This document shows positions 1-36,704 of a stretch of DNA of 36,704 nt, piece by piece (the first letter of the stretch is position 1; every line of letters begins with the position of its first letter). The DNA lies in NCBI GenBank assembly GCA_965371285.1, contig CBDUXU010000002.1:1-36704 (forward strand), in the 5' to 3' direction. Made by a program: the position numbers and the translations under genes. The notes beneath the pieces were generated by a model. It was not told where the DNA came from. It saw only the letters and a program-made list of their open reading frames with translations, and did no database searches. This DNA comes from an uncultured bacterium. Its GTDB lineage: Bacteria > Desulfobacterota > GWC2-55-46 > DRQE01.

Positions 1-131
1 CCCGCCACAGGAGAAGGTCAGTCATGAGTAAGTTCCTCTCCCCGGCAAACATGACTTGCAACACTCTGTGTTTGAATCCACTAAAAAATACAAAAATATC
101 TACTAGCCTGTTGCCTGCAGGCAGAGCCTGC

Positions 132-1421
132 CTACTGGATTAGTTCGGAAATCTCACCATAACTTGTTGTGTGGAAGTATTTTGCCATAAGCTGGTCCAT
201 CTTCACCTCAAGCACTTGTATATCTTTATCGTATAGTTCCAAGTGAAACCTACTTGCATTGCTTGTAAAAACATCAAAAACCTTAGGGTCAAAATGTGTG
301 CCCCTTTTAGGCTCTATGATGGATATAGTCTTTTCGAAAGAAAAAGGTTCTTTATAAGGTCTTTTCATAAGAAGGGCATCAAAGACATCTACAATGGCAA
401 AGAGCCTTGCTCCAATTGGTATATCGTTACCCTTTAAACCTTCCATATAACCATCGCCATTATATCTTTCATGGTGGTACTGTATAATATCCAAAGCATC
501 TACCAACCAACTATGATTTTCTATTATCTCAACACCATGAGTAACATGTTCCCTCATAATTTTCATCTCATCAACATCTAACTTACCCCTTTTTAACAAT
601 ATACTATCAGGAATACCAATTTTACCTACATCATGAAGAAGAGAGCCTTTAATGACGCTTCTAATTGTGCTATGTCCAAGCCCGTAAGCCTCCCCGAGCA
701 TAACAGACAAAAGGGTGACACGAACATTATGGTCGTTTGTATCGTAGTCTCTCTTCTCTGTAGCAGTTCCCAGTATCTCAAGCAGTTTTAAATTTGAAGC
801 AAGGAGGGTTTCAGAATGTTTTATTATTTTATTGTTGAGCCTGAGGATTATAGGATAAAATATAATTGTTGCCAGTGACAAAGCTATAATTACAATTACT
901 ACGGAATAAAATATCTGGTTATAGATAGATGCTATCATTGCACTATCTATATGAAAAATACCTTCAACATAACCTTTAATCACTTTATCCTTATCTCTAA
1001 TGGGGGAGACGACAAAGACATAGGACTCTCCATCCAAGTCCTTGATATAGGAATTTACAGAGTCTTCGAACAGGTGTCTGTGGTCATGTTCCCTGCCAAA
1101 TTTCTTTAAAAAAACATAGTCCTTGTTAGGAGTTTCGTATATTATCTTTTGGTGGGCATCATAAATCTCAATATTAACAAAACGCCCGATGTTTACCGCC
1201 TTATCCATATGGGCAGTCAGGTCGTCAGCAGCGGCCTTTGCCTGGTCATAGTGCTCTCTTAGGTGCGAGGCCTCCTCTACAGCAAGCTTTGCAACACTAT
1301 TATTAATTGATTTAATATTGTAGAAATAGATTACAGCAGAAAGGATTGACGATAAAATAAACCAGCTGATAAACATCCTGCCCAAAAGCCATCTATGCAT
1401 ATTTCTTTCATTTTTTGCCAT
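132..1421 (-). CDS. Membrane-anchored HD-GYP-type cyclic-di-GMP phosphodiesterase with an extracytoplasmic sensor region
   Basis: 429-aa ORF. HD motif LLHDVGKIGIP, then HHERYNGDGYMEG (HHExxDGxGYP signature, here GYM instead of GYP). Two hydrophobic segments (FISWFILSSILSAVIYFY and IFYSVVIVIIALSLATIIFYPII) flank about 140 aa. AGGAGA lies 7 nt upstream of the ATG. Confidence 0.85.
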   Translation of the reverse strand: MAKNERNMHRWLLGRMFISWFILSSILSAVIYFYNIKSINNSVAKLAVEEASHLREHYDQAKAAADDLTAHMDKAVNIGRFVNIEIYDAHQKIIYETPNKDYVFLKKFGREHDHRHLFEDSVNSYIKDLDGESYVFVVSPIRDKDKVIKGYVEGIFHIDSAMIASIYNQIFYSVVIVIIALSLATIIFYPIILRLNNKIIKHSETLLASNLKLLEILGTATEKRDYDTNDHNVRVTLLSVMLGEAYGLGHSTIRSVIKGSLLHDVGKIGIPDSILLKRGKLDVDEMKIMREHVTHGVEIIENHSWLVDALDIIQYHHERYNGDGYMEGLKGNDIPIGARLFAIVDVFDALLMKRPYKEPFSFEKTISIIEPKRGTHFDPKVFDVFTSNASRFHLELYDKDIQVLEVKMDQLMAKYFHTTSYGEISELIQ

Positions 1422-1541
1422 AAGACTTTCTCCTAGTAATTACCAGCTTTGCAGTGACAAAAATTATAATTTGGCCGGAAGTTTTATTAAATACCTATTT
1501 AAAAACAAGTAAATGGTATTTTGAAACTAATCAAGGGAACT

Positions 1542-1979
1542 TTATATGATGAATGAAGTGCCTTTTTCGACAACTAAACGGATAAAGTCTCCAAAATCCC
1601 TATCTGCTGTTTTGATATGATTTATATTCCAATCTATCAGGAGATCCTTCATTTTTTTAGTGCCGGACCACTTAGCAGTGCTGCTGTATTCAAATAAGGA
1701 TGTTTTGAGCTTTTCAAATTCTTTTACAAAATGCCCGTGCTCTGACTTATGGTCTTCGTATTTAGGGTAACCCCTCCTTAGCATAATGGACTCTTCCATC
1801 TCAAAATGAGTATTCAAAGAACTTTCGAGAGAATTTAGAGCCTTCAGCACATCTTCCCTGGGTTTCTTTTTCTCAACTGCCCTGCAGAGATAATTTATTG
1901 TATCTAAAATCTCCTTATGCTGTTCATCTACGGAGAAATAACCAATCCTAAGTTCCTCTATTATATGGTCTGCTTCCAT
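1542..1979 (-). CDS. Single-domain bacteriohemerythrin-like di-iron protein
   Basis: 145-aa ORF with hemerythrin spacing of metal ligands: VDEQHKEIL, NTHFEMEE, EDHKSEHGHF, IDWNINHIKTADRDF. Confidence 0.8.
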   Translation of the reverse strand: MEADHIIEELRIGYFSVDEQHKEILDTINYLCRAVEKKKPREDVLKALNSLESSLNTHFEMEESIMLRRGYPKYEDHKSEHGHFVKEFEKLKTSLFEYSSTAKWSGTKKMKDLLIDWNINHIKTADRDFGDFIRLVVEKGTSFII

Positions 1980-2063
1980 AACTCCCTCTCACTATAAACC
2001 TTATTCCTGATTTAAAGGTTCACTTATATTGCTGCTGCTTTCCTAATTAAGCTGCCAGCTTCC

Positions 2064-3068
2064 TTATAGTTTCTCTGCTCTGATTTCTCCAGATGTACCC
2101 AAACCTATGGTAAAAGGAAAGGATACATAATGCTGTCTTTGTTTTGCCTTGTCGTCATGAATCGCAAGGGCAAAGGAAAACTGGTCACCATCTGCGAGCG
2201 CAACATCTTTTGGGTTTCCAGTATTAAGTTTTCTTTTAAAAACAACCGAATACCTGCCGTCCTCGAAGCTGCCGCTTGCAATTATGTCATTTTTATCATA
2301 ATCCCTGTCTTCCAGTATCCATCCGTCTTTAGACTTTATATGGTTGCCGTTAATTTCTGCCACCCAAACATCAATAAAACTTCCCTCCAAAGTGAGAGCC
2401 TTAAGTTCTTCATCACTTTTAATATCAGCCCAACCTCCTCCGTCTGTTCTTGAATAGGAAGTATATAGCCTGATATTGTCTCTGTTCTTTTTTGAATAAT
2501 AAGGGTGTTTCCTCACTTCACTGTGGGAGATACTCTCAGGCATTGAATCTGCCGATGAATGGCAGGAAAGCATGCAGCCGTATTTCTTGAAAAGTTTTTG
2601 GTCTTTATTAATCTGTAGGGAAACCCTATCGGGGCTGCCGTTTTCTGAACTGTACCAGCTGGTACCCTTAGACTTCCATTTTACTTTAATATAGATAAAC
2701 TCGTCATCGTAAGCAGCCTGAACCTTGGAAGAAAAGAAACCTTTTTTGTCCGGAATAGGGCTAGGTTCAAATAGTTTGCGGGATTTTTTCATCTTAAGCC
2801 TGCCGGCGGCAATCTCTTCGGTCATAATGTCATACTCGCCGCTGTCGGATACGTGACAGGTCTTACACTGTTTTTTCCCTCTTTTGATATTTCGCGCGCC
2901 AAGACTATGGTCAGGACTGTTTAAAAATTCCCAGTTAGCAACTCCCGGGTAAAACAGAGTTATTTCTTCCTCAGGAATGGACGACCAGTCAGGCTCTGCT
3001 ACTGCAGAATTTGATATAAACAGGCTAAAAAACACAACTAAAACAAATAAAAATAGAAACTTTTTCAT
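2064..3068 (-). CDS. Secreted haem protein, ethylbenzene-dehydrogenase-gamma / DMSO-reductase-like haem-binding (EB_dh) family, with a c-type CxxCH site
   Basis: The ORF track runs to 3113. I prefer the in-frame ATG at 3068: a G-run (GGGGGG) ends 6 nt upstream, and it yields a classical signal peptide MKKFLFLFVLVVFFSLFISNSAVA/EP. Also CKTCH motif, a second CMLSCH, and the C-terminal pattern RYSVVFKRKL...FALAIHDD typical of EB_dh-like domains. Confidence 0.7.
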   Translation of the reverse strand: MKKFLFLFVLVVFFSLFISNSAVAEPDWSSIPEEEITLFYPGVANWEFLNSPDHSLGARNIKRGKKQCKTCHVSDSGEYDIMTEEIAAGRLKMKKSRKLFEPSPIPDKKGFFSSKVQAAYDDEFIYIKVKWKSKGTSWYSSENGSPDRVSLQINKDQKLFKKYGCMLSCHSSADSMPESISHSEVRKHPYYSKKNRDNIRLYTSYSRTDGGGWADIKSDEELKALTLEGSFIDVWVAEINGNHIKSKDGWILEDRDYDKNDIIASGSFEDGRYSVVFKRKLNTGNPKDVALADGDQFSFALAIHDDKAKQRQHYVSFPFTIGLGTSGEIRAEKL

Positions 3069-3812
3069 CTTAGACCCCCCGGTAAAATTAAAAGTTAGAC
3101 TACTAATTATCAAAAAATCCCAAGATGTCAGACTAGTACTTTAAAACGCCCCTCCCCGAGCTTACAATGAGCTTTCAAGTTTTACTACTTCTGACTGTCT
3201 ACGACAGTTTACGTCAGATAGTTCCAAGTACTTCACAGCGTCATTAAAAATATGATGCCACCTGAAATTCCCGCGGTGGAACCGCAAGATTTTTTGACCC
3301 TCTATCACACTAATGTTAATTCCAGCAACTTGCTTATCTAAACTTAAATCTTTTGTTCTTTCTTCTTAAGACAACTCTCTACAGACTGCAATTTTCGATA
3401 ACCACTTTGAGCTAGATGTCAGTACATTTCTTACCCTAATGGGCAGTTTCTTTAGTTAGGTTCCAATTGTTATAAATTTCAAGATTTAATTTAAACACAT
3501 AATTAAAAATCGGTCAAGGCTAAATAAATCATTTAAAAACAAATACTTACAGCATCTCTATGGTTACAATAGGAGCCTGGAATTGTCACAAAGTGAGGTT
3601 TAAATTTAAAGACCGGATAACAAAACCTACCCTCTAAAGCTAATCTTTCTATTTAAGCAAATTATTCGCTTTTTAAAAATAGGGAATTATACCTATATGT
3701 GCAGAACCTGTTATTTTAATAAGATAAAGCTTTATGGTGTATAACGATAGAAAGTGTGAGAGTGGAATTGATTTATAACTTTACCTGAATTTAGTCAACA
3801 AACATAACTTAA

Positions 3813-4865
3813 CTAATAAATTTCTAGACTTTTGGACAGCCTTAAAGCCTCTATTCTATTGCTAACCTGGAGTTTTTTATATATGTTATCCAGATGGTTC
3901 TGGACAGTCTTTATTGATATACCGAGTCCGGCTGCAATCTCCTTATCCTGTTTGCCAAGCGCCATAAAGGAAAGAACATCTCTTTCCCTTTTAGTGAGTT
4001 TTAAATAGAGCTTCACGCTGTTTTTTTCTATATCAAAAACAACAAGGTAACCGCTGCCTTTATATTTGATAGACCCGTGATGATTTTTCTCCAGCCTATA
4101 GACACTAAACCTGTTTTCACCAAGTATAGAAGAAATATTATTAAGATAGAAACAACCGGGAGCATTGCCATGGGCAACCTTATTTAAAAAATCGGCCTCC
4201 CTCAAAATCCCCTCCGGCATAAGTTCCCCGTCGCTGCATAAAACTCCGCTCTCTTTTAAAATAATCTTTCCTATTTCATTAGCATAAACCAACTCACACC
4301 TGTCATTGACTACCAAAACCCCGTTATAATAGGAATTATCTATGCTAGAGAAATCAAAAAAGTTAAGTTTGCTTAACCAAATATACTTACTATAAGCATA
4401 ATATATATAAGGGGTGTACCTTTCCGACTCTCTAAAATCCGCAAGGCTATAGGGCTGATCTTTCTTTCTTATAAACCCTATACCCCCTACAGGTACCTTC
4501 CTTGTATCAAAAAATGTCGTTTGAAAAGAATGTTTAATGTCTTCGGGTTCATACCTCTCCTTATAAGCAGGGTTTTTCCTAAATTCAGCATCTCTAAAAT
4601 TTGCGTAAGCGTAAGTACAAAAACCGCCATCAATAGAGATATCTTTAAGGTCATAAAGCTTGGGTGAGTTAAGAAGATGATAGACAAAACTGTGGGGGTA
4701 TTTATAACAAACTGTCCTGCTGTCCCAAGTCAAGTTGCCAATATTGGAAATTGCCGCACAGTAACTGTCCGTAAACTTTGCCATAGGCTTTAACATGCCA
4801 TCCCTTATTGAATCAGGGGTATTAAGCAAAACAGAGCGCTTGTATATGTCACTAATGTTACTCAT
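3813..4865 (-). CDS. LuxR/FixJ-family HTH transcriptional regulator with an N-terminal sensor region containing a PAS-like segment
   Basis: 350-aa ORF. C-terminal LTKRERDVLSFMALGKQDKEIAAGLGISIKTVQNHLDNIYKKLQVSNRIEA is a canonical LuxR-type HTH. GVLVVNDRCELVYANEIGKIIL resembles a PAS core. Confidence 0.85.
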   Translation of the reverse strand: MSNISDIYKRSVLLNTPDSIRDGMLKPMAKFTDSYCAAISNIGNLTWDSRTVCYKYPHSFVYHLLNSPKLYDLKDISIDGGFCTYAYANFRDAEFRKNPAYKERYEPEDIKHSFQTTFFDTRKVPVGGIGFIRKKDQPYSLADFRESERYTPYIYYAYSKYIWLSKLNFFDFSSIDNSYYNGVLVVNDRCELVYANEIGKIILKESGVLCSDGELMPEGILREADFLNKVAHGNAPGCFYLNNISSILGENRFSVYRLEKNHHGSIKYKGSGYLVVFDIEKNSVKLYLKLTKRERDVLSFMALGKQDKEIAAGLGISIKTVQNHLDNIYKKLQVSNRIEALRLSKSLEIY

Positions 4866-4950
4866 AAATAAATAACTCTTTCTTCAATATTAAATCTATA
4901 AATATAAATTGTTTAACTAATTTTTTTATAGATTTCTCCGCTTCAACAGT

Positions 4951-4956
4951 TATAAT
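4951..4956 (+). promoter_or_regulatory. Candidate -10 hexamer TATAAT placed so that transcription would start at or next to the ATG of the hydrolase gene (possible leaderless mRNA)
   Basis: TATAAT at 4951-4956, 6-nt spacer GACACA, ATG at 4963. No Shine-Dalgarno between them. T-tract upstream, no good -35. Confidence 0.3.
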
Positions 4957-4962
4957 GACACA

Positions 4963-5805
4963 ATGAATGATTATATTAACATAAATAATATCAAAATTAA
5001 CTACTTTGACAACAAAAAAAAACTTCCACCCATAGTATTTTTACACGGAAACTCACAGTCCTCTTCCATATTTATAAACCAGCTGGAAGACCCGGTATTA
5101 ATTGAGAGTTTTCGCCTCTTGGCAATAGACCTGCCCGGTCATGGCAGGTCGGAGAAGCCGGTAAACCCCGAAGAGGTCTACTCAATTGCCGGCTATGGTG
5201 AAATATTAAAAAAATTCTGCGAAAAACTCAATTTAAAAAAAGTCACTTTTGTAGGGTTCTCACTGGGAGGGCATATACTGCTTGAAGCTCTGTATGCATT
5301 GCCAGCATCAGGGATTGTAATAACAGGAACTCCTCCTATATCAAAAATGGATGATTTTGCAGATGCGCTGCTTATAGCAGTCGATGATTTTTCATACGCC
5401 TTTAATGAAAAATTCAGCAATCAGGACATTGAATTTATTTGTGCTGCCCAGTTTTCCCCTGATTTTGAAAAAAGTAAAATACCAAAGTCTATAAAAAATG
5501 ACTTAAGGGATACAGATGGTAATGCAAGAGTGTTTATGGGTGCAAGCCTTGCAAGAGGCGGACATAAAGATGAGAAAAAAATAATAGAAGACCTCAAAAT
5601 ACCTATTGCCATAATACATGGCAGAAATGAAATCCTGGTAAAAGAGTCATACCTATCTTCTCTTAGGGCGCCAAGCCTTTGGAAAAATGAAGTTTGTGTT
5701 ATTAAAGATGCGGGGCATGCCGCTTTTCTTGAGAATCCCGAAACCTTCAATAAAACCTTATTTGACTTTGCAAATTCCTTGCAGTCAGAGCCAACAAATC
5801 TCTAA
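4963..5805 (+). CDS. Alpha/beta-fold hydrolase
   Basis: 280-aa ORF. PPIVFLHGN oxyanion region, nucleophile elbow GFSLGG, C-terminal DAGHAAFLENPE (catalytic His region). Confidence 0.85.
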   Translation: MNDYININNIKINYFDNKKKLPPIVFLHGNSQSSSIFINQLEDPVLIESFRLLAIDLPGHGRSEKPVNPEEVYSIAGYGEILKKFCEKLNLKKVTFVGFSLGGHILLEALYALPASGIVITGTPPISKMDDFADALLIAVDDFSYAFNEKFSNQDIEFICAAQFSPDFEKSKIPKSIKNDLRDTDGNARVFMGASLARGGHKDEKKIIEDLKIPIAIIHGRNEILVKESYLSSLRAPSLWKNEVCVIKDAGHAAFLENPETFNKTLFDFANSLQSEPTNL

Positions 5806-5866
5806 CCGAAAGTTATGTTTTTTTTTGTTATTGAGTCCGGCATCAGCATCACGGCGTCACGCTGCC
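5795..5866. repeat. Copy 1 of a ~72-bp direct repeat, overlapping the last codons and stop of the hydrolase gene
   Basis: CAAATCTCTAACCGAAAGTTATG-T-run-TTATTGAGTCCGGCATCAGCATCACGGCGTCACGC, compared with copy 2 at 5970-6041. Most positions identical by eye. Confidence 0.75.
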
Positions 5867-5891
5867 TCTCTCCTGCCAGCAAGCGTGACGC
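5854..5891 (+). terminator. GC-rich hairpin about 50 nt downstream of the hydrolase stop (possible terminator or structured element)
   Basis: Perfect 10-bp stem GCGTCACGCT (5854-5863) / AGCGTGACGC (5882-5891) with an 18-nt loop. No T-run follows, so intrinsic-terminator status is uncertain. Confidence 0.35.
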
Positions 5892-5969
5892 TTGACCCAA
5901 TTTAAGTACAACATTTGAGGATTACTTTATATTTAATAAGTAAATTAAGTTGCTTGCAGGTGCAACCTG

Positions 5970-6041
5970 CAAATCTCTAACTGAATAGTTATGGATTTTT
6001 TTATTATTAAGTCCGGCATCAGCATCATGCTGTCACGCCGG
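5970..6041. repeat. Copy 2 of the ~72-bp direct repeat
   Basis: CAAATCTCTAACTGAATAGTTATGGA-T-run-TTATTAAGTCCGGCATCAGCATCATGCTGTCACGCCGG. This copy has its own hairpin (CCGGC 6013-6017 / GCCGG 6037-6041, inner CAGCAT/ATGCTG). It is preceded by the hairpin TTGCAGG-TGCAA-CCTGCAA (5954-5972). Confidence 0.75.
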
Positions 6042-6070
6042 CAAAATCAAATGACGGACCAGCGATTTTA

Positions 6071-6098
6071 ATGTTATAATTGTCTTCATGTTATAATT
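6071..6098 (+). promoter_or_regulatory. Two tandem extended -10 promoter motifs (TGnTATAAT) upstream of putA
   Basis: ATGTTATAATT at 6071-6081 and again at 6088-6098, 17 bp apart. The second TATAAT (6092-6097) lies 53 nt upstream of the putA ATG. The same 10-mer recurs at 11322-11331. Confidence 0.5.
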
Positions 6099-6149
6099 AA
6101 AAACAGGAAACATGCCACATTAAGCCAAGCAAGGAGTCTTATTCTTATA

Positions 6150-9098
6150 ATGAGAACGGAAAAACGAACCCAGGAGATTGCCGAAGAACTCTTTGAGATG
6201 GTAAGCGGCCAGGTGCCGAGCTTTTTTAACCCGCGGCGCTGGAAGGGTCGTCTTATGGAGTGGTCCATGAAGGACGAATCCTTCAAAGTCCAGCTCTTTC
6301 GCTTCGTTGACCTAATCCCTACAGTAAAGTCCGACAAGGAACTCCTGAAAGTATTTACCGAGTATTTTTACTACGGTGGTAAGGACCTTCTTCCATCACC
6401 AATAAAGAGACTTATACCGCAGAGGGGAGTTCAGGCAACAATTGCCGCAAAGATAATAAAGGCAAATGTTAAAAGCCTGGCTAAACAGTTCATTGCAGGG
6501 AGTACGCCAGAGCAGGCAGCAGCGGAACTTAAAAAACTACGGAGTTCCAAAAAAGCTTTTACAGTGGACCTTTTGGGAGAAGCTGTCCTTAGCCTTGGGG
6601 AAGCCTCTTTATATGAGACTCGCTACATGGATATGATTAACACCCTCGGCAACCTTATAGAAAATTTTGATGAGGACCAACTTCTTGACAGAGAGCCGGG
6701 CGGGGCTATTCCAAGAGGAGATTTATCCCTCAAGGTTTCGTCCTTCTATCCCCGCATTAACCCCATGGACTTCAGGGGTTCAATTGAAGGCATAAAAAAA
6801 CCTCTCACAAAAATAATCAAAAGTGCCTGCGCAAACGACCTCTCCCTCACCTTTGACATGGAACACTACCAACTTAAAAACCTGACCTTAGAGGCATTTA
6901 AGAATATAGTAGAATCAATCCCCGAATTCGACTTCCCTGGCATAGCGCTCCAGTCTTACCTGAGGGACAGCGAAAAAGATTTAAGGTCGCTCATTGCATG
7001 GGCAAAGGAGAGGAGAAGAAAAATTTCAGTAAGGCTTGTTAAAGGCGCCTACTGGGACTATGAGAAAATAGTCAACACTCAGAACTTTTCCAAACTGCCC
7101 GTGTTTAAAAGTAAAGCCGAAACGGACAGAAATTTTGAAAAACTTACAAGGATTCTTCTTGAAAACGCGGAATATGTAAGGCCTGCCATTGCAAGCCACA
7201 ACATAAGGAGCATTGCCCACGCCATGGCAGTTATGGAAGAGCTTGGCCTAAAGAAAACTGCCGCCGAGTTCCAGGCACTCTACGGCATGGCAGAGCCCAT
7301 CAAAAACGCAGTCACCGTACTGGACTACCGACTTAGAGAGTATGTACCGGTGGGCGAATTCTTGCCCGGCATGGCATATCTTGTAAGACGCCTTCTTGAA
7401 AATACTTCCAATGAATCGTTTCTACGCCAGTCTTTTGTAGATAAGACAAAAATCCAAAACCTCATTACACTGCCTCCTGAAAAAAAAGAAAAGGACGATA
7501 TTGATATAATGATGAAAGAAAAATTTTCTAACACACCCCTTACAGACTTTTCCCTTGAGAAAGAGAGGGAGAGTTTTTTAAGCAGCATAAATAAAGCAAA
7601 AGAGAAGTTTAAAAACCCCGCAACCTTCCCTCTCCTAATTGGCGGCAAAGAAATAATGAGCCAAAAAACCTTTACATCCACTGACCCGGCGCAGCCCCAA
7701 AGGATTATCGGAATAATGTCTGAAGGGTCGGCAGACGACGCCCGAGCTGCAATTACTCACGCCGAAAGCGCCGGCAAAAAATGGGCAGCAGTCCATTATG
7801 ATGACAGGGCAGAAATACTTTTTAAAGCTGCCGAGTATCTTACCGGTATAAGACAAGAGGTAGCTGCAACAGAAGTATTTGAAGTGGGCAAGAGTTGGGC
7901 AGAGGCAGACGGCGATGTGGCAGAGGCAATAGACTTTCTAAACTTCTACGGCAGCGAGATAAAACGCCTTGGTCCGCCGCGCCGCCTTGGCACTCTTCCG
8001 GGAGAACTTAACTATTCAAGCTATATCCCCAGGGGGGTGGTAGCAGTGATTGCCCCCTGGAACTTTCCCCTGGCAATAAGCTGCGGCATGACGGCGGCGG
8101 CCTTAGCCGCGGGCAACAGTGTCATGTTAAAACCGTCGAGCCTCTCCCCGGTGACAGCCTACTACATAACCGACGCATTCCGCGAGGCAGGACTCCCCCC
8201 GGGAGTACTACAACTTATTACGGGGCCGGGAGGGACAGTTGGAAAAGCCCTGGTAGAGAGTAGCCTTACAGACGCAGTGGCATTTACCGGTTCAATGGAA
8301 GTTGGGCTTGGAATAATAAGGTCCGCCGGAGCGGTTGAGGTAGGTCAAAAGAATGTTAAAAAAGTCATAGCCGAGATGGGAGGCAAAAACGCAATCATCG
8401 TTGACGGCACGGCAGACATGGATGAAGCAATAAAGGGAGTGGTCAGTTCTTTTCTGGGGTATCAGGGACAGAAATGCTCTGCCTGCTCAAGGCTAATTTT
8501 AACGGGAGAGGATGAATATAAAAACGAGTTCTTAAAGCGCCTTTCCGAGGCAGTTGCGAGCCTTACAATGGGTCACCCATCAGAGCCGGGAAATATCATA
8601 GGCCCCATAATAGACGAGGGGGCCCTTAAAAAAATAAAAAACTACATCGAGATTGGTAAAAAGGAAGCGACACTCCATTATGAATTCAGTCCTGTTACAA
8701 AAGACGGCAATTTCGTAGGCCCGGTAATCTTTAAAGATGTAACCCCGGAGATGTCTATAGCAAAAGAGGAAATTTTTGGCCCAGTTCTCTCTGTCATGGA
8801 AGCCTCGGATATTGACGAGGCAATAGAGATTGCAAACAGGGCGACCTTTGCCCTGACCGGGGGCATCTATTCAAGAAGCCCTGCCAATATTGATAAAGTA
8901 AGGGAAGGCCTGGAGGCGGGAAATGTTTATATAAACAGGAAAATCACAGGGGCTCTGGTCTACCGCCAGCCCTTTGGGGGGTTCAAGATGTCAGGCGTCG
9001 GTACAAAGGCCGGCGGCCGGGACTATCTCCAGCACTTTATGTTTCCCCGGGTAGTCACAGAGAACACCATTAGAAGGGGGTTCGCTCCGGAGGAGTAA
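6150..9098 (+). CDS. putA: Bifunctional proline dehydrogenase / L-glutamate-gamma-semialdehyde (P5C) dehydrogenase, short PutA form without an N-terminal DNA-binding domain
   Basis: 982-aa ORF. The N-terminal half has proline-dehydrogenase barrel motifs (VRLVKGAYWDYE, ASHNIRS, YGMAEP, YVPVG...GMAYLVRRLLENTSNESF). The C-terminal half is an aldehyde dehydrogenase (VIAPWNFPLAI, EMGGKNA, GQKCSACSR catalytic Cys, EEIFGPVL, PFGGFKMSG). AAGGAG lies 13 nt upstream of the ATG. Confidence 0.95.
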   Translation: MRTEKRTQEIAEELFEMVSGQVPSFFNPRRWKGRLMEWSMKDESFKVQLFRFVDLIPTVKSDKELLKVFTEYFYYGGKDLLPSPIKRLIPQRGVQATIAAKIIKANVKSLAKQFIAGSTPEQAAAELKKLRSSKKAFTVDLLGEAVLSLGEASLYETRYMDMINTLGNLIENFDEDQLLDREPGGAIPRGDLSLKVSSFYPRINPMDFRGSIEGIKKPLTKIIKSACANDLSLTFDMEHYQLKNLTLEAFKNIVESIPEFDFPGIALQSYLRDSEKDLRSLIAWAKERRRKISVRLVKGAYWDYEKIVNTQNFSKLPVFKSKAETDRNFEKLTRILLENAEYVRPAIASHNIRSIAHAMAVMEELGLKKTAAEFQALYGMAEPIKNAVTVLDYRLREYVPVGEFLPGMAYLVRRLLENTSNESFLRQSFVDKTKIQNLITLPPEKKEKDDIDIMMKEKFSNTPLTDFSLEKERESFLSSINKAKEKFKNPATFPLLIGGKEIMSQKTFTSTDPAQPQRIIGIMSEGSADDARAAITHAESAGKKWAAVHYDDRAEILFKAAEYLTGIRQEVAATEVFEVGKSWAEADGDVAEAIDFLNFYGSEIKRLGPPRRLGTLPGELNYSSYIPRGVVAVIAPWNFPLAISCGMTAAALAAGNSVMLKPSSLSPVTAYYITDAFREAGLPPGVLQLITGPGGTVGKALVESSLTDAVAFTGSMEVGLGIIRSAGAVEVGQKNVKKVIAEMGGKNAIIVDGTADMDEAIKGVVSSFLGYQGQKCSACSRLILTGEDEYKNEFLKRLSEAVASLTMGHPSEPGNIIGPIIDEGALKKIKNYIEIGKKEATLHYEFSPVTKDGNFVGPVIFKDVTPEMSIAKEEIFGPVLSVMEASDIDEAIEIANRATFALTGGIYSRSPANIDKVREGLEAGNVYINRKITGALVYRQPFGGFKMSGVGTKAGGRDYLQHFMFPRVVTENTIRRGFAPEE

Positions 9099-9114
9099 CC
9101 TCCCCCCTTACCCA

Positions 9115-9906
9115 TTACCTAACCTTTAGTACCAAACACTTTGCGCTTCCCCCGGCCTTGATGAACTCGCTAAAGTCAAGCGTGTGGATGGTAAGACCCT
9201 TATCTTCAAGGGTCGTTTTTAATTCATCAGTGCAGCGGTTCATTACAATATCCCTGCCCAGAGCTAATGCGTTGCAGCAGAAGTTTTTGGCGTCCTCCTC
9301 ACCTACTTCGATAAGCTCAGGGACGAGCCCTGCCAAAGCTCTCTTGCCGTAGTCGTCAAAGGCGCCGGGAAAGTATAGGGCACTATTATCATCCAAAGGG
9401 CAGAAACAGGTATCGAGGTGATAGAAGTCCGGGGAGGCAAGCTCCAGAGAGATAACTTCTTTTTTTAATATCTCTCCTATTTTGTTATGGGACTTTATGT
9501 CGGTGCGATATTTAAAACCTGCAACCAAAGTGCCTCCAAACATAAGGGCGTCTCCCTCACCTTCGAAGTGGCAGTCTTCGGGCAGTTTGATAATCTCATA
9601 CCCAGCGTCCCTGAACCACTTTTCGAAATAAGGCGCTTCTTTTTGCCTTTGTTCAAACCGGAAGTTACTTAGTATAAAACTATTTTCGAATACAAGCCCT
9701 CCGTTTGCCGTAAAGACCATATCGGGAAGTCCCTCTACCTGTTCTATATACTCGATGGTAACATCAAGACTCTTTAAAAGATTGTTAAAGTCGTCCCACT
9801 GGTCAAGGGCCTTCTTAGGGTCCGGCTGAACCTCCAGGTGCATCCAGGGGTTTATCTCATAACTTACTGCGTAGTACTGCGGGCGGCAAAGGAGGAGTTT
9901 GGTCAT
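9115..9906 (-). CDS. Amidinotransferase-superfamily guanidino-group-modifying enzyme, arginine dihydrolase (ArgZ/AgrE N-domain)-like or DDAH-like
   Basis: 263-aa ORF. PDMVFTANG, FEGEGDAL, FYHLDTCFCPL (His) and C-terminal GGSAKCLVLKV (nucleophilic Cys) fit the pentein/amidinotransferase fold. The start overlaps the upstream stop in ATGA (9903-9906). Confidence 0.7.
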   Translation of the reverse strand: MTKLLLCRPQYYAVSYEINPWMHLEVQPDPKKALDQWDDFNNLLKSLDVTIEYIEQVEGLPDMVFTANGGLVFENSFILSNFRFEQRQKEAPYFEKWFRDAGYEIIKLPEDCHFEGEGDALMFGGTLVAGFKYRTDIKSHNKIGEILKKEVISLELASPDFYHLDTCFCPLDDNSALYFPGAFDDYGKRALAGLVPELIEVGEEDAKNFCCNALALGRDIVMNRCTDELKTTLEDKGLTIHTLDFSEFIKAGGSAKCLVLKVR

Positions 9907-11186
9907 GATAGCTTACTGGATAGTTTACTCGATAGTTGACTTGATAGTTCTTTAAGGAAGGTGCCTGCGTCCATGACAAGGCCAGTTGCCTGCCCGGTGC
10001 CCCGGTCAGAGAGCTTAGTGATGGCCGAGGGGTCTATATCAACACAGACTGTGCGTACACTTGCGCCAAGCATATTACCCACGGCAATGGAATGGAGCAT
10101 GGTGGAAATCATTACCACCATAGTTACCCCCTTTAGCTTTTCCCTCATAACATCCTGGGCAATGAGTACATCGGTAATAACTTCCGGCAAGGGACCATCA
10201 TCTCTTATGGACCCTGCAAGGACAAAATCCACACCGTTTTTTATACAGCTAAACATGATGCCGTCCTTTATTACTCCACTCTCGACTGCCGCCTTTATTC
10301 CCCCTGCATCCCTTATGGTATTGATAACACGGATGTGGTGGTTATGACCCTCATGTGTATAGTCGCCTTCTTTAAGTGAAACCCCCAGTGAAGTCCCATA
10401 AATGGCAACCTCCATGTCGTGAACTGCCAGTGCGTTTCCCGCAAAGAGGAGGTCAACATAACCTCCCTCTATAAGGCCGGCGAGATAATCCCTTCCCCCT
10501 GTGTGGACTATGGCAGGGCCGCATACAAAAAGTATCTGACCCTGATTTCGGCCTCCGCCTTGGCCCTGGCCTGAATCTTTTATTTCTTTTATCTCCTCTG
10601 CGATGGCAGCAATCAGCGGACCAGTCGGTTTTTCGCTTGAGACGCCGCTTGACATAAAACGGAAATCACAGTCCCGCCTTTTTTCCGGGAGCAGTACCCT
10701 CACCCCTGCCGAGCCCACAGCAATCACATCCCCCTTTTTTACGTCCTTCATCTTTAAGGTCCGTGACACGCCAGCTCCGCCCTCAACGAGAATACCCGAG
10801 TCCATAGAGGTGCCTGTTACACTTACCCAGTTTCCTTTATGAAATATTTCGGTTTCGAGATTGGTGGTAGAATAAAAACCGCCTGGAAAGACCCCGTCCT
10901 TTGTTGCGACTTGAAGGAGAACTTCCTTTTTCCCTACCGCCGCTGCCCCAAGCTCTCCAATGCGCGTAAGTATACTGTCCAGGGTTTTCCGGTCAGTGGC
11001 GGTTACTTTAAGTTTTGCAAAACTGGGGTCATCTTTTGTCCTGCCTATGTCGATTTCTTCCGTAAGGTAGGTGCCGCCGCGGGCCATTATCTCGTCATAG
11101 ACCTTGGATAGGATAAGAGAATCTATAATGTGCCCTCTTAGCTCTACTATTTCCCAAACTTCCTTCATATTCATATAAGATACCAC
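9903..11186 (-). CDS. TIGR00300 / LOR-SDH conserved-region family protein (archaeal-type ornithine cyclodeaminase-like, equivalent to the AgrE/ArgZ C-terminal domain)
   Basis: 427-aa ORF. The N-terminus ELRGHIIDSLILSKVYDEIMARGG...IDIGRTKDDPSFAKLKV matches my recollection of this family, and a Rossmann-like GPAIVHTGG segment is present. The start is ambiguous: GTG at 11186 or in-frame ATGs at 11174 and 11168. Confidence 0.65.
   Translation of the reverse strand: MVSYMNMKEVWEIVELRGHIIDSLILSKVYDEIMARGGTYLTEEIDIGRTKDDPSFAKLKVTATDRKTLDSILTRIGELGAAAVGKKEVLLQVATKDGVFPGGFYSTTNLETEIFHKGNWVSVTGTSMDSGILVEGGAGVSRTLKMKDVKKGDVIAVGSAGVRVLLPEKRRDCDFRFMSSGVSSEKPTGPLIAAIAEEIKEIKDSGQGQGGGRNQGQILFVCGPAIVHTGGRDYLAGLIEGGYVDLLFAGNALAVHDMEVAIYGTSLGVSLKEGDYTHEGHNHHIRVINTIRDAGGIKAAVESGVIKDGIMFSCIKNGVDFVLAGSIRDDGPLPEVITDVLIAQDVMREKLKGVTMVVMISTMLHSIAVGNMLGASVRTVCVDIDPSAITKLSDRGTGQATGLVMDAGTFLKELSSQLSSKLSSKLS
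9907..9950. repeat. 3.7 copies of a 12-bp tandem repeat inside the 3' end of the cyclodeaminase-like gene
   Basis: GATAGCTTACTG / GATAGTTTACTC / GATAGTTGACTT / GATAGTTC. On the minus strand it encodes the C-terminal tail LSSQLSSKLSSKLS. Confidence 0.8.
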
Positions 11187-11253
11187 AAAACCGCCCCCAA
11201 AGTCCCGCAGTCAAGATTTTTACCTGATTAGCGAGGCAAAAATTCCGCAGCGT

Positions 11254-11300
11254 ACTCTACCATAACTCTACCATAACTCTGGCATACTACCGGCTACCGG
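11254..11300. promoter_or_regulatory. Tandem direct repeats in the divergent promoter region (candidate regulator binding array)
   Basis: ACTCTACCATA (11254-11264), ACTCTACCATA (11265-11275), ACTCTGGCATA (11276-11286), then CTACCGG CTACCGG (11287-11300). The 11-bp period equals one helical turn. Confidence 0.45.
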
Positions 11301-11322
11301 TTTAAAACAATGTCCATTTTTA

Positions 11323-11331
11323 TGTTATAAT
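11323..11331 (+). promoter_or_regulatory. Extended -10 promoter (TGtTATAAT) for the hemerythrin-domain gene
   Basis: TG at 11323-11324, TATAAT at 11326-11331, 32 nt upstream of the ATG at 11364. Same ATGTTATAAT 10-mer as upstream of putA. Weak -35. Confidence 0.45.
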
Positions 11332-11363
11332 ATTTTCCAATTCAAATTAGGAGTTTGACATGT

Positions 11364-11921
11364 ATGGAAAAAGGAACAGACAGTCTTAGAAGTGACCATG
11401 AATCTATTACCCTCATGCTGGATATTATGGAAGCAGTTAACAAAAAGATTGACGGTGGTGAAAAAGTAGAAGCAGGCGACATTGGGGATATCTCGGAGTT
11501 CCTAACCGACTTTGCAGACAACTATCACCACAAAAAAGAAGAGAATTTCCTATTCCCCGCCCTCGAAGCTGCGGGGATGCCTGCCCGCGGAGGACCTGTT
11601 GGCATAATGCTTCAGGAACACGAAATTAGCCGATCACTAACAGAAAGAATAAACGAGTCTGCCGGTAACTATGTTAGCGGGACGGAGTCCGCCCTCGAAG
11701 ATTTTAGATCAGCAGCAGCAGAATATGTGTCCCACCTAAGGCAGCATATAGATAAAGAAAACAACATACTCTTTATGATGGCTGACGCCCAGCTGGACCA
11801 ATTCGCCCAGGCAGATTTAGTGGATAGTTTTGATGAGTACCTCGATGGTACCTTTGGGAGTGACCGTTATAACGAACTCCTATCTATATTAAATGGATTA
11901 AAAGAAAAGCACTTAACATAA
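11364..11921 (+). CDS. Hemerythrin HHE cation-binding domain protein
   Basis: The ORF track starts at TTG 11355. ATG 11364 is preferred because AGGAG (11349-11353) lies 10 nt upstream. HE/HH ligand pairs: LRSDHESI, NYHHKKEENFLFP, MLQEHEISR, LRQHIDKENNILF. Confidence 0.75.
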   Translation: MEKGTDSLRSDHESITLMLDIMEAVNKKIDGGEKVEAGDIGDISEFLTDFADNYHHKKEENFLFPALEAAGMPARGGPVGIMLQEHEISRSLTERINESAGNYVSGTESALEDFRSAAAEYVSHLRQHIDKENNILFMMADAQLDQFAQADLVDSFDEYLDGTFGSDRYNELLSILNGLKEKHLT

Positions 11922-12146
11922 TTCTCAGGTGTTAATATAAGTTTTATCATTACATCGAAGTATCGAACTTGCACTGAAAAATATCAAACCACAAATAAAG
12001 AGACTCTCTAAGTAGTCATACCGCTGCTCCTGAGGTCATAGCCCACCTCGAATGTAACTTGCTTAAGAAGGTCGGTTAATTCCTGCCTCAAAGAAACAAA
12101 AATCAAAACAGGAACATTTCTTGGATTTTCAACCAGGGGCTTTTAA

Positions 12147-13286
12147 CTAGCCAAGAATTTTAAGCCTGGCAGATACATCCTTAGTATTACTTCCAACCAA
12201 CTTCATATCACCAACTTTCTCACTAATGGAGACAGATTTCGTAGCAGTACTAAACTCAACTAAGGACTCTTTTAATCTCTTTAAAGGCCTTACTACCTCC
12301 AAAAACTTTTTTTCCGCGACCTTATCAAAGAAAGCAGCATCACTTACCAAATAATCCCCTTCAATTCCTTGCAGCGTATCACCTAAATATTTAATAGTTT
12401 CATTGCTGCTGCTGAAGTTCTCTTTAATACTACCTTCGAGCTTTCCCAGCGCTGCATTTTTATATGTCATATCATCATTTAAGTTTTTTAAGTTTACCTC
12501 TGTTAATTTTTTTATATCCTGAACCGACAGGTTCATCCTCTCAGAGGCACTAATTGATTTGGCAACCAATGCGCCTAGTTCTTCTGCCAGAAGCGACATC
12601 TCCCCGCCATACCTGCCGGACTTGGAATCCTCAAAAGCTTTGGAAACAACAAGCATATTCCCCCAGTCGGCAATACACATAACCTCTGTGCCTATATTTA
12701 CAATATCTTCCAACTTTGTGTCTAAAGATATCATGTTAGAACTATAATCTATATTTTTCAGGCGAATGTCTTTTAGAACTGCCAGCATATCCTCTATAGA
12801 CTTACTACTCTCTTTCATAGCTTTATCTCTGTAATCTGCAAAAAAAACTGCTGTTAATTCTTTATCTTCATTATTTAAGTTAGCCAAAAGCGCTTCTGAA
12901 TTACCTTTAAATGCTTCTGTCGCCTTGGTAAAATTTTTATCTATAGAGTCAAGAGTCTCTTCCGCTCTCACAAGGACCTCATTTAAAACGCCGGAAAGAC
13001 CGGTACTACCCTCCTTTTTTTGTTCAGATGTCCCAGCTGCAGGCGACCTCTCAAGAGACTTTATGTCAGATTCCATTAGGGCCTTTCTTTCTTCATAACT
13101 TACATTAGAAATGGATATAAAAGTATAAACACCTATGGCAGTTGCTATGTTAATAGCAATAGCCAGCATTAGCGGAGTATCAGCTAAAAAAACTAAAGGC
13201 ACAATTGACGCAGCTACCAAAACATAAAGCCCCGTATATATAGAAATTGATTTTTCTATTTTAAACAACCCTCTATCTATTTTCAT
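12147..13286 (-). CDS. Membrane protein with an N-terminal TM hairpin and a coiled-coil cytoplasmic domain resembling a degenerate methyl-accepting chemotaxis protein signalling tip
   Basis: 379-aa ORF. Two adjacent TM helices with essentially no periplasmic loop. IADWGNMLVVSKAFEDSKSGRYGGEMSLLAEELGALVAKS aligns without gaps to the MCP hairpin consensus IAeQTNLLALNAAIEAARAGEaGRGFAVVAdEVRkLAerS (about 12 identities in 40 by eye). Confidence 0.4.
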   Translation of the reverse strand: MKIDRGLFKIEKSISIYTGLYVLVAASIVPLVFLADTPLMLAIAINIATAIGVYTFISISNVSYEERKALMESDIKSLERSPAAGTSEQKKEGSTGLSGVLNEVLVRAEETLDSIDKNFTKATEAFKGNSEALLANLNNEDKELTAVFFADYRDKAMKESSKSIEDMLAVLKDIRLKNIDYSSNMISLDTKLEDIVNIGTEVMCIADWGNMLVVSKAFEDSKSGRYGGEMSLLAEELGALVAKSISASERMNLSVQDIKKLTEVNLKNLNDDMTYKNAALGKLEGSIKENFSSSNETIKYLGDTLQGIEGDYLVSDAAFFDKVAEKKFLEVVRPLKRLKESLVEFSTATKSVSISEKVGDMKLVGSNTKDVSARLKILG

Positions 13287-13422
13287 TACTATTCCTCCCT
13301 TTAGTTTTACAAAGTTTTACTACTCACCGGAAACGAAGACACCCCTACAAGCCTGTTATTGAGGTAGTTAAGCTATAGAACCGGCTTTTTAATTAACTTA
13401 CATAATATTTATAAAAGAGTTT

Positions 13423-13794
13423 TTATTGTTGCTGAGAAACTCCGTTTACAGCCGACATAAGCGAGTCTGTAATAAAGGGCTTAATGAGCCAGCCTGTGGC
13501 TCCCGCCTCTTCGCCTGCCTCCCTATCAGACCCGCTGTCATCGGTAGTTACTATTATTATTGGTGTATTTTTATGTTCATTTATACCTCTGATTGCCAGG
13601 GTAAGTTCTATACCATTCATTTCAGCCATATTAATATCCGTTATAATTACATTAAACTCATGGTCACCTGATAAAATAGAAAGGGCTTTCTCGCCGCTAT
13701 CGGCTGTAATAACCTCAAACCCCTCATATTTGAGCATATTTGAAATTATACGAAGCATTGTTGAAGAATCATCTACTGCCATTATTCTTTTCAT
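13423..13794 (-). CDS. CheY-like single-domain response regulator receiver
   Basis: 123-aa ORF. MAVDDSSTM (acidic pocket), VIITDINMAEMNG (phospho-acceptor Asp), IIIVTTD (Thr), WLIKPF (Lys). Confidence 0.9.
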   Translation of the reverse strand: MKRIMAVDDSSTMLRIISNMLKYEGFEVITADSGEKALSILSGDHEFNVIITDINMAEMNGIELTLAIRGINEHKNTPIIIVTTDDSGSDREAGEEAGATGWLIKPFITDSLMSAVNGVSQQQ

Positions 13795-14207
13795 AATTCA
13801 CCTCAAAGCTTTATGTTTTAAGACATAAGGTTATTTTTATAATCTAATAATAACTATTCTAATAAATCAGTTATACATGAGGTGTTTTAGTATAATCAAA
13901 TTAGTGCGGAAAACTCCGAGATATGCAAAACTACGGAAAAGTGAAAAATAGATGCCTACTTTTGACAAAGATGATTTTTCTATGAAGATGAGACCAGGAA
14001 GCTAGTCTATTGAAGCCATATAATATTTACTACATATACAGATATTCACTTACACCAATACCTTGTAAAAAACCCCTTTATTGAAAAAAAGCTAATAAAT
14101 TCAATACATTATAGATTGATACGATATCATGAGAGAGATACAAGCTGAAAAAATTATAATGATTTAATGAATTAAATACATTATACATTAAATAAATAAA
14201 CGGTCAA

Positions 14208-14235
14208 GCCCTATTTTATACAAAATAAATAGGGC
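14208..14235. other. Orphan perfect hairpin inside the long AT-rich non-coding region upstream of the DAB operon
   Basis: GCCCTATTT (14208-14216) / AAATAGGGC (14227-14235) with a 10-nt loop, followed by AATGTTTTC. It sits between two divergently oriented genes, so it does not terminate any annotated gene. Confidence 0.5.
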
Positions 14236-14608
14236 AATGTTTTCAATAAGTTAAGGCTAGAAAAACTGCCCAAAAGCATAAAAACTATGCCCATTTATTG
14301 AATATTTCAATGTAATAGACGCCTATTTTAAAATATATCAATACCTTTATTAATTATCGAATAGTTAAACTATCCCCCTTTTACTCCTATATTATATTGA
14401 CACCTCGTTATTTCAATAGGTGAGGACTTGCCATTGACATGATTTTTGAATTTAAATTTTAGAATCTAATTGTGTTGCCTTAATGTGGGTATATGCTATG
14501 TTATATGGTGTAATTACTCACATTTTTTAGATATTTAGCTATATTGCGGACATAGGTTATTAACTAACCTTACATATAAATTATATAACAACTTTAGATA
14601 TTTAAATT

Positions 14609-16336
14609 ATGTTGCCATATTACCCTATAATTATATTCCTGGCTCCCTTCCTGGCAGGATTTATTAACGCCGCGCTTGGCTCAATACTAACAAACAAAGC
14701 CCACCGTTTTGGCATGATTTGCCACGTAGTTGCCCTTATTATTTCTGCCCAGATTCTCCACCACGTCGTTACATACGGCACAGAAACTTTATCGCTCCTT
14801 CCCGGTACTTTCCCCGGCAGTGGTCTCTTTTCTTTTACATTATATATAGACCGCCTTTCATCAGTAATGTTTGTTCTTATCTCCTTGGTTAGTCTTATTA
14901 TTTATGTCTTCGGTATGAAGTACATGAGGGAAGAAGTCGGCTACGGCAGGTTTAACATATTCCTTAGTCTCACAACTTTTATGCTCTTTTGTCTTGTTTC
15001 CAGCTCAAACCTAATAACACTTTTTATATTCTGGCAATTATCAGGACTAATGCTCTACCTGCTTGCACATCAGTACACCCACACTCCTACAATGAACGGC
15101 GCTTTTAAAACCTTCATTATATTAAGGCTTGGAGACCTGGTGTTCCTGGGCGGAATAGTGCTGGCATACCAGACATACGGCACGCTTAACATAGCAGAGA
15201 TATTTGCCCAGGCTGATGCAGTAAACAAATCCATACCTCTGTGGATGGGTACTGCCATAGACGCAAACACAGCCATAGCTCTGCTCCTATTTGTGGGAGC
15301 TATGAGTAAATCAGCTCAGTTTCCCCTCCACATTTGGGTTCAAGACGCCCTCTATGCCCCAACCCCTATGCACGCACTGCTCCACGCAGGCATTATTAAC
15401 GCAGGAGGTTTTTTAATTAACCGACTAGCCCCTCTATATGGACAGTCGCCTGTGGCTCTCCATATTATATTTGCCATTGGTTTAATCACCACCATAGTTG
15501 GGTCGTCAATGATGCTTACTCAAAACAATATAAAGAAGACATTAGGATTTTCTACAATAGGACAAATGGGTTTTATGATAATGGAGTGCGGGCTTGGCGC
15601 CTTTGCACTGGCTGTGTTCCACCTGATAGCTCATGGGCTTTTTAAAGCTACCATATTCCTCTACTGCGGAAATGTAATACACAAGACCAGAAGAAACCTG
15701 CCCCTGCCAAGTAAAACCGCAGAGGTAACGGAGGAAAATGAAACACCCTTTAGTTCCGTAACATGGTTAACAGGACTAACAACAACTTTAATACTTCCGC
15801 TGCTTATAGTGCTTGCCGCACATGGAATTCTTAACATCCCGCTTATGGATTTTCAGGGGGCAGTGATTTTTATGTTCTTTAGCTGGGTAACATCATCTCA
15901 GGCAATTATGACCATATACCACATGAAAACAAAATCTACCCTTAACTTATCTGCAAAAATATCAGTAGCAATGATAACGGCCCTGGTGGTTATAGTCTTT
16001 ACATACCTCTGGGCAGTTGAAACCTTTACCTATTTTCTCTACCCGGACCATGACGTAGTATCATCTTACTTTATGGCAGCCGCCCTTCCATCATGGTTAT
16101 TTGACTCCATAATAGCCCTAACTGCCCTTGCTGTTGTTTCCTGGTGGGCAGTAGATTATCGTCAGGCCCACGGCAAGACATTTAACAAAGCGGGGTGGGC
16201 GACAGACATGAAAACAAAAACCTATGTAGCATTAATAAACTCTTTATATATCGATAGGATATGCCAAAAAACAAATGATAAGTTTTTAAGGGTTATAAAT
16301 ATACTGGACAAAAAATACCTGAGATGGCTGCCTTGA
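14609..16336 (+). CDS. dabB: DabB-type proton-conducting membrane transporter (NuoL/MrpA/MpsA-like, PF00361-type), paralogue 1
   Basis: 575-aa polytopic ORF. SKSAQFPLHIWVQDALYAPTPMHALLHAGIINAGGF matches the NuoL TM7-8 signature (TKSAQxPLHxWLPDAMxGPTPVSALIHAATMV). HLIAHGLFKATIFLYCGNVIH matches the NuoL TM11 HxxxHxxxK region. Located upstream of a DUF2309/DabA gene. Confidence 0.85.
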   Translation: MLPYYPIIIFLAPFLAGFINAALGSILTNKAHRFGMICHVVALIISAQILHHVVTYGTETLSLLPGTFPGSGLFSFTLYIDRLSSVMFVLISLVSLIIYVFGMKYMREEVGYGRFNIFLSLTTFMLFCLVSSSNLITLFIFWQLSGLMLYLLAHQYTHTPTMNGAFKTFIILRLGDLVFLGGIVLAYQTYGTLNIAEIFAQADAVNKSIPLWMGTAIDANTAIALLLFVGAMSKSAQFPLHIWVQDALYAPTPMHALLHAGIINAGGFLINRLAPLYGQSPVALHIIFAIGLITTIVGSSMMLTQNNIKKTLGFSTIGQMGFMIMECGLGAFALAVFHLIAHGLFKATIFLYCGNVIHKTRRNLPLPSKTAEVTEENETPFSSVTWLTGLTTTLILPLLIVLAAHGILNIPLMDFQGAVIFMFFSWVTSSQAIMTIYHMKTKSTLNLSAKISVAMITALVVIVFTYLWAVETFTYFLYPDHDVVSSYFMAAALPSWLFDSIIALTALAVVSWWAVDYRQAHGKTFNKAGWATDMKTKTYVALINSLYIDRICQKTNDKFLRVINILDKKYLRWLP

Positions 16337-16548
16337 CTTTTTTTAATTTCCCGCAGGAACTTTTATAGCATTAACCGCCAAAGAGGGTCACGCTCCGCCT
16401 CTAATTAGGTTGTCATAATCTTGTTACTATATGCTATAATGACAGCTATTTTTCAGACACTTAACTCTATTTACGGTTTGTCCTTATCAGCACAGAAACA
16501 CTGCAGTGAATAGAAATTATATAAACGATTTTTTAAATGTAGAAATTT

Positions 16549-18297
16549 ATGTTGCCATACTATCCTATAATCATATTTTTGGCTCCTCTTTTAGCCGCGA
16601 CTGTTAACGCCGCAATTGGACCAATACTAGCACAAAAGGCATACCGTTTCGGTATGATTTGTCATGTAGTCACCCTTTTTGTCTCCTTGCAAATACTCTA
16701 CAATGTAGTTACATCCGGCGTGAAAACCATAGCGCTGCTGCCTGCCGCAGTTCCAGGCAATGGTCTCTTCTCCTTCACATTCTACCTGGACAGGCTTTCC
16801 TCTATAATGTTTGTCCTTATAGCTCTTGTAAGCCTCATTATATATGTCTTCGGCATGAAGTACATGAGACAGGAACCGGGCTACAACAGGTTCAATGCAC
16901 TGATAAACTCCGCGACTTTCGTACTGCTTTGCCTTGTGTCCAGCTCCAACTTGTTAACACTTTTTATATTCTGGCAGCTACTTAGCACCATGCTCTATTT
17001 TCTTGCCTATCAGCACACCCATCTTCCAACAATGAATGGAGCTTTTAGAACATTCATTATACTCAGGCTCGGTGACCTTGCGTTTCTAGGCGGCATCCTA
17101 TTGGCATACCAAACATACAACACCCTGAGCCTATCGGAAATTTTTGACCAAGTTCAAACTATAAACCAAACTGTGACGCTATGGCAGGGGTTTAGTATAG
17201 ATGTAAACACTGCAATAGCTCTGCTCATATTTGTGGGAGCTATGAGTAAATCGGCGCAGTTTCCACTACACATTTGGGTTCAAGACGCTCTATACGCACC
17301 TACCCCTATGACTGCACTCCTCCACGCAGGCATCATAAACGCAGGAGGTTTTTTGATTAACCGCTTAGCCCCCTTGTATGGACAATCTCCATCGGCTCTC
17401 CATATTATATTTGTCATCGGCGTCGTTACCACCATCGTAGGGTCGTCGTTAATGCTTACTCAAAATGATATAAAAAAGACATTAGGATTTTCTACTATAG
17501 GGCAGATGGGTTTTATGATAATGGAGTGCGGACTTGGCGCCTTTGCCCTGGCTGTGTTCCACCTGGTAGCACACGGTTTATTTAAAGCCACCATATTCCT
17601 CTACTGTGGTAATGTAATACACAAAACCAGAAAGAGTCCGCCACTACCGCCGCCCCTACAAAAGACGTCCATAGAGGGTGTTAGTTATGGCGGTGACGAG
17701 CAAACTGAGTTTAGCCTGGTAACCTGGCTCACGGGACTATCCACTACTTTAGTCCTGCCTCTGCTTATACTGCTGGCAGCACATGGACTTTTAAACATAC
17801 CACTAATGGATTTCCAGGGTGCTACAATTTTTATGTTCTTTAGCTGGGTAACATCATCTCAGGCAATTATGACCATATACCACATGCAGTCAAAAGCCAC
17901 CATAAACCTGTCAGCAAAAATATCGGTGGCTATGATAACTGCCTTAGTGGTTATAGTGTTTACCTACCTCTGGGCAGTTGAAACCTTTACCTATTTCCTA
18001 TACCCGGACCATGATATCGTATCATCTTATTTTATGGCAGCTGCCCTGCCGTCATGGATTTTTGATTCCATAATAGTCCTAACTGCACTGGGCGTTGTTT
18101 CCTGGTGGGGCGTGGATTATCGCCAGGCTCACGGCAAGGCCTTTAACAAACCGGGGTGGGCAACTGATTTAAAAACAAAAACTTATGTAATGTTAATCAA
18201 CTCCCTGTATATTGACAGGTTCTACAAAAGCTCGCATAACCGTTTTTTAAATATTATAAATAAACTGGATAAGAAATACCTGAGGTGGGTACCATAA
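16549..18297 (+). CDS. dabB: DabB-type proton-conducting membrane transporter, paralogue 2 (tandem duplicate)
   Basis: 582-aa ORF collinear with 14609-16336 (about 70% aa identity in the N-terminal 60 residues, higher towards the C-terminus, by eye). Same NuoL-like motifs. One 7-aa longer loop (RKSPPLPPPLQKTSIEGVSYGGDEQTEFSL). Confidence 0.85.
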   Translation: MLPYYPIIIFLAPLLAATVNAAIGPILAQKAYRFGMICHVVTLFVSLQILYNVVTSGVKTIALLPAAVPGNGLFSFTFYLDRLSSIMFVLIALVSLIIYVFGMKYMRQEPGYNRFNALINSATFVLLCLVSSSNLLTLFIFWQLLSTMLYFLAYQHTHLPTMNGAFRTFIILRLGDLAFLGGILLAYQTYNTLSLSEIFDQVQTINQTVTLWQGFSIDVNTAIALLIFVGAMSKSAQFPLHIWVQDALYAPTPMTALLHAGIINAGGFLINRLAPLYGQSPSALHIIFVIGVVTTIVGSSLMLTQNDIKKTLGFSTIGQMGFMIMECGLGAFALAVFHLVAHGLFKATIFLYCGNVIHKTRKSPPLPPPLQKTSIEGVSYGGDEQTEFSLVTWLTGLSTTLVLPLLILLAAHGLLNIPLMDFQGATIFMFFSWVTSSQAIMTIYHMQSKATINLSAKISVAMITALVVIVFTYLWAVETFTYFLYPDHDIVSSYFMAAALPSWIFDSIIVLTALGVVSWWGVDYRQAHGKAFNKPGWATDLKTKTYVMLINSLYIDRFYKSSHNRFLNIINKLDKKYLRWVP

Positions 18298-19319
18298 TGG
18301 TAAGGACAATACTAATAGCCATAGCTGTTTTAGTTTTCGGAACTATACTGCTCCTGAAAAACAGAAAACAGAGTTCAATAGAATTGCCCCTCCTTATATG
18401 GGCTATCTGCACAGCACTGGTGGGATTGGCCTCAATTACTGTGTTCATAATGACAAATAACCCTACGGCACTGATTGTAACATCTTTTATCTTTCTGCCG
18501 CTGCTGCCGCTGCACGGTTTCTACAAGGCTCTCCTCTCGGAACTGTCGCTGGTAGAGTCTGCTCTTTTTGCCATGATTCTTCCTGCAGTAGGGCTATCTC
18601 TCCTCTACCAGGTTATAACAATGAATGTTGCCCTGCCCCTTGAGGAAGGCGCCCTGCAAATTATATCTTATATTGCAATAACAGGAGCATTGTACGGAGC
18701 CTGCAAGGCTCTCGTTCAACTCAGAGTAGCCCCACTTGTGAGTTTAGCCGGAGTTAGTCTCTTCTCCGTGCTCTGGTGGTACCTGGCAGAAAGCGCAACA
18801 GAAATAGTCACATCGTCACCTGATAAGTTTCTGCCTCAGGTTGTTTTTTATACCCTCTCCCTAATGCTCGTAACATCGGGAATACTCATTGCGTGGCGCT
18901 TTGTTGTCACCCGCTACGGCGACATAGAAATAAACAAAATAAATATGACCATCGGAGGCCTAGCTACCACAATGCCAAGGTTTGGAGGTCTATTTACTCT
19001 AATCATTGTAGCAGCCATGGGGCGGCCGCCAGGTGGCCTCTTCAGCGGTTATGTAGAATTGTTATTCGCTCCAACTACCAGTCTTGGACCTGGAATGTGG
19101 TTTATACTTTTAACATGGCTTATTACTTCCTGGTATTTCATTAAACTCATGCAGAGTATTTTATTTGGACCGCCAAAAAATAATATAATGACTAATAATA
19201 ATTTGACTGACTTAACAGCAGGGGAGGTCATGCCTCTGGCTGCAATAGTAACTCTTTTAATTATACTTGGTTTGGCACCTTATGACAGCTTGATGGAAAT
19301 AATTAATTTTGCCAGGTAA
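18297..19319 (+). CDS. Truncated, divergent antiporter-like membrane subunit (NuoM/NuoN/MrpD-like remnant motifs), third membrane component of the DAB locus
   Basis: The ORF track starts at GTG 18285. ATG 18297 is preferred because of the TAATG stop/start overlap with dabB2 and GAGGTGGG 8 nt upstream. About 10 predicted TM helices. LLPLHGFY recalls the PLHxW motif. GGLATTMPRFGGLFTLIIVAAMGRPPGGLFSGYVELL recalls the GGL...LSLAGxPPxxGFxGK segment. The C-terminal DLTAGEVMPLAAIVTLLIILGLAPY recalls the NuoM/NdhD C-terminus. Confidence 0.6.
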   Translation: MVRTILIAIAVLVFGTILLLKNRKQSSIELPLLIWAICTALVGLASITVFIMTNNPTALIVTSFIFLPLLPLHGFYKALLSELSLVESALFAMILPAVGLSLLYQVITMNVALPLEEGALQIISYIAITGALYGACKALVQLRVAPLVSLAGVSLFSVLWWYLAESATEIVTSSPDKFLPQVVFYTLSLMLVTSGILIAWRFVVTRYGDIEINKINMTIGGLATTMPRFGGLFTLIIVAAMGRPPGGLFSGYVELLFAPTTSLGPGMWFILLTWLITSWYFIKLMQSILFGPPKNNIMTNNNLTDLTAGEVMPLAAIVTLLIILGLAPYDSLMEIINFAR

Positions 19320-19380
19320 AAAAACCGGATAAAAGAGTATTCACACTTAAAGGTATTTAAACTTATAAGGTATTCATATA

Positions 19381-22300
19381 ATGACAGAAGAAAATAAATT
19401 TTCCAAAAGAATGCATGTCCGCGGCCTCATAAGGCAGGGTAGCGAGATTATTGCTTATCACTACCCTATGCGTACTTTTGTTCATCACAACCCCCTGCAT
19501 GGGTTGGAAGACCTAACCTTCGAAGAGGCACTTAGAGAAGGTACCCGCTCATTAGGGGCAAAAGGATACCTGCCTATAGCGCAGTATAGAGAATATTATA
19601 AAAACGGCCGCATAAAGGAATCAGACATAGATAATGTTTTATCTGCCTATGTTGAAGATAAAAAAATAACCATTGCAGGTAGAGAAGTAACTCACTTTGA
19701 TGTTTTAAAGTCTCACTTAATCAGCGGCATGTTAGATGAGGTAAGCAGGTCTGCTGATTCTCTGCCACAGAGGCCCCGCCTTTCTAAGTTAATGGAGCAT
19801 TTAAGTTCCCCTGCCCAAAGCAGTGACAATGACAATAAGGTAGGTAACTTTATAGACAGCTACATAAAAAAGGATACTAGTGACCTGGGCAGGTCACTAG
19901 CCCTATCTCAGTGGATAGACGAAACCATCTCGGTTAGCGGCGAGGAAAAACTAACGGATCTCATAGACAGGGAACTCATTAAATGGTGCGAGTCTTTCTT
20001 AGATGAAAACCACGCCAAATGGGTAATGCCTTACAGGGAAAAAGGTTTTTACGGGGCATGGAAATATCTTGCGGCAAAGGAGTGTAGTATTCACGGCATC
20101 AGGGATAGTAAATCGAAACTGGAAAAACTGCCCGACAATGCAGAAGATTCCATCATAGAGAGCCTCACAGATATGGGGATAAATAAAGAAAACTGGAAAG
20201 ACTACCTGACCCTCCACCTGACCAGAATGCCAGGGTGGACGGGGTTTATAAAATGGAGAGAAGACCAGAGAGATAACCCCTGGCAGCTAAGCAATCCTGC
20301 AACCCTGACTCAGTACCTTGCCATAAGGCTCTACTTAGAAAAAGAACTTGTACAAAAATCCTCCCATAGAGAGTTAGGCATTCATGGTGATGTAGTCTCC
20401 ATAAATAATTATATTTCCTCGCATAAACACTCATACTTTTTGAGAAAAGAGAGGCTTAAAAGCTCTATGAGCCATACCTATTCAAGGCAAGTTGACAGGC
20501 TTATCTTAAGCTCCAACAGCGATAAAAACTCCCGCTGGGTCTCCCTTGCCGATGAGTATGGCAAAGATATTATAAGTAAAAATGACAATATAAAAAACTG
20601 GACATCTGCCTGGCAGCTCTTAACACTGGCAGAGTCCTTATCTATAGGATTAGAAGATTTATTAAGGGCAGAGGCAGAGGATTTAAAAACAATTACCCAA
20701 TGGATGGATGACTTTAGTGAAGCTAAACATGGGCCGGTTTGGCTAAAAGCCTTTGAAGCGGGATACAAAGCCCCTCTCTTGGATAAGATAACTAAGGCAA
20801 TTAAAGCAGCTAAAACAAAGGGCGGGATAAGCCGCCCAAAGACCCAGTCGGTTTTCTGCATTGATGTCAGGAGCGAGCCTTTTCGCCGCCACCTGGAGTC
20901 TGTTGGGAAGAACGAAACTTACGGTTTTGCAGGGTTCTTTTCCGTATTCATAAAACACCGCGCCATGGAAAGTAGTTTTGAAGTAGACCACTTCCCTGTA
21001 GTTATGAAAGCAAAAAACTCTGTGAGAGAAATCCCCAGACTTGACCAGGGCAAGAAACTAATTGAACATCGTAAAAAAGGCAAATTCTCTAAAGCAGCCT
21101 ATACACTGTACAGTAACCTTAAAGAACATGTTATTACCCCTTATGTAATGGTTGAATCCATAGGGTGGTTCTACAGCGTGCCTATTATAGGAAAGACGCT
21201 TTTCACCCGTTGGTACAGAAAAACAAAACTTTGGGTAAAAGCAAAGTGGATGCCTGATATTAAAACGCAAATGACAATAAACAAACCAACCAAAGACGAA
21301 GCAGATGACATGCTCTCTTTTAACCAGCATGTAGTTATACGCCGCGCACTTCATGAGAAGTTTCCAAAAATTACCGGCGATGCCCCTGACGACTTTGTAG
21401 AATACCTGCGAGTCGGAGCTATGGCGGAAAATATAGAATTTAAACCGCTGGAAAATCAGCTCCTCACAAGTAATGAGCAAATAACTTGCATTAAGGAACT
21501 AAGAGATAACTACCACATAAACCCCCGCTGGGCAAAGTCCAGCATGAGCCGCATAATGCTGCTTGGTCTCACCGAGACCCAGCAGGTCTCTACAGTAGGA
21601 ACATCCCTTCGTATGATGGGGCTTACCGATAACTTTGCCCGCCTTATTTTAATCTGCGGCCATGGCAGCACCACCGACAACAACCCCTTTGAGGCAGCCC
21701 TTGACTGCGGCGCCTGCGGAGGTAACTCGGGAGCTCCAAATGCTCGCGTTTTCACCGACATTGCAAACAAAATTGAAGTAAGAGAAGCACTAAGAGAGGA
21801 AGGTATAAACATTCCTGATGATACGTTTTTTGTAGCAGGCAAACATGACACAACCACTGATGATGTTACTTTCTTTGATGTAGATAACCTGCCCCAGTCT
21901 CACCAAACTGACTTAGAGAACTTCCGCATTGACCTGAAAAAAACAGGCATGTTAAATGCTCGCGAGAGATGTTCCCGCTTTCCGGAGCTGAGGGAGGGTC
22001 TCACCCCTTCGAGGGCAAAACGAATCGTGTTAGAGAGAAGCGATGATTGGAGTCAGGTTCGCCCCGAGTGGGGACTCTCCGGAAATGCGGCCTTCATAAT
22101 TGGCAGAAGGTATCTTTCAAAAGAGGTTAACTTGGAAGGCCGGGTGTTCCTCCATTCCTATGACTTTAAACTTGACCCCAAGGGCACGCTCCTGGAGGGT
22201 ATAATGACTGCCCCTCAGGTAGTTGCCCAGTGGATAAATATGGAACACTACTTCTCCACTGTCGATAACGAGGTCTTTGGCAGCGGAAGTAAAATCTACC

Positions 22301-22584
22301 ATAATGTAGTATGCAAAAACGGCATAATGTTTGGAAGCCAAAGCGATTTAAGAACAGGCCTACCCATGCAGACTGTCATGGCAGAAGGCAAACCCTTTCA
22401 TGAGCCAATGCGCCTCTTGACAATTATAGAAGCACCGACCGGGCCAATTACCGACATCATTGAGAGGCACCCACTCCTGCAGAATTATTACAACAACTCT
22501 TGGGTGCATCTTGTTTCTATAGACCCTGAGGAGGGAAGTTTTTCAGAGTATATACCAAACAAAGGCTGGGAGCCTTGCAAGTAG
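19381..22584 (+). CDS. dabA: DabA (DUF2309 / PF10070, MpsB-like) beta-carbonic-anhydrase-like subunit of a DAB inorganic-carbon pump
   Basis: 1067-aa ORF. N-terminal MRTFVHHNPLHGLE. Putative Zn ligands: FCIDVRSE (Cys493, Asp495; nt 20857-20865), CGHGS (His761; nt 21661-21663) and DCGACGG (Cys776; nt 21706-21708). The His-to-Cys spacing of 15 matches what I recall for characterised DabA. Confidence 0.9.
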   Translation: MTEENKFSKRMHVRGLIRQGSEIIAYHYPMRTFVHHNPLHGLEDLTFEEALREGTRSLGAKGYLPIAQYREYYKNGRIKESDIDNVLSAYVEDKKITIAGREVTHFDVLKSHLISGMLDEVSRSADSLPQRPRLSKLMEHLSSPAQSSDNDNKVGNFIDSYIKKDTSDLGRSLALSQWIDETISVSGEEKLTDLIDRELIKWCESFLDENHAKWVMPYREKGFYGAWKYLAAKECSIHGIRDSKSKLEKLPDNAEDSIIESLTDMGINKENWKDYLTLHLTRMPGWTGFIKWREDQRDNPWQLSNPATLTQYLAIRLYLEKELVQKSSHRELGIHGDVVSINNYISSHKHSYFLRKERLKSSMSHTYSRQVDRLILSSNSDKNSRWVSLADEYGKDIISKNDNIKNWTSAWQLLTLAESLSIGLEDLLRAEAEDLKTITQWMDDFSEAKHGPVWLKAFEAGYKAPLLDKITKAIKAAKTKGGISRPKTQSVFCIDVRSEPFRRHLESVGKNETYGFAGFFSVFIKHRAMESSFEVDHFPVVMKAKNSVREIPRLDQGKKLIEHRKKGKFSKAAYTLYSNLKEHVITPYVMVESIGWFYSVPIIGKTLFTRWYRKTKLWVKAKWMPDIKTQMTINKPTKDEADDMLSFNQHVVIRRALHEKFPKITGDAPDDFVEYLRVGAMAENIEFKPLENQLLTSNEQITCIKELRDNYHINPRWAKSSMSRIMLLGLTETQQVSTVGTSLRMMGLTDNFARLILICGHGSTTDNNPFEAALDCGACGGNSGAPNARVFTDIANKIEVREALREEGINIPDDTFFVAGKHDTTTDDVTFFDVDNLPQSHQTDLENFRIDLKKTGMLNARERCSRFPELREGLTPSRAKRIVLERSDDWSQVRPEWGLSGNAAFIIGRRYLSKEVNLEGRVFLHSYDFKLDPKGTLLEGIMTAPQVVAQWINMEHYFSTVDNEVFGSGSKIYHNVVCKNGIMFGSQSDLRTGLPMQTVMAEGKPFHEPMRLLTIIEAPTGPITDIIERHPLLQNYYNNSWVHLVSIDPEEGSFSEYIPNKGWEPCK

Positions 22585-22618
22585 TTTTTAAACTTTAAAT
22601 ACAAAGGAGCAAAAGATT

Positions 22619-22957
22619 ATGACCAAACTATCGCTACACCCCATGAAAGAAGTAAAAATAATCATTGAAGGTGAACAACTGAAATTTGTAACCGACATAC
22701 TTGATGATATTGAAACAAGCGGTTATACGGTTTTCCAAAATATTTCCGGCAAAGGTCACCACGGGCTCCACGCAGCAGGAGCAGCTAACTCCATGTTTAA
22801 CGAGATGGAAGGCCTTATAATGATTTTAACAGTTGTCCCCGAAGACAGGGTTGACCCCATACTGGCAGGACTTGGCCCGGTGTTTGAAAAAGACACAGGA
22901 GTTATTTTTGTATCTGATGTGTCGGTGAGCCGCAGGGAATATTTTTCCGGGGAATAA
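22619..22957 (+). CDS. PII-like signal-transduction protein (GlnB superfamily; CPII/SbtB-like context)
   Basis: 112-aa ORF. MKEVKIIIEGEQLKFVTDILDDIETSGYTVFQNISGKGHHG follows the PII beta-alpha-beta plus T-loop pattern. AAGGAG lies 9 nt upstream of the ATG. Starts 34 nt after the dabA stop. Confidence 0.7.
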   Translation: MTKLSLHPMKEVKIIIEGEQLKFVTDILDDIETSGYTVFQNISGKGHHGLHAAGAANSMFNEMEGLIMILTVVPEDRVDPILAGLGPVFEKDTGVIFVSDVSVSRREYFSGE

Positions 22958-22982
22958 ATAACCATTTTAATTTTAAAGATGC

Positions 22983-23021
22983 AACTTTAGTTTTAAAACT
23001 ACAACTACCGTAACTAAAGTT
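22983..23021 (+). terminator. AT-rich inverted repeat downstream of the PII-like gene (weak candidate operon terminator)
   Basis: AACTTTAGTT (22983-22992) / AACTAAAGTT (23012-23021), perfect 10-bp arms with a 19-nt loop, followed by TTC. The large loop and short T-run make it weak. Confidence 0.3.
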
Positions 23022-23181
23022 TTCAACCTATCAGAGGAGAAAATAGCCTGTTTTTCCTTGCCCCGCACTTTTATTTAAGCTACACTACATGTAGAGGTGG
23101 GTGGCTTATGCCCCCACTACATATTCTAAAAGCCAACTATTCTTATTTTCAAACAGTAGTCTTTATTTACAGTTAAAATAA

Positions 23182-23931
23182 ATGATAACTTCAAATCCAA
23201 AACACATATTATTAGCCGACGACTCCATGTTAATCAGGGCCCGCCTTGGCAATATGCTCGAAGAAGCAGGCCACCATGTCACCATAGCCGTTGACGGGGC
23301 AGCCGTCATTGACACCTTAAATGGCGGAAACATAAACTTTGACTTAATAATACTGGACATGAATATGGAACACATAAACGGCTTTGCAGTGCTGGAGTGG
23401 ATGAATGTTAATGGTTATATGCCCGGCATTCCGGTTCTCTGCATGACAGACTTCTCCAACCTTAACAAAGTGTCATGGAAGGCCTCGGAGATGGGGTCCA
23501 GCGGAACACTCATAAAAGGACTCACACCGGGGCAAACCATAGAAGCGGTAAACAAAGTACTCTTTCAGGAAACAGTTTCCTCCAGAACTGAGGAAAGAAT
23601 CCATACTTCTATACCGGCAATTTTTGAGATAGGCTCCGCAGGTCACGAAGGTACACTTCTTAATATTAGCAGAGGCGGGGTGTTTCTCAAGACTGATGTC
23701 AGGCTTTTTATCGGCTCCACCTTATCCCTTAAGTTTACTATCCCTGGGTTTGAAGACTCTCCCCTAACCCCCAAAGGCAAAGTTAACTGGCTTACCCCGG
23801 CAGAGAAAAAAAACGACTTCTTCACAGGGGCAGGAGTTAAGTTTAAGGTAATTACCGAGAGAAACAAAACTACCATAAACGAATTCCTGTCTAAACACGA
23901 AGACAAAGAAGAACAAGAGAAACAAGCCTAA
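23182..23931 (+). CDS. Response-regulator receiver fused to a PilZ c-di-GMP-binding domain (paralogue 1)
   Basis: 249-aa ORF. REC: ILLADDS, LIILDMNMEHINGF, VLCMTD, TLIKG. PilZ: RTEER (RxxxR) and NISRGGVF (D/NxSxxG). Confidence 0.85.
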   Translation: MITSNPKHILLADDSMLIRARLGNMLEEAGHHVTIAVDGAAVIDTLNGGNINFDLIILDMNMEHINGFAVLEWMNVNGYMPGIPVLCMTDFSNLNKVSWKASEMGSSGTLIKGLTPGQTIEAVNKVLFQETVSSRTEERIHTSIPAIFEIGSAGHEGTLLNISRGGVFLKTDVRLFIGSTLSLKFTIPGFEDSPLTPKGKVNWLTPAEKKNDFFTGAGVKFKVITERNKTTINEFLSKHEDKEEQEKQA

Positions 23932-24089
23932 CACCCCCATAATACCCTAGTGACTCCCTATTTTCTAAAATTTACCAACATAAAAACAGCTAATCAAGAA
24001 AGAACCTAACCTCTCAAAATTCTTAAACAATCCAGCCTTAACTACCCTAACCCTTCATAAATGGAAGACAAAACTACCCTAAGAGGCGA

Positions 24090-24118
24090 TTGACCGCCCC
24101 TGATTGGTGGATTATAAT
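24090..24118 (+). promoter_or_regulatory. Sigma70-type promoter upstream of the second REC-PilZ gene
   Basis: TTGACC (24090-24095), 17-nt spacer, TATAAT (24113-24118). AAAGAGG lies 7 nt upstream of the ATG at 24169. Confidence 0.55.
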
Positions 24119-24168
24119 TTACTTTCATACTCTATTAACCTTTAAACAGATATTAAAGAGGCCTATTT

Positions 24169-24876
24169 ATGATTACAAAGAACAAAAAAACAATTCTTAT
24201 TGCAGACAGTAGCATGCTTGGAAGATCCAGACTGGTAAGCATTTGTGAAGACGGTGGTCACAGGGTTATTACAGCCGATAATGGTCGAGAGCTTGCAGGG
24301 CATATTAAAAACAAACAAAGCATAGACCTGCTCCTTATGGATATGCACCTTGATAAAGTAGACGGGCTAAGAATGCTGGAATGGATAAATCTAAATTTAA
24401 GTAGAAGCTTTCCTATCCTATGCGTGGCATCAATGAACGAACATGATTCTTTATTGTGGAAAGTAAGGGACTTGGGGGCAGTGGGCCTTATATCTAAAAA
24501 CATGCCTGGCGAGGTGATATTAGAAAACATAAATGCTGCTCTCTTTAGCCATACTCAAAAAACCAGGCACAAAAAAAGAAAATTCACAACCATACCTGCA
24601 ACATTCAACCTGGGCATGCGTGATCATGGCGCTAGTATTCTCAACATAAGTCCCGGAGGTTTATTCTTGCACACCAACATGAACCTCCTTACCGGTTCAA
24701 AAGTAAAAGTTGACTTCACCCTCCCTGATAAAGAAAGAACACATATACAGGCTACAGGAACAATTAAATGGGCTACACCAAGGAATAAAAAAGAATCTGC
24801 ATTTTCGGGAGTTGGAATAATGTTTAATTCTGGCAGCGAGTCACCTGGACCCGGGCTGGCAGGTTTCCTGCCATAA
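24169..24876 (+). CDS. Response-regulator receiver fused to a PilZ c-di-GMP-binding domain (paralogue 2)
   Basis: 235-aa ORF. REC: ILIADSS, LLLMDMHLDKVDGL, ILCVAS, GLISKN. PilZ: RHKKR (RxxxR) and NISPGGLF. The N-terminus MITKNKKTILIAD parallels paralogue 1 (MITSNPKHILLAD). Confidence 0.85.
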   Translation: MITKNKKTILIADSSMLGRSRLVSICEDGGHRVITADNGRELAGHIKNKQSIDLLLMDMHLDKVDGLRMLEWINLNLSRSFPILCVASMNEHDSLLWKVRDLGAVGLISKNMPGEVILENINAALFSHTQKTRHKKRKFTTIPATFNLGMRDHGASILNISPGGLFLHTNMNLLTGSKVKVDFTLPDKERTHIQATGTIKWATPRNKKESAFSGVGIMFNSGSESPGPGLAGFLP

Positions 24877-24903
24877 ACAAACCACTCTCTTTTGGGAGGG
24901 AGT

Positions 24904-26160
24904 ATGTTTACCGGAGAACATACTCCCTCTGCCTCCCAAACCCCCTTCATATATGCTACACTTACAGCCATGAAACCTGTCTCCAGCCCCTATAAATTAG
25001 CCATATATTTTACTGCTTCGGCAATAATAACCATATTAGTTATTCCCATGCTTTATATAACCTTTGCCGATGGCGACAATATTCGTAACAATGAATGTGT
25101 CGTACTCCTTCACGGTTTAAACCGCTCCAACAAATCCATGTACCTCATGGAAAAATATTTAATTAAACAAGGCTACAAAACAGTTAATTATAATTACGAT
25201 TCCACAAACAAATCTATTCAGGAAATAGCCTCCGGCGATGTTAAAGCGGCAGTGTCGAGCTGCAAAAAAACCAAAACAAAGAAAATTCATTTTGTCACAC
25301 ACTCGCTGGGAGGAATAGTTGTTCGCCGGTACCTACAGGATAACAGCCTCCCTAAGGGAAGCCGTCTGGTCATGCTTGGACCGCCAAACAAAGGCAGCGA
25401 ACTCTCCGACTATTTCTCGGACCTAGAGCTCTTTAAATGGCTAAACGGAGATGCGGGAGTCGCCTTAACAACGGATAAAAAAAGCATTCCCAACTCACTA
25501 AACACAATTTCTAAAAACCTCATTGAGATTGGTGTTATTGCAGGGGATGTCAGTTTTAACCCCTTTTTCTCATACATAATTGGGGGCAGTGATGACGGGA
25601 AGGTTTCCGTTGAGAGTACCAGACTCTCTGAGATGACCGACTTTATTGTTATGACAACGAGCCATACTTTTATGATGAACAACCCTTTTGTAATGGAGCA
25701 GGTAAAAACCTTCCTGGAAAATGGTAAATTCAAACATAATGAAAACTCCATAGAAGAGGTAACGGAGAGCCTGGAGACCTTCAAAAGCGACGGGTGCAGC
25801 TTGTTCCCCAACGGCAACTTTATGAGCGCCTCTAAATCAGAACAAAACCTGTGGTGTGGCTGCTGCTTTCGCCACGACATGAGTTACTGGCAAGGAGGCT
25901 CGAGTGACCAGAGGCTTGCTGCTGACAATGAGTTCAAAAAGTGTATATTAGAAACCACCGGAAGCGAGGAACTTGCATCGCTTATGTTCAACGGGGTTCG
26001 CGGCGGAGGGTCGTCATTATACCCTACATGGTATCGCTGGGGTTACGGATGGCCTTACGGAAGAGGCGATAAGGAACTCACTAGACTGGAAAGAGAAGCG
26101 GTTTCCGGAAGACTTCTTGAGTATTACCAAAAAGACACACCTTATATATGCGGGGAGTAA
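24904..26160 (+). CDS. Membrane-anchored alpha/beta-hydrolase (lipase/esterase) fused to a C-terminal Cys-rich phospholipase-A2-like domain
   Basis: The ORF track starts at TTG 24892. ATG 24904 is preferred because GGGAGGG lies just upstream. TM helix LAIYFTASAIITILVIPMLYI, then VVLLHGLN and nucleophile elbow THSLGG (Ser codon 25303-25305). The C-terminal region has WCGCCFRHDMSYWQGG (nt 25861-25878 encode CCFRHD), resembling the PLA2 CCxxHD / HDxxY catalytic motif. Confidence 0.65.
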   Translation: MFTGEHTPSASQTPFIYATLTAMKPVSSPYKLAIYFTASAIITILVIPMLYITFADGDNIRNNECVVLLHGLNRSNKSMYLMEKYLIKQGYKTVNYNYDSTNKSIQEIASGDVKAAVSSCKKTKTKKIHFVTHSLGGIVVRRYLQDNSLPKGSRLVMLGPPNKGSELSDYFSDLELFKWLNGDAGVALTTDKKSIPNSLNTISKNLIEIGVIAGDVSFNPFFSYIIGGSDDGKVSVESTRLSEMTDFIVMTTSHTFMMNNPFVMEQVKTFLENGKFKHNENSIEEVTESLETFKSDGCSLFPNGNFMSASKSEQNLWCGCCFRHDMSYWQGGSSDQRLAADNEFKKCILETTGSEELASLMFNGVRGGGSSLYPTWYRWGYGWPYGRGDKELTRLEREAVSGRLLEYYQKDTPYICGE

Positions 26161-26168
26161 TATTTTAA

Positions 26169-27665
26169 ATGAACCTTAGAGAATCTAATTGGCATAACGC
26201 AGCAGGCGCGTCCTTTGACGCAGTTATTATAGGGGGAGGAATTAACGGAGCCTCTATATACAAACAACTATGCGATGAAGGCTACAAAGTGCTGCTCATT
26301 GACAAAGGAGATTTTAGCTCAGGTACGAGTCAGTCTTCTGGCATGATGATTTGGGGAGGACTCCTCTACCTAAAAGATTTTCATTTTTCTACAGTATATC
26401 GGTTATGCAGGGATCGAAGTAGAATACTGGAACTATACAAAAACGAAGTATCTCCAAAACAATTCAGGTACATACTTTCAAAAAAATACGGCCACAATAA
26501 ATTTTTAGTAGCACTAGCTGTTTATCTTTACTGGTTTATTGGACTGGTAAAGACCAAAAGGCCCCAGTTTCAAAATCACTTCAAAGAAACAGATTTTTTA
26601 AAAACAGACGATATTAAAACCTCTCTCATAATGGAAGAAGGGTTTCTGGCAGATTCGGACTCTAGGTTCGTACTGGACTGGATTCTGTCTAACCAAAACA
26701 AATATGCTATCGCTATGAACTACTGCTCTACAAATAAAGGTCAATACAGTAAAAAAGACAAAGAATGGACACTTGAATTAAAAGACCATTTTAAAAACAG
26801 AAACTGTACTATAAAGTCTAAGATTGTAATAAACTGCGCAGGTGTTTGGACAGACCAAGTCAATAAGGAATTCAATATTGAAGCTACACACAAACATGTC
26901 TTTAGTAAAGGTGTCTTTGTAGCTTTTCAAAGGCCTAAAAACCTTCATGACCCGTTAACATTTGACCTTGGAATAAATGACGATACAATTACACTAATTC
27001 CATGGGGATCTGTTGCGCTCTGGGGACCTACGGAAAACATGGTAGAGTCAATCGAAGAGGGTTTCAGTCCAAATTCTGATGACATAAACTTCCTCCTGCA
27101 CCACGCAAGCAAACACTTAAAGGACTCAATTACTAACTCTCCTATAGTTTCTCTGCGCTGCGGTATAAGGCCTCTTGCCGTAAAAAAATCATTTAACGAA
27201 ACTCCCTACCCCCTTAAACTATCAAGGGCTTTTAAGATTGACTCTAATAAAGACCGCCCATGGATATCAGTTTATGGTGGAAAAATAAGCGGCTGTCTCT
27301 CCATGGCAGAACAAGTAACAAAAATTGTTTTAAAAAAAATAACTCCTACAGGGCATATAACCGGTAATAATAATATCTTCACCTCTGACCATGACAGGAC
27401 CACTTTCCCGGGGCTAAGTAGTGCAATTCCAACAGTTAAATGGTCTGTAGATAATGAATTCTGCTGCACTCTCGATGACTACCTGAGGAGGAGAACAAAC
27501 ATTGCGCAGCAAATACCACGAGAAGGGTTGGGGCAAAATGACGAAAATCTTGAAATCATTAAGGCCATGGCAAAAGATATGCCAGACTACCAGGGCCGGA
27601 GTGACAGCTTAATCAATGATTATGTGGAAAAAGTAAAAAACAACTTTGACAAACTAACCGGTTAA
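26169..27665 (+). CDS. FAD-dependent oxidoreductase of the glycerol-3-phosphate dehydrogenase/oxidase (GlpD/DAO) family
   Basis: 498-aa ORF. N-terminal dinucleotide fold FDAVIIGGGINGASIY...LLIDKGDFSSGTSQSSGMM. INCAGVW, GGKISGCLSMAE and LDDYLRRRT resemble GlpD landmarks. Starts 8 nt after the upstream stop. Confidence 0.7.
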   Translation: MNLRESNWHNAAGASFDAVIIGGGINGASIYKQLCDEGYKVLLIDKGDFSSGTSQSSGMMIWGGLLYLKDFHFSTVYRLCRDRSRILELYKNEVSPKQFRYILSKKYGHNKFLVALAVYLYWFIGLVKTKRPQFQNHFKETDFLKTDDIKTSLIMEEGFLADSDSRFVLDWILSNQNKYAIAMNYCSTNKGQYSKKDKEWTLELKDHFKNRNCTIKSKIVINCAGVWTDQVNKEFNIEATHKHVFSKGVFVAFQRPKNLHDPLTFDLGINDDTITLIPWGSVALWGPTENMVESIEEGFSPNSDDINFLLHHASKHLKDSITNSPIVSLRCGIRPLAVKKSFNETPYPLKLSRAFKIDSNKDRPWISVYGGKISGCLSMAEQVTKIVLKKITPTGHITGNNNIFTSDHDRTTFPGLSSAIPTVKWSVDNEFCCTLDDYLRRRTNIAQQIPREGLGQNDENLEIIKAMAKDMPDYQGRSDSLINDYVEKVKNNFDKLTG

Positions 27666-27686
27666 GTAAATAATATTATCTAACAG

Positions 27687-28976
27687 ATGAAAAAGACAAA
27701 CTCCAACATACCTGCCATACTTGGCGGACCCAAATCAGTCACCCTTGAACACGGTGACATCAATAAATGGCCTATTCTTACCGGCAGGGACGAAGAAGCT
27801 GTGCTAAGTGTAATTCGCGGCGGTAATATTTCCACTCACCCTATTATAAGAGAACTGGAAAATGATTATGCCAGGCTTACAGACAGGCCGTATGCACTAT
27901 CACACAACAACGGGACTTCAGCGCTGCTCGCTGCATTTTATAGTATAGGTTTAAAACCAGGCGACGAGGTCCTTGTTCCTTCTGCAACTTTTTGGGCATC
28001 GGTCCTTCCTATGTTATGGGTTGGAGCAATCCCTGTTTTTTGTGAAAGCGAAAACGAGCGGCTGGGCATTGACCCAATTGACATGGAGAAAAAAATAACC
28101 GACAGAACCCGCGCCATTGTTGTAGTGCACCTTTGGGGTTTGCCCTGCAAAATGACTGAAATAACCAGACTGGCAAAAAAACACGGCCTGAAAATTATAG
28201 AAGACGCCTCGCATGCCCATGGGGCGACCTGGAGAGACAAAAAATGCGGTTCTCTTGGCGACATATCGGTATTTAGCCTCCAAGGCGACAAGCTTGCACC
28301 ATCAGGTGAAGGTGGTATGCTCCTATGCAATGAATACGAGTATTTCGAAAAAGCTGTTTCTATGGGAGATATTACGCGGATAATAGAGCTGGAAACCCCG
28401 GCCAGGAGGTTTGCTGCAACAAGTTTTGGCATAAAAACCAGGATGTCACCACTGTCAGCTGCAATAGGAAAGAACCAATTAAAAAACCTGGAGGAACATA
28501 ATAAAGTAAGGAATAAAAACCTTACATACCTCTCAGAAGGCCTTGAAGAGCTTGGCTTTAAAACTTTCCTTCCGCCTAAACACATAAAAAGAGTATATTT
28601 TGAATATTTAATTGAATTTAATGAGGCCGGTTCAGGACTATCACCAGCACTACCGCCAGCACTGCCAATAGATAAACTAATAAAAGCTCTGGAGAAAGAA
28701 GGGGTCCTGGTAGAACGACCACGATACCCGCTACTTCACCAGCAGCCTTTTTTCACCGAAGGGGCTTTTAAAGATATCCTTCGCCTCCCGGAAGGAACAC
28801 CTCTACCTGATTATAATAAATGTTCTCTGCCAATAACTGAAGCCAGTAACAATAAGCTGCTAAAACTTCCTTCGTTCCCGGGCAGGGATAATGGCATCAT
28901 AGACCAGTATTTAAGAGCGTTTAAAAAAGTTATCAACCACTTAGAAGAAATTGAAGACCTGAAAATAGATGACTAA
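27687..28976 (+). CDS. DegT/DnrJ/EryC1/StrS-family PLP-dependent aminotransferase
   Basis: 429-aa ORF. HNNGTSALL, DEVLVPSATFWAS, IIEDASHAHG and VFSLQGDKLAPSGEGGML (PLP lysine in the SxxxxKxxxxGEGG pattern). Confidence 0.85.
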   Translation: MKKTNSNIPAILGGPKSVTLEHGDINKWPILTGRDEEAVLSVIRGGNISTHPIIRELENDYARLTDRPYALSHNNGTSALLAAFYSIGLKPGDEVLVPSATFWASVLPMLWVGAIPVFCESENERLGIDPIDMEKKITDRTRAIVVVHLWGLPCKMTEITRLAKKHGLKIIEDASHAHGATWRDKKCGSLGDISVFSLQGDKLAPSGEGGMLLCNEYEYFEKAVSMGDITRIIELETPARRFAATSFGIKTRMSPLSAAIGKNQLKNLEEHNKVRNKNLTYLSEGLEELGFKTFLPPKHIKRVYFEYLIEFNEAGSGLSPALPPALPIDKLIKALEKEGVLVERPRYPLLHQQPFFTEGAFKDILRLPEGTPLPDYNKCSLPITEASNNKLLKLPSFPGRDNGIIDQYLRAFKKVINHLEEIEDLKIDD

Positions 28977-29343
28977 TAAAAACACTAAATACAGCTTATT
29001 ACTACGATTTGCCAATGTGTTGTTTCATATAACACACCTAACGACTATTTCATTTTTTTTGTTTGCATGGCTTTTTGAAGAAACAAGGGCTGCTCATTAT
29101 ATACTTTCAATATTAATACTACTCTCCTGGCATCTACTAAACTGCTGCCTCATAACTGAAATACAGTGGCGAATAAAAGGGCTTTTAGGCGAGAGGCCCC
29201 CTCATGATCAGTATGTAAAATATCTGCTTGATAAAATAACTCGGCGCGACTTAAATCCCGATGCAACTGATAAACTAACTAAATATACTTATTATATAAT
29301 TCTAGTAATTGCTACAATACTGCTGATTGACAAAAAGTTCTAA
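28969..29343 (+). CDS. Small integral membrane protein of unknown function (possibly DUF2784-like)
   Basis: 124-aa ORF overlapping the aminotransferase stop by 8 nt. Three hydrophobic helices. The CCLITEIQWRIKG segment resembles the CPLT..E motif I associate with DUF2784, which is a weak recollection. Confidence 0.5.
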   Translation: MTNKNTKYSLLLRFANVLFHITHLTTISFFLFAWLFEETRAAHYILSILILLSWHLLNCCLITEIQWRIKGLLGERPPHDQYVKYLLDKITRRDLNPDATDKLTKYTYYIILVIATILLIDKKF

Positions 29344-29353
29344 ATTGAGGATC

Positions 29354-32300
29354 CTACTTGCGACCGGTAACCTCTTTAGCCAGTTTTTGAATACCCTTTA
29401 AGTCCAGCTTGCCTGAGCCAAGGAGGGGAAACTCCTCTACTTCATAAAATTCTTTTGGTATCCAAAGGCTGCTTATACCTTCGGCTTTTAGTTTTTCACT
29501 TACACTGCCCCTATCCATCAGACCACTTACCTCTGGCAGGTACAGAACAACAAGTTTTTCACCCTTTGCCTCATCCACCGCTGAAGAAACTACCATCATC
29601 TGGGAGTCCAGTTTAAATACCTTATGGAGGACCTCTTCTATCTGTATGTGGGGAACCATCTCTCCTGCTATCTTTGAGAAACGGCTGAGGCGGCCTACAA
29701 TATAAATAAACCCCTCATCATCAATCCTGCCTATATCCCCCGTAACATAATAACCATTATGGGTAGCCTCTTCGGTCCTCAGACTGTCGTTTAAATAACC
29801 TTCCATCCTGCTTGCGCCGCTAACAAGCAGCATTCCATCTTCATTGCTGGAGAGTTCTTTATCATAATTCTCCGGGTTTACTACCTTAACTGACACTCCC
29901 GGCAGCGGCAGACCCACGCTGCCTTCTTTTGTGCCTTTTTGGCTCACCCCCTTTTCATTATAGTTTGGAATATTACAAGACACTATAGGGCTCATCTCCG
30001 TCGCGCCGTAACCTTCTACAATAGAAACAGAGAACTTTTCATAAAAAGCCTCTGATACATTTGCCCTAAGTTTTTCTGCCCCTGCCACGGCAAGCCTTAA
30101 ATGACTAAACTGGTCGGTTGTACATTTTCTTGCATAAAGACTATAAAATGTCGGAGTGCCTAACATTAAAGTCGCCTTGTATTTGCCTGCCATCTCACCC
30201 ACTACCTTGGCGTCCAGTGGGTCGGGAACATAAACCGTGAACACGCCCTTAAGCATACTCAGCCACAGAGTAATCGTATAACCAAAAGAATGAAAAAGCG
30301 GGAGGGATCCGATAAGGGTGTCTTTATTATTAAACTGGACAATTTCATTTGCCATCTCTAAGTTACTCATAATGTTGTTATGAGTAAGAACAATTCCCTT
30401 CGGGTCACCGGTAGATCCGCTTGAGAATATAACAGTTGCCATATCCCCGCTTAAGTGGGTACTTTTATTGTAAAGGTAATCAATCACCACCGATGGCAAT
30501 ACTATGACAGCAAGAGTTGTAACTATTTTAGGTAATAACCCAATACTTTTTGCCATGTCTTCCAGATAAACAAAACAGTCCCTTTTTTCAAGCCCCAGCT
30601 TTTTTATAAAAAGCTTGGAAGTTATGATTCTTTCTATATTACATTTTTCTATATATTTCGTTATGGCATCTTCCCCTGCAGTGAAGTTTAAGTTAACCGC
30701 CACCCTGCCCGAAAGTGATACGGCAATATTTATAATTACTGCGGCAGATGACGAGGGAAGTATAATTCCTACCATTTCGTCCTTATCACCTTTAGATGAT
30801 ATAAGTTTTGACATAAGGATTGATGATGTCAGGAGTTTGAAATATTTAATAGGTTTGCCTGTAATGTCGGCAGCTGCATTATGGAATTTAAAATGTTTTG
30901 CAGTCCTTATAAAACTGGAGGCAAGGGTTTTGTAATCCTCCGTTCTCCTGTGAAAGGCCTTTGAGCCTAGCTCCAATACCTTTTGCCTAAGTGTAAAGGC
31001 AGTGGTATTTTTATCTACAGGGTCGCCAAAAAATAAAACTACTGGATAGGGAACTCTCTCGGGAATTTTTTTAAAAAACTTAGACCATTTAAAAGAGAAG
31101 ATACTACCCCAAAGTTTGTCCATATAAACAGGGATTATTACAGTCTCATCAGGCGCCTTCCTTAAAATAAGTTCAACACCCCTTTTGAAGGGAAGGAGGA
31201 ATCCAATTCTGGTAATACTCCCCTCCGGAAATATACATATAACATCACCGTTACCTAAAGCCTCGGCAGTCTTGTCTATGGCGTCTTTTGCCCTGGTCTC
31301 AGAGATGGGGATACACCCTGCCATCCTGAGGATCCAGCCAATAAGGGGTTTATCAAAATAACTCTCATAAACCACAAAACGCACCTTCCTGTGAGGTACG
31401 CCAAATTGAAGCACCAACCCGTCTACAAAACTAAGATGATTGGGAGTAAGTAGGACTGGTCCGCTATCAGGTATTTTGTCTACTCCAACAGTGTCAATTT
31501 TGTAAACAGTATTTGTCAGTACTCCCAAAATGAGCCTGAAAAATGCCTCAGGCAGGAGCCTGAAAACAAAAACCGTAACAACAAGGCTTATAGACCCCAA
31601 TATCAATAAAGTATCGCCGGGAGTAAGTTTCATAATACCTGTGAAAAAACCTAAGGCAGCGGCAGCAACAATCATTCCTACATTTTCAAACATCGTAGAT
31701 ATTGCAATGAACCTGCCCCTTTTTTCATCATCACTTTCCAGCTGCAAAAGAGTATTAAGAGGCACCATAAACATTCCTCCAAACATTCCAATTAAAAAAA
31801 TATCACCTACAGCCAACCAATAATTATCTGCCAGTGTGGGAAGCAGAAAAGAGGTAACACACATGCCCAGAGACCCTACAGGAATGAAACCTGTTTCCAC
31901 CCTATAAATGGAAAGTTTTGCTACAATCAGAGAACCCATAGCAACACCGATACTTAAATAAACAAAGAGAAAGGCCGCGGAAGAGATTTTATCCATTCCC
32001 ATTTCATTTGTGCCAAAAAGCAGCAGCGCCAAATATAAAAAGCTTGCAGCAAACCAAAAATAACTGTTGCCTATGACAGTCAACCTTAAAATGCGGTTGT
32101 CAAAAACCTCACCTACATTGGCAAAAAACTCTTTCATGGTAAAAACATTTTCTGACTTCCCCGAGAGCGGCTCCAGCCTGAATGTAAAAACAAAACCTAT
32201 AAGGCTGAAGATTACAAGTATTGCCACAGGTATAATTACAGAAAGTCCTTCGCCTCCCTCTGTGAACTTTTCAAATAAAAACGGCCCTGCTACAGTGCCT

Positions 32301-32764
32301 CCTATAATTGCCAGCACGGTACCCATGCTAATAATCCCGTTAGCCTGGCCAAGCCTCCTCTCTTCTACAATTTCTTTTAGTACGCCAAGCTTTGCAGGGC
32401 CATAAAAGGCGCTTTGAATTCCCATAAGAGCCAGCAGCACCATTAAAACATTCCATGAACCAATGTATATGCCCCACATTGCACAGGCCAGTATTAAAAA
32501 CTCCGTAGCTTTAAAAATGAGGAGTACTTTTCTTTTTGAATGCCTGTCAGAGTACCAACCGGCAAGAGGGCCAAGAAAAACAAAGGGAAGAAGAAACAAT
32601 ATGGTAAAAGCAGAATTATATTGCCCGTGAACCTCTTTAGGCAGAGAGATATAAACAAGGGAGATAAGTATCATCTTCAGGGCATTGTCATTGAATGCTC
32701 CTGTGGCCTGGGACACGAATAATCCAAAAAAGGAATTATTTTTGAAGAGGTCTTTTATTTTCAT
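29354..32764 (-). CDS. Triple fusion: MFS lysophospholipid transporter (LplT-like) + PlsC-type acyltransferase + acyl-ACP/acyl-CoA synthetase (Aas-like)
   Basis: 1136-aa ORF. About 12 TM helices in the N-terminal ~400 aa, with YSDRHSKRKV as an MFS loop. HX4D acyltransferase motif PNHLSFVDG plus FPEGSITR. AMP-binding motifs VIFSSGSTGDPKGIVLTHNN, YGATE, TGDIGRIDDEGF and GKLDLK. Confidence 0.85.
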   Translation of the reverse strand: MKIKDLFKNNSFFGLFVSQATGAFNDNALKMILISLVYISLPKEVHGQYNSAFTILFLLPFVFLGPLAGWYSDRHSKRKVLLIFKATEFLILACAMWGIYIGSWNVLMVLLALMGIQSAFYGPAKLGVLKEIVEERRLGQANGIISMGTVLAIIGGTVAGPFLFEKFTEGGEGLSVIIPVAILVIFSLIGFVFTFRLEPLSGKSENVFTMKEFFANVGEVFDNRILRLTVIGNSYFWFAASFLYLALLLFGTNEMGMDKISSAAFLFVYLSIGVAMGSLIVAKLSIYRVETGFIPVGSLGMCVTSFLLPTLADNYWLAVGDIFLIGMFGGMFMVPLNTLLQLESDDEKRGRFIAISTMFENVGMIVAAAALGFFTGIMKLTPGDTLLILGSISLVVTVFVFRLLPEAFFRLILGVLTNTVYKIDTVGVDKIPDSGPVLLTPNHLSFVDGLVLQFGVPHRKVRFVVYESYFDKPLIGWILRMAGCIPISETRAKDAIDKTAEALGNGDVICIFPEGSITRIGFLLPFKRGVELILRKAPDETVIIPVYMDKLWGSIFSFKWSKFFKKIPERVPYPVVLFFGDPVDKNTTAFTLRQKVLELGSKAFHRRTEDYKTLASSFIRTAKHFKFHNAAADITGKPIKYFKLLTSSILMSKLISSKGDKDEMVGIILPSSSAAVIINIAVSLSGRVAVNLNFTAGEDAITKYIEKCNIERIITSKLFIKKLGLEKRDCFVYLEDMAKSIGLLPKIVTTLAVIVLPSVVIDYLYNKSTHLSGDMATVIFSSGSTGDPKGIVLTHNNIMSNLEMANEIVQFNNKDTLIGSLPLFHSFGYTITLWLSMLKGVFTVYVPDPLDAKVVGEMAGKYKATLMLGTPTFYSLYARKCTTDQFSHLRLAVAGAEKLRANVSEAFYEKFSVSIVEGYGATEMSPIVSCNIPNYNEKGVSQKGTKEGSVGLPLPGVSVKVVNPENYDKELSSNEDGMLLVSGASRMEGYLNDSLRTEEATHNGYYVTGDIGRIDDEGFIYIVGRLSRFSKIAGEMVPHIQIEEVLHKVFKLDSQMMVVSSAVDEAKGEKLVVLYLPEVSGLMDRGSVSEKLKAEGISSLWIPKEFYEVEEFPLLGSGKLDLKGIQKLAKEVTGRK

Positions 32765-32795
32765 AGTTATCTATTTTATTTACATATTTATTGAA

Positions 32796-32809
32796 ATATC
32801 AATTGATAT
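32796..32809. promoter_or_regulatory. Perfect 14-bp palindrome 32-45 nt upstream of the LplT-PlsC-Aas start codon (candidate operator)
   Basis: ATATCAATTGATAT reads identically on both strands. Confidence 0.4.
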
Positions 32810-32896
32810 AAAAAATCTAAACAAATAAAATCAAACCATTATACTATAATAACATAACAAAACTGCATAAATAAGATGACAAAAATATAATATTTT

Positions 32897-32924
32897 TTGC
32901 AAAGCACCATATTAATGATATAAT
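32897..32924 (+). promoter_or_regulatory. Sigma70-type promoter with extended -10 for the 226-aa secreted-protein gene
   Basis: TTGCAA (32897-32902), 16-nt spacer ending in TGa, TATAAT (32919-32924). About 55 nt upstream of the start codon. Confidence 0.5.
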
Positions 32925-32983
32925 CGGTCAATGATACAATTCAAGAGACGTAACTATGTGACTATCGTGACTATGTGACTATT

Positions 32984-33655
32984 ATGATAAATACACTAAA
33001 AACTATATTAATTACTCTATCCCTTATTCTCTCTGCCTCCTACAGTTATGGGGATCCAAACACCATTTCCATCCACCCTGGCACAGGCGTGGACAATCTA
33101 AAGCTCGGCCACAGTGCAAACACCTTAGGCAGGGACATGGACAGGGGCAAGTTTCTGTTTTCCGAGGAAATAACAGATAAAAAACAGCTTTCAAGGGGAT
33201 TAGTAGAAACCCGCTTCTATTCCTACAAAAACTCTGTACTGGGAGTTACCCTCTCTCTTAGCGGCAGACAATATAAACAATATAAAAAACTTCACAAGTC
33301 AGGAAAGTCTAATTTTATTGAAGCCAATGCATCTGTAAGCGAGATAAAAATAATACCCCTCCTGGGTAACATCACAGCTAGAGGTTTAATTACATCCAAA
33401 TCAACACTAAACGATGTACTCACAGTTTTTGGGCCTCTTAACCTGAAACTAACGGAAGAGGGCAAAACAATAAAATGTTTTACATCTACAATAGACCCCT
33501 CGCCCTTTAACTCAGGCGAACATGTAATGAAAATTCACTACCTAAGCGAAGGCATTAAATTTGAATTCCTAATTGCAGAAAAAAATATGCTCACAACCAT
33601 CACAATAGTCAAGGCCGGCAGATGCCTGCTAACATCAGAAGTAGAAACCTTCTAG
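32984..33655 (+). CDS. Secreted hypothetical protein
   Basis: ORF with the signal-peptide-like N-terminus MINTLKTILITLSLILSASYSYG. The ORF track starts at GTG 32975, 3 codons upstream, so the start is ambiguous. No recognisable family motif. Confidence 0.6.
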   Translation: MINTLKTILITLSLILSASYSYGDPNTISIHPGTGVDNLKLGHSANTLGRDMDRGKFLFSEEITDKKQLSRGLVETRFYSYKNSVLGVTLSLSGRQYKQYKKLHKSGKSNFIEANASVSEIKIIPLLGNITARGLITSKSTLNDVLTVFGPLNLKLTEEGKTIKCFTSTIDPSPFNSGEHVMKIHYLSEGIKFEFLIAEKNMLTTITIVKAGRCLLTSEVETF

Positions 33656-36192
33656 CCTTCGATTACTTTTACATATATTTTTTGCTTGGGATAAATAAGG
33701 TCGGGGTTTTTAATCTGGGAACTTTTGGCTAACTTGGGATAGTTAAAAGGATTGCCTGTTAAACGCCTGGCTATATGCCAAAGAGTATCTCCTTCAACTA
33801 CTACATATATTTCTGCGCCTATTGGTTTAGGCGCATTCTTTTCGAGCTTGGTAATACTAATTTCTTCATTTGCAGGGTCAATCTCTATTAATATTTGAGG
33901 GGCAGACCCTTTAACCTCCGCCTCTTCTGCCTTCTCTAAGGCTGCTGCCTCCCCAGTCTTAACTAAATCATCAGGAGTTTGGCCATCCTCTTTCGCAGAG
34001 GACTCAATTACTACTCCTCTTATAACTTCTTTGTCACCTCCCGTAGAAGAGAAAAGCATTGCCAAAATTGTAATAACAATTACCGCTCCGGCCAGCATAA
34101 GAAGCAGCCTTTTGTTTTCTTGACTGGTATCCCTACTCTCCCTATTCTTCCCAATCTCCGGAGCTTTAAATTCAGTTTCACTTGCCCTGCTGCTGAAACT
34201 GAGCGCATTAGGGTCCTTTGCAATATTCTCTTCCGCTTCTACCTCGACCTCTAAAACTTTATCTTCATTATTTTCTTTGACCTCTTCTTCATAGTCCAGA
34301 TACTCAGTTTCTTCTTTAGATGGCTTATCTTTTTTCTCTGTCTCTTTAGTGTCCTTGGTATCTTTACTATCTTTAATGTCTTTAGTCTCTGGGTTCTCTA
34401 AACTTTTTTGATATTTTAAAAATTCTTCTTTTATATTCGGTTTTTCTTCGCTGGTAACAACCTCCCGGCTATGGTCTTCCGCTTTTACACCCTCAAAAAT
34501 ACTTGCGTCAATTTTAAGTTTGTCACTGGATTCCTCACCAAACTCCTCACTAGACTCTACGCTCGACTCTACTCCCAGGTCAGTCTCTATTTCTTGCGGC
34601 AGGGCAGCTAACTCGCCAACCCCTCTCGCTTTTAGATGCTCTGCCACTTCTGCCTTTTCCCCCGTAACATCAATAACATCTTTAATATCTGGCTCCCCTT
34701 CAATCTCCATTTCCTCTAATGCAGCTCCAAAAAATTCTTTAAACTCTTCTTCGTCAAAGTCCAGAACCAAAGCCTCCATATTAAGAACCAAACCAACGGA
34801 GTCTCCCTCTACATAACAGCCGTAAACATAATCCTTATCCATGGCCATAGGCAACCTCTTCTGGTTAGACGGGTCTACTAGAGTGGAAACAGGTTTGTCT
34901 TCTGTAATTATAAATGCCTTGAAACCCTCTTTTTTAAGAAGCACCATCTTCTCATAAGGGTTCGCAGTTCTAGTTCCAAAACAAACTGCCGGGTCCAATA
35001 CAGGCAGTATCTCGCCCTTGTGTTCTACAACACCTAAAACAATTTGAGGAAGACCTTCTATGGGGCGCCACTGTTTTAAGGGGAAACTATCATCTTCCTC
35101 GGCTCTGGGGATTGCCTGTTTTAAACCCCTGATTGTAAACTGAAGCAGTGCCTGTTCTTCCTTTCCAAAACTTGCCAAAAATTCATTTACCCTGGTTTTA
35201 TAAACCGGTTTTTCTGTTTTAATTCCACCGGTGCCGGAGAGAAGTTCTTTTAAGTTTAATATAGGTACAATATTTTTCTCTTTTACTATGACACTACTTA
35301 CAATGCCGGTTCTTGCAATCTCTACAATTTCTTTTGCCTGCGTTTTAGTCGCCCCCCTGTCCCGGCCTACTAACAATCCAAGCCCCTCGGTGCTCATCGC
35401 AAAGATAGTTCCATCATCTAACGACGGCCTACTGGCCCCTGCCAGCACCCCTGCATTAAATACAACTATTAATTCTCCTTTAGTTAGGGCGAAACACTCA
35501 ACATGAGGAGGAGCAAATTTTACCTTACAGGTGCTTTCAATCTTTAACTTATCTTTATCTATAAAACTATCCCTAATGGCATAATCCAAATCGCCACTAC
35601 CACCAGGGAGTGTAAAAACTCTATGAGAATCTGACTTCTTTTCTTTTAAATTATCTGTGGATATATGAAAGGTAGGAAGTGTCCAGTCTTTCTCTTTAAC
35701 ACCTTTATACAAACTTTTTATATCTATAACAGGCACTAAACCCCTACCTGTAACTATACAACCCAAAAGTTCCGCCTGGTCCATAACTTTTGGCATTAAT
35801 AACAACTCTTTTTTGTCAATTTTTATTGTTTCAGGAGGAGACGGTGCTGCGAAACCTTCCAAAGGTTTTTTAGCGGACCTGCTGCCGATTGTAAAAAGGC
35901 AGCCGCCCTTATCCGTATTAAATTTTTTGTGGCCAAGACAAAACCCCAAGTCAAAGAAGGTTCCCGTTCTTCCCCCGGAGGTAGTCTCGCTACCGGCCTC
36001 ACTGGTAGAACTCGCATCCACTTCTATAGTTGACATGCCGGCAACCCTTTTGGGGAAATAAGGAAGTTTATGTAACTTGCGGAGACCACTGATTATGTCA
36101 TTAATATCTGACTGCCATAACCCGTAATTAAAACCCTCAATGTGGAATATCAATAAGTTGTCTGCTGCCTTTGCTTTTTTCACGGTGGTCAT
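33652..36192 (-). CDS. Multi-CheW-like-domain protein with an acidic low-complexity linker, a single TM helix and a C-terminal extracytoplasmic LysM peptidoglycan-binding domain
   Basis: 846-aa ORF. CheW-like segments: LLIFHIEGFNYGLW...LVPVIDIKSLY; ALLQFTIRGLKQAIP...GEILPVLDPAVCFG; MVLLKKEGFKAFIITED...VGLVLNMEALV. E/D/K-rich region about nt 34123-34755. TM helix LLLMLAGAVIVITILAMLF (nt 34051-34107), preceded by basic residues. LysM YVVVEGDTLWHIARRLTGNPFNYPKLAKSSQIKNPDLIYPKQKIYV (nt 33670-33807). Confidence 0.75.
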   Translation of the reverse strand: MTTVKKAKAADNLLIFHIEGFNYGLWQSDINDIISGLRKLHKLPYFPKRVAGMSTIEVDASSTSEAGSETTSGGRTGTFFDLGFCLGHKKFNTDKGGCLFTIGSRSAKKPLEGFAAPSPPETIKIDKKELLLMPKVMDQAELLGCIVTGRGLVPVIDIKSLYKGVKEKDWTLPTFHISTDNLKEKKSDSHRVFTLPGGSGDLDYAIRDSFIDKDKLKIESTCKVKFAPPHVECFALTKGELIVVFNAGVLAGASRPSLDDGTIFAMSTEGLGLLVGRDRGATKTQAKEIVEIARTGIVSSVIVKEKNIVPILNLKELLSGTGGIKTEKPVYKTRVNEFLASFGKEEQALLQFTIRGLKQAIPRAEEDDSFPLKQWRPIEGLPQIVLGVVEHKGEILPVLDPAVCFGTRTANPYEKMVLLKKEGFKAFIITEDKPVSTLVDPSNQKRLPMAMDKDYVYGCYVEGDSVGLVLNMEALVLDFDEEEFKEFFGAALEEMEIEGEPDIKDVIDVTGEKAEVAEHLKARGVGELAALPQEIETDLGVESSVESSEEFGEESSDKLKIDASIFEGVKAEDHSREVVTSEEKPNIKEEFLKYQKSLENPETKDIKDSKDTKDTKETEKKDKPSKEETEYLDYEEEVKENNEDKVLEVEVEAEENIAKDPNALSFSSRASETEFKAPEIGKNRESRDTSQENKRLLLMLAGAVIVITILAMLFSSTGGDKEVIRGVVIESSAKEDGQTPDDLVKTGEAAALEKAEEAEVKGSAPQILIEIDPANEEISITKLEKNAPKPIGAEIYVVVEGDTLWHIARRLTGNPFNYPKLAKSSQIKNPDLIYPKQKIYVKVIEG

Positions 36193-36268
36193 TATAACAC
36201 ATCGGCAGGGTTGTATATTTTCTTGAATTTTTTCCTAAAAACAGCCTGAATTGGCTTACCGCCCCTGC

Positions 36269-36297
36269 TTGCTAAACTCATAAAAATGGTGTAATAT
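36269..36297 (+). promoter_or_regulatory. Sigma70-type promoter upstream of ppa
   Basis: TTGCTA (36269-36274), 17-nt spacer, TAATAT (36292-36297). About 46 nt upstream of the start codon. Confidence 0.45.
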
Positions 36298-36342
36298 AGC
36301 TGTTTTATTACAAATAGAGAGACTAACTAAGGAGAAAGACCA

Positions 36343-36704
36343 TTGGCAACTAGCAAAAAAGGAACAAAAGCAGAAACACCAAAAAAGACTAGAAAAGCTC
36401 CGGTAGATTCAACATTTACCGCACTTATTGAAATCCCTAAGGGCAGCAGAAATAAGTACGAATATGACAAAGAAGCAAGAATGATAAAATTTGACAGAAT
36501 GCTTTACTCTTCCGTTCACTATCCAAGCGACTATGGTTTTATACCGGAAACTCTTGCTGAAGACGGTGACCCTCTCGATGTTTTAGTCCTTGTTTGGGAG
36601 CCAACCTTCCCCGGCTGTTTAATAGAAGTAAAACCAATAGGACTTTTTAACATGACTGACGACAAAGGGTTAGACGAGAAAATCCTTTGCGTACCGACAG
36701 ATGA
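36343..36704 (+). CDS. ppa: Family I inorganic pyrophosphatase, 5' partial (runs off the window end)
   Basis: Not in the ORF track because no stop lies within the window. My translation from TTG 36343: [82 protein letters not shown]...[15 protein letters not shown], which carries the canonical PPase motifs. An in-frame stop at 36328-36330 leaves TTG as the only start. AAGGAG lies 8 nt upstream. Confidence 0.85.

Follow-up and report, generated by a model that had tools for sequence, protein, structure and literature searches.

We called ORFs across a 36,704-nt (36.7-kb) stretch of DNA from an uncultured bacterium, hereafter the window. Five co-directional ORFs on the + strand, separated by gaps of 212, -1, 61 and 34 nt, constitute the locus, and these genes, their coordinates and gaps, and a TAATG overlap are exactly as claimed in the first-pass annotation. 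The features are as follows.

14400-14608, + strand: 5′ leader of dabB copy 1, AT-rich, with promoter-like hexamers
14609-16336, + strand: dabB copy 1 (upstream paralogue), 575 aa, NuoL-like, predicted proton-conducting subunit
16337-16548, + strand: dabB-dabB spacer, 212 nt, with promoter-like TTGTCA-N19-TATAAT around 16410-16440
16549-18297, + strand: dabB copy 2, 582 aa
18297-19319, + strand: dabC-like subunit, 340 aa from ATG; an alternative GTG start at 18285 would give 344 aa
19381-22584, + strand: dabA, 1067 aa, long DabA1-type
22619-22957, + strand: PII-like gene, 112 aa

A PF10070 protein and two PF00361 proteins are thereby encoded in one co-directional gene set, which is the general signature of DAB/DAC systems, and the Pfam E-values of the five-gene locus are far beyond chance. 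The neighboring genes encode PutA, ArgZ-like and DDAH-like proteins, hemerythrins, an MCP-like protein, response regulators, PilZ and an Aas-like protein. As noted at first reading, no RuBisCO or carboxysome genes were found in the 36.7-kb window, and the context is without visible autotrophy genes.

The dabA product matched PF10070 from end to end (residues 19-1042, 3.9e-261, 869 bits), which bears out its identification as DabA, and also matched DabA2 in the PDB (9rd0_A, 6.9e-96). The anticipated Cys/Asp/His/Cys ligands are all present: the zinc-ligand set consists of C493, D495 (in CIDVRSE), H761 and C776 and is invariant in a 15-sequence alignment. The His-to-Cys spacing is 15, as in H. 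neapolitanus DabA2 (ligands C351, D353, H524 and C539). The sequence E771-x3-D775-C776 corresponds, at a constant offset, to E704/D708/C709 of Thermocrinis albus and is the only E/D-C coupling motif in the window DabA. We predict that DabA is the cytosolic, β-carbonic anhydrase (CA)-like catalytic subunit. Its nearest relative, at locus L002, is 68% identical; beyond the window's own lineage, identity is ~50% and the relatives come from autotrophs.

The two DabB paralogues proposed earlier were also recovered, with matches to PF00361 (6e-49 for copy 1, 5.4e-48 for copy 2) and PF00662 (3.5e-10 and 2.6e-12, respectively), and copy 2 matched DabB2 in the PDB (9rd0_B, 1.2e-35). The copies are 78% identical by BLASTP and 79% in a codon alignment, in which dN/dS was 0.128 at a dS of 1.09; purifying selection acts on both. 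Among 126 columns that are ≥95% conserved in 65 DabB sequences, copy 1 retains 124 and copy 2 retains all 126. In this comparison, copy 1 keeps K234, H338/H342/K346 and H358/R361, and in both copies the latter two groups correspond at a constant offset to H308/H312/K316 and H328/R331 of T. albus DabB. The extra DabB is intact, with all coupling residues kept. The stop codon of copy 2 overlaps the dabC ATG (TAATG), a configuration of predicted translational coupling. Similarity is mosaic across both window copies and the L002 copy, a sign that the copies may have recombined or collapsed.

The 340-aa protein had been read as a truncated antiporter-like third subunit. It yielded no match in a Pfam search but a weak one to TIGR01972 (NuoM, 1e-12), with residues 61-333 covering model positions 211-469 in the C-terminal half, and its family profile aligned to E. 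coli NuoM 222-484 (3rko_M, 1.6e-15). In the profile alignment, NuoM K234 is replaced by F, H348 by L and E407 by Y, and the K265 segment is deleted. The AF2 model (pLDDT 66, pTM 0.63) gave ND4, NuoM and ND2 as best Foldseek matches (TMq 0.5-0.65). Relatives of 412-439 aa, as well as fusions to DabB, invariably occupy the position between dabB and dabA, and fusions of 783-877 aa belong to the same HMM family as the 340-aa protein.

DABs had been regarded as two-component systems only, but DAB1, the three-subunit DAC (hneap_0909-0908-0907), has a third essential membrane subunit, DabC, and the T. albus DabABC heterotrimer has been solved by cryo-EM at 1:1:1 stoichiometry (bioRxiv 10.64898/2026.05.01.722082). 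[quoted passage not shown] The 340-aa protein has the DAB1 characteristics of a location between dabB and dabA, the lack of a Pfam domain, a likeness to the part of NuoM adjoining NuoL and hydrophobic residues where the proton path would run, and its sequence fits a DabC that would be the remnant of a NuoM C-terminal half. This assignment draws on gene position, predicted fold, the pattern of residues and the occurrence of DabB-DabC fusions within the HMM family of the 340-aa protein, with the characterized DabC compared by description only: Hneap_0908 and D3SP02 are not listed by name among the homologue matches of the 340-aa protein, and tblastn against the machine-read, corrupt T. albus supplement DNA gave no usable signal, even for DabB. 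The truncated antiporter-like character stood, while a role as a third pumping module was rejected for want of the NuoM proton-path residues; the analogy to an array of three antiporter modules fails for the same reason.

The 112-aa protein is PII-like, as first proposed (PF00543 P-II, 6.7e-21). Its best PDB matches were 5d4n and 5d4l (~1.2e-26), which we take to be CPII. CPII-type proteins show bicarbonate-enhanced binding of ADP/AMP, and Wheatley and colleagues are said to have described CPII in 2016 as a carboxysome-associated PII. The window protein resembles CPII and cyanobacterial SbtB in being a small PII-fold protein encoded beside an inorganic-carbon transporter, but the window lacks a carboxysome context and SbtB is a distant match only (~6e-4). 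In the window, 34 nt separate the gene from dabA. Of the 53 loci scored, 47 have a PII gene behind dabA, and the published account of the T. albus Dab1 operon speaks of it as 'including pII protein' (bioRxiv 10.64898/2026.05.01.722082). The PII gene is a regular member of the DAB1 operon.

In common with DAB1, the window has the genes dabB-dabC-dabA in this order, an accompanying PII gene, a DabA of the long type (1067 aa versus 1046 aa for H. neapolitanus DabA1), the zinc ligands, DabB proton-path residues and DabA-DabB coupling motif, and a NuoM-like DabC with neither a Pfam domain nor a proton path. It differs by a second intact dabB immediately upstream, by a longer DabC (340 aa, and 412-439 aa in Nitrospirota/Nitrospinota relatives, versus about half of NuoM as published) and by the lack of nearby carboxysome or RuBisCO genes. 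The DAB2/MpsAB systems (H. neapolitanus DabA2B2, PDB 9rd0; S. aureus MpsAB) have the same PF10070 and PF00361 pair, but they are without DabC, their DabA is shorter (827 aa) and a PII gene is not usually described. Complex I (NuoL-NuoM-NuoN) and Mrp (MrpA-MrpD) are similar insofar as DabB is homologous to NuoL and DabC to the C-terminal half of NuoM, whereas in the window the proton path resides in DabB only and no other Mrp or Nuo subunits occur. Cyanobacterial NDH-1MS/MS′ (NdhD3/NdhF3/CupA and NdhD4/NdhF4/CupB) likewise couple vectorial CO2 hydration to antiporter-like subunits. However, no CupA/CupB (ChpY/ChpX) homologue or NDH-1 core domain was found in the window ORFs scanned, the thylakoid context is missing, the catalytic subunit is the β-CA-like DabA, and the NdhF3 family score was far below the cut-off (119 versus 589 bits). 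Membership in the NDH-1 CO2-uptake modules, to which the first-pass annotation had likened the system, was rejected for lack of CupA/CupB and the NDH-1 core.

The locus therefore probably comprises the genes for a DAB1-type CO2 pump (DabA, DabB and DabC), a PII-like regulator and a second intact dabB. It is a modest variant of a known pump type and not a new machine, as four of its five genes represent a described operon type; the composition, earlier taken to be uncharacterized as a whole, is so only in its second dabB. We found no paper describing an extra dabB in DAB1 operons in a search whose reach did not extend to several key papers.

The five-gene layout is not unique to the window, contrary to the impression of a singular arrangement. 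Among 53 informative Nitrospirota loci, dabB-dabB-dabC-dabA-PII recurs in 12 and a one-dabB version is present in 22. The closest relative of the window (L002/L003) has dabB-dabC-dabA only. DabB paralogue pairs, 66-82% identical and under purifying selection, occur in the window lineage and in a dozen or more Nitrospira species. The Nitrospira pairs fall into an 'up' and a 'down' clade of orthologues (bootstrap support 99 and 92), kept separate in at least seven species. At locus L028, a whole fused DabB-DabC module is duplicated (78% identity) beside one DabA, and a Nitrospira locus, L036, carries frameshifted dabB copies. In the two-dabB loci of Nitrospira, the upstream copy is preceded by a structured leader that contains a terminator, and the downstream operon has its own promoter-like element, a conserved CTTGACG-N15-GTAYTAATG motif in a spacer of 105-220 nt. 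These different upstream elements suggest that the Nitrospira copies may be regulated separately.

In Nitrospirota, DAB, SulP, orphan DabA and Mrp genes are preceded by a conserved leader RNA that is structured, includes a terminator and is absent from Rfam 15. This leader RNA may outweigh the pump finding in importance: should it act as a riboswitch, the ligand would directly signal the inorganic-carbon or cation status of the cell.

A search with the Nitrospirota leader model R1 gave no match, the R1 element being absent from the window, and no Rfam family was found in the leader of dabB copy 1. The ~150-180 nt upstream of both dabB ATGs are similar in an alignment of the two repeat units, and the leader of copy 1 was co-duplicated, as its homology to the spacer ahead of copy 2 shows; compared with that spacer, it has 8 nt inserted in the stretch from the -35-like to the -10-like element. 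As both leaders are homologous, differential regulation of the two dabB genes is not demonstrated for the window organism. No terminator-like site was detected on the + strand of the 212-nt spacer, so the five genes may all be transcribed together.

The solved DAB1 and DAB2 complexes suggest, by homology, how the pump may work. CO2 would enter the cell by diffusion and undergo hydration at the zinc site buried in DabA (C493, D495, H761 and C776), powered by proton flow through the NuoL-like DabB (K234 and H338/H342/K346). The contact between DabB H358/R361 and DabA E771/D775 would transmit this flow to the active-site region, so that hydration becomes unidirectional and bicarbonate accumulates in the cytoplasm; the complex would be an energy-coupled, one-way carbonic anhydrase. 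DabC would serve as a NuoM-derived structural subunit that conducts no protons, and the CPII-like PII protein probably tunes the pump by adenylate and bicarbonate status. The upstream DabB would be a functional paralogue, yielding two pump variants that differ in regulation or in coupling properties. If the organism is a heterotroph, the pump would supply bicarbonate for carboxylations.

For the two DabBs, the most likely arrangement, with about an even chance of being correct taken by itself, is that they are interchangeable, alternative partners of the single DabA/DabC. We favor alternative over simultaneous occupancy because DabA has a single coupling motif, the stoichiometry of the solved complex is 1:1:1 and L002/L003 have one dabB. 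Precedent is found in NDH-1MS/MS′, where paralogous NdhD/NdhF/Cup sets swap into a common core.

An expanded complex in which DabB1, DabB2 and the 340-aa protein stand side by side on one DabA, like NuoL/M/N or MrpA/D, is unlikely. The tightly packed, co-directional genes with no terminator detected between the dabB copies would suit it, as would the complete proton path in both copies, the retention of this layout with orthologous clades across many Nitrospira species, and the two fused modules of L028. However, the 340-aa protein has no Lys/Glu/His proton path, leaving two pumping modules at most, and both DabBs keep the H358/R361 that would dock on the single E771/D775 site. The 1:1:1 heterotrimer, the single dabB of the closest relative and of 22/53 loci, and the differing upstream control elements of the Nitrospira copies also argue against it. 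If true, such a complex would move more protons per CO2, permitting uptake when CO2 or the proton motive force is lower. We likewise see only a small chance that both DabBs join DabC and DabA in one complex, for instance with DabB1 attached to the exposed side of DabC or DabB2, or that the paralogues differ in coupling ion or pH range. Joint assembly would make a vectorial carbonic anhydrase in which two pumps serve one catalyst and the H+/CO2 ratio is higher, and either case would mean that duplication of the DAB membrane module was selected repeatedly (in the window lineage, Nitrospira and the fused pair of L028).

It is quite improbable that the extra dabB is a redundant duplicate acting by dosage only or en route to loss. 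Its absence from the closest relative, the frameshifted copies at L036 and the mosaic similarity of the window and L002 copies point in this direction, but a dN/dS of 0.13 over a dS of ~1.1, the 124/126 intact columns and long retention in separate orthologous clades of at least seven Nitrospira species point away from it. A cation/bicarbonate symporter, as MpsAB of Staphylococcus is proposed to be for Na+/HCO3- (PMC13144422), or a membrane-potential generator, in either case serving pH/ion homeostasis instead of hydrating CO2, would agree with the context devoid of visible autotrophy genes and with the Nitrospirota leader motif, which links DAB regulation to cation/bicarbonate transport through Mrp and SulP, but is highly improbable given the conserved zinc ligands and DabA-DabB coupling motif of structurally characterized vectorial CAs and a long, DAB1-type DabA whose ~50% identical relatives beyond its own lineage are from autotrophs.

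No simpler energy-coupled CO2 pumps are known than DAB complexes, which are candidates for engineering into crops and industrial microbes and whose coupling mechanism structural work is only now resolving. Natural DabB pairs sharing one DabA/DabC, the arrangement that we favor, offer material for mapping the residues that set coupling, affinity and ion use, and they would reveal whether bacteria alternate between membrane modules in the way that cyanobacteria do with NdhD/NdhF.

The five genes of the DAB locus are co-directional on the forward strand, and our ORF calls reproduced the sites and the intergenic gaps (212, -1, 61 and 34 nt, in order) of the first-pass annotation. The Pfam searches that it had proposed assigned PF10070 to the 1067-aa protein, PF00361 to both ~580-aa proteins and PF00543 to the 112-aa protein.

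Genes of the DAB locus in the window (ORF calls; Pfam matches with E-values)
14609-16336, +, dabB copy 1; PF00361 (6e-49) and PF00662
16549-18297, +, dabB copy 2; PF00361 (5.4e-48) and PF00662
18297-19319, +, dabC-like gene, 340 aa, its ATG within the TAATG overlap; no Pfam match
19381-22584, +, dabA, 1067 aa; PF10070 (3.9e-261)
22619-22957, +, PII-like gene, 112 aa; PF00543 (6.7e-21)

The neighboring genes encode PutA, ArgZ-like and DDAH-like enzymes, hemerythrins, an MCP-like protein, response regulators, PilZ proteins and an Aas-like fusion. As noted at first reading, no RuBisCO or carboxysome gene is found among the window genes; likewise, the window contains no gene for MpsC or carbonic anhydrase, and no tRNA or rRNA gene was found in it. 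An 814-nt non-coding and very AT-rich stretch (13795-14608; GC about 0.27-0.32) separates dabB copy 1 from a divergently oriented response-regulator gene, and the equivalent gap in the syntenic relative locus L002 spans 776 nt with no sequence conservation. Just 3′ of the DAB genes lie tandem response-regulator-PilZ genes (23182-23931 and 24169-24876; 36% identical), of which L002 has the first only. Compared with L002, the window also carries an insertion at 26169-29343, comprising a DAO-like oxidoreductase gene, a DegT-family aminotransferase gene and a DUF2784 gene.

The 340-aa protein weakly matches the C-terminal half of NuoM in NCBIfam (1e-12; model positions 211-469 of 486), and a profile built from this protein and its relatives aligns to residues 222-484 of E. 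coli NuoM (1.6e-15). An AlphaFold2 model (pLDDT 66, pTM 0.63) is most similar to ND4/NuoM and also to the N-terminally truncated ND2 of metazoans. The proton-path residues of NuoM are lost: K234 is replaced by Phe, H348 by Leu and E407 by Tyr, and the segment containing K265 is deleted. The family is small: a search of 1.84 billion proteins yielded 108 representatives at E up to 1e-30. Its members are proteins of 412-439 aa from Nitrospirota and Nitrospinota, a shorter form of 338-340 aa in the lineage of the window itself, and DabB-DabC fusions of 783-938 aa. The DAB1 operon of H. neapolitanus encodes DabB1 (hneap_0909), a small membrane protein (hneap_0908) and DabA1 (hneap_0907, 1046 aa), together with a P-II gene. 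The DAB1 of Thermocrinis albus has been solved as a DabA:DabB:DabC heterotrimer (2026 preprint, bioRxiv 10.64898/2026.05.01.722082); Table 6 of that preprint has the entry "DabC present? yes, fused" for both T. albus and Hydrogenobacter. In the PDB, the solved DAB complexes are DAB2 (9rd0) only, and no DAB1 entry was found. A tblastn search against the machine-read synthetic DNA of T. albus DabB(-C), from which bases were lost (2224 of 2317 nt), gave one weak HSP, even for DabB. At each testable point, the 340-aa protein agrees with the published description of DabC. It fits this known DAB1 subunit, and we infer its final identification with characterized DabC. DABs had been taken as two-component systems, which does not hold for these two DAB1s with their third membrane subunit. 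The third antiporter-like subunit of the first-pass annotation is indeed a NuoM-related protein, but one that fits a known subunit and is devoid of the proton-path residues.

In sequence, DabA, DabB and PII of the window agree residue by residue with the characterized machinery. DabA carries CIDVRSE (C493, D495) and H761...E771-x3-D775-C776. In T. albus, the proton path of DabB consists of H308/H312/K316, and H328/R331 form hydrogen bonds with DabA E704/D708 beside the catalytic C709. The equivalents in both DabB copies of the window are H338/H342/K346 and H358/R361, all offset by +30, and the DabA partner motif is at an offset of +67 from E704/D708/C709. Residues 142-143 are W-Q (FWQL) in both copies (15032-15037 and 16972-16977) and align with the TM5 glutamate of NuoL (GWEGVG); the Trp is conserved in the family while the next residue is not. 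The best solved relatives of the PII protein are 5d4n/5d4l (1.2e-26), which we take to be Thiomonas CPII structures, with SbtB at 6e-4. For T. albus, the authors label their construct "Dab1 operon including pII protein" (bioRxiv 10.64898/2026.05.01.722082).

The first-pass annotation knew of no characterized multi-subunit DAB of this composition. We scanned a DabA alignment over one genome per GTDB species, which yielded 80 loci, nearly all from Nitrospirota, and called the ORFs of each locus before classing them against the window proteins. Among the 53 loci with at least 5.5 kb upstream, the five-gene layout occurs in 12, and it is thus recurrent rather than singular.

Layouts among the 53 surveyed loci with at least 5.5 kb upstream
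dabB-dabC-dabA-PII: 22/53
dabB-dabB-dabC-dabA-PII: 12/53
dabB-dabA-PII: 10/53
fused dabB~dabC-dabA-PII: 2/53
two tandem fused dabB~dabC (78% identical), then dabA-PII (L028): 1/53
dabB-dabC-dabA, PII not scored present: 2/53
other layouts: 4/53

In locus L028, the entire membrane module is duplicated, with tandem DabB-DabC fusions of 893 and 904 aa (L028:3530-6211 and L028:6263-8977) ahead of one dabA and PII; single fusions are found in L007, L058 and L071. The closest relative of the window, L002/L003 (two Logan contigs; DabA 68% identical), is syntenic on both flanks but has dabB-dabC-dabA alone, and searches of it found no second dabB, PII gene or PII remnant. Some Nitrospirales loci carry a divergent second DabA-like gene upstream of the DAB operon (L040, L043 and L044 around 2400-3930, -; L081:2769-5455, -), truncated in some cases and without a membrane partner; orphan DabA genes are known in Nitrospira (PMC13147460). 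L008 has a full second dabB-dabA-PII set (221-5690, -). The Nitrospiraceae contig with P0042 has a dabB-dabC-dabA-PII operon preceded, in divergent orientation, by genes for an MpsC-family protein (PF10057) and a beta-carbonic anhydrase.

The extra dabB is intact and, by its conservation, functional. Identity between the two copies is 78% by BLASTP and 79% in the codon alignment, with a dS of 1.09 and a dN/dS of 0.128. Among the 126 columns conserved at ≥95% across 65 DabB sequences, copy 1 retains 124 and copy 2 all 126. The duplication also took in some 150-180 nt upstream of dabB. A neighbor-joining tree on BLOSUM distances placed the two copies as sisters, and a bootstrapped tree on Kimura distances joined copy 1 with the L002 gene (87%). 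The similarity among the window copies and the L002 dabB is mosaic along the gene, and the three possible groupings share 4, 6 and 5 derived sites. On the bootstrapped tree, the mosaic similarity and these sites, a duplication specific to the window lineage was dropped. The mosaic fits exchange between tandem copies, by recombination or gene conversion, and the single dabB of L002 is perhaps a collapse from two. The dabB pair of Nitrospira is old and maintained; the genes of seven species form separate orthologous clades (bootstrap 99 for the upstream and 92 for the downstream dabB).

In Nitrospira, the upstream dabB, or the sole dabB in one-dabB loci, sits behind a structured leader ending in an intrinsic terminator. 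The spacer ahead of the downstream dabB is without this leader, and in all 13 two-dabB loci it contains a promoter-like motif, CTTGACG-N15-GTAYTAATG, mostly 70-98 nt from the dabB start; in L036, which is frameshifted, the distance reaches about 146 nt. In L012, L046, L060 and L067, near-variants of the motif, GTATTATTG, occur some 110 nt 5′ of the leader. The dabB-dabB spacer is 211-220 nt long in 7/11 loci and 212 nt in the window.

Examples of the promoter-like motif and the leader in relative loci
L055:5847-5876, promoter-like motif
L013:5829-5858, promoter-like motif
L070:5857-5886, promoter-like motif
L012:2595-2624, promoter-like motif
L017:5865-5968, +, leader
L064:3929-4037, +, leader
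L016:4017-4120, +, leader
L044:18023-18129, -, leader
L079:6596-6654, +, leader
L078:7484-7549, +, leader

The leader consists of GUAGGG-hairpin-GCAGUACAAGCC and then a AAGCCAACCG...CGGUUGGCUUUU terminator. Its hairpin helix is 91% paired with compensatory changes in 5/8 pairs; the covariation score is 0.302 versus 0.230 for shuffles (0/500 reach 0.302) and ≤0.14 for slid partners, and the folding z-scores range from -4 to -6. It matches no family in Rfam 15, and a literature search found no published description. The covariance model built on it, R1, detected 36 copies in the Nitrospirota loci (1.36 Mb) but none in the window or L001-L004. In Nitrospirota DAB operons the leader precedes the first dabB; elsewhere it lies 5′ of SulP/STAS (BicA-like) transporter genes, of an orphan gene for an N-terminal DabA-like protein and of an Mrp antiporter operon (mnhE/mrpF). 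These are the genes that a sensor of inorganic-carbon or cation status would be expected to govern, and the leader is a candidate for such an element, either a riboswitch or an attenuator. For the leader in the window itself, a conserved RNA element was rejected: neither Rfam nor R1 matched, the sequence is not conserved relative to the leader of L002, and the spacer folds unremarkably, with a z-score of +0.5.

The two DabB proteins are most likely alternative membrane partners of DabA and not parts of a larger chain. This is favored by the single coupling motif of DabA, the 1:1:1 stoichiometry of the solved DAB1 complex, the docking residues kept in both paralogues, and the close relative with a single DabB. 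The separate upstream elements of the Nitrospira dabB genes point the same way, a regulatory argument that may extend to the window by analogy. In the window, the leaders of copies 1 and 2 are homologous, a scan found no intrinsic terminator between the two genes, and the Nitrospirota leader is absent. For these reasons the larger complex of the first-pass annotation, in which both DabB and DabC sit side by side under one DabA, stays live as a minority option.

The window operon belongs to a known kind, DAB1 with a PII gene, to which an intact second dabB is added; the addition is undescribed, although common in nature. For a heterotroph such a role would be plausible, and DABs in heterotrophs have already been documented. 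In its layout, the DAB operon of the window is a modest variation on a known kind rather than a new type of machine.

Follow-up and report, generated by a model that had tools for sequence, protein, structure and literature searches.

A recurrent pairing of a divergent GlpD-family flavoenzyme with a DegT-family aminotransferase, and its possible role in alcohol-to-amine conversion

Gene organisation of the window

The window, by which we mean the whole stretch of 36,704 nucleotides analysed here, contains a run of five co-directional genes that opens with a REC-PilZ response regulator and closes with a small membrane protein (Table 1). Intergenic distances along the run are 27, 8, 21 and -8 nt, and 10 nt separate its last stop codon from that of a convergent gene for an LplT-PlsC-Aas fusion (29343 on the forward, 29354 on the reverse strand). 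The open reading frames, coordinates, gaps and domain calls of the original prediction all proved correct when re-read from the sequence and from profile matches. A second REC-PilZ paralogue lies upstream of the run across a 237-nt spacer. Two sigma-70-like sites, both of them consensus matches only, precede the run and the aminotransferase gene.

Table 1. Position, strand and identifying matches of features in the window
Feature	Position	Strand	Match or property
Second REC-PilZ paralogue	23182..23931	+	Response_reg 62 bits, PilZ 50 bits
Best sigma-70-like promoter match, 5' of the five-gene run	24090..24118	+	11/12 hexamer positions
REC-PilZ response regulator, start of the run	24169-24876	+	Response_reg 54 bits, PilZ 40.6 bits
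Membrane-anchored alpha/beta-hydrolase with Cys-rich, putatively PLA2-like C-terminal domain	24904-26160	+	Weak Pfam matches, hydrophobic helix
Divergent GlpD-family FAD oxidoreductase, core gene 1, 498 aa	26169-27665	+	DAO, DAO_C
Second sigma-70-like site, just 5' of DegT	27646-27674		11/12 hexamer positions
DegT/DnrJ/EryC1-family PLP aminotransferase, core gene 2, 429 aa	27687-28976	+	DegT_DnrJ_EryC1 (PF01041) 255 bits
DUF2784 small membrane protein, core gene 3, 124 aa	28969-29343	+	PF10861 37 bits
LplT-PlsC-Aas fusion, 1136 aa	29354-32764	-	PRK08633 1244 bits

The REC-PilZ protein at the head of the run shows R-x-x-x-R and N-x-S-x-x-G, which we take to be PilZ-type motifs. For the hydrolase fusion, the start was set at the ATG at 24904, preceded by a GGGAGG ribosome-binding site; the longest open reading frame begins earlier, with a TTG at 24892. 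The protein has a single N-terminal hydrophobic helix (residues 29-47), followed by an alpha/beta-hydrolase domain of esterase/lipase type that matches DUF676, Palm_thioest and Lipase_2 in Pfam, all weakly. By itself this domain is common (543 representatives at E<=1e-30); the complete fusion with the C-terminal domain was found only in two proteins, P0123 and P0125, and adjoins the FAD-DegT pair only in the window and at one other locus, L013. Pfam yields nothing for the C-terminal domain, even at E = 10. Its CC-x-x-H-D-x-x-Y-W-x-G-G motif is invariant across 20 homologues, its nearest ESM Atlas cluster has Phospholip_A2_3 in 26% of members (score 0.91), and two fold searches placed microbial PLA2 structures first or tied for first, both with weak scores (8k1w in Foldseek, E 0.62, probability 0.94; 4aup_B in VIA, Z 5.0, 75 residues, 23% identity). 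We are moderately confident that this domain is PLA2-like. The convergent gene lies above the NCBIfam cut-off for PRK08633 (1221 bits) and carries MFS_1, Acyltransferase and AMP-binding domains.

A conserved three-gene core

Which of these genes belong together? The conserved core consists of the three genes at 26169-29343, encoding the flavoenzyme, the DegT protein and the DUF2784 protein, and is thus narrower than the operon originally proposed. Of 54 non-redundant related loci that extend at least 400 nt beyond the flavoenzyme gene, 51 have DegT directly after it, an adjacency far beyond chance; the gap is listed as between -37 and +31 nt for 39 of the 54. In two of the three exceptions (L050 and L052) an SDR ketoreductase-type gene takes the place of DegT. 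One protein, P0121 (987 aa), is a natural DegT-FAD fusion. Within the phylum sample, orthologues of both enzymes occur in the same two of 401 genomes (G000 and G189) and are adjacent in both, and neither gene was found in any of 40 close relatives. The original view of oxidoreductase and aminotransferase as a functional pair is borne out by the adjacency, the fusion and this shared distribution. The distance matrices of the two proteins also correlate (r = 0.86 over 40 loci, with none of 999 permutations as high), as is equally expected of any two genes with a common genome history. Of 37 loci with room, 24 (roughly two thirds) carry DUF2784 after DegT, and it is absent from about one third. 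We found no description of the cassette in the literature searched.

The larger assembly, in which all five genes and the Aas fusion would form one system, is not conserved, and the co-conservation predicted for the gene set holds for the FAD-DegT(-DUF2784) core and fails for lipase, REC-PilZ and Aas. L013 is the one other locus at which lipase and REC-PilZ accompany the pair, and a REC-PilZ homologue again sits 5' of the lipase there; the hydrolase fusion and REC-PilZ are lineage-specific neighbours outside the core. The Aas fusion adjoins the cassette in this window only; it was found in none of 16 other same-family genomes, from which lipase and FAD-DegT pair are likewise each absent, and in 9 of 24 other same-order genomes. 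The lipid theme of the original prediction survives in part. Among the 58 locus groups whose neighbours are visible, about 12 have lipid genes beside the cassette, and the third core gene encodes a membrane protein, but the gene kinds differ (PlsC-type acyltransferases, PLD-like, DedA/VTT, GDSL lysophospholipase-like, alpha/beta hydrolases, a fatty-acid desaturase) and about 46 groups have none. PlsC-type acyltransferases adjoin it in three independent groups (L016, L018 and L050, the second with Aas-type PlsC domains scoring 194 bits to PRK08633), against about 0.2 expected among 183 flanking ORFs (Poisson P ~1e-3), a post hoc estimate based on crude ORF calling and on one genome as background.

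The flavoenzyme matches Pfam DAO (82 bits) and, weakly, DAO_C, and its closest solved relatives are GlpD and GlpO structures (3da1 at 1e-48, 2qcu at 8e-46 and, in a range reaching 5e-42, 2rgh). GlpD, its best NCBIfam match, reaches 146.6 bits where the cut-off is 360. Relative to E. coli GlpD, H50 is replaced by W62 and R54 by L66: WGGLLYL stands in place of the canonical HGGLRYL motif in 81 of 82 orthologues, and tryptophan occupies the position of H50, which we take to be the catalytic histidine, in all 82 that could be scored. G-x-R-P-L, the S-R arginine and G-G-K are common to both enzymes and presumably correspond to the phosphate-site residues R317, R332 and K354 of GlpD. The flavoenzyme is the sole GlpD-like gene of its genome, and a search of this 98%-complete assembly for glycerol kinase found none. 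With a score below the equivalog cut-off, the motif histidine and arginine replaced and no glycerol kinase detected, it is not the ordinary respiratory GlpD that the original prediction had named as its possible undoing. Homologues number 1025 at E<=1e-10, and the best 120 of these are 42-55% identical and bear generic names only.

The DegT protein, whose orthologues at related loci are 50-72% identical, reaches no NCBIfam equivalog (best PseC, 176 bits versus 423.5). An invariant K202 lines up with the lysine of perosamine synthetase 3bn1. Nucleotide-sugar or sugar-phosphate aminotransferases make up most of the DegT relatives in the PDB, with NtdA detectable at 91 bits. The last 8 nt of the DegT gene, stop codon included, are shared with the start of the DUF2784 gene. 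An AF2 model of the DUF2784 protein (pLDDT 89.4) has three long helices (4-35, 37-57 and 97-123), and a fold search with it gave no significant match. H23, S53, W54, C60 and W67 are invariant, and the window's copy is 7 residues short ahead of a conserved C-x-x-T-D/E-x-x-W motif.

Proposed activity and its alternatives

How might the core proteins work together? We tentatively favour a reading in which the cassette, present in many uncultured bacteria, is horizontally scattered and converts a secondary alcohol to an amine on a glycerol-phosphate-type substrate; that a hydroxyl of some such compound is turned into an amine seems probable. Its family and its retained phosphate-site residues suggest that the flavoenzyme would oxidise a hydroxyl to a ketone, on the carbon adjoining the CH2-O-phosphate of a glycerol-phosphate-type moiety. 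The obligatory pairing of the genes, their fusion in one protein and the exchange of DegT for an SDR suggest that the dedicated DegT enzyme would then aminate this ketone to a 2-amino-2-deoxyglycerol-phosphate (serinol-phosphate-type) group, with the DUF2784 protein acting alongside both enzymes at the membrane. Replacement of DegT by an SDR in two variant loci fits a ketone product that is passed to a second enzyme. The serinol- or amide-based lipid product and the c-di-GMP control envisaged in the original prediction are speculative.

Free glycerol-3-phosphate, used for respiration, is probably not the substrate. A membrane lipid is possible, and we put at roughly one in three the chance that a substituted glycerophosphate is used at the cytoplasmic membrane face, be it lysophosphatidic acid, a 2-lyso-phospholipid or a glycerol head group. 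Next to the cassette in this genome, an exported lipase/PLA2-like enzyme encoded on its 5' side could generate lysolipids, and LplT-PlsC-Aas on the other side could import and acylate them; this lineage-specific placement may reflect local recruitment, outside the conserved system. Several observations speak against the favoured reading. The retained phosphate-site residues suit free glycerol-3-phosphate equally, a phosphatase gene upstream in L007 suggests a soluble amino-alcohol phosphate, most locus groups have no lipid gene among their visible neighbours and about a third of loci with room lack DUF2784, and the nearest solved DegT relatives, perosamine synthetase and BtrR, act on nucleotide sugars or cyclitols.

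Conceivably, the pair parallels GnnA/GnnB or NtdC/NtdA in FAD-dependent form and aminates some other soluble phospho-polyol or nucleotide-linked alcohol destined for envelope glycans, with glycerophosphodiesters, CDP-glycerol or CDP-ribitol, erythritol or ribitol phosphate, or a UDP-sugar as candidates. The sugar-directed PDB relatives of DegT are consistent with this, as are NAD-dependent epimerase/dehydratase genes adjoining the cassette in L053 and L059 and a convergent GNAT (Acetyltransf_6) gene in L020, L025, L028, L031, L033, L035 and L038. We nevertheless consider it unlikely: no glycosyltransferase or polysaccharide-export gene recurs beside the cassette in the loci examined, DegT reaches no NCBIfam sugar-aminotransferase equivalog, and we know of no GlpD fold that acts on nucleotide sugars. 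Rather unlikely, too, is a pathway of free metabolites in which the flavoenzyme converts glycerol-3-phosphate to DHAP, which DegT then transaminates to serinol phosphate in the manner of Cj1437 and RtxA; this would serve as a head group or glycan decoration or be dephosphorylated to serinol for N-acyl serinols. Such a pathway would suit the retained GlpD-family architecture and motifs, the IMPase/HisN-type phosphatase gene 20 nt upstream of the cassette in L007 and the PLD-superfamily genes upstream in two groups, which could attach the amino alcohol to lipid; transaminases for this reaction are described in PMC11800397 and PMC3222319. DHAP, however, is a central metabolite, which would render a dedicated, near-invariably coupled oxidase superfluous, and both the replaced motif residues and the low GlpD score count against it.

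If the flavoenzyme were instead an amine oxidase or dehydrogenase, the pair might deaminate and re-aminate an amino compound, inverting its stereochemistry or degrading it. The invariant tryptophan at the H50 position would be in keeping with this, and the distant matches include amine-oxidising enzymes of the DAO superfamily, namely glycine oxidase and sarcosine oxidase; yet these match the N-terminal FAD-binding stretch only, whereas full-length similarity is to GlpD/GlpO, and the SDR variant suits an alcohol-ketone-alcohol or alcohol-ketone-amine scheme no less well, which makes the idea improbable. An ordinary respiratory GlpD that happens to lie beside an unrelated sugar aminotransferase is scarcely credible: some sources do name flavoenzyme homologues 'glycerol-3-phosphate dehydrogenase', but the adjacency, the fusion and the shared genomes, together with the GlpD score and the failure to find a glycerol kinase, weigh against it, and the conservation data already contradict it.

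Comparison with known systems

Like GlpD and GlpO, the flavoenzyme combines a DAO FAD domain with a GlpO-type C-terminal domain; it differs from them in its motif and profile score, in being always coupled to an aminotransferase or, rarely, an SDR, and in its patchy occurrence. GnnA and GnnB oxidise UDP-GlcNAc at position 3 and transaminate the product for the amide-linked acyl chains of lipid A, and they share with the cassette the order of an oxidoreductase and a DegT-family aminotransferase, by which a secondary alcohol becomes an amine open to N-acylation. GnnA, however, is an NAD-dependent Gfo/Idh/MocA enzyme, whereas the cassette oxidase is FAD-dependent and of the GlpD family, and in the loci examined the cassette has no linkage to lipid A genes. 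The kanosamine pathway of NtdC, NtdA and NtdB likewise joins a dehydrogenase, a DegT-like aminotransferase acting on a nucleotide-free phosphorylated substrate and a phosphatase, reminiscent of the phosphatase gene upstream in L007; NtdC is NAD-dependent and acts on glucose-6-phosphate, and to our knowledge the pathway includes no membrane protein.

Transamination of DHAP to serinol phosphate, as described for Cj1437 of the C. jejuni capsule and the RtxA N-domain of rhizobitoxine synthesis in PMC11800397 and PMC3222319, is the step that would come after GlpD-type oxidation of glycerol-3-phosphate. Both enzymes take their DHAP from central metabolism and have no partner oxidase; they are compared here with the DegT protein by reaction. 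The C-terminal domain of the hydrolase fusion resembles the group XIV microbial PLA2 enzymes (8k1w, 4aup) in its His-Asp dyad within a Cys-rich helical domain, at 23-26% identity, and differs in its weak fold scores, its lack of a Pfam PLA2 match and its fusion to an alpha/beta hydrolase. Finally, the LplT/Aas system retrieves and O-acylates lysophospholipids. The convergent gene of the window reaches the cut-off of this family and Aas-type PlsC domains recur in L018, although the fusion itself neighbours the cassette only here; N-acylation of an amino-lysolipid by such a system is a conjecture.

A conserved flavoenzyme-aminotransferase pair

Conservation across genomes, which the original prediction had put forward as a check, holds for the GlpD-like FAD flavoenzyme and the DegT aminotransferase: a DegT orthologue is the next gene on the same strand in 51 of the 54 representative loci whose sequence extends 400 nt or more beyond the flavoenzyme gene on its downstream side. 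Loci with a flavoenzyme homologue (L numbers) were collected from one genome per species (four loci) and, with an alignment of 20 orthologues, from metagenome contigs (80 loci; 286 pattern matches, 222 of them confirmed), and a large protein collection yielded 1025 homologues (clusters) at E<=1e-10. Open reading frames (ORFs) in the loci were called by script and matched to the window's proteins with phmmer, and 85 loci were condensed into 69 groups at 90% flavoenzyme identity. Of the 54 listed gaps from the flavoenzyme gene to the next gene, 39 fall in the range -37 to +31 nt, and the genes of the cassette (flavoenzyme, DegT and a small DUF2784 protein) are translationally coupled. Two of the three exceptions have a short-chain dehydrogenase (SDR) gene in the DegT position, and in the third, L073, the flavoenzyme gene is truncated. 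The DegT gene of L016 and L017, which form one group, is in three frame-shifted pieces, as is the L017 flavoenzyme gene in two; translation gives frameshifts and no in-frame stop codons, and the broken DegT is likely the product of assembly indel errors.

Consistently, orthologues of the flavoenzyme (E<=1e-60) and of DegT (E<=1e-70) occur in the same two of 401 genomes of a phylum sample, G000 and G189. The order in G189 is MFS, flavoenzyme, DegT, DUF2784, and its flavoenzyme gene is frameshifted near a conserved P-W-G-P-V-S-L-W-G-P stretch, which marks either a pseudogene or an assembly error. One protein of 987 aa, P0121, encoded on a 3.9-Mb contig, is a credible natural fusion with DegT at the N terminus and the flavoenzyme at the C terminus; it is not a simple read-through, because the gene order usual elsewhere is reversed in it. 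A second candidate, P0122 (913 aa), was rejected as a frame-garbled gene call. Across 40 loci, pairwise distances of the two proteins correlate (r = 0.86, reached by 0 of 999 permutations), which fits inheritance of the pair as a unit; shared genome history alone would also produce a correlation. Of the two proteins, DegT has diverged less, with a mean p-distance of 0.37 vs 0.55 for the flavoenzyme.

The distribution of the pair is patchy. No flavoenzyme orthologue was found in the 40 nearest relatives of the window's genome. The best 120 of the 1025 homologues all exceed 478 bits, at 42-55% identity, and have only generic names; named members among them belong to Desulfobulbaceae, Nitrospirae, Lentisphaeria, Thermodesulfobacteriota, Nitrospinota, Methylomirabilis and Verrucomicrobia MAGs, and no named homologue among those examined has a cultured source. 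The module as such is scattered over Desulfobulbaceae, Nitrospirae, Nitrospinota, Methylomirabilis, Verrucomicrobia, Lentisphaeria and Gammaproteobacteria MAGs.

A DUF2784 gene (in the window, PF10861 at 37.2 bits vs a gathering score of 29.7) follows DegT in 23 of the 37 representatives with room by script, or 24 of 37 with L016 added by eye, counts that are lower bounds, since the atypical copy of the window served as query; the L037 gene is found 1.6 kb further downstream. The window's protein is missing seven residues (a G-x-F-x-G-x-G-Y stretch) that all 26 other aligned copies have before the conserved Cys, directly preceding a conserved C-x-x-T-D/E-x-x-W motif. H23, S53, W54, C60 and W67 are invariant, and the predicted model (pLDDT 89.4) consists of three long helices and two short ones, for which a fold search returned nothing better than E 2.5. 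Fused forms of DUF2784 were not found, which is weak evidence, and the literature searched holds no description of its function, only work on the M. tuberculosis pncA region having turned up. Immediately upstream of its flavoenzyme gene, a sub-clade without DUF2784 (L025, L031, L035, L042) encodes a different small protein with two hydrophobic helices, DUF6868. Also nearby in that sub-clade are several sulfatase genes and a GNAT gene (Acetyltransf_6) in convergent orientation.

Features of the window and of homologous loci
Feature	Coordinates or locus	Position and remarks
REC-PilZ	window 24169-24876	first gene of five-gene run
Second REC-PilZ paralogue	window 23182-23931	in tandem with REC-PilZ
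Promoter-like site	window 24090-24118	ahead of five-gene run; best in scan, 11/12 positions
Hydrolase fusion	window 24904-26160	
Flavoenzyme	window 26169..27665 (+)	cassette
DegT	window 27687..28976 (+)	cassette
DUF2784	window 28969..29343 (+)	cassette
LplT-PlsC-Aas fusion (Aas)	window 29354-32764 (-)	convergent
Arginine/proline genes	window 6150-11186	
SDR-variant locus	L050:9091-10299	adh_short in place of DegT
SDR-variant locus	L052:1222-2361	adh_short in place of DegT
Frameshifted flavoenzyme gene	L122, G189:C19, 2776-4232 (-)	
DegT in pieces	L016 (9530-10800)	
DUF6868 protein	L035:4877-5164 (example)	gap to flavoenzyme gene 3 nt in L025
Stand-alone PLA2-like gene and patatin-like gene	L088 (G038:C169) 102-1466, 1453-2007	convergent
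PlsC-type gene	L018	immediately upstream; 194 bits to Aas-type model PRK08633
PlsC-type gene	L050 (SDR-variant locus)	immediately upstream
PlsC-type gene	L016	past MFS gene downstream of DUF2784
PLD-like protein	L008/9/10 and L014 (two groups)	upstream
DedA/VTT-rhodanese proteins	L039 and L040/43/86 (two groups)	divergently upstream
GDSL PlaA-like lysophospholipase	L063/64	downstream
Alpha/beta hydrolases	L083 and L056	upstream
Fatty-acid desaturase	L047	neighbour

Family assignment and an altered GlpD motif

The flavoenzyme has a DAO-type FAD-binding domain (PF01266, 82 bits) and a GlpO-type C-terminal region, where PF16901 scores 23.9 bits, under its cut-off of 31.4; residues 3-394 are covered in a full-length alignment to 3da1 and 2qcu. 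It falls well short of the GlpD equivalogs NF008899 and NF009906 of NCBIfam (146.6 bits vs 360 and 140.6 vs 352). Aligned with E. coli GlpD, it retains G-x-R-P-L, the S-R arginine and G-G-K, which we take to be the substrate- and phosphate-binding R317, R332 and K354. The GlpD motif H-G-G-L-R-Y-L, by contrast, is altered: W62 and L66 in the window replace H50 and R54, presumably the proposed base and a phosphate ligand, respectively. The W...L form is found in 81 of the 82 orthologues that cover the region, SDR-linked ones included, and the remaining one has W...P. The window's genome (1.82 Mb, 98% complete) contains neither a second GlpD-like gene nor a detectable glycerol kinase, so that a catabolic GlpK-GlpD route is unlikely in this organism. 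With a score below the equivalog cut-off, H50 and R54 replaced and no glycerol kinase found, the flavoenzyme is not an ordinary respiratory GlpD, an identity that the original prediction had named as speaking against it.

The DegT protein is a clear member of its family (PF01041, 255 bits vs a gathering score of 19.8), and K202, its PLP-binding lysine, matches the lysine of 3bn1 in position and does not vary among 22 orthologues. None of the named nucleotide-sugar aminotransferase equivalogs (PseC, LegC, ArnB, DesI, WecE) is reached, the best being PseC with 176.4 bits vs 423.5. The nearest solved relatives are perosamine synthetase, the unnamed DegT entry 8gyh, for which our literature search found no publication, and 2-deoxy-scyllo-inosose aminotransferases, with NtdA also detectable; the family therefore includes enzymes for substrates without a nucleotide.

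Genomic setting of the cassette

The original prediction had joined the cassette to the two genes upstream and to the convergent Aas fusion as one system. Its placement of the six ORFs agrees with the sequence, as do the gaps (27, 8 and 21 nt, then an overlap of 8 nt, with 10 nt separating the convergent stops) and the domain calls: REC-PilZ, anchored alpha/beta hydrolase, DAO/GlpD-type flavoenzyme, DegT, DUF2784 and LplT-PlsC-Aas. For the hydrolase gene, the most likely start is the ATG at 24904, preceded by a GGGAGG ribosome-binding site. The PilZ domain of the five-gene run scores 40.6 bits in Pfam (cut-off 22.5), and the translation has both R-x-x-x-R and (D/N)-x-S-x-x-G, which we assume to be the c-di-GMP receptor motifs. 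The Aas fusion reaches the PRK08633 equivalog (1244.1 bits vs 1221) and has the MFS, PlsC and AMP-binding Pfam domains. The 10 nt separating the convergent genes gave no intrinsic-terminator-like site in the scan that returned the promoter-like site; in the window as a whole, Rfam gave no match and a tRNA scan no gene. The spacer between the tandem REC-PilZ genes, 237 nt long, contains the best promoter-like site. Elsewhere in the window, a PutA-type proline dehydrogenase/aldehyde dehydrogenase gene adjoins DDAH/ADI-like and ArgZ-like arginine dihydrolase genes, which may form an arginine/proline catabolic cluster unrelated to the cassette, and Pfam confirms DabA and a PII-like gene.

As a general system, the five-gene run with Aas does not stand. 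The lipase fusion and REC-PilZ accompany the pair elsewhere only in L013, in the order seen in the window. None of 40 relatives has the lipase, a stand-alone C-terminal domain in G038 being all that was found, and Aas is present in none of 16 same-family genomes and in 9 of 24 other same-order genomes. Given this occurrence of lipase and Aas, the whole segment is patchy and the layout particular to this lineage.

The hydrolase fusion's C-terminal stretch (residues ~285 to 418) has no Pfam match even at E = 10, and homologues occur in 20 of 401 phylum-sample genomes, mostly as stand-alone ORFs of 130-290 aa; a fused form would fit into those of G158 (535 aa) and G089 (401 aa). Cys, His-Asp, Tyr, Gly-Gly, Arg and Asp residues are invariant across 20 sequences and give the motif CC-x-x-H-D-x-x-Y-W-x-G-G; among them are C37, H40, D41 and Y44 (domain numbering), so that the His-Asp dyad and Cys-rich helical core of secreted PLA2 (PF09056, group XIV) appear to be present. 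In its nearest ESM Atlas cluster (score 0.91), 26% of members carry Phospholip_A2_3. With a moderate-quality AF2 model (pLDDT 64.7) as query, Foldseek ranked the bacterial PLA2 8k1w first, with a weak score (E 0.62, probability 0.94, 26% identity), and a wide VIA search gave the fungal PLA2 4aup_B tied first, again weakly (Z 5.0, rmsd 4.2, 75 residues, 23% identity). The scores being weak, "PLA2-like" is a reasonable but tentative label for this predicted domain. On its own, the hydrolase domain is widespread (543 representatives at E<=1e-30); of the best 150, P0123 and P0125 alone have the full fusion. P0124 (489 aa) has the same alpha/beta-hydrolase domain in tandem duplicate and no PLA2-like domain. 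In L088, a stand-alone PLA2-like protein with a lipoprotein-like N-terminus is encoded convergently with a patatin-like phospholipase gene.

The lipid theme of the original prediction survives in part. Up to three flanking ORFs per side were annotated (183 ORFs, 58 of 69 groups), and most neighbours of the cassette are unrelated housekeeping or mobile genes, yet lipid genes recur in several groups (see table), PlsC-type acyltransferases in three independent ones (L018, L050, L016). The window's genome has two PF01553 genes per 1.82 Mb, which leads one to expect ~0.2 among 183 neighbours; the Poisson probability of at least three is ~1e-3, a rough and post hoc estimate. MFS genes adjoin the cassette in L016 and G189; considered as LplT, they gave no specific match and were not counted. 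PilZ or GGDEF genes near the cassette in L014 and L037 lend thin support to the proposed link with c-di-GMP.

Possible substrates and known systems

What might the cassette make? Very probably, the pair oxidises and then aminates its substrate. We envision that the flavoenzyme would oxidise a secondary alcohol beside a phosphoester to a ketone, as in GlpD chemistry, and that DegT would aminate this ketone; in the variant loci the SDR would reduce it instead, and oxidation followed by reduction could invert the stereochemistry of the alcohol. Amine oxidation by the flavoenzyme is a rival but improbable reading; DAO is its Pfam family, and its full-length relatives by family profile are GlpD/GlpO structures only (3da1, 2qcu, 2rgh/2rgo). 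The chances that the substrate is of the glycerol-phosphate type are about even. Other phospho-polyols or nucleotide-linked alcohols are rival substrates, and some neighbours do point away from lipids: an IMPase/HisN-type phosphatase gene 20 nt upstream in L007, SAM methyltransferase genes near the cassette in L009, L012 and L044, and the GNAT gene and sulfatases of one sub-clade. Free glycerol-3-phosphate might also be turned into serinol phosphate. The ketone, however, is probably not DHAP: DHAP is available to every cell, yet a private oxidase is obligatory, which argues for another compound, and the pocket, short of a histidine and an arginine, speaks for a substrate that is bulkier or carries less charge.

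Both the third gene and the recurrence of lipid genes nearby agree with a substituted glycerophosphate at the membrane (LPA, a 2-lyso-phospholipid or the glycerol of a head group); a lipid substrate is possible, at well below even odds. The cassette enzymes are predicted to have no signal peptides, and the hydrolase fusion, being anchored and Cys-rich, is probably exported. This predicted topology is compatible with a local lysolipid circuit, every step of it conjecture, in which lysolipid would be made outside, imported by LplT, oxidised and aminated inside and acylated by PlsC/Aas. It is conceivable, if improbable, that the cassette makes glycerophospholipids that carry an amide-linked chain, an undescribed class of lipid in bacterial membranes: the GlpD-like enzyme would oxidise the free sn-2 hydroxyl of lysophosphatidic acid or a 2-lyso-phospholipid, DegT would aminate that ketone and a PlsC/Aas-type acyltransferase would N-acylate the amine. 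If so, the lipids would be resistant to phospholipase A2 and to alkali and stand chemically half-way to ceramides; horizontal transfer would have carried the trait into seven or more bacterial lineages from sediments and soils, and this genome would have coupled it to c-di-GMP signalling and a secreted lipase/PLA2. The product could be a new amino-glycerol metabolite or membrane lipid, of relevance to environmental lipid biomarkers and to membrane resistance to phospholipases, and its identity would give a function to DUF2784 and to many proteins mis-annotated as "glycerol-3-phosphate dehydrogenase".

Neither the cassette nor an account of aminopentanetetrol (APT) biosynthesis appeared in the literature searched, mostly non-subscription journals without supplements; head groups of the APT type would be one conceivable product. 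Oxidase-plus-aminotransferase pairs install amino groups on sugars and lipid A; unlike these, the cassette has a modified glycerol-3-phosphate dehydrogenase as its oxidase. GnnA/GnnB and NtdC/NtdA follow the same logic of oxidation and amination, but the oxidase of GnnA/GnnB is an NAD-dependent enzyme of the Gfo/Idh/MocA family, whereas that of the cassette belongs to the FAD-dependent DAO/GlpD family. The accounts of Cj1437 (PMC11800397) and RtxA (PMC3222319) describe chemistry that the cassette would resemble after the oxidation, and that of N-acyl serinol (PMC13012048) concerns an unrelated nas gene. From GnnA/GnnB, NtdC/NtdA, Cj1437 and RtxA, the cassette is set apart by its oxidase family, its DUF2784 partner and its probable substrate.
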